A DNA stretch of 64,000 nt, from NCBI RefSeq assembly GCF_011386835.1, contig NC_088814.1, positions 806,001-870,000 on the forward strand, given 5' to 3'. Source of the stretch: Chrysemys picta bellii. Lineage: Eukaryota. The position numbers and the translations under genes were made by a program. Below, in pieces: positions 1-64,000 of this stretch. The notes beneath the pieces are model-generated. The model saw only the letters and a program-made list of their open reading frames with translations. It made no database searches and was not told where the DNA came from. The stretch's first letter is position 1. Each line of letters begins with the position of its first letter.

Positions 1-418
1 GAGCGGAGGCTGCTGGTGGGAGTCGTTTGTGGCGTTTCCTACCTTGGGTCACGCTCACACCCTCCCTGCTCAGCACTTCTACCCAAAAACCCGACTCTGC
101 GGCGGCGCCCTGGGTCACTTCTCTCTGCAGTGCCTCAGCCCGGGGGTGCACTGGGGGAGGAGACGGCTCTGTGCTATTGCTGGGTTGGAAGGGAACGTGG
201 GAAACGGCTGTTCCACCTACTGCTGGTAACTCTCATCGCTGGCCTGGGCCTGGGCTTAAAATAATCAAGGGGAGTGACGGGAAAAGCCATTGCCAGGGAG
301 CAGGCTGCAGACCTGGCACCTGCTGGAAGCCAGAGCCCCCTTCAGCCAGAGGTGAACGGTGTATCCACCTCATTCAACTCCCCTCTGCTGCTGGGCCCGC
401 AACAAGTGCGACAACCCC

Positions 419-1833
419 AGAACGGCCAGGCTGGGTCCGACCAATGGTCCATCTAGCCCAGTATCCCTGTCCCTGACAGTGACCGGTGCCAGGTTCCCCA
501 GAGGGAACGACGACGACATTGAGGGATCCATCCCATCGCCCAGTCCCAGTTTCTGGCAGTGAGAGGGTTCGGGACACCTAGAGCATGGGGTTGCGTCCCT
601 GCCCATCTTGGCTAATAGCCATTGATGGACCTGTCCTCAGTGAACTTCTCATTCTTTTTTGAACCCAGTTATAGTTTTGACCTTCACAACATCCTCTGGC
701 AATGAGTTCCACAGGTTGACTGTGTGCCGTGTAAAGAAAGTACTTCCTTATGTTTCTTTTAAACCCATTGCCTAGTAAGTTTATTGGGTGACCCCTGGTT
801 CTTGTGTTATGTGAAGGGGAAAATAACACTTACTTCCTCCACACTGGTCATGATTTTATGGCTCGCTATCTTATCCCCCCGAGTTGTCTCTTTTCCAAGC
901 TGAACAGTATTCATCTTTTTAATCTCTCCTCATATAGAAGCTGTTCCACAGACTTCATCATTTTTGTTGCCCTTCTCTGTGCCTTTTCCAATTCTAATAG
1001 ATCTGTTCAGAGATTTGGCAGCCAGATCTGCAAGCCGTATTCAAGGTGTGGGCGTACCATGGATTTATAGAGTTGCATTATGATATTTGCTGTCTTATTA
1101 TCTATCCCTTTCCTAATGGTTCCCAACACGCTATGAGCTTTTTCGACTGCCGCTGCAGGCATTGAGCAGATGTTCTCAGAGACGCATTATCTATGATGAC
1201 TCTAAGATCTCTTCCTTAGTGGTAACAGCAAATTTAGACCGCATCATTTTGTAAGTATAGCTGGGATTATGTTTTCCAATGTGCATTACTTCGTACTTAT
1301 CAACACTGAATTTCATCTGCCAGTTCGTTGCCCAGTCAGCCAGTTTAGTGAGATCCCTTTGTAACTCTTGGCAGGCAGCTTTGAACTTAACTATCCTGAG
1401 TAATTTTATATCCTCTGCAAACTTTGGCACCTTCCTGTTTACCCCCTTTTCCAGCTCATTTATGAGTGTGTTGAATAGCACTGCTCCCAGAACAGATCCC
1501 TGGGGGACCCCACTATTTACCACTGTCCACTGTGAAAACTGGCCGTTTGTTCCTCCCCTTTGTTTCCTGTCTTTTAATCCGTTACCAACCCATGAAAGGA
1601 CCTTCCCTCTTCTCCCAGGACTTCTTACATTGCGTAAGAGCCTTTGCTGAGGGCCCTTGTGAAAAGCTTTCTGAAAGTCCATGTACACTCTAGCCCCTGG
1701 ATCCCCCTTGTCCACATGCTTGTTGACCCCTCAGAGAATTCTAACAGATCGGTGAGGCCTGCCGTGTTTTCAAATGCCATGTTGATGCTTCCTCAACAAA
1801 TCGTGTTCATCTGTGTCATAATTCTGTTCTTTA
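419..1833 (-). mobile_element. 5'-truncated, degenerate CR1 LINE (3' part of ORF2 reverse transcriptase plus 3' UTR) inside an intron of the RBM43/Deltex-like gene
   Basis: ORF 1191-1715(-) reads YMDFQKAF...SGVPQGSVLGAVLFN...KFAED...WQMKFSVDK, typical CR1 RT motifs. The CR1 3' end begins agaacggcc...ggtccatctagcccagtatcc at about 419. Boundaries are approximate. Confidence 0.9.
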
Positions 1834-2072
1834 TGGGGGTGCTTTGACTACTGCTCATTCCCAGCTGGCATCCGTGCTCCCCTTCTGCCCGTGTTACCCA
1901 CCCACCTCTTCTCTTGTGAGCTCTTTGGGGCAGGGACTCTGTTCTGTGTGGGCTCTGCCCAGCACAACGGGGCCCTGGCTTCTGACCGGGATGCCTAGGC
2001 ATTACCCCAAGTCCCATAGCTAGGGGGCTGGGAAGGCCCTGGTGGCAGACTCTGTGTGGCCTGGCTACCTAC

Positions 2073-5000
2073 CTCCTGCACACCGTCAGGGATGTCATAG
2101 ACGATCTTGAGCGTTGGGTCTCGAAAGTAGCCGGGCAGGCTCTGGGACAAGGTCACGACCTTGAATGTCCCTTTAATAGCCCTGGTGCCCTTGGGGGAGC
2201 TGCAGCAGGCTGGGTGCGTGTCTTCTGCTGCAAAACAAGTCCGGCACAGAGCGTGGCCACACTGGGCGCGGCAGGTCGTTGTGCACGAGCTCTGGCACGC
2301 ATCACACTTCCCAAGCTTGTGCTCATGGGCTTCCTGCCCAGGGCTGGGACCTCTTAGCTCCAGCTCTGAAATCCCAGTCTCCTGTGAGTCCCCATCTCCT
2401 GCTGGGAGCAAGTGGCCTTCCTGGCTCACTGGGTCCCCCTGGCCTGGCTTGGGGCCTCGTCCTGCTGCAGCCCTAGCGGGTAGTGCAGTCCCAGAGCTAG
2501 AGAGCCAGATGGGCAAGGACTGTGGGGCACCATCTGCTGAGGGGGGCCTCGGGCTTCCCCCTGCCTCACTGGGGCCTCCTCGGCTCTTGTCTCTTGCGAA
2601 CTGGAATCTGTCGGGCAGGACCCGCTTTATCCTGGCCGTCTCGGGCTCTCCAGCTGACCTCTCCCCCTTCTGCGGCTCCTGGGGGTCCCCTGGGCTGAAG
2701 CTCTGCCTGCCCACCACGCTGGCATCAAGGAGGCCACTGCCACTCACGTCCTGTGAGTCGCTGTGGTAACTTGGGTCCTCCTGCCTCACCGCCTGCTGGT
2801 AGCTGCTGGTTTTCGTGGCATTCCACCCGGGCCCATACAGTCTCGTGGTGTCGGCACCGTTCAGCTGAGGGGCGCTCTCCGAAAGGTCCGACAGGCCGGC
2901 TGTGCTGCTAACCTCCAGCTGCTGCAGACCCTCCCGGCTATGGCGATATTCTGCAGCCAGCCCTGGGTCCTGGGTTTTCACCTGCTGCGTGGGGCTTGGA
3001 TATTCCTCGGCCGGAGATCCCTCCAGCCCCGGAGACGGGGAAGAAAGCGTCAGAGCACTTCGCCTCCTGGCAGAGAATCTCTGGAAGGCCTCATTGACTC
3101 TCAGCAGTGCTTCCTTGGGGCACGTGAGATGCAGTTTGTACCTGTCTTTGCTGACTCTGACCTGGGCAGAGCATCCTTTCAAGAGGCTGCATAGCTCATT
3201 CAAGGCCTCGTCGTTGGGCCCCTCCACGTCGAGTTCGGAGTAGCTCAGGCTCTGGCATACAAGAGCAGGACACACCGTCTGGCACAGAGCCTCCATCTTC
3301 CACCTGGCTTGGAGGAGCTTTGTCCTGTCCTCAGCTGCGAGCGTCAGCACGGTGCCGCCTTTGTCGCTGCGCTCTGCGAGCAGGACGCCTCCCTCCCTGC
3401 ACAGCCCGTCAATAGTAGAGCCATGAATCTCTTTCAGATACGCCCACTGCACAGGATCCAGGCTGATCTCCTCACTGACCCCGTAGGCCTCGCTGGCTGC
3501 CCTGCTGGGGTCTCTGGGCGTGTCGCTTGCCTTAGACTTTGGAATGGAGAAACTATTGGAGCGTCTCAGCGGGGCGCTAGACTCGGGCGGTTTGGAATCT
3601 AGTGCTGAACAGGTCCCCGTGGTATCGAAAAGGCTCAAGGATTTGAAGGTACTAGACACGCTGCTCATGGGCTGAGACTTTACGGGACCGGGGCTTTTCC
3701 AGCCCCCGAGACTCTGCAAAGTGCTGCTTTCTTTGCCTCCAGCAAACAGAGACAGCGTCTTGGGTCTCAAGAGCAGGGAGGCCCCCTTCCTTCGGTCCCA
3801 ATCCTTCAGCTCCCTCTGCTGAACCTCTGCCGCTGGCCCAGTGATGGCCGCAGAGACGGGCAGGTGGTGCTGACCGCTCGGTGGTGCTGGATCCCTCTGG
3901 CCCGGGGCGCCAGCTTCCTTTAACCAGCTGTCAGAAAGCTGCATCTGCTCCATGAACAGGGAGTTGCGATGCAGCGAGGGCCATGCACTGGAAAGAGACG
4001 CGTCCTGCTTTAGGAAGCTGAAGTTGGCGGCTAGCTTGTGTTCACCTTTAAACTCAAACTTGCCAGGACTCAGTCTTGGGGGTGAAGGATCCACCGTGGG
4101 TTCAGGCTTGCCCAGTCTGGCATCCCCTCCATGAAGGGCGCCTGTGTAGGTGGCCAGGGAGGCGTCGGACATCCTGAGGCCGGCTGTGACTGTTCTCCCG
4201 GTGCTTCGATCTTGGATGTATTGTTTGGCCTGGGAGACATCGACCAGATTCCCGATGAGATAGAGATGCCGCTCATCTTCGTGACAAAGGAGGAGGGGGC
4301 ACAGCTTCTGCAGGTCCCCTAGCAAGGCCCTCTGAGACCTCATGTCACTGCTCAGCTCCCCCTTGCTGATCTTCTCCTTGCGCAGACTGGCTTCCAGCCG
4401 CTGGTAGAGGCCCAGCAGCGCCAGGCGGGCTTGCACCACGGAGCTGATGTTTCCCGTGTTCTTGGAGGAGGCCTGGAGGTAGAGAATGGCGATGCCGTCG
4501 CTGCTGACGTCCACCACGTCGACCTGGTGCTGCTGCAGCACCCGCAGGTACTTGTCGCTGCAGAACTTCTGCATGTACAGGTAGATATCCGCGTCCATCA
4601 CCAGGGAGAAGTCCTCCAGCTGCTCCACAGCTTCTCCGTCCACAGGGTCCCTGTGCAACGGGGGCTCAGACGCCTCCTCGTGCACCTGGCCCGGACTCGG
4701 CTGCTTCTCCACCCTGGGCTCTGGCAAGGGGGAGTGGGGCCTCTGCTGGGAAGCCAACATCCCTGTGACGGTGGCTGGGGGGCTGACTCCCTCCGGGGGG
4801 GCCTCTCCAGCTTGCTGACTCCGCAGCAGCTCCTTGCTGAAGGCCTGCAGCTCCGTGAACGGCCCCTTGACCGTGCACAGCGTCTCCTTCGGGTCGAAGC
4901 TGAACTGCACGGCGCCGTAACGTTTGCGCAGGCTTCTCAGGAGGGTTTTGCCATCCAGGAGCCTTCCGTAGTCGATGATCATACAAACACGCACGAAGAT

Positions 5001-6820
5001 CTGGAGGGACAGGACCAGAGGAGTCAGAGGGCAGCGACTGACGGCAAACAGCCCCGCTGCAGGAGGGAGATGACCCCCCGGCAGGCCCCGCTCCACCACC
5101 CCGGCATCATCAGGACAACGGCAGCTGCACACACTATCTCCCCGCGGCTCCCAGGGTCACTTCAAGGCCAAGTGCCAAGCGCCCCCCCCTTCCCTTCCAC
5201 CCTGTGTTTGCTCTCCCCAAGGGCAGGCAAACAAACCCGCTGGAGCTTCGTGCTGCAATCGCTGCCCATGGAGACGGAGAGGGTGTGCCCAGGCGGGAGG
5301 GCATGGACACAGGCAGATGCAGGCTCTAGGGTCGGGCAGCCATTAATGTGGGAGGGCCGGGCGGCCAGGCCTGACAGAGCCAGCAGCCTGGAGCCGAACT
5401 TTCCCCTCCACACGTGGCCCAAAGGGCTTGGTCCACAGAGTGTTGCCTGCTGGGAGCAGGGAGTGGAGCCGAGTGCGACTTTAATACGGCTACAGCATCT
5501 CCCATGTGCGCAGAGCGCTCTGCAACCAGCCCCGGCCCAGGGATCCCCACGTCCCGTTTCTATTACTCTAAGGGCCCTGCGCATGGAGCCAGGCTCTCCT
5601 CTGCTCGGGCTGCAGTGTCCCTCGCAGGCCGTAGGCTGCCTGTCTCTGACATCATACGTAGTTGCCATGGAGATTATTGTGATGTCACAGACAGCAGGCT
5701 CTGACTGTTGTTGTCACAGAATACAACACCAAAGCCCAGAGCCGGCAGCTGGCCACTGAAATCAGAGGAAGGGCGGAACTACCTCACGGTCTCTGCCACC
5801 AGCGCTTCCCCTAAATGCCCCCGAGGAAACTCGCCTGCTTTCCTGGCTCATGCAGTGACAGAGAAATGAACAGACGTCCCTGCTTGGCCATGTGTGAGCA
5901 GAGAGCTGGGCTTTAATCTCTCACGCATCCCCTCCCTCCAGTGCTATTCCCTCTGCGCTTGGCCAGGTACAAATGCAGACTGACCAAGTGTAAAATTGAG
6001 CCCTGCCTCGGGCGCGTTATCAGCAAAGACCCTTTTAAATCCTCATTTGAATACAAATAAAATGAGTTTGCTTTAACTCTAATTAAGATTAACAGGATTA
6101 GCGGAGTCCCCTTCCTCCGTATCTACAGCAGGTGCAAAGCCTGTTCTGGGCGCCGGCGGGGGCTCTGGGAGGAGCGTACACAGCTGGTGGGGGCCCTGCC
6201 CACCTGATCCCGCTCGTTACCTCGTCAGCGCTCAGCTCGGCCACGTGCGCTGTCACTGTCAGCGGGTATGTCTTTCCACCGACCAACAAAACGTGGTTCT
6301 CCACTTCCAGGACCCTCCGAGCCACTAAACCGAGCAAAGCAATAGACACCAGTCAGCCGGCGGCACCCGGCCCTGGGCTGTGCCGCTGGGCTCCCCAGCC
6401 AGACATGCCCAGAGCGGGATCCTTATTCCTCCCTCTCTCCCACCGCTTTCTTGGGGCAGCCCCTTGTTGGAGGCTGGGGAAGGACAGGACACTGGGAATT
6501 CGACCAGTTACCCTCCAGCATGGGGGGCCCAATGCCGCAGGAGGTGCCCTGGCCCCTGTGCGGAGCTTCTTGGGCTTCCCCCCTGGCCCCAGGTCACAAC
6601 TTAGCCCGCCAAGTGCTGCCTGGCACAAGCCCCCTGCATTACCTCCCGCTTCCTCAAAGGTGACGAGGGCGCAGGCGGGGGAGCCAGCGACGAGCGTGAT
6701 GTCTGCGATCTCTCCGCCGCCGTTGCGGGCGCGCAGGAAGTGGATGGTGAGCTTGTCGGCGACTCTCTCTGGGGGGATGTCGGTTGGGATCCCCCCCACG
6801 CGCACCGTGCGCCCAGCCAT
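2073..6820 (-). CDS. RBM43-like / DTX3L-like protein (RRM, KH-like modules, variant RING, start of Deltex C-terminal domain); 3' end lies outside the window
   Basis: Coding exons 6820-6643, 6324-6221 and 5000-2073, all GT-AG with phases 1, 0, 0, give 1070 codons with no stop. The N-terminus MAGRTVRVGGIPTDIPPERVADKLTIHFLRARNGGGEI resembles the RBM43/NID-type RRM. The RING-like segment is at 2306-2202. SLPGY...LKIVYDIPDGVQE, followed by a GTAGGT donor, matches the first part of a Deltex C-terminal domain. Confidence 0.85.
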
Positions 6821-6989
6821 GCTGCCGGACCCTCCTGCAGGGAAGGAGCGCAGACGTGAGCCAACGAGCAAAGGTCCCAGACCACCGGCCAGGGCTCGCG
6901 GGCTGCCCCCTCCGCGCTGGAGCCTGGGTTCGCAGGCAGGACACATGGGTTCTGTTCTGGTGCATGTGCCCTGCCTAGCAAATATTTAA

Positions 6990-7100
6990 AGCCACACTCC
7001 TCACTGGGGGTAGGACACCTTCCCTCGCTGTGACTCAGTTTCTTCACCTGTACAAGGAATTGCTGCACGAGGGCTTGTGCAGCTGAATTCAGGAGCATTT
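6990..7100 (-). mobile_element. MIR/CORE-SINE fragment
   Basis: gactcagtttcttcacctgtacaa is the reverse complement of the MIR core (ggggaaactgaggc-like). Confidence 0.5.
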
Positions 7101-9577
7101 GCAAAGCACGTTTGGATCTACAGCTAAAGCCTGTTGTTATCCAGGGGAAACCTGGGCAGCCCTAGCACAGCTAGAGCGAAGCCTGTCCCTTCACCGCATG
7201 GCACTCACTGGGAGCAGACCCCACTGGGAATCAGCAGGAAACCACCATCCCCCCGTCACTGGAGCACAGCTGCGCGTGGCCTTGTGTCTCCCCCCAGCCT
7301 GTGCCAGACAACAGCCTCTGCCCAAGGCACGTGCTGCAGACAGTGGGTCAGACAGGGGAGCTCTCATGCCCGGAGAAAGCTGTTCCTCCCCAGCCCCTGT
7401 CCTCACCCAAGGCCCCATTTGCCCCAAGGGAAACTGAGGTCTCCGTTGGATTTGTATCTCAGCAGCTCTTTTCTCCAGGGAGCCCGAATGTTCCAGCCTG
7501 TTTTTTCTGGCTCTGAAGCTCCTGCCAAGGTGGCCAAACCTCCACCACCCCCTTGCAAAGGGGTGTCATTGACACTCTCTTGCAGTGACCAATAGAATGG
7601 CCAACCGCTGCAGGCCCCAAACGGCGCCCTCTAATTCCCCAGCTCTATGAGTTTGGCACCTGGCATCAGGGCCCAGCTTTCTGCGGCCGAATGAGTAAGG
7701 GAGCCTCCGTGCCCTGCCCGCATGAATCCACATCAGTGTCACTCTTTGGAAAGGCACCGGGGGGAGGACAATGCTCAGTCTCTGCTAAGGGCTCCAGGGT
7801 CTGTGGCCAGGTATCTCTTCTCTGCTCATCTGCAAGCAGAGGCGCTGAGCTCTTGCATTATTCATGAGCTTCCACTTAACATGCAAAGATGCAGCTGAAC
7901 ACGCCATAAATATTTATTAGGCCTCCAAGACGGGGACCCTCTGTTGCAAATTCTCATTAAGCCGGGAGGAGCAGATGGAGAGGTGTCCTAGTGGGAGACA
8001 GAGGCAAGAGGCTCAGTCAGTCTCTGCTGGGGGGGAAGGACAGCACCCACAACACTCTTCAGGGTGCAGGGCAGGTCCACACCCACACGCCCCCCCCAGA
8101 CCAACAGCCCATGCACCAGCTGGTAAAGGGATCAGCCCGCGTTTCTGCTGCCCTCCCCCTCTACTGCTGAAGCCAGGAGCGATCTGAGGCCTGAGGAAAA
8201 GCCCCGTTTGCCCCTGCCCCTCTAGGCTGGGCCAGGCCCCCACGGACTGCGCCCCGCTCAGTGGTTTGCCGCGGAGCTGTGGGTGACTGAGCTGTTACCC
8301 TGCCAGCTGCGTTAGACCCAGGATCTCCATATGGTTCTTATACAGCAGCTGTCCCTGCAGTCCCCAGTGGGAACTGGGCGTAGGGGCCCGCACCTGCCCC
8401 CAGCCGTTCAGGTGTCCACATCCCCACCTGGGTCCTGTGTCACGGGCTCAGCGTGAGCACGCGGCTCCAGGGGGCGCGTCAGTCGATCAATCACAAGACC
8501 GGGAAGGTTTAATATTTAAACAAGCTGTAGAATTTTTCAGCAGGGAAGGTAGCAGCAGCAGGCCCCCCGGGAGCTGCGCGGTGTTGCTGACGGCTGCCTC
8601 TCGGGGCTGCTGAGACGCTCCACAGAACAGCAGCTCCCGAAATACGAGAGAAGCGAGGGCGCTGCAGGAGGCGATGGCAGCAGCAAACTGCAACCCTGGC
8701 CTTGGCCTCCATGGCCCCTGTCCCTGCAGGGCCGCCCCAAGGGGCGCGGGGGGCCGGACACTGTGTTAACAATGCAGCCCTGGGGCGAGCAGGGGGGCCT
8801 CGTTCGGCTCTCGCCTTCTGGGAGCGGCATGGACTGAAAGTGCTGCCCTGAAAGAGGAGTGTAGAGAAATGGCACCAGCTTGGGCATCAGCTGCCCCCGC
8901 CCCTGCCCCCGGGCAGTGCCCAGCGAGTGGAACCAGGGACTCCACACAGGCACCAGGGCCCAGCCACATGGCGGCGAGGACCAGATCCCAGCCCCAGTAA
9001 CTTGGTCCCCTGGTGCTGCCTGGGAGCCAGGGGGGTGCACGGCGGGAGCCGGCCAGGTGCAGGGTGGAAGCCGGGCAGGAGTCGGGCGGGTGCAGGAGCC
9101 GGGCGGGCACAAGGTGGGTGCAGGGGGGTGCCAGGTGGGTGCCAGGCTCTGCTCCAGGGCAGGCCCCCTTTGCTGACCCCCCCGGCCCGGGCAGCGAGGG
9201 GGGCTGGCGGCGGGGGGCTGGCCAAGGGCAGGGCCAGGCCCCCCGCCTGCCCGGCGCAGGGGCACCGAGTGAGCACGTGGGGCTGGGGCCAGCGAGGGCT
9301 GAGGCCCCCGGACCCCCCAGGCCAGATCCGCGCCCCCCAAGCGCCCAGCCCCGCCCCGGGTGATGCCGGGGGCGGGGGCCGCACCCCAAGTTCCAGCCCC
9401 CCCGCCCCCGGGACGGTGCCCACAGCGTGGGGGGCCAGGCCGGGCCAGTAACTCCCCGCCCCCCCCCACTGCGCACGAGGGCCCGGGGGGGGGGCGGGGC
9501 TGTGTGTGCCCCTGGGGGGGGGGCCCTGCCCATGGGGGGGGGCGCGCGGCTCCTTCCCGCCCCCCCACGCTCGGTAC

Positions 9578-9616
9578 CTGCGGGCTCCGCTCCGGCTCCG
9601 GCCCAGCCGCCGCGGC
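9578..9616 (-). other. Putative non-coding first exon of the RBM43/Deltex-like gene
   Basis: Lies in a CpG island just downstream of an ISRE. Donor CAG|GTACCG at 9578. A matching acceptor ttccctgcag| lies 14 nt upstream of the ATG (exon starts 6834). TSS is inferred. Confidence 0.6.
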
Positions 9617-9635
9617 GGGAAACGAAAGTGAAAGT
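9617..9635. promoter_or_regulatory. ISRE/IRF element in the promoter of the RBM43/Deltex-like gene
   Basis: gggaaacgaaagtgaaagt contains three GAAA cores at IRF spacing. Confidence 0.8.
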
Positions 9636-9648
9636 CCGAGAGGAGCTG

Positions 9649-9856
9649 CCCCCCCCCTCCCGCGGGACCCGCCCCGCCCCTACAGCCCCCCCCCCCCGCG
9701 GGACCCGCCCCGCCCCTACAGCCCCCCCCCCGCGGGAGCCGCCCCGCCAGCCCCCCCCCCCCCCCCCCCGCGGGAGCCGCCCCGCCCCTACAGCCCCCCC
9801 CGCCCCGCGGGACCCGCCCCTCCACCCCACCCCCCGCGGGACCCGCCCCGCCCCTA
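9649..9856. repeat. GC-box-rich minisatellite (about 6 copies, 34-37 bp, cgcgggacccgccccgcccctacag core)
   Basis: cgcggga recurs at about 9661, 9697, 9731, 9769, 9806 and 9835. Confidence 0.85.
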
Positions 9857-10486
9857 GTCATGCTGGGGTCTGTCTGTCCTGCTGGGTGTGCAACCCCCTC
9901 CCCCCGCAACCCCCAGGAACCTCTGCCTGCATGGCCCACCCCACGGACAAGGACCTGACCCCACACCTGCCAGGGCCCCCTGCCCAGCGGGCTAATGCAG
10001 CCCTGCTCCCAGCAGTGCCGTGGGGCTGACGCACAGTGACAGCACGGCTGGGTGTCACACGCCCCTGCCACACCAGCGGGGGCAGAAATTCAGGGTGGGG
10101 AATCCCTGAATAACCCTCCTTTGAGACCACATCACCATGTAAACATCAGAGTTCGGCTAAACACTGACCCCCCCAGGCTCCAAACTCATTTGTTAACCCT
10201 GCACCCTGCTGGAAAGAGGGGTCCGAGCGGGGCCTAAACACTATTGGGTGTGGTGGGCAGAGACCCACGGCTCATTTCACTCCATTCCATGCCCGCGTCG
10301 CCCATTCTGGGTGTTGTCGCCAGCCAGGGCTTCGTGGAGAGCACCCCGGGCCTGCTCACTGCGCTGAGCGAAAACAGGACGCTCCGAAATGGGGTTCTCT
10401 TGCCCCATGGCTCTCACACGATCCTTCTCTCCCTGCTCGTGCCCAGCTCCACAACACCGCAGATCCACACTCGGCCCTGACAATAC

Positions 10487-10492
10487 TTTAAT
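10487..10492 (-). terminator. IFI35 polyadenylation signal (ATTAAA)
   Basis: tttaat on + strand, about 110 nt after the stop codon. Confidence 0.5.
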
Positions 10493-10603
10493 TCCAATCA
10501 GAGTCTGATTAAACTATACAGTACTACACGGAGCACCGTGGGCTCAGGCCCAGGCCCTGGGCGCCGACTGTCTCGTGTTCGGGTTCATGTCCATGGAGGA
10601 GCT

Positions 10604-25180: not shown

Positions 25181-27808
25181 ATCTAACCTATTCTGTTCTG
25201 TTGCTAACTAATGGTGCAGCATGCAAGCTATAAAGGTAACGGCTATAGGTATGAACTGAAGATTCCAAGTCTAGAAGAAGGAGAGGGTGCGTTAACAGTT
25301 TATCTATTAATGTACAAGTAGGTAATACAACATAGACAAACCACCATGACTTTTATTATCAGCAGTAGATATTGTACTCTCCACAACACAAATACATTCA
25401 TCCTATTGCACATATGCACAGACCTAAAAACAGAACAAAATGAACATCAGAAATAAAATAAAGCAGATATCTGAACAACTAGGGTACAACAAACTTCTCC
25501 AGCATAGCACTGTAAACACAAAAGGGAGTTAAGAATTAGAAAAACCTGAAGACAAGATGCTTTATGGAACCATTTGGGGCCCCAGAAAAGCCTTTCCAGC
25601 AATCAGACACGTCAACTGTCAACTTATTTGTAACTGCCACAGATCTGACAAAAACATGCAGATTTCAGACAAAAAATAGCCAAACCAGAATGGGGAATGT
25701 TCCATGGAAATGATTCTTGAATTAAATCTTGCCTCTCCAGCTAATCTTAATGTGGTTGGTCATTGGTAATTCTATAATTTGCTGTCCAGGAAGACAAGAA
25801 GTTTATCTGGATAAATCAGCTTGGAATTTTTCACCCTTAGACAAGCCTCTGAAAATACATAAACAGTTTCCTATCTGAAGGGTACAACATGAAAACAGTT
25901 TCCACATATGTAAGAGTCACTGCTGCTGGTTTTCATTATATTTCAGTAAACTATTTCTGCATTAAAAACATGTGGAGGAATGTGTTACTAACCACTAATT
26001 CTTCATCAAAAAACTAACCCTCCTTACAGTGTTCTATAAATTTCACTCTGCTCCAAACACACAAATAATTTTAGGAATACCGTTAAGGGGTGAGGGGGGG
26101 TCGGTGGGGGCGACACAGATTCTGGTCTCTCTGAAGTTAGTGGCAGCTTTGTCGCTGACTTCAGTGAGAGCAGATGGGCCCCAGTGCTCAATGTCCAAAA
26201 TCTGTGGTGTCAGTCTATGAAATTCTAGATGTTTTCCCAAAGAATAGCTTCAATGCTTTTTAGACAGAAATAAGATGAAACCAACAACCCTACTGCACCA
26301 AACTGTGCGTGCAACTGAGAGGAACTGGCAGTAAGGGAACATTCCTTTTCAAGCTTCAAAGGGAGCTACTATGAACAGTGGGGAAACTGGGAACAAAAAA
26401 AAAAACTACCATGACAGCCCCATTTCTAGCTACTAAATGTACAATTAGAGTGGACACTCCCAACCCATCCCCCATGTGCCTAAGACTAGGATGTTGCTGT
26501 TTTGCCAGGAAGCTGAAGGGAACAGGATGCCGGACTGAGGCACTACTGTTTCCAATATAAATCCATTACCTGCCACTCAGGGCATCACTGATGCACGTAC
26601 AAAGGAGACCACTCTCCTCAGCTCTATTCCAGTCAAACCCTCAGTTCTCTTTTGATGCCAGAAGTGATTTTTCTCATGCAGCCTAAATGCCATGTGGATT
26701 GATTACTACTTCAACAGCGCTGACTGATTTGACTGCAGACCTACCTGTAACCAGTGCAGGAAGCTTTGCCCTCAGACCAGCAGAAAATGCTCAATTACAC
26801 AATAATCAAATACACTCGATGTAGAAAGTTGCTGGCCAAGAGATACTGACCACAGAAGTGCTTTCAGGAATTACATGAGAATATTAGACATCTGTATTTT
26901 CTACAAGGAGCCATATGAGCAACTGTTCTTGCAGCACAGGGGCTAATAATTAACTCAAGTTAAACACAGTAACTGGAAAAGGGAATATTTGTTTACAGTT
27001 GTTAAACCAATGCATCTGCAATAAAACCCTGGCCTGACAGTGTTCAGGGCTTTGACCAAAACTCCACGAGGGAGCTGAGAGTCTTACACAATGCACCTGA
27101 ATGCTCAATCCAGTCACCTGTCACCACATAGTCCAAAGAATCTGTCGATGTCTGGATCTCTGCAGCCACTAATCCTTCAAGATGCAAACCAACAGGCACC
27201 TATAGCTCAGAGCAGAAACTGTTCCCAGCCTCCTGTACATTCAAAATCTACATAAACATGGGAGAGGGATGTCGGACTCCGCCACTGGGCATGTTACATC
27301 AAGCCTAAGCAGCAGAAGATGTATCTGTCAAAAAGCCTCACACAGCTCTGTGTGAAACAGCAAAATGCCACAAGTGACATCTTTTAGACTAAAAATTCTG
27401 GGGGCTGACCATGCAGCCACAGCATAGGAGCCGCTGCCACTGAACTCCAGAGGAGCTGCTCCGATGCACTGGCTGTAAAACCAGGCCCTTTTTATTGCAT
27501 TTCAGACAGTGGTTCACTCCTAATGCATGTGACAGAGGCAAGGCACCAACCGATGGGGTGCCGCAGCTCTGTTGATAGCTGCATTAGCATAGGCCTGGGT
27601 GAGGTAGCGCACAGCCCAAACATCGGCAGCATTTCCTCACAGGCAGTCTTGGAAGGGAGGCTTCCAGTGTCAAGACACTAACCTGCTACCCTAATAGCCA
27701 CAATCAGCTTCAAAGGGGACAAGTTTGGTCATAAACAATGCTCCTGCTCTAAGCTAGGACGTTAATACATTCCTTCTGGGGAAAGGGGGCTGATCTAGAA
27801 AGGACACA

Positions 27809-33624
<5,816 letters not shown>

Positions 33625-33664
33625 CTAGCGGGGCCGCTCCGCAGCCTCAGCCGCAGCCTCGCCC

Positions 33665-33790
33665 GCCGCCATCTTCCCGGAAGCGCCGCCGCCGCCGGTC
33701 CCTCCAGGGGGCGGGGCTAAGCGGCGCCGCTTCCGGGAAACGGGGCGGGGCTTGGTACATTTGAATGTGGGCGGGGTTTATGCCTATCTG
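33665..33790. promoter_or_regulatory. RUNDC1 CpG-island promoter (YY1, ETS/GAS-like and GC boxes)
   Basis: gccgccatctt at 33665-33675, ttcccggaa at 33674-33682, ttccgggaa at 33731-33739, and several gggcgggg boxes. Confidence 0.6.
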
Positions 33791-36700
33791 GGCGGGGCTC
33801 GTGGTGTGGGCGGGGCTTCCCTCAAGTTACTGCTGGGAAAACCCTATAGGGCAAATGTGCCCCTGGCCCCGCCCCCTACCCCTGGGACAATCCCCTGTGC
33901 GCCCCCCCCCTCTGAGACCCCCCCTTCCCTCCCCCCAGAGCCCACCCCCACCCACCCCTGGTCCGGTTGGCCCTGCCCCTCCCCCATCCAGCCCGGGTGG
34001 CCGCTGGGGCCTGACCTCGGGTTTCTGTGGGGAAGGTCAGACAGCATCTGGGGCCTGCGACTGGATTGATGGGTAACAATGGGGCGGGGAGGGTGGGTGC
34101 TATTCAGATCCTGCTGCCGGATGAGTTTCACCCCAGAGGGAGCTGCAGGCCTGTGCCACGGAAGTGGGTCCTTGTGCTTTGGTTTGAGATGAAAGATGTT
34201 TATTATTATCACACACGGGCTGAGCCCAATGCACGTATCAGGGGCTCCATTCATTCCGCTCCACAAGCTCCATGTGTGTCTTGGTCCCAGGCCCCCATTG
34301 CAGGGACTCCTTGCAACCCCCACCATATTACCTCCCCTTGCCAGGGTCTCTGTGTCCCTCCGTTCCCCCCTCTGTCATATGCCAGGAGCGCTGTGTGTCC
34401 CCCATGTCCCCCTACCCTACACCACCATCCCCCATTCTGCCCCCCCATGCCAGGGGCTCTTTGTGCCCTTGATTCTGCCCTCTGCCCCTCTTCACCCCTC
34501 ACCTAGTTTCCCCATTCTACCCCTACCAGGGGGGTTGTGTTCTCTCCCTTGTACCCCTCCCCTCAGGCCAGGGGCTTTGTTGGCCCCCTCCTGCTCCCCT
34601 GTCCTCCCTTAGAAGGGCCTGGGGAGCACTGCAAAAGCAGCGTGCTTAGCTTCTAAGTGTGAGACATTTAGGTCACTCTGTAGCATCCTTTCAGACTCAT
34701 TAAGGAGGCCAGAGACTGATCACGGTGTGGCTGGCTAACTAGTGTGGACGGTTGACGTGACATAATGTAGACATGTGGAGTTCACGACTAATAAGGAAAG
34801 ACAGAACATTTGAGACTTGTAACTAACAGTGCCCCATGCTCTAATTTTCACTCTTCAAACCACAGACTCACCTAACTTCTTGCATGGATTGTGGCTGCTG
34901 TAGTCCTGTTGGGATTTCCTGTGCTAAGAAATATAATTGTAGCTGCCTCTAGAGGACACATAACACACTCCACTATGTGCACATCTAATCACATTGCAGA
35001 GGGTAACAAAGGTATCTGGTTTCCAAGCTGGTGGAGTTCAAGTTTAGGGAAACAGGGGGTTCCTATAAGGAACAGGGAGCCACATACTTTCCCCCACAAA
35101 TGGAGTCACTCCACAGAGGTTAGGTTGGGGACACCATGAAATGACAATTGTCCGGTTTGCAGGGAATAAATTTGCTATTGTAACCGGTGTTGTTATGGAG
35201 AACAATCAAAATAATCCTTAGCGCTCACATCACACTTAACAATCAGTAACTAACGGGTAAAACATGGAACCTACAGGATCAAGCCATCCGCAATGAAAAA
35301 TACCCCAGCTGGAGAGTGGAGCACAGAGCCTTTCCGTCATCGGAGATTCATTAAAGGAAACTTCCACATAATCATTTTGTTTTCTGTAATAGGCTCGCAT
35401 GTATCAGTGGTAAATCATCTTTTATTTACTTCTGCGGTTGAAAGCAGGAGAGTGACAGGACTGTGTGAGACAAATACAATTCCTGCTGCCCATGGGACAC
35501 TGTGCCTTCATTACAGGTGGAGTTAATGAGAACTCCACGTTAAAGGACTCAAGCAGAGAATTTTCACTTTAAAGTTCAGCCTCATTAAGACACAGATCGC
35601 AGCCAGCTGTCTTTTTGGAAATGGCAATGGGAGATTTTGCTGCAAGAGTTTTTCTTGAGTAAAACTTTATGGAAGCAGCAATCCTGCTCCCCCTGGTAAT
35701 TTTAATTTATATGGTAATGGATGGGGATGTCCCAGTGGGAGTCCATGTCCCAGATGATGAAGGAGAAAACCATAATTTAGGTCTGCAAGTTCGCCCCTTT
35801 GCATATTGTTCTCAGACTTGTGATTGTAGAAACACAATGAGAGGATAAATGTTCTAGCCAGAAGGAAGCTGAGTGGTGCATGTTCTGCTTATGAACAATA
35901 GACACATTAGATTGTATCAGGCATTTCTACGGGGCTTTTAATCTCCACCACAACTTACCGACACAACCCTATTCCCCCTCACAGTCGGTGAGACAGGCAG
36001 ACAGGCACAGAGAGGTGAAGGTTACATAGTGAGACAGTGGAACAGCCAGAAATTGAACCTCTGGGCAATTTTCTCAAATTTAGCTGCCTAAAATGTAGGG
36101 CCTAAATCCGTATTGAGGGACCCGAATAAGTGGTCTGATTTTCAGAGGTGCTGAACACCCTAGCTCCCCTTGACTCCCGCTTTAGGAGGGCTGGGTCAGA
36201 GCCACTCAGCTAAAGAACACACAGATTGACAGCTCAGGCCTGGCTGCTGCTCTGAATATCGACATGGACAAAGCCAAGTTAGCAGAGGGACCGTATGCAA
36301 GGCATGGGAGGGGAGTGGGTGTTTTCTCCGTGACTCTTGGTACTGACACCACACATCTTATTTACCTAAAGAGAATTACCAATCCTGTGGGTCCTATCAG
36401 GGCCCAGATTCCCCGTATAGGAGGCAACAGGTAAGGTGGTTTGGGACAACATAATATTGGGGGCAGCAAACCATCAGTGACTGTTTATCTGGGTGACGCC
36501 GCTGGGCTGGTAGGGGATGGACGCTGGCTAGTCCATCAAGGGCAGCACAAGCCCTAGTGCCACCTCTGGCCCCCATCCTTGGCATTAGGGCTCAGGATTG
36601 GGGGAACAAAGTCACTACTGCCCGAGAGCATCCTGCGTCTGAGCTTTCAGAGGAAGCCACTACTCACAAAGCCCCAGAACTGTCATTCCCCTGCCCTCCA

Positions 36701-37371
36701 GGAGGAGACTGGTCTGGAGCTGGAGTCTTTCCTCCTGTTACCTGCACTCTTGTTTATCTGGCTCATGCCTGTTCAGGTGCAGGCTCGTGTATCACAACTA
36801 GTCAGTCCCTTACGCCCTCAGTTCTCTCTCCAGGGTAAGTGAGCCAGGACCCACATATTCCAGTCTCAGCCAAGGGGGAGAGGGGCTGGCATAAAGCGCT
36901 GGGGCCATACCAGTGATCTGCATCTCTGCTGTTTGTTTTCCCACTGCCAACTGTGCTTAATCCAGCTGCAGCAGTGGGCAACAGAGGGCAAAGCGGGGGC
37001 TCCCAGGCCCTTCGGGGCTCCTCCTGTCCCAGTACCCTGCACACAGGGCAGGGGTTAGCTATAGTCAAGAGAGAGGAGCATTCCACCTTGCCTGTGGCCA
37101 CACGGCTGCTCTCACCTCTGCACAAGAGAGGTTCTTGCACCCCTGACCGGGTGGTGCTGGGCTCAGAGCCCCCTTGGCACATGCAGACTGGGCGTAATCA
37201 TCCCCAATGCTGTATGAATCAGGGTGGAGGTACCATGCTCCCTTGGCTTGGTGGGGAGGAGGCAGGAGGGGCTGTGGACCGGCTGTGGTGGCAGCTCCAG
37301 CACCAATGGCTCCTACACACCCCCAAGCTGCCCCACGGGAGTAATTTCTGGAACTTGCCCTTCTACAGACC

Positions 37372-37520
37372 CTGTCATCCACAACCCTTCGGGATAGAGG
37401 CCGTTATCCCCACGACAGAAGGGGAAACTGAGGCACGGCATGGGGAAAGTGATTTGGCCAAGGTCAGAGCAAGCCCGTGGCACCGTCAAGAAATGAACCC
37501 AGGAGTCCTAGCCCCTAGTC
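37372..37520 (+). mobile_element. MIR/CORE-SINE fragment
   Basis: ggggaaactgaggcac...gtgatttggccaaggtca...gaacccaggagtcct. Confidence 0.75.
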
Positions 37521-37762
37521 CCCAGATACCCCCTCCCCCAGCGGGACTAGAACCCAGGAGTCCTGAGCCCCATCTCAGCCTGTCACGGCGCAGGGTGTCG
37601 CTGGGGGGCTCGGTGGCGCCGGGCTGGGAAGGAGCCGGGTCCCCGCGGGGCTCGGGCCGGGCGCAGCGTGTCCCTGACGGGCGCTGACAGCTGCAGCGGC
37701 CCGAGCTCCGCCCGCAGCCCGAAATAGCGGCGGCCGGCGCCGCCTCCAGAGCGAGCCCGGCC

Positions 37763-44094
<6,332 letters not shown>

Positions 44095-45039
44095 AAGCAC
44101 AGACCCTGGTGGTAAGAACTCCCCTGAAGCACTATCTGGCTGCAACTGAGCCTCCCTGTTACCTGATGGGAGATGTGCATCCCGACCTGCTGACAGTGAC
44201 CAGGATTAGCGCCCTCTGGGATCTGAAAGGACTTAAGGGGAGGCTGGCGGGGATGAGAGCGCTGCATGCAGCCCTTATTCTCTGCCCTTCCAATTGTCTT
44301 CCTGGCCCAGGATTGCTGGGTGCAGCTCTGGCATTCACTGGATCACCTGAGAGTGACATAGCTGCCCGCCTTCCCACTATTCTCTCCTGGGGGCCTGACC
44401 CTCCCCCTGCTCTCATCCTGTCCCCTTCTCTCCTCTCGAGGCCTGACTCCCTGCTCTGCCCCCACCCAGGGGCGCATTTTCTGACTGCCCTGTTTTTCCC
44501 CACAGAGACATGACAGCAGCTGCTGAGATGAAGCGAGTTGGGGAGGGAGGTAGCAGTGTAAGTGCCACTGTGGTTCAAATGTGCCAGGGATTCGCCTGCT
44601 TCAAACTTTGGCTCCGAATTCCACAATCACGGACCCGGGAGCTGGAAAAGCCCTGCTGGGCCCGTTTTGCCCGCCCTTGAAGTCAGACCCAGCGTGGGTC
44701 TGTTTCCTGTTGCATCGGGCAGTCTAGTTTCAAACATGCCAAGCCCTGGAACTGCCGCCGCTTCCATTAGGAGACTATTCCACAGCCAGACACCGGGTTC
44801 CTGTGTCTCATTTCACCCCGTTATTGCCACTTATACTGCCACGAACCAGCCCGAGTCACTTCTCTCCTCCCCGGGCACCGCCTCTGGGTCTGTGCTGATG
44901 GTACTCAGCCACGCCGCCCAGATCTAGCCGTCTTCCCTGCTCGGCACCTGCCGCTTGCTCCTCTTGCTGCCGACACCCTTCTCCACTCGTCCGTCTCTCC
45001 CAGGCACTGGTGGGGAGCAAAGTGGGGAGAAAGCCTGTT

Positions 45040-45045
45040 AATAAA
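45040..45045 (+). terminator. Candidate PTGES3L polyadenylation signal (AATAAA)
   Basis: aataaa at the edge of the AARSD1 CpG island. Confidence 0.55.
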
Positions 45046-45499
45046 GGATAAACCTGCCACGCTGGCCGCTGTTCCTGTGCTTGGGTTTTCCTGCCACACT
45101 GGGGCCCGGTTTTCCAAGGGCCACTGGTGCCCGAGATGTTACCGCGCCCAGGCCAGAGGGCAGCCGGGGCACTCGCCTCTGGGGGCGGCTACGGGCCTGG
45201 CGCTTGCAGGGTCCAGGGGAGACGCTGAGACACCCCCGCCCACAGGGCAGCTCCCCAGGCCAGGCTGATGCCCGGGGTGGGGCAGGTTCATCCCGCCCAG
45301 GTGTGGGGGGGCTCGCCGACCCCCACAAACCCAGACCCATAGGACGGGCCGTGGGTCCCGGGGGACACGTGGGTCACAGGGGGACACCCGTGGGTCCCGG
45401 GGGGGTGAGCTCCAGGGGAAAGCCCATGGACCCTGGGGGGGGGGGGGTGTAGGCAGGCCCATGGCGTCATCCCCCCGCCCCCTCTGTCCCCGTCCGCCG

Positions 45500-45652
45500 G
45501 TCGTCTGTCCCCTCCCGCTCGCCGTCTCCGTCCGCAGCTCGCGTTCACGGGTCGTGTGTCCCCTCCCGCTCGCCGTCTCCGCCCGCAGCTCGCGTTCGCC
45601 GGCCGTGTGTCCTCTCCCTATCGCCGTCCCCTTCCGCCAGCTGTCTGTCCCC
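45500..45652. repeat. Three 51-bp tandem units just upstream of the AARSD1 ATG
   Basis: tgtcc(c/t)ctccc..tcgccgtc recurs at 45506, 45557 and 45608. Confidence 0.8.
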
Positions 45653-45672
45653 TCGCGGCGCCGGCTGCCGTG

Positions 45673-48600
45673 ATGGTGTTCCAGTGCCAGCGGGACAGCT
45701 GGGCCCGGCAGGTGCGGGAGCCGCGGGGCGGGGTCGGGGCGGGACGGGGGCGGGGGCGCGCGGGGCTCCCACGCGTGACACGCGCGTGCCGGGCCCCGCG
45801 TGACGCCCCCCGTTTTGCAGTTCACCACCAGGGTCGCGTCGTGCCGCCCCGCGGAGCTGCCGGCCGAGGGCGGCGCGAAGGAGCCGCTGCGGGGCTTCCA
45901 CGTGGTGCTGGAGGACACGATTCTCTTCCCCGAGGGCGGGGGCCAGGTACGGGCTCGTGGGGGCGGGGCCGGTCCGGTCCGGTCCGGTCCGGCACCGGGG
46001 GGGGGGCAGCTGCTGACCGGCGGCTGACCGGACGCTCCTCCCTGCAGCCCGACGACCGGGGACTCATCGAGGACATCCCCGTGCTCCGCGTGACCCGGCA
46101 GGGCCCGGCCGCTGTCCACTTCGTGCAGACGCCGCTGGAGCCGGGCCGCGAGGTGCTGCTGACGGTGGACTGGGACAGGCGGTTTGACCACATGCAGCAG
46201 CACTCAGGTGACCCGCTTTGGCCCCCAGAGAATATGGTTCCTGGGGTGCCAACTTTGTACTCCCCCCAAACCAAACACCCCTGCCCCGCCCCCACTCACT
46301 CCATCCCCCTACCTCTGTCCCCATCCTCACTCACTTGGCTGGCCCAGGGGGTTGGGGTGCGGGAGGGGGGAGGGCTCCGGGGTGGGGCTGGAGATGAGGG
46401 GTTTGGGGTGCAGGAGAGGGCTCAGGGTGGGACCGAAGGGTTCAGAGGGTGGGAGACAGCTCAGGGCACACGGGGAGGGAAGGTGAGCGCTCCGGCTGGG
46501 GGTGTGGGCTCTCAGGTGGGGCTGAAGGGTTTGGGGTGCAGGAGGGGGCTCCAGGCCTGGATTGAGAAGTCTGGAGGGGGATCAGGGATATCAGTGACTC
46601 CTTCCGTAGGTGATGTGGCTAGTGACCACTTAGTTTTCTCTATTGGGGGGGCTGAGTTGCTGGGTTCTCTGGGGCATTTCTGGAACTCTTGAGAAGGTAA
46701 GTGCTATCCTTGCAGGTGCTGTCGTGGGTTATAAACAAATAATTTTAGAAGACTTGGAGCAGAGAGATGCTGTCTGATTTCTGTTAGTCTTAAAGGTGCC
46801 ACAGGACCCTCTGTTGCTGTCTGATTTGAACTCCTCTCAACAGGCAGTCACATACTTTCGTTCCCAGGGATGGCTGGGGGAGTCGTTCTGTGTGTGTGCA
46901 TGCGTGCGTGCCTAGCACTAGTAAAAATAAACTAAAACCTCACAGCCATTGCTTGCACTTCGCTTCCAGGGCAGCATCTCATCACGGCCCTTGCAGATCT
47001 GATGTTTGGATTCAAAACAACTTCATGGTGAGCAGGAAAAGTGTTCCTTTTAACTCTGTCCTTAAACCTTGTTTGGCTTGTGCCACAATGCTGGGTCCTG
47101 AGGGATGAATGTAGATAAATGCATGGAGCGTGGTATGCAGAGACATTCCACTCAGCTGCAGAAGGCATGGGAGAAGTGACTGCACTGGAGAGAAGCTGTG
47201 TGGAGCATTGCTGTGCCTCTCTGTTCCCTTCTCTCCGAAACACAAGCACACATCTGGTGTGATGTAAACAATATACACAGAGAGAGCGAGAGAGAGAGAG
47301 AGAGCGTGCACACATGTGCTTTGCTCCAGTAACAGAATTCCAAGGTGCTTCCTCCTGCACCATGCCCAGTGTTGCACAGAGCGACTTTTGAGCTTGTGTC
47401 CTCTGTTGTATTGGCAGGTGTGTCTGATGTTTGTGGTCCTTGCAGGGAGCTAGGCCATCAGCGCACTGTCATCGAGCTGGACACGCCCTCTGTGACAGCA
47501 GAACAGGTGGTGGCCCTAGAGGAGAACGTGAATGAGAAAATCCGGGCCCGTATTCCTGTGGTGGTGAGGGAGCACTCTGAGGACGACCCAGAGATCGAGA
47601 CGGTGAGTAGCAATGGAGGACGCTGGCAAAATTCATTCCAGAGCCATGTGGGGTAGAGGGGAATATGCCACCCAGTCTCCTTTTAGTCCCAGGGACGTGA
47701 GTTGCAATGCTCATCTTTCTGGATCTCTTGCTAGGTGAGAAGCCGTGGTTTGCCAGATAACCACACAGGGCCAGTGCGCATCATAAGCATCGAGGGCATA
47801 GACGACAACATGTGCTGCGGGACTCATGTCTCCAACTTAAGTGACCTGCAGGTAAAGACCGCACTGCTTCAGCGCCTTCAGTACTCAGGCACCGTCCTGT
47901 AGATCAGCTGGTACAGTAGGAGTCCCTGGATCCGCAGGACTTGCAGTCCCTCTGCAGATTGTCCCTGTTGGACAGAGAACCCCAATCACAAGCCAGAGTG
48001 AGAGTGGTGGGACACAGCCCTGCACCCTGTGGTTACCGTTGTCCACTCACATCCCCCCACACCACTGCATTAGTGAGGGTTTGCCACCAGTGAACAATCC
48101 CCGGTGTTCTTCATGCAGAATTAGATGAAAATTTAATTCCAGAGCTGCCTCTGGGTTTCAATGTCCTTACAGTCAGCTTGATAAGACAAATGACCCTTCC
48201 CTGCCTGTTGGCATGCCTGGTGCGCTGTGGGGTGGGATATTAGGGTATAGAAGGCTTGTTGACACACCAGGTCCAGGCCCGTTAGACAGCATGGCACATG
48301 GCTAATGCATAATGGCACATGGCTAATGAAAGTGTCTCATCTATTTTTTGGCTATATTTGAAGGCTGATTTCAGTGGGTTTAATTCTGATGATAGAAAGT
48401 CGACATTCACAATGACACATGGTCTAATGGACCTTTAGCTGTGTGTAACACACCATTGTACCTCTCTGATCAGGGTGTTTGTTTCTCGTTTAAGGTTATT
48501 AAGCTCCTTGGCACAGAAAAGGGAAAAAAGAACAAAACCAACTTGGTCTTCCTGGCAGGAAATCGAGTACTGAAGTCTGTCGAGCGAAGTCACGGCACCG

Positions 48601-51317
48601 AGAAGGCACTAACCTTGCTGCTTAAGTAATGTCCTTTCCCAGTTTCCCCTTTCCTTGCTTCTCCTCGTCCAGAGAGGAACAGCATGTGACCCTAAAGAGG
48701 GCATTTCTAGCCCCTGGCTCTGGTGTTATGTTGTCTGCTGCAGCTTCATTGGTGGAGCCCTCTCTGTCCAGCGCCTTGACAGCCCAAACTCTGCCTTGTT
48801 TTTTTCCAGAAATGGAGCAGAGGAGCACGTGGAGGCTGTGAAGAGGCTGCAGAATTCTGTGAAGCTGCTTCAGAAGGTACGGCTGTGGCCCAGAGGTCAC
48901 TCCATCGAGGGTCTGAGCTTTGGTAACAGCAACAGTGTTCTGAATAATCTTATTTCACGAGAATTAAATTTTAGAATCTCCCTTGTGTTGACCCTGGAAG
49001 CGGTGAAAATTGTGACTCCACCTGTCTCAGGAAACTCCATCCCCGACTCCACTCCACCCCATCCCTGTGTTCTCGCGCTGACTCCAGGGTCTGCAACATG
49101 GGGTTTGCTTTCCTTGCAGAACAACTTGAACTTGCTTAGAGACCTCGCCGTTTTGACAGCACAGAACTTCAAAAGCAATCCGGTCCGAGGCCGAGTGTTT
49201 GTGTTACACAGGTAAGGCCCAGATGCGGGGAAGGGGCTCGGGTGCTGCAGCGTCTAACTGGCAGATTCTAAGACCAGAAGGGAGCACTGTAGTCTGAATT
49301 CCTGTATAACACAAGCTGACAATGTCCCATGGCAGCTGCCTCCCTCTGCCGTGCATTCAGGGCTGTTTATAACAGACGTCCATTCTTTAAGGGGGAACAT
49401 AAACTAAGGAAACGGAATATTAAACCAACTGTCTGGGCCTGCTGGAAAGGCTCGTAATTAAAGTCTAACATGTTTGTATTTTGGCTGTTGAACGCTGCTG
49501 GTTTTAGAGCCGAGCAGTACATTTGTTTGCTTATCCCTCCCTGCTGGTGGTATTGTCAAAAAAATGGCAGCACTCCATTGGTTACAGAGTAAACACTAAT
49601 AATTCATCATTTGTGGGTGGGAAACATAGAAAGGATTTTTCTGTATAAATTGCTAATCGCTGTCCTAATGATGAGAGGCCACAGCCCTGACCCTCGGCAC
49701 AAAGCACGCTCACCTCGGGTCTGGCTTCCAGTTCCCTGACAGTGGTTGATAAGAAGCTGGTGGGAAATTTGACTCTAAAAATCAACCAAAAGCCAAGCCA
49801 GCACAATGTCTGGTCTGTGTGGGGTGTTTGGTTTCCGGCTCCGTCATAGAGTTTAGGCCAGAAGGCCTTCACCACCAGAGGTATGTCTGGATTCTCTAGG
49901 CCGGGGCATCTCTGAAATACCTTTTACCCTTTACAGGAAAGACGGTGACTCTGAGTTCATGAATATCATCGCCAATGAGATCGGGACAGAGGTGAGCGCT
50001 CTCTGGCTTGTCCTCGCCCCTTGTTGGCCCTTTGGCCTCCTCTAAGGCCTATGTAGCCTCTCCCCACCCTTGACCAGCCCTCACAATACACTGGCCAGAA
50101 AACAAAGGCCTCGTTCTCCCCAGAATGTTGCAGCCCAAACTGTTACCACATCGGTGCCCCCCAGCTGTGATCTGGAGGGGCCCCGCCTGTCCCAGGGAGG
50201 TGTGCCCTTCCTGTTGATCAATGGGCCAGTTAGAGCCAAACGTGGGAAAGGTCCTTGTGCTCCAGACACGGGTCTCCCCCCAGCTCATTTAACACAGGGG
50301 TCACCAGACACCAGTCACTGCCTCCCAGGACCGTGTGGGGCTTGTGACCTGGACAGTAGCCCATTTCCGACCCCCCGCCAAGGTAGGTAGTGCTCCAAAC
50401 AGTCTCCCCCCCAGCAACCTGTTCACAGCAAAGAGGAGGGGTGTTCTTACTCACATCTGGGACTCCCAAGTCTCACTGATCGAAGGGGGGGATGCAGAGA
50501 TGTTCTGCAGTAGGATCCATCTCTCTTCACAGGACACCCTGCTCTTCCTGACCGTGGGAGACGAGAAGGCAGCTGGGCTCTTCCTTCTGGCTGGGCCCAG
50601 TGAAGTGGTTGAAAAATTAGGCCCCAGGTAAACTGTTCTGTGACCCCCTGTAGTCCGGCAACCTTCCTGACCAGCGTGGGGACTATCAGCGCTGTCAAGT
50701 CAGCCTCCAGCCTAGTTATTGTCCAAACACCCAGCAAACTCACAAAAGGAAAATAAAACTTCTAGCTGGAGATTTCTACCCAGCCGGGGCATCGCACCTG
50801 GAGCATTCCTTCTCCAGCAACATCCTGCTGCTTCTGCAGTCTGTCAGCTCTTCCCCCCGGCCCGCCCAGTTCTTGCAGCTCCTTATAGCCACCACCTGTC
50901 CTCTGATTAGCCAGCTGGGCTGCCTGGCACCAGGCCTTTGGTCCTTAAAGGAGCAGGCTGCCCTGATACACACCTGCTACGCTACAATTATTATTAATGA
51001 AGGGAAATGAAGTTCTGGCTGCTTTAATCAGATAATTGATTTCACTGGCATCTGGCTCAATATCTGAGGCAGGGCAGCTGGGCCATTTCCCTCCTCTGCC
51101 CCCCAGGCACACCCAGTTTGGGGCTGTGAAAGAGAGCACACCCAGCCCTCCTGGTTTCAGCATGTGGATCTGTCCCTTTAGAGTGGCGGAATTGCTGGAA
51201 GGCAAAGGAGCCGGGAAACGGGACCGCTTCCAAGGCAAGGCGACCAGGATGAGCAGGCGAGCAGAGGTGCAGGCCCTGCTCCAGGACTTCATTGGCCACC
51301 AGACCCTGGAGGAGTAA
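45673..51317 (+). CDS. AARSD1: Alanyl-tRNA editing protein (AlaXp), 410 aa
   Basis: Exons 45673-45711, 45821-45946, 46048-46207, 46970-47027, 47446-47602, 47735-47851, 48495-48625, 48810-48876, 49120-49211, 49937-49991, 50533-50627 and 51182-51317 total 1233 nt. Motifs FPEGGGQPDD, HMQQHSGQH and CCGTH are present. Confidence 0.97.
46235..46660. mobile_element. Probable turtle DNA-transposon fragment with G-rich internal repeats
   Basis: Begins ggggtgccaactttg and contains repeated ggggtgcaggag(a/g)gggctc units. Boundaries are uncertain. Confidence 0.45.
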
Positions 51318-51400
51318 GGACCAGCCCTCGCCAGAGGATTCCCCCATCTGCTGCTCAGTGACCTGGGACGACAGGGTCACTTGCTGACTCCCTCTAGACG

Positions 51401-51406
51401 AATAAA
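51401..51406 (+). terminator. AARSD1 polyadenylation signal (AATAAA)
   Basis: aataaa about 85 nt after the stop codon. Confidence 0.8.
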
Positions 51407-52149
51407 AGTTGTGTTACGAGAATGATGTGTGCACGCGCAGAGCCCTGACGACCAAGCTCTGACCTCAAACCGGGTCCTGTGGCTCCGGGATATGCCAGGG
51501 AGGTTGGGTGGGGAGAGGAGCAGGGAGTGTCCGGTGTATTTGGGCAGGGGGCTGACGCCCTCTGTTTCTCACTGGCCTGGCCATGATGTTGCAAACTTTC
51601 CCCAGATAAACGGTACAACTAGCTTCGTTAACTGGACGCTTCCTGGCGCTGACATTCTTGGGCCAGGGCTGGGGACCACGCTGCCAGGCAGAGCTCCTTT
51701 GCCATCCCTCATGGTCCAGCCTCCAGCAAACCCAGGGAACATTGTGCTGTAAGCCATGATCCTTGGCTTTTGCCTCCTTTGCCATTGGTGGCCAGTACCA
51801 CCCTTGAAAAGCAACAGGCGGTGACTGCAGCGTGAGCGGGTTTATTCCGGGTTACTGGGACCAGTACAAACACCCCTTTACCTGTACTCGGGACAGAATA
51901 TGGGAAGAGGGAAGTTAATCCCAGTAGGGGCCTGGGCTCTGACAATTGCTAACCGTTACAGAGAAAAACGCCGAGGTAGCTCACAGGAGTCCCTAGTCAG
52001 GATCCTGTATGCGCTGCCCTCCAGATGAGGGACACGCCTGCAGGAGCCCGAGTGATAGATGTAGGATGTTGCATCATCATTCATGTTGGCCAAGCAGTTT
52101 TCACTTTAACCAGGGCAACAGGAAACCTCGGGGGGTGAGGGGGATGCAA

Positions 52150-52342
52150 TGTTATGGCAGGAATCAAAGGTGAGACTGGCTCATGCTGGTCTCTGTCACC
52201 CTGCCTCGCAGAGCTGGGACCAGATGGGGAAGTGGGTGAAGAAGGGTGATATTGGCAGTCAAGAGGAACCAGTCCTGGGAGTTCTGGAGGAAGCGATCGC
52301 CTGGATCCCTGCCTCGTGCAGGACATTCATGCCGGCCTCCAT
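52150..52342 (-). pseudogene. Relic exon 1 of a G6PC1 gene
   Basis: The minus strand translates, across two frameshifts, as MEAGMNVLHEAGIQA / RFLQNSQDWFLL / FFTHFPIWSQLCEA. It shares accagatggggaag and aagaggaaccagtcctgg with exon 1 of the intact gene. The first frame stops after 27 codons and exons 2-5 were not found. Confidence 0.88.
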
Positions 52343-52387
52343 TCTTTGCTGATGCTCTGAAGCCACTGCAGGTGCTGGAGGGTTTAA

Positions 52388-52545
52388 CCTGTTTATGCTG
52401 GTGCTGCTGGACTGTGCTGGTTAACACACAGCGTGGGGTCCGGCCTGGCTGCACATGTTATCACTGACCTCTGAACTCAGCAGCCACCTCTGCCAACCTG
52501 GCGCTGACCCAGTTACAAACCTGACGCAAGTGTTTGTCAAAATGT
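52388..52545 (-). promoter_or_regulatory. Retained proximal promoter of the G6PC1 relic
   Basis: TATA-like cataaa at about 52392-52397, perfect DR1 AGTTCA-G-AGGTCA at 52465-52477, tgacgcaa at 52522-52529, and forkhead-like tgtttg at 52531. Confidence 0.6.
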
Positions 52546-54128
52546 GGCCTGGCATTACCTTGAAACGATGAAGCAACATCTTGCACCATACAGACAAACA
52601 GGGATTGCAGCGCTCGTGCTTCTGCCAGGGTGGTCACTAGCCGCTCGGTGATCCCTTGGATTCACAAAGGACATGTAACCCTTTGCTCACTTCAGGTACA
52701 TGTAGTCTAAGGATCTGTTCAGCTGGCAGGCAGATTGGAGAATACCGGCATTTGGAGTGTTAATCTGGCAGCTAGGTCTTGGGGACATCTCTGCACAGAA
52801 GGAGTCTGCATCCCTCCTGCTGGCCTTGAGTTTCATCTTTATTTATGCGCCTGCAGTGACGCAGTGTCTCTCCAACAGCAGCCTACATTTCTAATTCCTG
52901 GTCACAGCAATGCAGGTAACGTCTCAGCAGAGACCAAATTTCAGCCTGTTGTGTGACATCGGCGCTGCTAGCAAACCAGCCAGGTGGGTTTGTTACGATT
53001 CTGAAGGCTGGGATTACTCACTGCATTGCACAGCAGAGGTAGCAAGAATTAGGGCTGGGCCTGGCAGTGAGTGGGATCTGGGTTTCTAACACACTTAGGA
53101 AAATTGCAGCTGGAATCTCATGTCTGAGAGATACCCAACTGCTCCCAGGGGAGTGGTGGGGGCTCACGGCTCTCCAGCATCCCTCGCTTGTGGGCAGGAA
53201 ATGAGCGGTGCTCCCTCCTGTTCTTGCTGTTCTGTGCACGCTCTACGCACCTCGCTCTGATTAGTGAAAGTTACTGATAACCGGTCAGGAGCCACTCTGA
53301 GGCTGTTCATGCATGAGGCTGAATCCTGTGCCAGTTCCGATTTCCTGCATGGATTTGTGTCCCTGTCCCCCGCAGTATGGGGTTTTTGTCCTATGCTTGG
53401 TCTGTGGTGATGGGGCTGGAGGGAGGGAGGGTGGTGATGGAAGCCTGAAGCCTTGTGTGAGCATAAAGCTAATGAGAACCAAGATCTATGGGATCTGTCA
53501 GCGTGGTCAAATACCCAGGCTATCTGGCCACACTGCATGCAGGCAAGCAGCTCCTGGAATGGACATTCAGCTTTCAAACCCAAATGCCTTAAGTCAACCT
53601 CCCCACCCCATACATATCTTGCTGCTGGAACTTCCCCTGCCACTGAACACATAGCTAATTCCAGGCATCGGCCCTGACTCCTGATCTGAGCCACGGGCGC
53701 AGAGATCTTCCCCGTGCCAGGGAGCGTGGCCAGAATGGAGTGGTTTCTCGCTCTCCCCGGTCAAGGCCCTGCCCCTGCACAGAGCGATCGGTAGGACACC
53801 AGGTGCGCTGTATTGGGCCCATGGTAGGAAGCGGGAGACAGACCACCATTGCTCTGGGCCTGAAATGGAAACCTGAGCTCTGCAAGCGGAGAAGCTGAAC
53901 TTTGGCCTTGTTCATGCTTGGTGTCAGTCACTAGGAGGATGCCTGGAACGGGGAAAGCCGGGCCGGGCCGGGGCACACACTGCGACAACCCCCTACAGCA
54001 GGGCTCTGTGTTGTGCAGCTACGCCAGCATTCACCTCGACAGAACTCCCAAGTGCAGAATAGGGGCCTGAGGCTGCTCCTCCCACAGCCATGGCCCTGCT
54101 GCTGCCCCTCACTTCCTGCCTTCTAGAC

Positions 54129-54529
54129 CAGTGGTTCTCAACCTTTCCAGAGCCCTGTACCCCTTCCAGGAGTCTGATTTGTCTGGTGTACCCCAAAGTT
54201 CCACCTCACTTAAAAACGACTTGCTTACAAAATCAGACATCAAAACACAAAAGTGTCACAGCACACGAGTACTGAACAATGGCTGACTTCCTCATGTTTC
54301 CCATATATAATAAATCAAGTGGAATATGAAGAGTGCACGTACATGTCAGTGTATAGTCTATAGAGCAGTATAAATAAGTCGTCGTAGGAAATTTTAGTGT
54401 GTACTGACTTTGCTAGTGCTTGTTATGTAGCCTGTTGTAAAATTAGGCAAATCTCTAGATGAGTTGATGTTCCCCCGGAAGAGCTCTGTGTACCCCCAGG
54501 ATGTGTGCGCCCCTGGTTGAGAACCACTG
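54129..54529. mobile_element. hAT/Charlie-type MITE
   Basis: TIRs cagtggttctcaacc / ggttgagaaccactg. TSD ttctagac / ttctagaa. Confidence 0.9.
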
Positions 54530-55511
54530 TTCTAGAATGCTCCCCTCAGCCAGACAGGGACTGGATAACTGCCCTGGTCTGTTCATTCCCCCGCAGCATC
54601 CGGCTTCGGCCCCGTCAGAGACAGGACATGGGGCTAGATGGTCTGGCCCTTTGTGTGACGCTCTCTTGGAGAGCTCTGGGTCCCTGTATCTCTGGAGGGC
54701 CCACAGGGGCAATGAGCAGAGGTTGCCCCATCAGTAAGATGGCCTGAGGGTGGGAAAGGCTGAGTGGAATTTACTAATTTTATTGCCAAAGGCATTTCAC
54801 AGCTAGCGCCTGTCCCTCGGCCTGGGGCCCATGGGTGCCGCCCAGCTGTAACAGCCTGGTAACACGCAGACACACCCACGCCTACGGCACTCCTTGCAAC
54901 CTCAGCACAGCTTTCCCGCGCTGGGAGCCCATGGACACGCCATCCCTGCTCTGCTGGGGCCGAGTTGATTGACAGCACTGCTGTTCAGTGTGGCCATAGC
55001 CAAACGCATTAGCCCAGAGGGGACTGAGCCATAAGATGGGTAGGTGCCGACTGTTCCCCGCTCTGGAGAGCGTTTGGTACGTTGTAGTGTAAGAGGCTGA
55101 CAAGGTGGCCGAGAGCCGAATTCTGTGTGGGACATCTCCCCCTCAGCTGTGGCTATACCCTCGGCTGGGACAGCGTTCCTGACCGCCCCGTTATCTACTC
55201 ACACTGCCTAGAGCAGAGGTTACCATGGGCTGGGCCAGGGGCTGTGGCCGAACGAGGACCCCATTACATTTCACCCTGTGCAGCACTGAGGTGTGTGATA
55301 GTCACTCACTTCCTTTCCCACACAGGAGACAGTGAACTTCCCCTTCAACTTCACGGCACTGAGCCGATCACGTAACCCAGAGCTGTGAGGTCTGTGGTGC
55401 CGGGAGACCTGTTACTGCAGTGGGAAAGGGAAGGGGGAGCCCTGCAGAGCACATTCCCCTGCCCCGAAGAGCAGCCTGGCTTGGCAGCTACGACGCAAGT
55501 TTGCAGGTCAG

Positions 55512-58500
55512 CTACAGGATCTTCTTGTCACCCCTCCTGAGCACCTGGGCAATGCAGTAGGGGATGAGTGCCACCGCACATAGGTGGGCAGCGGCGCTCT
55601 TGCAGAAGGACAGGACGTAGAACAGTAGCTCTCGGTCTGTGGGGAGGTCGAAGGAGTCGAAGAGGTGCAGGACGAGGAGCGAGGCCGCGATACAGCTCAG
55701 GCGGAAGGGCAGCTGCTGGCCCATCTTCCCTTTGCAGCTCTCCAGGTACATCTGGGAGTTGAGGGCCAGCCCCAGCCCAAACAGGATGCCCAGGTTTCTG
55801 AGGAGGCCGGCGAAGGGGGTGGTTTCAATGTGGACCCACTCCGGCCGGTCACACCACCTCTTGGCTTTCTCCATGGTCCACAGCAGGTCAACACCGAGAG
55901 CCTTCAGCAGCAGGTAGAACCCCAGGGCGAAGCTGAACAGGAAGAGGGTGGTGCCCAGGTACCGCCGGAGACTGGCGTTGTAGATGGAGTGGATGTGGTC
56001 AAATGCTTCTGCTACTACCATCCCTAGGGGCAGAACAGTCTCTGTAGGTACGTCTACACTGCAGTTAGTGTCGTGTAGTGTATAGACGTTTGGGCCGGGG
56101 CTGGGGCCCATGTTCTAGGGTCCTGCGTGGTGCGAGGATCCCAGAGCTCAGACTGCAGCTGGAGCCCAAACGTCTACACTGCAACTAAACAGCCCCTTAG
56201 CCCGAGCCCCACGAACCGGAGTCAGCTGTCCCGGGCCAGCCACAGGTGTCTCACTGTAGTGTGGACGTACCCTCACTGAGCAGCAAACAGGCCTAGCTGC
56301 AAAATGTACTGGGTGGGCTCGGTGTAGAGAGGCCTTGGGGAAGGAGCAGGAACCAGCTCCCGGTACCAGGTGCTAGGCACATGTAGTGACAGCCCCAGGT
56401 CACCCAAAGTGACTACTAACAATGGGGTGTGCAGAGAACTGGGACCCTCCCTCCAGTGCACTGGGCACCAGGCGCCTGCTGGTTAGCATGTGACCCTGGC
56501 GTGCGCTCGCTCGCTCGCTCTCTAAAGCACCATGCAAAGCAGTGACATCATGTCAGCACTGACTGATGGCATTAGCCGTGCAAGGGGAGGCCGAGCCCAC
56601 TAGGCCATGGGTTTGCTTCTCCACACTGCCGACGTGGGTACCTGGGGAAAGACGATCACTTTGCCATCGTATTTTGAGTACATGGTGCTCCCAGAGCTGA
56701 GGAGGTACGTCTCCTCCAAGCAGGAGCAAGGCTATCTAGGGCTCAGATCGCCTCTCTGGTCACTGGGCCCTGGAGAGCTGGCGGGTGCTGTGACGGGGGA
56801 GGCAGCCTTGACACTCACCTGAGATGACCCCTGCGATCACCTGATGGGGGAAGTGAGCAGCTAGGAAGACTCGGGACAAGCAGACGCAGACCTGCACGGC
56901 CCAGAACGCAAGCCACAGGAGGCCGCGGAGGCACCTGCAAAGAGACAGCCAGCCAGGAAGGTCGTGGGCGCACAGGGCAAAAGCACTTTAATAAAGCCAC
57001 AAGCGGCCTGTGAATGACGGGAGCCTGCGCGCTGGCTGACTGGCTCCTCTCTAGCTACCACGCAGGAGCAACCGCGCCAGCACAAGTGCCCGTCTCGCTA
57101 GCTAGACAATGAGACCAAGTCTATGGCCTACATGTGTCTGCCACGAGGCCCAGACATAGGAGCTGGGACTGCGGGGACTGGGGTGTGGCAGCACCCCCTG
57201 GCTTGAAAGGGTTTCCTTCCGTTATATCCAGGGTAAGTAGTTTGGGGAAATGGCTCTCAGCCCCCCCACTATACAAACTGTTCCAGCACCCCTGGCCAGA
57301 TGTTAGGGCAACCGAACCAGCGAGCGAAGGCCTTTCCCATGCCTGGTGCCTCCTGCCAGCTGCAGCGCTCAAGCGAAAGGGGCTTTGCCCGGGGCTGGCT
57401 GATTGGACCCACGCAGATCTGCTGCCAGCTGAGAGTCCCCTCCCCTGTGCTGGGCTTGGCTCAGATCCCACAGATGCTGATGCCAGTTGCTGGGCAGTAA
57501 CTCGGTGTGATGCAGCAATGGGCGCCGCTGATCCGGGTGCAAAAAGCCCCAGGATATTTCCTTTCGCTCCAGCTCTTGGGGGCTTCGCACGTCCCACTTC
57601 TCATGTATCTCCCGGGCCCAGACATAACACGGGGCAGGAATTCATGCTGACCGGGAAGGGGGGGCATTTACCCACAATTCCATTAGTCATCCTCCATTTT
57701 GCCTTGTCACCCGTGGGACCCTCCTCAGCAGGGTGAAACGATCCCCTCCCCAGGGCGGCAGCAGCAGGTGGAACCGGCTCACTCGGCCCACTCACCCAAA
57801 CGGATTGTGGGTGGGGGCCCCTGCAGAGCACCCCCCTTGTGGCCTGGGATGGCCCCGCCAGCTCGGCTCCCTCTGGGTTCTCCGTACTGACACCCAGACC
57901 CCAGGAGTGAGCGCAAGAGCCCCTGTTGTGCAGCCTGATTTCTTACCTCTCTCCGAAAGTGCTAAGCTTTTCTTTAGGCCTGCGAGTCCAGCCCTCCTGC
58001 CCCCTCAGGCCTCCCACCGCCTCCTCTTCAGAGCTGGGCTGATCCGGGCTAGTTACCGCCTTCAAGCTGCTTCCCCCAGCTGGCCCCTCTGCACTTAGTC
58101 CTTTCACCCCTGGGCTGGGAGACGGCAGCAGGCAGGCTCCTCACCTTGCTGGTGTCTCCCCTGTGATGAGGGAGGAGGCAGCACCCTCCTTCCCAGGGCT
58201 CCTCCCAGCTGGCTGGGAGAAGGGACCCGTCCCATCCTCGCTACCAGGCTCTGGTCCTGGGCTCATAAAGAAACAATAGCCTGGGTTTCCCCCAAGCACT
58301 GACTGTTCCTCCAGGACGAACCATCTCCCTTTCTCCCAAGTCCCAACACCTGCTGATGCCCTTCCCTTTGTCCTCCTCTGCTCCCAAAGTCCCAGGAACC
58401 CTAAAGGGACACACTATGGAGCAGACTGACCCCTATTCCCCTTAAGGGGACAGTCACCCTGTTATAGGTATCAAGTCATGGGCAGTAAAAACCTGTCCTG

Positions 58501-59510
58501 TTCTGACTAACACAGAGCCAGGCCCAAGCCACGGGCCACGAGAAGGCCCTCAGGCCACAAGGCCCTGCTCACCTGGCTGCACAGGATCTGTGCTGGGTGC
58601 CCTGGACGCAGGGCAGCAGGGCCGTCACCATGACGTAGTAGACTCCAGCAGAACCCATGGCGTGGCCTGAGGGGCTTCCTGTGGAGAAGACCCAGTCCCG
58701 ATCAGTTAGAAGGGAGAGAAGCCAGGGAGGAAGTTGCAGTGAATCTGAGGGGTTTAATAGCGGGAACCTCACCTGGGCCGGTCTCACAGGTGAGAGGGAA
58801 CTGCTGGATCACAGGGGTGGAGGCGTTGCCATAGTAACCGGTCTCATGGACCCACCAGTAGGGTCTCTGCCCAAAGAGGATCCTGTAGTGAAAGGAGAAA
58901 GTGACAATGGCAGTGCGGGGCCTGGGGCATGTCACGTACCCTGCAGCGCGGATTCCCGGGGGCGGTGGAGCCCTGGCTGCCCTACGCTGAGGGCTGTCGG
59001 GAGGACTCTGTGGGGGCAAAGCGCTGGCTCCATAACTATCATGATTTACTCTTCTTGCCTTTTCAGCTCACTTATTAATTCAGCACCGGCCTCTGCTTTA
59101 CCAGCGGTAAAGTGACTTGCTCAGAGTCACAGAGCTAGTCAGTGGCAGAGCCCAAGTGTCTTGACTCCCAACCCTGTTCCTCAATCCCAAACCCAGCCTT
59201 CCTCTCAGAGAGGCTACTTCAGACCCTGGGAGGGGTTGGAAACAGCCCCAAACTGCAGCACTCCACAGCTGCTTCTCAGAATCCGCACTCACCACTTAAA
59301 GACCAGGTTGAGCCAGTCCCCGATCACGGCCACCCAGATCAGCTTGACGCCCACCGCCTTGCAGAGGTGGAACCAGATGGGGAAGAAGATGAAGAAGGTG
59401 GTTTTAAGGTCGGCAGCGAAGGAGATGAAGAGGAACCAGTCCTGGAAGCCCTGGTAGTTCTCCTGCAGGTACTGCACCACCTGCACCCCAGCACTGTGAA
59501 GCAGGTCCAT
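55512..59510 (-). CDS. G6PC1: Glucose-6-phosphatase catalytic subunit, G6PC1-type (copy A), 353 aa; orthology among tandem copies unresolved
   Basis: Exons 59510-59293, 58882-58773, 58678-58573, 56934-56819 and 56023-55512 total 1062 nt. PAP2 motifs KWILFGQRP, PSGH and SRVFLAAH are intact, an NAS sequon is present, and the C-terminus is KKIL. Confidence 0.95.
56046..56272. mobile_element. GTCTACACT-ended MITE 21 nt from the last acceptor of G6PC copy A
   Basis: TIRs ggtacgtctacactgcag / ctgtagtgtggacgtacc. Confidence 0.85.
59085..59190 (+). mobile_element. MIR/CORE-SINE fragment
   Basis: aagtgacttgctcagagtcacagagctagtcagtggcagagc. Confidence 0.7.
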
Positions 59511-59578
59511 TATGGCTCCTGGTTGTGTCTCTTTGGATCCCGTTGTTTGCACTGACAGCTTTGTGAAGCCTGCTGCTT

Positions 59579-59623
59579 CTTATACCCTGCCAGCCTTAAC
59601 TCTTTTATGACATATGCAATGAT
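59579..59623 (-). promoter_or_regulatory. G6PC copy A promoter: TATA-like and HNF4-like site
   Basis: TATAAG at 59579-59584. aggatcaaagatca (CAAAG core) at 59610-59623. Confidence 0.5.
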
Positions 59624-62344
59624 CTTTGATCCTGAGCCACCCCAGCCAAAAACTATTGACAGAGCCAGAAATCTGGAGCAAACTGCCTGTACCCTCATCC
59701 CCAGGAATCAATATCCCTCATTTCAGAATTTCCCTCTGGTTACTCCTGGGCGTGTGGGTGTCACTAGGGGAAAGGGCTGAAAGTTGGGGAGTAAGGCAGA
59801 GAATTGCACAAAGGCTACAACGAGCTAATTTGGTGTCACTGTTTTAAAAACAAAGACAGGTTTGGTTGGATGTTAACCTGCCTCTCCAGGAGAATGATGG
59901 GCTAGAAAACAGACACCAGTAGGGCATGAATCTGTCCCATTTCTCTGAAATCTGTTACTGATTGTTCAGACTAAATGCATTTTAAGGGTCAAATCCTCAA
60001 CTGGAATAACTGGGCATAGCTCCGTCAACTGCAATGGAGTTACGCTGAGCACCCTAAAGCTGTAGGTTGAGCTTTGGGTAAAGCAGGTTGTTTTACTTGT
60101 ATTTATTCATTTGTTTGACAGGTCAAATGCAGATTTCCCATGGTTAGAAATGCAGCTGTGCCCTGCTTTACCCCTTAGACCTTCTCCAGATCGAGATGCG
60201 TCAGCTGGTAGCGCTCACACCTCTGGGCTGAGGGAGGTGGCTGAGTTCAAGTCCAGTTTATTGTTGCTGCAAAGGTGAGACCAAACCCTGGTCTCTTACA
60301 GTCCCAGTTTGCACAGAAAATGTGCCTCCCACAGAAGGTGTCTACATGAGGCAGAAGATACATACTGGGCCAACTTCTGATCTCAGTTATGACTCCACTG
60401 AAGCTATGTGTTTGCTCTGGATTTGCCCGGAGTGTAACTGAGATCACCAGCTGGCTGAAAGTTTACATCCAGGGTTGCTCTGGGAAGTGTGTCATGTAGT
60501 GCTAGGATTCCCAGTGCAGGACATGTGTGCACATGTGTGCAGCCCAGTGTCCACTGAGAAAGAAGTGAATGATCCAAGTGTAACTCCGTCCCTGTCTCCC
60601 TTCTTTGCTTGTCCCTAGTTGGGAGGCAGCTGATACTGATCTTTGTTGAGCACCCAGAATATTCCTGGCTGTACAGATGTGTGCTCCATTGAGATGAGGG
60701 AACACAACATGCACCAAAAACACAGAAATGTCTTCTCCAGCTGCACTTTTTCTACTAGGGCAGGCCAGATGCTTGTGATCCCAGCTGCGGAAACATTAGG
60801 CCTCAGTAGGTGATTTGTGGAAGGATCTGTGTCAAGGCACGAGGCAAAAGAGTACATGTTTGATGGTAAAAAGCCGAGGAAAAAGGAATCTCCCAAACAA
60901 TGTGATTCTTGAGCTATATTTAATCCCCAAAACCATGTGGGAAATACAGAAACTAACAACCCGGGAAGAAAACCCCCAACCCATCCACGGGGAAAGAAGG
61001 AGCCGATGTAAACAAGCAAGACAGCAACGGCCCATGGCACACTCAGGATTTCCACACCGGTCCCTGCAGTGGTTACCAGCAAACAGGAAAACAGCTCAAT
61101 AGGTGGCGGTGAGGGGCAGTTTGTGACGCAGCAGGATCAGAGTGGGGGTCAGGGCTGTGCATGCCATCGACTCGTGACACTTTGCTGGAGAAGTAACAGG
61201 AGATAACAGAGAAAATAAACATGTTCCCTCCCCTCCCATTCAGATCTCACTGTTCCACTTGTGCAGGGATCTTACCACTTAGTGTCTCTTTTCAAACTCT
61301 TAGGTCTGAGTAACTCAGGCAAAGAAACCTCAAGCCAGTAACAGATTGAAAAGAAACCATACATTGGTAAGTTCCCTGCTCTGGCAGGAACTTTCATCCC
61401 ACAAGTGATCAGGGCAGACCTGTGCCCAAGTGGGCAGGAGTTTTGTGATATGACCCTCAGGGTTGGTTATTTCCCAGCAGGTCTGGAATCTCGTGTGTCC
61501 CCTGGTGAGGGCAGGGAGACACTCATGAAACCTGGTATCAAGGGCTGCATGAAACAACTGCCAACACCCGCTGAGCGCTCCTAGGAAGCAAGCTACAGCT
61601 TGTATCTCAGGCAAAATCCAAATGTAAATATCTCACTCCAGGGTTACAGCACAAGCCCAGTGCATGCTGGGATACGGGGAGGGGGGTACTAGTTTCAGAA
61701 AGGTGACACACACGTTATTTGCACAGGTTGTAAGGGTCAGCTTCATCATGGTGCTACTCCAGGTTTATGCTGGTGTAAAAGCCTTGAGAACAAAGCCACA
61801 ATACTGGGACACCATGGTGACTGCGAAAGCCAATCGCCCTTCACTCACTGCACACGGAGTTAAGGCTTTGCGTAGGTCTGTGTCACATGTCTCAGCACCT
61901 CAGTGAGAGCCCCGGCTTGTACAGTTCCTACAATTCCCTTTTCTTTCTGCTTAGCGTATGGCAGAGCGGCATGTGTGCACAGCTGTGTGCATGGGGGTGC
62001 AAGGACCATGCCGGGGTCAGGACCACCTTCTACTGCATGAGCGGGGCCAAGGGTAAAAACCAAACCACGCTTCTTTTCTCAAACGCCCAGTGTAAAGCAA
62101 ACCCTCACCTCCAAAAACCCCTCCGCGCCAGGTTCACAGGACTCTCGCCTCACCCACCCGCGTCTCTCAGACAATTCTCCGTGTCTTTCAAGGTCATGTA
62201 GTTTGTGCAACTGGCACAGAAGAGCCAGCCTGTGCCACATTCAGGTTGCATTGGCTCTGTGACACAGCACCACAGAGCAGTCACAGGCCTGGCGGTCAGG
62301 GCTGGGAACTAGAGGCAGCCAGTCCCATGCAGCTCTGCTCACTC

Positions 62345-62856
62345 TCATAAAAGCTTTTCCTCCTGCCTCCTGATGAGCCGGGCGATACAGTAGGGGATGA
62401 GGCCGGCAGCAGCCACGGGCACGGCCGCGCTCTTGCAGAAGGACAGGACGTAAAACAGCAACTCCACCTTGGTGGGAGGCTTGAAGGAGTCGAAGAGGTG
62501 CAGGATGAGGAGCGAGGCCGCGATACAGCTGAGGCGGAAGGGCAGCTGCTGGCCCATCTTCCCTTTGCAGCTCTCCAGGTACATCTGGGAGTTGAGGGCC
62601 AGCCCCAGCCCAAATAGGATGCCCAGGTTCCTGAGGAGGCCGGCGAAGGGGGTGGTGTCAATGTGGACCCACTCCGGCCGGTCACACCACCTCTTGGCTT
62701 TCTCCAGGGTCCACAGCAGGTCAACACCGAGAGCCTTCAGCAGCAGGTAGAACCCCAGGGCGAAGCTGAACAGGACGAGGGTGGTGCCCAGGTACCGCCG
62801 GAGACTGGCGTTGTAGATGGAGGGGATGTGCCGGAAAGCTTCCGCCACAGCCATGC
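62345..62856 (-). CDS. Last coding exon of a second tandem G6PC1-type gene (copy B); upstream exons lie beyond the window
   Basis: Acceptor cccttatcag| at 62856. The exon is 512 nt, the same length and phase as copy A exon 5, and open to TGA. It reads GMAVAEAF...SFCKSAAVP...RRQEEKLL*. Confidence 0.88.
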
Positions 62857-64000
62857 CTGATAAGGGAGACAGACATGTCAGCGATGCAGGAAGGAGTCAA
62901 GGTACCAAAGCCCAACCCTGTCCTTCACACAACAGACACTCTTCCCGCTTTCCCTGCCTGGGCTGCCGTTACCCGCTGACAGCAAGGCTCCGGCCTGTTT
63001 GCAAAGTGTGGGGAGAAGCGGCGGTTAAAGGCCTTCCAAGGCACCTGGGAGACAATCGCTGGAGGAAGAATTCTGCTGACTCAGCAACGCCCAGGTTCCC
63101 ATTTCCCCCAGACCGGCTGCGGAGCCGCTGGGCACGATGGGGGCGATGACAGACGACAGGTCTGGCGTCGAGGGGGGGAGCAGCAGAAGGCCATAAGGAA
63201 GGAGGCTCCTGTTCCCATGACAATGCCCCGAGCCATAACCATCCTGCCCTTCTCCTTCCCTTTGACCTATTTCTGCAGGGCCGGACTCCGAGCCCTTCAA
63301 CCCAAGTGGCGGCCCAGGGGTCACCACAGGGCTCCCAGTGGGGCCCATAGGCCGTGAGCTCTATGGGGCGGGGACTGGCTCTGCTGTTTGCGCAGCGCAG
63401 CAGGGCTGCGTCTCAGCTGGGGGGTACCACCGCAATGCATATCGATAATAATAACAGCACAAAGCAGAGGGAAATGGACCAAGGACTCCTGGCTGCCCCG
63501 TCTCTGTTAGGCTTTGGGGTCGTTAGCTGCTCGGCCAAATTCCAGCAAAAAGCCTGGCACAGGCCTGGGGCCGGGCACATTTTCAGCTGTTTATCTGAAG
63601 CCAGATAATTAGAAGCCAACACCCCGTCCCCCCAGCCCCAGCACTGGGCAAGGGAGAAGGGGGGTTCAGAGGGTCCCCTGCTCCCTTTCCCTGCATCAGC
63701 CCCCTCGTCCCTCTGCTGCGCTTGCCCAGTTCCAATCAGACTCTCCCCACCCGGCTCCTCTCTCTGTCGCTCCCTGCCCCTCTCCTGCCCAGCCTGGCAG
63801 CGAGTGAACGCAGGCGGGGACAGGGCTGCCCAGCGACGCCAGAGAGCGCTGCCCTTCCATGGCAAAGAACCACCGGCAGGCACTCTGTGGGCTTTAACCC
63901 CGCGCCTGCTGAGCCAGACCGCAAACCTGTTTTCCCACCTCTGACAACAGAAGCACTTGGTTTCTTACAAGGGAATAACATGGAAACTTCCCAGAGCTGC

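What the first reader, a model, noticed from the sequence alone, without database searches (positions are those of the whole stretch)
2073..9635. Uncharacterised RBM43-paralogue fused to a RING-Deltex E3 module, in tandem with IFI35
Seen in the sequence: a >1070-aa spliced ORF whose first part resembles RBM43 (RTVRVGGIP; DE|IF exon junction; LVMDADIYLYMQKFC; SLRKEKI; HLYLIG). It continues to a RING and the SLPGY...IVYDIPDGVQ start of a Deltex C-terminal domain, with a donor where that domain is interrupted. Established knowledge, recalled rather than looked up: human RBM43 lies in tandem downstream of NMI, the IFI35 paralogue, near RND3; human IFI35 abuts VAT1 near RND2 with no such gene between; DTX3L has RRM-KH-RING-DTC architecture and is interferon-induced. 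Inference: this is the duplicated sister of RBM43, lost from the human locus, and it keeps an ancestral ubiquitin-ligase tail that RBM43 lost. That would make it a candidate interferon-inducible, nucleic-acid or ADP-ribose-directed E3 ligase. It may already carry an automated 'uncharacterised' or 'RBM43-like' label.
Basis: partly seen in the sequence, partly recalled or inferred. Interest (0 to 1): 0.9.

Follow-up and report, generated by a model that had tools for sequence, protein, structure and literature searches.

The report
Sixth Deltex-type gene beside IFI35
This painted-turtle gene next to IFI35 is an intact member of an unstudied vertebrate gene family, not found in mammals, that has the full domain layout of the antiviral ligase DTX3L, is the nearest full-length relative of RBM43, and has lost the DTX3L catalytic residues.

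Summary
On the minus strand at 2073-9637 lies an intact spliced gene. It matches the NCBI model LOC101953675 of Chrysemys picta, 1162 aa. Its last exon, encoding most of the Deltex C-terminal (DTC) domain, lies left of the window.

Layout: NID-type RRM, a small KH-like domain, two tandem-KH modules, a RING-like motif, then DTC. This is the layout of DTX3L with long disordered linkers.

The family is named si:busm1-163l24.3 in fish and sharks. It occurs from lamprey to birds. No mammalian member turned up.

In crane and turtle the gene order is RUNDC1, RPL27, IFI35, this gene; in crane a VAT1-like gene follows. In hoatzin, RBM43 sits the same way behind NMI.

The N-terminal 360 residues are much closer to RBM43 than to DTX3L (hhalign E 3.7e-43 against 5.7e-16). 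The RING-DTC clade is sister to DTX3L-type ones and not nested in them. The "RBM43 sister that kept the ligase tail" reading is therefore supported, though trees cannot resolve the exact branching.

A conserved ISRE sits at the promoter.

One correction matters. The three DTC residues needed for ADP-ribose or nucleic-acid ubiquitination in DTX2 and DTX3L (His, His/Tyr, Glu) read Pro, Asn and a non-acidic residue almost family-wide. The sauropsid RING is also non-canonical. DTX3L-type chemistry is therefore unlikely.

The parts
9618..9637 (.). ISRE-type element GGAAACGAAAGTGAAAGTCC at the putative promoter
   Evidence: exact site here, with a second copy sharing the first 17 bases at 18448-18467 in front of IFI35; none in 100 shuffles. 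The core and the following 5' exon are conserved in the crane locus L005 at about 9745-9800.
9578..9617 (-). Putative non-coding first exon. The start is inferred; the donor is cag|gtaccg after 9578.
   Evidence: Sequence read. The crane has the same TTTCNCTTTCGTTTCCC...GGCCGGAGC...GCAG|gta block about 200 bp upstream of its ATG exon. The transcription start itself is not shown.
6643..6834 (-). Exon with the ATG (6820): first half of the NID-type RRM (MAGRTV...FEEAG), ending in phase 1
   Evidence: Pfam NID and RRM_PARP14. PDB sequence hits to the IFI35 and NMI NID domains at E 2e-7. The intron position and phase match hoatzin RBM43.
6221..6324 (-). Exon encoding the second half of the RRM (VARRV...SADE), ending in phase 0
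   Evidence: Hoatzin RBM43 has the same phase-0 junction (CEN|VF against ADE|IF).
2073..5000 (-). Giant exon of 976 codons: KH-like 1, tandem-KH A, linker motifs, tandem-KH B, RING-like motif and the first 34 residues of DTC
   Evidence: 100% identical to P0001.
4803..5000 (-). Small KH-like domain (aa 95-160; beta-alpha-beta-beta-alpha)
   Evidence: AlphaFold model m7134f7fa73ac, pLDDT about 86. The precomputed Pfam KH_I_RBM43 hit probably lies here: it occurs in 346-369-aa N-terminal fragments alongside NID or KH_DTX3L, but its coordinates are not on record.
4197..4619 (-). Tandem-KH module A (aa 222-362), without a GXXG loop
   Evidence: Model. Weak Pfam KH_DTX3L hit. Aligns to RBM43 and to DTX3L.
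3048..3491 (-). Tandem-KH module B (aa 598-745), a second copy of the same fold
   Evidence: Model mac57e66594f8, pLDDT 93.8. Best AFDB matches are RBM43 residues 198-339 (TM 0.77) and DTX3L residues 230-364 (TM 0.70-0.76). PDB matches are tandem-KH proteins such as Pno1, Krr1 and FBP.
2202..2306 (-). RING-like motif, C993...C1027. Six canonical ligands are kept, and C7-x2-C8 is replaced by PACC.
   Evidence: The PACC variant occurs in 10 of 10 turtles, in tuatara and in 63 of 64 bird and unnamed bird-like sequences. The canonical C3HC4 pattern is kept in shark, coelacanth, frogs, salamanders and a caecilian.
2073..2174 (-). Start of the Deltex C-terminal domain (aa 1037-1070). The rest, including the residues at the catalytic positions, lies in the exon left of the window.
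   Evidence: Pfam DTC at E 1.9e-31 on P0001. PDB sequence hits to DTX2, DTX3L and DTX1.
10604..18467 (-). Context: the upstream neighbour IFI35, with its own ISRE at 18448-18467
   Evidence: Frog and fish IFI35 proteins hit its exons at 58-59% identity, against 41-43% for the hoatzin NMI locus. Colinear with crane RUNDC1-RPL27-IFI35.

Best explanation
This is the painted-turtle member of an ancient vertebrate gene family. Fish and shark annotation calls it si:busm1-163l24.3; tetrapod annotation gives only LOC numbers.

The protein has the whole DTX3L layout: a NID-type RRM, a small KH-like domain, two tandem-KH modules, a RING, and a Deltex C-terminal domain.

The gene is the downstream positional partner of IFI35, just as RBM43 is the downstream partner of NMI. 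Its N-terminal module is far closer to RBM43 than to DTX3L. Its RING-DTC forms a clade of its own beside the DTX3L-type clade.

The simplest history is this (inferred). A DTX3L-like ancestor gave rise to a [NID gene]-[RRM-KH-RING-DTC gene] pair. That pair was duplicated early in vertebrates. The IFI35-side copy kept the ligase tail, the NMI-side copy (RBM43) lost it, and mammals lost the IFI35-side gene.

The gene carries a conserved ISRE at its own promoter. It is therefore most likely interferon-induced together with IFI35 (inferred from the sequence element; induction has not been measured).

Proposed mechanism (inferred). The protein is an interferon-induced RING-type ligase or adaptor. 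Its strongly conserved but remodelled DTC pocket (Pro, Asn and a non-acidic residue in place of His, His/Tyr and Glu, plus a shortened loop) probably serves as a recognition module. It is unlikely to catalyse ubiquitin esterification of ADP-ribose or of nucleic-acid 3' ends. The KH-like and RRM domains lack canonical nucleic-acid motifs, as in DTX3L. They may serve for assembly as much as for RNA binding.
For: Identity and integrity.

Family range: turtles, crocodilian, birds, tuatara, squamates, caecilians and salamanders; frogs, coelacanth, lungfish, paddlefish, sharks and teleosts; lamprey 1700-aa RRM, 3x KH, RING-DTC protein.

Expression: the chicken orthologue appears as an uninterrupted ORF in assembled contigs indexed in 358 blocks of the collection (24 contigs read, from Logan assemblies of public sequencing runs). 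One contig also carries the 3' half of IFI35 and a convergent VAT1-like ORF. Small turtle assemblies, probably RNA, from four studies (the rows guessed to be RNA) hold 81-92% of the big exon.

Architecture.

Closeness to RBM43:
- Foldseek E 8e-22 to human RBM43 against 1e-17 to DTX3L.
- hhalign score 323 (E 3.7e-43) to RBM43 against 124 (E 5.7e-16) to DTX3L. RBM43 to DTX3L scores 115.
- Both RRM introns share position and phase with hoatzin RBM43.

Synteny: crane RUNDC1-RPL27-IFI35-gene-VAT1-like; turtle colinear; hoatzin NMI-RBM43 in tandem, same orientation.

RING-DTC tree: the family clade has SH-aLRT 100. It joins the DTX3L-type sequences at 99 and lies outside a clade that holds vertebrate and invertebrate DTX3L.

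ISRE.

Catalytic positions. The mutant data are in PMC11460948.

Constraint: the DTC is the best-conserved part of the protein, with 0.62-0.71 identity to the turtle across 26 orthologues.
Against: - The N-terminal tree does not resolve the order of this family, RBM43, a third clade and DTX3L. The free tree weakly (79/59) puts this family on the DTX3L side. AU tests reject none of the groupings.
- Mammalian RBM43 sequences could not be put in the tree. Only hoatzin and cartilaginous-fish RBM43 were available.
- Absence from mammals rests on protein searches, not on inspection of mammalian genomes.
- Interferon induction is inferred from a motif only.
- Loss of the His/Glu pair argues against DTX3L chemistry but does not show what the pocket binds.
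- Whether the PACC RING variant still binds zinc and an E2 is unknown.
Confidence: 0.72

Rival explanations
1. The protein works like DTX3L: a RING-DTC enzyme that ubiquitinates ADP-ribose or the 3' ends of single-stranded nucleic acids, guided by its RRM and KH domains.
For: - Same domain order as DTX3L.
- The DTC fold is clearly present and highly conserved.
- The ancestral RING is canonical in sharks, lobe-finned fish and amphibians.
Against: - The positions of DTX3L H707 and E733, called catalytic and conserved across all DTX members in PMC11460948, and of Y719, are Pro, Asn and a non-acidic residue in nearly all members, including shark and lamprey.
- The loop that carries DTX2 Ser568 is three residues shorter.
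- Pfam RING models do not match most members.
Confidence: 0.1
2. Pseudo-ligase or scaffold. In sauropsids, turtle included, the RING no longer recruits an E2. The protein acts only as an interferon-induced adaptor or RNA-binding platform, perhaps with IFI35/NMI through its NID-type RRM.
For: - C7-x2-C8 is replaced by PACC in turtles, birds and tuatara. Ligand loss is heavier in squamates and gharial.
- The residue before C2, Ile in DTX3L, is variable and often polar.
- The RRM is most similar to the NID domains of IFI35 and NMI.
- The neighbouring genes are co-oriented and less than 1 kb apart, and read-through gene models exist.
Against: - PACC itself is conserved across turtles, birds and tuatara. 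This looks like constraint rather than decay.
- Six ligands remain, and turtles have a His three residues before the CC.
- No evidence of binding to IFI35.
Confidence: 0.25
3. Fusion origin. The gene arose by joining an RBM43-like 5' part to a RING-DTC exon block copied from DTX3L, rather than by keeping an ancestral tail.
For: The two halves have different nearest named relatives: RBM43 for the N-terminus and DTX3L-type for RING-DTC.
Against: - The second tandem-KH module and the overall domain order match DTX3L along the whole length.
- Both halves lie outside the vertebrate DTX3L clade.
- The full architecture is already present in lamprey and sharks.
- RBM43 and DTX3L N-termini are themselves homologous. 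One ancestral full-length gene therefore explains everything with losses only.
Confidence: 0.1
4. Annotation artefact. The ORF is only a 3' extension or read-through product of IFI35 and not a gene of its own.
For: Some databases name the chicken and frog products 'interferon-induced 35 kDa protein'. A chicken contig joins both ORFs.
Against: - IFI35 ends with its own stop codon.
- This gene has its own ATG exon, its own conserved ISRE and its own 5' exon.
- Stand-alone models of about 1150 aa exist in more than 100 species.
Confidence: 0.03

Closest known systems
DTX3L (E3 ubiquitin-protein ligase DTX3L / BBAP)
   Same: - Same domain order along the whole length: RRM, KH-like, tandem-KH modules, RING, DTC (PMC11460948).
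- The RING-DTC is nearest to the DTX3L-type clade.
- A gene of the interferon system by its promoter element.
   Different: - A separate clade that is not nested in DTX3L.
- Lies beside IFI35, not PARP9.
- About 400 extra residues of disordered linker.
- The catalytic His and Glu and the Tyr/His of the DTC pocket are replaced.
- The RING is non-canonical in sauropsids and ray-finned fish.
- No mammalian member was found.
RBM43 (RNA-binding protein 43)
   Same: - The RRM, KH-like and tandem-KH parts are colinear over all of RBM43 (Foldseek E 8e-22; hhalign E 3.7e-43).
- Same two intron positions and phases.
- Same position downstream of a NID-domain gene, in the same orientation.
   Different: - RBM43 ends after the first tandem-KH module.
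- This protein goes on for about 800 residues with a second tandem-KH module, a RING and a DTC.
- Separate, well-supported clades, both present in sharks.
NMI / IFI35 NID domains and PARP14 RRMs
   Same: The N-terminal RRM scores as NID and RRM_PARP14 in Pfam. It matches solved IFI35 and NMI NID domains at E about 1e-7.
   Different: There is only one such domain here, followed by KH, RING and DTC. NMI and IFI35 have two NIDs and no ligase part.

Membership tests
DELTEX family (RING-DTC E3 ligases) | Deltex C-terminal (DTC) domain | tested here: met
   Pfam PF18102 at E 1.9e-31 over profile positions 6-133 of 133. phmmer to solved DTX2, DTX3L and DTX1 at E 1e-19 to 2e-21.
DELTEX family (RING-DTC E3 ligases) | Canonical C3HC4 RING directly before the DTC | tested here: inconclusive
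   The turtle keeps C1, C2, C3, H4, C5 and C6 but has PACC in place of C7-x2-C8. The pattern is canonical in shark, coelacanth and amphibian orthologues. No Pfam RING hit on the turtle protein.
DELTEX family (RING-DTC E3 ligases) | Catalytic His and Glu of the DTC pocket (DTX2 H582/E608 = DTX3L H707/E733), said to be conserved across DTX members (PMC11460948) | tested here: not met
   Pro and Leu in the turtle. Pro in nearly all family members that could be aligned, with a variable non-acidic residue in most at the Glu position.
DELTEX family (RING-DTC E3 ligases) | ADP-ribose-contacting His/Tyr (DTX2 H594 = DTX3L Y719) | tested here: not met
   Asn in the turtle and in most of the family.
DELTEX family (RING-DTC E3 ligases) | E2-dependent ubiquitin transfer | not testable with these tools
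   Needs a biochemical assay.
DTX3L orthologous group | Falls inside the DTX3L clade | tested here: not met
   Separate clades in both the N-terminal tree and the RING-DTC tree.
DTX3L orthologous group | Genomic pairing with PARP9/PARP14 | tested here: not met
   Flanked by IFI35 and a VAT1-like gene in the crane, and by IFI35, RPL27 and RUNDC1 in the turtle.
RBM43 family | RRM, then KH-like, then tandem-KH module, colinear with RBM43 | tested here: met
   Foldseek to human, rat and mouse RBM43 covering residues 14-357. hhalign probability 100%, E 3.7e-43. Precomputed Pfam KH_I_RBM43.
RBM43 family | Protein ends after the tandem-KH module (about 340-480 aa); Pfam RBM43_C | tested here: not met
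   1162 aa with a further KH module, RING and DTC. PF28453 is recorded for RBM43 proteins but for none of the family members listed.
RBM43 family | Falls inside the RBM43 clade; lies beside NMI | tested here: not met
   Separate starred clades. The neighbour is IFI35, not NMI.
Interferon-stimulated genes | ISRE at the promoter | tested here: met
   GGAAACGAAAGTGAAAGTCC at 9618-9637, a near-copy in front of IFI35, and the same element conserved in the crane.
Interferon-stimulated genes | mRNA induced by interferon or viral mimics | not tested
   No suitable read data could be laid. No paper was found for the gene identifiers.

The most novel reading that the evidence does not exclude
Vertebrates ancestrally had a sixth Deltex-type gene, and mammals lost it. 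It forms an interferon-driven tandem unit with IFI35, parallel to DTX3L-PARP9 and RBM43-NMI. Its DTC pocket was re-tooled early: Pro, Asn and a non-acidic residue, already so in lamprey and sharks. The new pocket would serve a different ligand or chemistry from every studied Deltex protein. On this reading RBM43 is the decapitated remnant of the same kind of ligase.
Probability: 0.3. Interest if true: 0.8.

Novelty: new variant of a known kind. Interest (0 to 1): 0.62.

Why it matters
Work on Deltex ligases and ADP-ribose-linked ubiquitination counts five family members (DTX1-4 and DTX3L). A 2026 evolutionary survey of the family does the same, and mentions neither RBM43, IFI35 nor VAT1.

This family would add a sixth member. 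It is ancient and conserved, probably interferon-controlled, and present in chicken, zebrafish, Xenopus-type frogs and sharks, but apparently not in mammals.

It also gives RBM43, an interferon-linked protein of little-known function, an evolutionary origin as a truncated DTX3L-type ligase. The pairing IFI35-this gene and NMI-RBM43 links NMI/IFI35 biology to Deltex biology.

The naturally altered catalytic positions in an otherwise strongly conserved DTC domain offer a ready-made test of what that pocket does beyond ADP-ribose chemistry.

For bird and fish immunology it is a candidate antiviral gene with no mammalian counterpart.

Tried and rejected
There is therefore no read-level splice or 5'-end evidence for the turtle.
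- The look-up of encoding contigs found no exact record for P0001.
- A word-index search with residues 1-430 found no RBM43. RBM43 sequences came only through the elephant-shark hit. Mammalian RBM43 sequences could not be fetched, so they enter only through Foldseek.
- Complex prediction of the chicken IFI35 C-terminal half with chicken residues 1-160 gave no verdict, score 0.00. This counts neither for nor against binding.
- PDB sequence searches could not tell IFI35 from NMI for the turtle NID exons. tblastn with named IFI35 proteins settled it.
- Foldseek against the PDB with the N-terminal model returned only generic RRM and KH tandems.
- AU tests of the three possible groupings of the four N-terminal clades rejected none.
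- Literature searches for the fish gene name and six LOC identifiers gave nothing. No paper linking RBM43 to DTX3L or to KH domains in an evolutionary sense was found.
- The protein-atlas search added no taxonomic resolution.
- I considered and rejected the idea that the ORF is a pseudogene. The frame is open over 1070 codons, and the DTC and RRM are the best-conserved parts across 26 orthologues.

Full report
**What is there**

The window comes from the painted turtle. The large exon's product is 100% identical to NCBI 'uncharacterized protein LOC101953675 isoform X2 [Chrysemys picta bellii]' (P0001, 1162 aa).

A 1045-codon open frame lies on the minus strand at 1995-5132. I read the splice sites from the sequence. 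The gene has these parts:
- a putative non-coding first exon ending at 9578;
- an exon at 6834-6643 with the ATG at 6820;
- an exon at 6324-6221;
- a giant exon at 5000-2073 that ends at GAG|gtaggt.

The last 92 residues, most of the Deltex C-terminal domain, are encoded left of the window. A CR1-type LINE fragment sits in that last intron. The window contains no N runs.

**Domains**

Pfam on the full protein finds DTC (E 1.9e-31), NID, RRM_PARP14_1 and RRM_PARP14_3 at residues 1-90, and a weak KH_DTX3L hit at 230-355. Precomputed Pfam 38 hits add PF26774, named KH_I_RBM43.

An AlphaFold model of residues 1-430, built from 19 orthologues, shows three folded parts:
- an RRM at 1-90;
- a small beta-alpha-beta-beta-alpha domain at 99-158;
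- a tandem-KH module at 226-360.

A second model, of residues 598-745, has pLDDT 93.8 and shows a second tandem-KH module. Its best matches in AlphaFold DB are the C-terminal domain of RBM43 (TM 0.77) and DTX3L residues 230-364 (TM 0.70-0.76). Among solved structures it resembles tandem KH proteins.

The overall order is therefore RRM, KH-like, tandem KH, tandem KH, RING-like, DTC. This is the order described for DTX3L (PMC11460948), stretched by long poorly conserved linkers. Those linkers hold a few short conserved motifs.

**Who else has it**

Full-length orthologues of about 1000-1250 aa occur in:
- turtles, a gharial, more than 80 birds, tuatara, squamates, caecilians and salamanders;
- frogs, coelacanth, lungfish, paddlefish, teleosts and sharks, where NCBI names them 'si:busm1-163l24.3' after a zebrafish clone.

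Lampreys have two relatives: a 1700-aa protein with an RRM, three KH modules and the same kind of RING-DTC, and a shorter RRM-KH protein.

No mammal appears among the 120 listed hits. In the exhaustive representative search, every named representative in the score range where a mammalian orthologue would fall is non-mammalian. This is absence from protein sets, not from genomes.

**Relation to RBM43 and DTX3L**

Foldseek with the N-terminal model ranks human, rat and mouse RBM43 first (E 8e-22 to 7e-18, covering all of RBM43). Human and mouse DTX3L come next (E 1e-17 and 2e-14, residues about 10-369).

Profile-profile comparison gives these results:

| Comparison | Score | E-value |
|---|---|---|
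| this family vs RBM43 | 323 | 3.7e-43 |
| this family vs DTX3L N-terminus | 124 | 5.7e-16 |
| RBM43 vs DTX3L | 115 | 1.3e-14 |

So the three are homologous over this module. This family and RBM43 are much closer to each other than either is to DTX3L.

The two introns that split the RRM are at the same positions and phases in the turtle gene and in hoatzin RBM43.

A maximum-likelihood tree of the module (54 rows, 380 columns) recovers four groups:
- this family plus lamprey (96/89);
- RBM43 of cartilaginous fish plus hoatzin (98/98);
- a third clade (100/98) of a caecilian protein named RBM43, a lungfish protein and the teleost si:dkey-154b15.1;
- a long-branched DTX3L group.

The order among these groups is unresolved, and AU tests reject no arrangement. 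Sharks have both this gene and RBM43, so the split predates jawed vertebrates.

A tree of the RING-DTC part puts all members of this family, lamprey included, in one clade (SH-aLRT 100). That clade joins the DTX3L-type sequences (99), apart from a basal set dominated by sequences with His at the DTX2-H594 position, which I take to be DTX1-4-like (those sequences were unnamed). It lies outside a clade that contains vertebrate DTX3L together with starfish, acorn-worm and amphioxus DTX3L-like proteins. The gene is therefore not a recent transposed copy of DTX3L.

**Synteny**

In the whooping crane the order is RUNDC1, RPL27, a two-NID gene, this gene, then a convergent VAT1-like ADH-family gene. 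The turtle window is colinear with the crane for RUNDC1, RPL27, the NID gene and this gene.

The NID gene is IFI35. Named frog and fish IFI35 proteins match its exons at 58-59% identity, against 41-43% for the hoatzin NMI locus.

In hoatzin, RBM43 lies 5 kb downstream of a two-NID gene, in the same orientation. The first NID of that gene is about 76% identical (29 of 38 aligned residues) to solved human NMI and does not hit IFI35.

The human order RUNDC1-RPL27-IFI35-VAT1, and NMI next to RBM43, is recalled knowledge and was not tested here.

Two parallel tandem pairs, IFI35 with this gene and NMI with RBM43, fit duplication of an ancestral pair. Because this family and DTX3L share the whole layout, retention of an ancestral tail here and loss in RBM43 is the most economical reading. 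That reading is an inference.

**Regulation and expression**

A 20-base ISRE-type element, GGAAACGAAAGTGAAAGTCC, lies at 9618-9637, directly 5' of the putative first exon. A copy identical over its first 17 bases lies at 18448-18467 in front of IFI35. Shuffled sequence never gave two such sites.

The crane has the same element and the same following block up to the GCAG|gta donor, about 200 bp before its ATG exon. It has another ISRE in front of IFI35. Interferon control is thus well motivated but not measured.

The chicken orthologue is found as an uninterrupted ORF in assembled contigs indexed in 358 blocks of the collection (24 contigs read, from Logan assemblies of public sequencing runs). 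One contig also carries the 3' half of IFI35 and a VAT1-like ORF. This explains why some databases call the product 'IFI35 isoform X1'.

Small turtle assemblies from four studies (the rows guessed to be RNA) hold 81-92% of the big exon. Their RNA nature is a guess of the index.

**The ligase tail is not DTX3L-like in its chemistry**

In DTX2 the DTC pocket uses H582, H594 and E608. The equivalents in DTX3L are H707, Y719 and E733. For ubiquitination of single-stranded DNA, H707A abolishes activity, E733A considerably impairs it, and Y719A is defective. The His and Glu are described as conserved across DTX members (PMC11460948).

In the turtle protein these positions are P1128, N1141 and L1155 (IPHKT, RNGYPD, RALL; alignments). 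Across about 150 family members with this region aligned:
- the first position is Pro in nearly all, and Ser, Leu or Ile in a few amphibians;
- the second is mostly Asn;
- the third is variable and in most members not acidic.

Shark and lamprey already have Pro at the first position. The loop that carries DTX2 Ser568 is three residues shorter.

Yet the DTC is the best-conserved part of the protein. The pocket is therefore remodelled and constrained, not decaying.

The RING differs between lineages:
- It is canonical C3HC4 in sharks, coelacanth, frogs, salamanders and a caecilian.
- Ray-finned fish lack the His ligand.
- Turtles (10 of 10), tuatara and 63 of 64 bird and unnamed bird-like sequences replace C7-x2-C8 by P-A/T-C-C.
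- Squamates and the gharial lose more ligands.

Pfam RING models do not match the turtle protein. They are also absent from the family's Atlas clusters, although present in 92-100% of members of DTX3L-type clusters.

I therefore rate DTX3L-type esterification of ADP-ribose or nucleic acids as unlikely. Conventional E3 activity is possible, more so in lineages with a canonical RING. A recognition role for the DTC is the most likely common denominator.

**What I could not do**

Read-level RNA support in the turtle failed. A structure-based test of binding between the NID-type RRM and IFI35 gave no verdict. Mammalian RBM43 could not be put in the trees.

**Novelty**

I found no paper on the gene under any identifier. 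I found none linking RBM43 with DTX3L. A 2026 preprint on Deltex evolution works with five paralogues and mentions neither RBM43, IFI35 nor VAT1.

Pfam curators have named KH domains in RBM43, so part of the fold relationship is implicit in databases. I class the finding as a new variant of a known kind: a sixth, mammal-lost Deltex-type family with altered catalytic positions, which also explains where RBM43 came from.

Noticed in passing
P0299, P0300, P0290, P0287-P0298; L004: A third RRM-KH clade of 500-630 aa with no RING or DTC. It holds a caecilian protein annotated RBM43, a lungfish protein and the teleost si:dkey-154b15.1. It is distinct from the shark-plus-hoatzin RBM43 clade and may be a further ancient duplicate. 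The pike copy lies 7 kb from a class-I myosin gene.
   Followed up: partly
P0173 (280 aa), P0188 (305 aa): Short predicted products, species not looked up, that join the RRM and first KH-like domain directly to the DTC domain, skipping the KH modules and the RING. They may be exon-skipped isoforms or mis-models.
   Followed up: no
P0207: A catfish protein annotated 'E3 ubiquitin-protein ligase DTX3L' has the Pro/Asn/Ala pocket and falls inside this family's RING-DTC clade. Some fish 'DTX3L' labels are probably wrong.
   Followed up: partly
P0181 and P0263/P0272: Lampreys carry a 1700-aa protein with an RRM, three tandem-KH modules and a RING-DTC (pocket Pro/Glu/Ala). They also carry a separate 937-1071-aa RRM-KH protein without RING-DTC, which groups with this family in the N-terminal tree.
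   Followed up: partly
window 14100-16400: About 2.2 kb of tandem repeat inside an IFI35 intron. It reads as a proline-rich ORF of more than 750 codons on the plus strand and has a strong GC skew of -0.55.
   Followed up: no
window about 1000-1800, minus strand: A CR1-type LINE reverse-transcriptase fragment inside the last intron of the gene.
   Followed up: no
window 9640-9870: G-rich repeats of roughly 60 bp (ggggcggggcgggtcccgcgg...) directly upstream of the ISRE and downstream of IFI35's last exon.
   Followed up: no
L001 (chicken contig), P0306 (frog, 1553 aa): Read-through or joined models of IFI35 and this gene. The chicken product is named 'IFI35 isoform X1' in one source, and a frog model fuses both proteins.
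   Followed up: partly
P0001 residues 401-425, 541-580, 881-900: Short conserved motifs inside otherwise poorly conserved linkers (KFEFKGEHKLAANFS; STFKSLSLFDTTG...LRRSNSFS; ARIKRVLPDRFQF). They are candidate docking or phosphorylation sites.
   Followed up: no

What the first reader, a model, noticed from the sequence alone, without database searches (positions are those of the whole stretch)
52150..52342. Dead G6PC1 relic that looks like the true orthologue of mammalian/avian G6PC1
This is absent from the ORF track. An exon-1 remnant next to AARSD1 encodes MEAGMNVLHEAGIQA, then after indels QNSQDWFLL and FPIWSQLCEA. The first frame ends at TGA after 27 codons, and there are only about 750 bp before the AARSD1 polyA signal, with no recognisable exons 2-5. 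Recalled knowledge: human G6PC1 starts MEEGMNVLHDFGIQ and is the gene flanking AARSD1, whereas intact copy A here starts [10 protein letters not shown]. Inference: the canonical gluconeogenic G6PC1 orthologue was lost in this lineage and glucose release depends on other tandem paralogues.
Basis: partly seen in the sequence, partly recalled or inferred. Interest (0 to 1): 0.85.

Follow-up and report, generated by a model that had tools for sequence, protein, structure and literature searches.

The report
Ancient dead G6PC1 exon-1 fragment
This is a real but very old dead fragment (degenerate promoter region plus first exon) of an extra copy of the glucose-6-phosphatase gene, stranded next to AARSD1 and probably carried inside the 3' UTR of a working neighbour copy; turtles still keep an intact canonical G6PC1 further upstream, so the gene was not lost.

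Summary
On the minus strand at 52342..~52195 lies a frameshifted G6PC exon 1 (MEAGMNVLHEAGIQAI / LQNSQDWFLL / FPIWSQLCEA) with a stop after 27 codons. It has no exons 2-5, and it ends 743 bp from the AARSD1 AATAAA.

The interpretation does not hold. Turtles carry three intact tandem G6PC1-type genes:
- T1 has the canonical MEAGMNVLHD start.
- T2 is the window's copy B.
- T3 is the window's copy A.

The order is T1-T2-T3-relic-AARSD1, and T1 lies beyond the window's right end. T1 is intact in Chrysemys picta, whose T2 matches copy B exon 5 at 169 of 169 residues. It is also intact in Emys and in eleven further listed turtle species.

The relic is old. It sits at the same place in Malaclemys, Emys and the pleurodire Emydura, and all share a 13-nt frameshifting deletion. 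A degraded counterpart lies between the intact G6PC1 and AARSD1 of the ostrich. So the relic is not the orthologue of avian G6PC1. It is a dead extra copy of the canonical type, older than the bird-turtle split.

RNA-like contigs from three runs place it inside a ~3.7 kb 3' UTR of copy A. That UTR ends at an AATAAA conserved in all four turtles.

Verdict: an ordinary ancient pseudogene fragment. Interest is low.

The parts
52150..52342 (-). Relic of G6PC1-type exon 1. It is recognisable from ATG 52342 to about 52195. Relative to intact T1 exon 1 it has a 13-nt deletion after codon ~16, a 14-nt deletion in codons ~33-41, and has lost the last ~50 nt of the exon. A TGA follows codon 27.
52343..52560 (-). 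Degenerate 5' UTR and promoter-like flank of the relic. It keeps a CAGAGGTCAGTG motif that aligns with the CAAAGATCAG element of G6PC promoters, but the TATA box is destroyed. The stretch 52405-52355 is the only non-exonic piece that still aligns with the ostrich locus.
51841..51846 (-). AATAAA on the minus strand, ~350 nt downstream of the relic. It is the likely poly(A) signal of the copy A (T3) mRNA and is conserved in all four turtle genomes compared.
51801..55511 (-). Inferred long 3' UTR of copy A (T3) that contains the relic. RNA-like contigs of three runs cover it continuously and stop at 51801-51883. They are absent or nearly absent from 51400-51800.
   Evidence: tables 2, 5, 8
55512..59513 (-). 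Copy A is the intact T3 paralogue (353-aa type, starting [10 protein letters not shown]). Exon 1 is 59513-59292, exon 2 ~58881-58771, exon 3 ~58679-58580, exon 4 ~56930-56817 and exon 5 56021-55512.
62345..64000 (-). Copy B is the T2 paralogue (357-aa type). Only exon 5 (62854-62345) and part of intron 4 are in the window. Exon 5 is 100% identical to Chrysemys picta XP_005310109.2.
45673..51425 (+). AARSD1, convergent with the G6PC array. Its stop is at 51315-51317 and its AATAAA at 51402-51407.

Best explanation
The feature is a non-functional remnant of a fourth tandem G6PC1-family copy. What survives is a degenerate promoter-proximal region, exon 1 and, in Emydura, the exon-1 splice donor. 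Its coding sequence is of the canonical T1 / mammal / bird type.

The copy sat at the 3' end of the array, next to AARSD1. It was inactivated, and its exons 2-5 were lost, before the last common ancestor of living turtles. The copy itself predates the bird-turtle split. It has since drifted neutrally.

In turtles it is now passively transcribed as part of the ~3.7 kb 3' UTR of the T3 paralogue (copy A). The canonical gene T1 is intact further upstream in the array T1-T2-T3-relic-AARSD1. No loss of canonical glucose-6-phosphatase is implied.

Shown here: the relic, its lesions, its synteny in four turtles and the ostrich, the intact T1 in relatives, and the order of the array.

Inferred: that it was once a complete gene, the 3' UTR reading, and that it has no function.
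For: Identity and type:
- A T1-only DNA profile finds the relic at E 1e-22 to 1e-28 in four turtle genomes, always between T3 and AARSD1.
- Nucleotides 1-54 of the relic are 79% identical to turtle T1 and 77% to gharial T1, against 50-56% for T2 and T3.
- It shares N6, I13 and A15 with T1-type proteins. T2, T3 and the frog, salamander, lungfish and sturgeon proteins mostly have D, V and M/V at these positions.

Age:
- A 13-nt frameshifting deletion is shared by the emydids and the pleurodire Emydura.
- Emydura still keeps the 3' end of the exon and a GCGAGT relic of the donor site.
- A turtle-only relic profile hits the ostrich between G6PC1 and AARSD1 at E 1.7e-13. blastn also finds this match, at 78% over 51 nt.

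Intact T1:
- Chrysemys P0276 has five exons in L002.
- The Emys array is T1, 8.35 kb, T2, T3, relic, AARSD1.
- The T1 cluster lists 13 turtle species.
- Copy B exon 5 is 100% identical to Chrysemys T2.
- In the protein tree T1 groups with mammal, bird, crocodilian and lizard G6PC1 at 91/82, T3 with lizard 353-aa genes at 98/97, and T2 forms its own clade at 99/96.

Neutral decay:
- Window-versus-Emydura identity at the relic is 0.67-0.85 per 100 nt, within the range of the surrounding intergenic DNA, which is 0.69 overall with other peaks of 0.80-0.85.
- The relic is not detectable in the kagu.

3' UTR:
- The contigs of runs X9, X16 and X17 show spliced joints, so they behave as RNA.
- They cover 51801/51840/51883 up to ~55670 without a break, including one 3295-nt contig.
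- They cover introns and 51400-51800 barely or not at all.
- The AATAAA at 51846-51841 is conserved in four turtles.
Against: - I could not read the window's own genome beyond coordinate 64000. The intact T1 is shown in relatives and in the species that best matches the window, not in this very assembly.
- Contigs cannot prove the strand, the ends or the continuity of one transcript. The 3' UTR reading is therefore an inference.
- Nothing survives of exons 2-5. 'Once a complete gene' is argued only from geometry: a simple unequal crossover leaves an orphan first exon upstream of a gene, not downstream.
- The promoter type is undecided. Promoter-only profiles give no hit for T1 and only a weak hit for T3 (E 1e-4).
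- The exon-1 tree is unresolved.
- The relic's upstream flank is the only non-exonic stretch alignable between turtle and ostrich. That could hint at some constraint.
Confidence: 0.8

Rival explanations
1. The relic is the one true orthologue of mammalian/avian G6PC1. The canonical gene was lost in this lineage and glucose release relies on the paralogues A and B.
For: The relic has the canonical N-terminus and lies next to AARSD1, as G6PC1 does in mammals (from memory) and in the ostrich and kagu. Copies A and B fall in separate clades, T3 and T2.
Against: - An intact T1 with the canonical N-terminus and a strongly conserved promoter exists across turtles, including Chrysemys and Emys.
- T1 groups with mammal and bird G6PC1.
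- The ostrich has both an intact G6PC1 and a relic counterpart.
- The relic's lesions are older than crown turtles. A lineage-specific loss is therefore excluded.
Confidence: 0.03
2. Hidden paralogy. The T1/relic duplication predates the mammal-sauropsid split. Mammals kept the AARSD1-side copy, which corresponds to the relic lineage. Sauropsids kept the AOC-side copy, T1. The relic would then be the strict orthologue of mammalian G6PC1 even though T1 does the job in reptiles.
For: The relic occupies the AARSD1-adjacent slot. The duplication is at least as old as the bird-turtle split. The exon-1 tree cannot exclude this reading.
Against: - The relic shares A3, A11 and A15 with sauropsid T1. 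Eutherians have E, F and S there; at position 3 the marsupial Dromiciops has A.
- The T1 promoter carries a TTACGTAA / AACATGTTTGCATCAAC / CAAAGATCAG / TATAAA arrangement that I recall from the human G6PC1 promoter (the human part is from memory).
- In mammals the single gene is also adjacent to AOC, as T1 is (gharial and birds).
Confidence: 0.07
3. The fragment was co-opted. Its promoter-like flank, or the relic itself, would now act as a regulatory element: a 3' UTR element or terminator context for T3, or an enhancer for the cluster. That would explain its survival for more than 250 Myr.
For: The relic's upstream flank is the only non-exonic blastn match between the turtle region and the ostrich locus. 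It is well conserved between Emydura and the emydids, at 0.81-0.85. The relic lies ~350 nt upstream of a conserved poly(A) signal and inside an expressed UTR.
Against: - Other stretches of the same intergenic region are equally conserved among turtles.
- The element is undetectable in the kagu, the gharial flank and Sceloporus.
- The exon part carries different lineage-specific deletions in the emydids and in Emydura.
- Turtles and ratites evolve slowly, from general knowledge, which by itself can explain the survival.
Confidence: 0.08
4. Partial duplication. Only a promoter plus exon 1 segment was ever copied to this place, so there never was a fourth functional gene.
For: No trace of exons 2-5 is found in any of the five genomes that hold the relic. 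Only 0.3-0.9 kb separates the relic from the neighbouring 3' ends.
Against: An unequal crossover leaves an orphan first exon upstream of a gene, not at the 3' end of the array (inference). A later deletion of everything downstream of the start of intron 1 explains the data equally well. The evidence does not discriminate between the two.
Confidence: 0.3

Closest known systems
Human G6PC1 (glucose-6-phosphatase catalytic subunit 1; PDB 9J7U/9J7V)
   Same: The relic's conceptual pieces align to residues 1-16, ~20-32 and ~45-56 of exon 1 ([30 protein letters not shown]). Copy A exon 1 aligns to human residues 5-77 at E 3.5e-30. The convergent neighbourhood with AARSD1 is the same (the human arrangement is from memory).
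   Different: The relic is frameshifted, ends in a stop after 27 codons, and lacks exons 2-5. It therefore lacks all PAP2 catalytic motifs. It shares 11 of 16 N-terminal residues with human, against 13-14 of 16 with crocodilian and turtle T1.
Turtle T1 gene (e.g. Chrysemys picta XP_005310110.2, Emys orbicularis XP_065278732.1)
   Same: They share the N-terminal type (MEAGMNVLHD.GIQAT), the orientation, and membership of one tandem array. Nucleotides 1-54 are 79% identical.
   Different: T1 is intact, with five exons, 357 aa and a conserved TATA/CRE-like promoter. It lies at the AOC-side end of the array, whereas the relic is at the AARSD1-side end and is dead.
Duplicated g6pc genes of sauropsids and amphibians described by Marandel et al. 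2017 (PMC5414149)
   Same: That paper records 1-2 g6pc genes in reptiles, birds and amphibians, all belonging to the g6pcb/G6PC1 lineage.
   Different: The paper attributes the duplicates in anole, finch and Xenopus to lineage-specific events and mentions no turtles and no pseudogene. Here T3 is shared by turtles and lizards, T2 by turtles and the gharial, and there is an additional dead copy.
Non-processed (duplicated) pseudogene fragments in tandem gene arrays
   Same: There is genomic, not retroposed, structure: an upstream G6PC-promoter-like flank, an exon boundary with a donor-site relic, and a position at the end of a tandem array. Decay by indels looks neutral.
   Different: It is unusually old and still recognisable, because turtle and ratite sequence changes slowly. 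It is also embedded in the 3' UTR of the neighbouring paralogue.

Membership tests
Functional G6PC1 gene (PAP2-type glucose-6-phosphatase catalytic subunit) | Uninterrupted reading frame through exon 1 | tested here: not met
   The frame is broken by 13-nt and 14-nt deletions, and a TGA follows 27 codons.
Functional G6PC1 gene (PAP2-type glucose-6-phosphatase catalytic subunit) | Exons 2-5 carrying the phosphatase motifs (RPYWW, PSGH, HFPHQV region) | tested here: not met
   A motif scan and tblastn find these only in copies A and B. Nothing is found between 51.4 and 55.5 kb at E<=1.
G6PC1-family exon 1 (homology) | Significant similarity to exon 1 of intact G6PC1 genes at a syntenic place | tested here: met
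   tblastn gives E 2.5e-6 and the T1 DNA profile gives E 9.6e-28. The relic holds the same position in Malaclemys, Emys and Emydura.
Canonical (T1 / mammal / bird) G6PC1 lineage | N-terminal extension MExG and the residues N6, I13, A/S15 (MNVLH..GIQA/S) | tested here: met
   The relic reads MEAGMNVLHEAGIQA. It matches Pelodiscus T1 at 14 of 16 residues and gharial T1 at 13 of 16. T2 and T3 have D6, V13 and M/V15.
Canonical (T1 / mammal / bird) G6PC1 lineage | Groups with T1 in a phylogeny | tested here: inconclusive
   The exon-1 DNA tree is unresolved. A relic+T1 clade is neither supported nor rejected (p-AU 0.47). Gene conversion among the turtle paralogues is evident in the 3' two thirds of exon 1.
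Canonical (T1 / mammal / bird) G6PC1 lineage | T1-type promoter (TTACGTAA, AACATGTTTGCATCAAC, CAAAGATCAG, TATAAA) | tested here: inconclusive
   The T1 promoter-only profile gives no hit. The T3 promoter profile gives a weak hit (E 1e-4). Only the CAGAGGTCAGTG element is recognisable and the TATA box is gone.
Unitary pseudogene (sole orthologue lost in the lineage) | No intact orthologue remains in the genome or lineage | tested here: not met
   An intact T1 is present in 13 listed turtle species. These include Chrysemys, the best match to the window, and Emys, where it lies in the same array.
Processed (retroposed) pseudogene | Intron-less copy of an mRNA that continues into exon 2 sequence, with a poly(A) tract and a position away from the parent | tested here: not met
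   Homology stops at the exon 1 / intron 1 boundary, with a donor-site relic (GCGAGTG) in Emydura. The upstream flank resembles a G6PC promoter. The relic lies in the parental tandem array.

The most novel reading that the evidence does not exclude
The relic may be the last trace of a four-member G6PC1 array (T1-T2-T3-psi) that already existed before birds and turtles split. T2 is shared with crocodilians and T3 with lizards. Both would then be ancient sauropsid paralogues lost in birds, not lineage-specific duplicates as the literature assumes. In the strongest form of this reading, the dead copy next to AARSD1 is the positional counterpart of the mammalian gene (hidden paralogy).
Probability: 0.35. 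Interest if true: 0.4.

Novelty: new member of a known kind. Interest (0 to 1): 0.22.

Why it matters
The main value is corrective. Read alone, the window suggests that turtles lost the canonical gluconeogenic G6PC1. The comparison shows that they did not, so no unusual physiology needs explaining.

Two by-products have modest comparative-genomic interest:
- There is a datable pseudogene fragment, older than crown turtles and probably older than the bird-turtle split. It shows how slowly neutral DNA decays in turtles and ratites.
- Sauropsids appear to have had an old array of three G6PC1 paralogues, differentially retained. Turtles keep three, the gharial has at least two, a lizard has at least two, and birds have one. 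The published view of lineage-specific duplications does not capture this.

Turtles are anoxia- and freeze-tolerant animals in which glucose output matters. A division of labour among T1, T2 and T3 would be worth an expression study.

Tried and rejected
- PDB search with the frame-3 piece alone gave no hit at E<=10, because the piece is too short.
- Within-window blastn of the relic region against copies A and B found only 85 nt of exon similarity and no flank similarity. The relic is therefore not a recent local duplicate.
- The representative search returned mostly fragments. It served only to obtain a usable query, P0002.
- Look-ups of Carettochelys and Chelonoidis T3 failed because those isoforms are not the longest product on record. 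Trionychia and tortoises were therefore not examined for the relic.
- I tested whether the tail between the relic and the poly(A) signal is the 3' UTR end of a G6PC gene. There was no similarity to the 3' flanks of T1 or T2, or to the flanks of the gharial, ostrich or Sceloporus genes.
- I tested for a T1-specific promoter upstream of the relic. An apparent extension of the alignment did not survive promoter-only profiles, so I withdrew that claim.
- The relic profile used included the ostrich row, which made it circular. I repeated the search with turtles only.
- The exon-1 DNA tree with an AU test was uninformative.
- The idea of functional constraint on the relic was weakened by its absence in the kagu and by equal conservation of neighbouring intergenic stretches.
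- Earlier scan notes held nothing for this place or for these words.
- The literature search found no paper in the held library on turtle G6PC copies or this pseudogene.

Full report
**1. The observation**

Reading the minus strand from 52342 gives ATG GAG GCC GGC ATG AAT GTC CTG CAC GAG GCA GGG ATC CAG GCG. This translates as MEAGMNVLHEAGIQAIASSRTPRTGSS followed by TGA, which is 27 codons. The third frame holds LQNSQDWFLLTANITLL, and the first frame resumes with FFTHFPIWSQLCEAG*.

- A tblastn with an intact turtle protein (P0276) finds 52342..52202 at E 2.5e-6. It finds no other G6PC-like exon between AARSD1 and copy A.
- A DNA profile made only from intact T1-type promoter plus exon 1 (Chrysemys, Emys, gharial, ostrich) hits 52367..52199 at E 9.6e-28.
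- AARSD1 is on the + strand. A tRNA_SAD domain lies at 47735-47857, the stop is at 51315-51317, and the AATAAA is at 51402-51407. The relic's given end, 52150, is 743 bp from that signal.
- Copy A starts [10 protein letters not shown] at 59513, has five exons, and stops at 55512. Its exon 1 aligns with human G6PC1 residues 5-77 at E 3.5e-30 (PDB 9J7U).

**2. What surrounds it: a three-gene family**

A protein search and cluster look-ups show that turtles carry three intact G6PC1-like genes.

- T1 is 357 aa and starts MEAGMNVLHDMGIQATRYLQ.
- T2 is 357 aa and starts METGMDFIHSSGVQMT.
- T3 is 353 aa and starts [12 protein letters not shown], with LKTTFF.

Copy A is T3. Its exon 5 is 100% identical to Malaclemys P0206 and Trachemys P0290. 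Copy B is T2. Its exon 5 is 100% identical to Chrysemys picta XP_005310109.2, against 98.2% for Trachemys and 97.6% for Malaclemys. The window therefore most likely comes from Chrysemys picta or a very near relative. Its 18.5 kb from 45491 to 64000 is 97.3% identical to, and colinear with, Malaclemys.

**3. Where the canonical gene is**

In Emys orbicularis the order on one chromosome record is T1, then 8.35 kb, T2, 2.9 kb, T3, the relic, and AARSD1 in convergent orientation. Malaclemys and Emydura show T2, T3, relic, AARSD1 within the DNA fetched.

In Chrysemys picta, T1 (XP_005310110.2, P0276) is intact with all five exons. It lies on the same 18.0 Mb contig as T2.

The window ends inside T2. 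T1-type proteins are on record for 13 turtle species in the listed cluster members. These include sea turtles, Mauremys, Gopherus, Chelydra and Macrochelys. Pelodiscus and Pelusios also have one.

**4. Which gene corresponds to mammalian and avian G6PC1**

A 69-protein tree gives the following groupings.

- Turtle T1 falls in one clade with mammalian G6PC1, bird G6PC1, the gharial 357-aa gene and the lizard 357-aa genes (support 91/82).
- Turtle T3 groups with the lizard 353-aa genes (98/97).
- Turtle T2 forms its own clade (99/96).

The root, set by a very long G6PC2 branch, is not trustworthy, so I use only the groupings.

The T1 promoters of turtles, gharial and ostrich are strongly conserved: TTTTACGTAA, AACATGTTTG.ATCAAC, GGTGATGCACCTTTG, GGGTCCAAAGATCAGTG and GGGTATAAA. 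From memory, this is the arrangement of the human G6PC1 promoter.

The gharial 353-aa gene has the T2 promoter (75% over 204 nt, E 1e-32). T2 is therefore older than the turtle-crocodilian split. T3 is at least as old as the turtle-lizard split.

In the gharial the order is AOC, T1, T2-like. In Sceloporus, T3 is the gene next to AARSD1. The ostrich and the kagu have AOC, G6PC1, AARSD1 with a single gene. This agrees with the single-copy status reported for birds (PMC6487185).

**5. What type the relic is**

In nucleotides 1-54 the window's relic is 79% identical to turtle T1, 77% to gharial T1 and 67% to ostrich T1. It is only 50-56% identical to any T2 or T3.

It shares N6, I13 and A15 with T1-type genes. 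T2 and T3 have D6, V13 and M/V15, and most of the frog, salamander, lungfish and sturgeon proteins have the same. The relic and T1 therefore share states that look derived, which makes the relic a copy of the canonical lineage.

Further 3' in exon 1 all turtle paralogues are nearly identical to each other, which points to gene conversion. This is one reason an exon-1 tree is unresolved. The relics form a clade (93/91), but a relic+T1 clade is neither supported nor rejected (p-AU 0.47).

Upstream of the relic's ATG there is a degenerate G6PC-promoter-like flank. TTGGCAGAGGTGGCTGCTGAGTTCAGAGGTCAGTG aligns with the region around the CAAAGATCAG element, and the TATA box is destroyed. Promoter-only profiles do not say which type it was: T1 gives no hit, T2 gives none, and T3 gives a weak hit at E 1e-4.

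**6. How old it is**

The relics of the window, Malaclemys, Emys and the pleurodire Emydura are colinear. They share the 13-nt deletion that shifts the frame after codon ~16.

Emydura keeps parts the emydids have since deleted. These are the codons for ..SFTADIET.., the 3' end of the exon (..GDWL..) and a relic of the donor site, TAAGGGGCGAGTG against TAAGTGGTGAGTG. Emydura also has its own 1-nt deletions and an ATG to TTG change at codon 5. The fragment was therefore already dead in the last common ancestor of living turtles, and it once comprised a whole exon 1 with its splice donor.

A profile built from the four turtle relic regions alone hits the ostrich at L009 14645-15039 with E 1.7e-13. 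This lies between the stop of the intact ostrich G6PC1 (12457) and AARSD1 (15551). blastn finds the core, window 52405-52355, at 78% over 51 nt. It is the only non-exonic match between window 44-60 kb and the ostrich locus.

The T1-only profile does not hit that ostrich place. The ostrich element is therefore a counterpart of the relic, not a second T1 promoter.

The copy thus predates the bird-turtle split. Because the ostrich has both the intact gene and the relic, the relic is not the orthologue of avian G6PC1. I found no counterpart in the kagu, in the 10 kb downstream of the gharial T2-like gene, or between T3 and AARSD1 in Sceloporus. In those faster-evolving or unsampled stretches, absence of detection is weak evidence.

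**7. Whether it does anything**

Identity between the window and Emydura at the relic is 0.67-0.85 per 100 nt. That is inside the range of the rest of the intergenic region, which is 0.69 overall with other peaks of 0.80-0.85. Together with the lineage-specific deletions and the loss in the kagu, this argues for neutral decay in slowly evolving genomes.

Laying contigs of four runs on 51000-56999 gave an unexpected result.

- Three runs show spliced joints and so behave as RNA. The joints remove copy A intron 4 (55997/56022 to 56818) and include the AARSD1 last-exon junction at 51180.
- In these runs, contigs cover 51801/51840/51883 up to about 55670 without a break. One contig of 3295 nt spans 51883-55195.
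- Copy A intron 4 and the stretch 51400-51800 have little or no cover.
- An AATAAA on the minus strand at 51846-51841 lies just inside that boundary. It is conserved in all four turtles, including Emydura.

The simplest reading is that the T3 mRNA has a 3' UTR of about 3.7 kb and that the relic is carried inside it, ~350 nt before the poly(A) signal. Contigs cannot prove strand, ends or single-molecule continuity, so this step is inferred.

The fourth run is DNA-like and comes from another sample of the same organism. It spans 51193-53192 with 10 differences, and no indel is listed in the relic. Twenty listed runs from eleven studies hold the stretch. With three independent assemblies of other species, this excludes a misassembly.

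**8. Mechanism and history (inference)**

A canonical-type copy stood at the 3' end of the array beside AARSD1. It acquired a frameshift, and everything beyond the start of intron 1 was lost. The remnant was left in the DNA now read as the 3' UTR of the preceding paralogue.

A simple unequal crossover leaves an orphan first exon upstream of a complete gene, not at the downstream end of an array. This mildly favours 'a complete gene that was truncated' over 'a partial duplication', but no exon 2-5 trace exists to prove it.

Whether the T1/relic duplication happened before or after the split from mammals is open. The shared residues A3, A11 and A15 with sauropsid T1, and the T1-type promoter in mammals (from memory), favour 'after'. 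Under that reading both copies are co-orthologues of the mammalian gene, and only one of them is alive.

**9. Comparison with what is known**

It works like nothing. It is a non-processed pseudogene fragment of a tandem gene family.

- It is not a unitary pseudogene, because an intact orthologue is present.
- It is not a processed pseudogene, because it has an exon/intron boundary and a promoter-like flank and lies in the array.

The published account of vertebrate g6pc evolution (PMC5414149) notes one or two genes in reptiles, birds and amphibians. It treats the anole, finch and Xenopus duplicates as lineage-specific, and it mentions neither turtles nor a pseudogene. I found no paper in the held library on this fragment.

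**10. Verdict**

The headline inference, that the canonical G6PC1 was lost, is refuted. The thing itself is an ordinary though remarkably old pseudogene fragment. Interest is low. The modest novelty lies in the age of the relic and in the evidence for an old three-paralogue G6PC1 array in sauropsids.

Noticed in passing
L003 9600-10000 versus L001 300-700 and L005 1730-2130: The gharial 353-aa G6PC1-like gene has the promoter of turtle T2 (75% over 204 nt, E 1e-32) and a T2-like N-terminus (..GVQMT..). It has lost the upstream ATG. T2 is therefore older than the turtle-crocodilian split and is not turtle-specific. The protein tree misplaces this gene near the root.
   Followed up: partly
window 54000-54600: A high-copy interspersed repeat sits inside the inferred T3 3' UTR. 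Contig depth there is 16,000-50,000 in the DNA-like run, against ~20 beside it, with many partial joints.
   Followed up: no
window 59340-59345 (copy A exon 1, codon in ..HLCKAVG..): Copy A has Lys (AAG) where Malaclemys, Emys, Emydura and nearly all other G6PC1-type proteins have Glu (GAG, ..HLCEAVG..). This may be a species difference or a polymorphism.
   Followed up: no
window 59292-59470; L001, L005, L007 exon 1 of T1/T2/T3: The 3' two thirds of exon 1 are almost identical among T1, T2 and T3 within turtles, while the first ~55 nt differ strongly. This points to gene conversion between the paralogues with a sharp boundary inside the exon. It blurs any tree built on this exon.
   Followed up: partly
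L007 14397-21040 (Emys): The gap between T3 and AARSD1 is ~6.6 kb in Emys, against ~4.2 kb in Malaclemys and the window and 2.6 kb in Emydura. This suggests an insertion in the Emys 3' UTR region.
   Followed up: no
window 14001-16000: This stretch has 70% G+C and a strong negative GC skew (-0.55), unlike its surroundings. It may be a C-rich repeat or a CpG island.
   Followed up: no
window 37500-38450: Long overlapping ORFs encode proline-rich repeats (..[15 protein letters not shown]..) next to a (CA)n-like microsatellite (THTHTHTH). This is low-complexity repeat DNA, not an evident gene.
   Followed up: no
window 55997/56818 joint: A very abundant spliced contig (depth ~3000 in run X9) carries 25 letters that encode ..MAVAEAFR.. 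at the exon 4/5 junction. That is the T2/T1-type exon 5 start, not copy A's [10 protein letters not shown]1 or T2 paralogue is therefore far more highly expressed than T3 in that sample.
   Followed up: no
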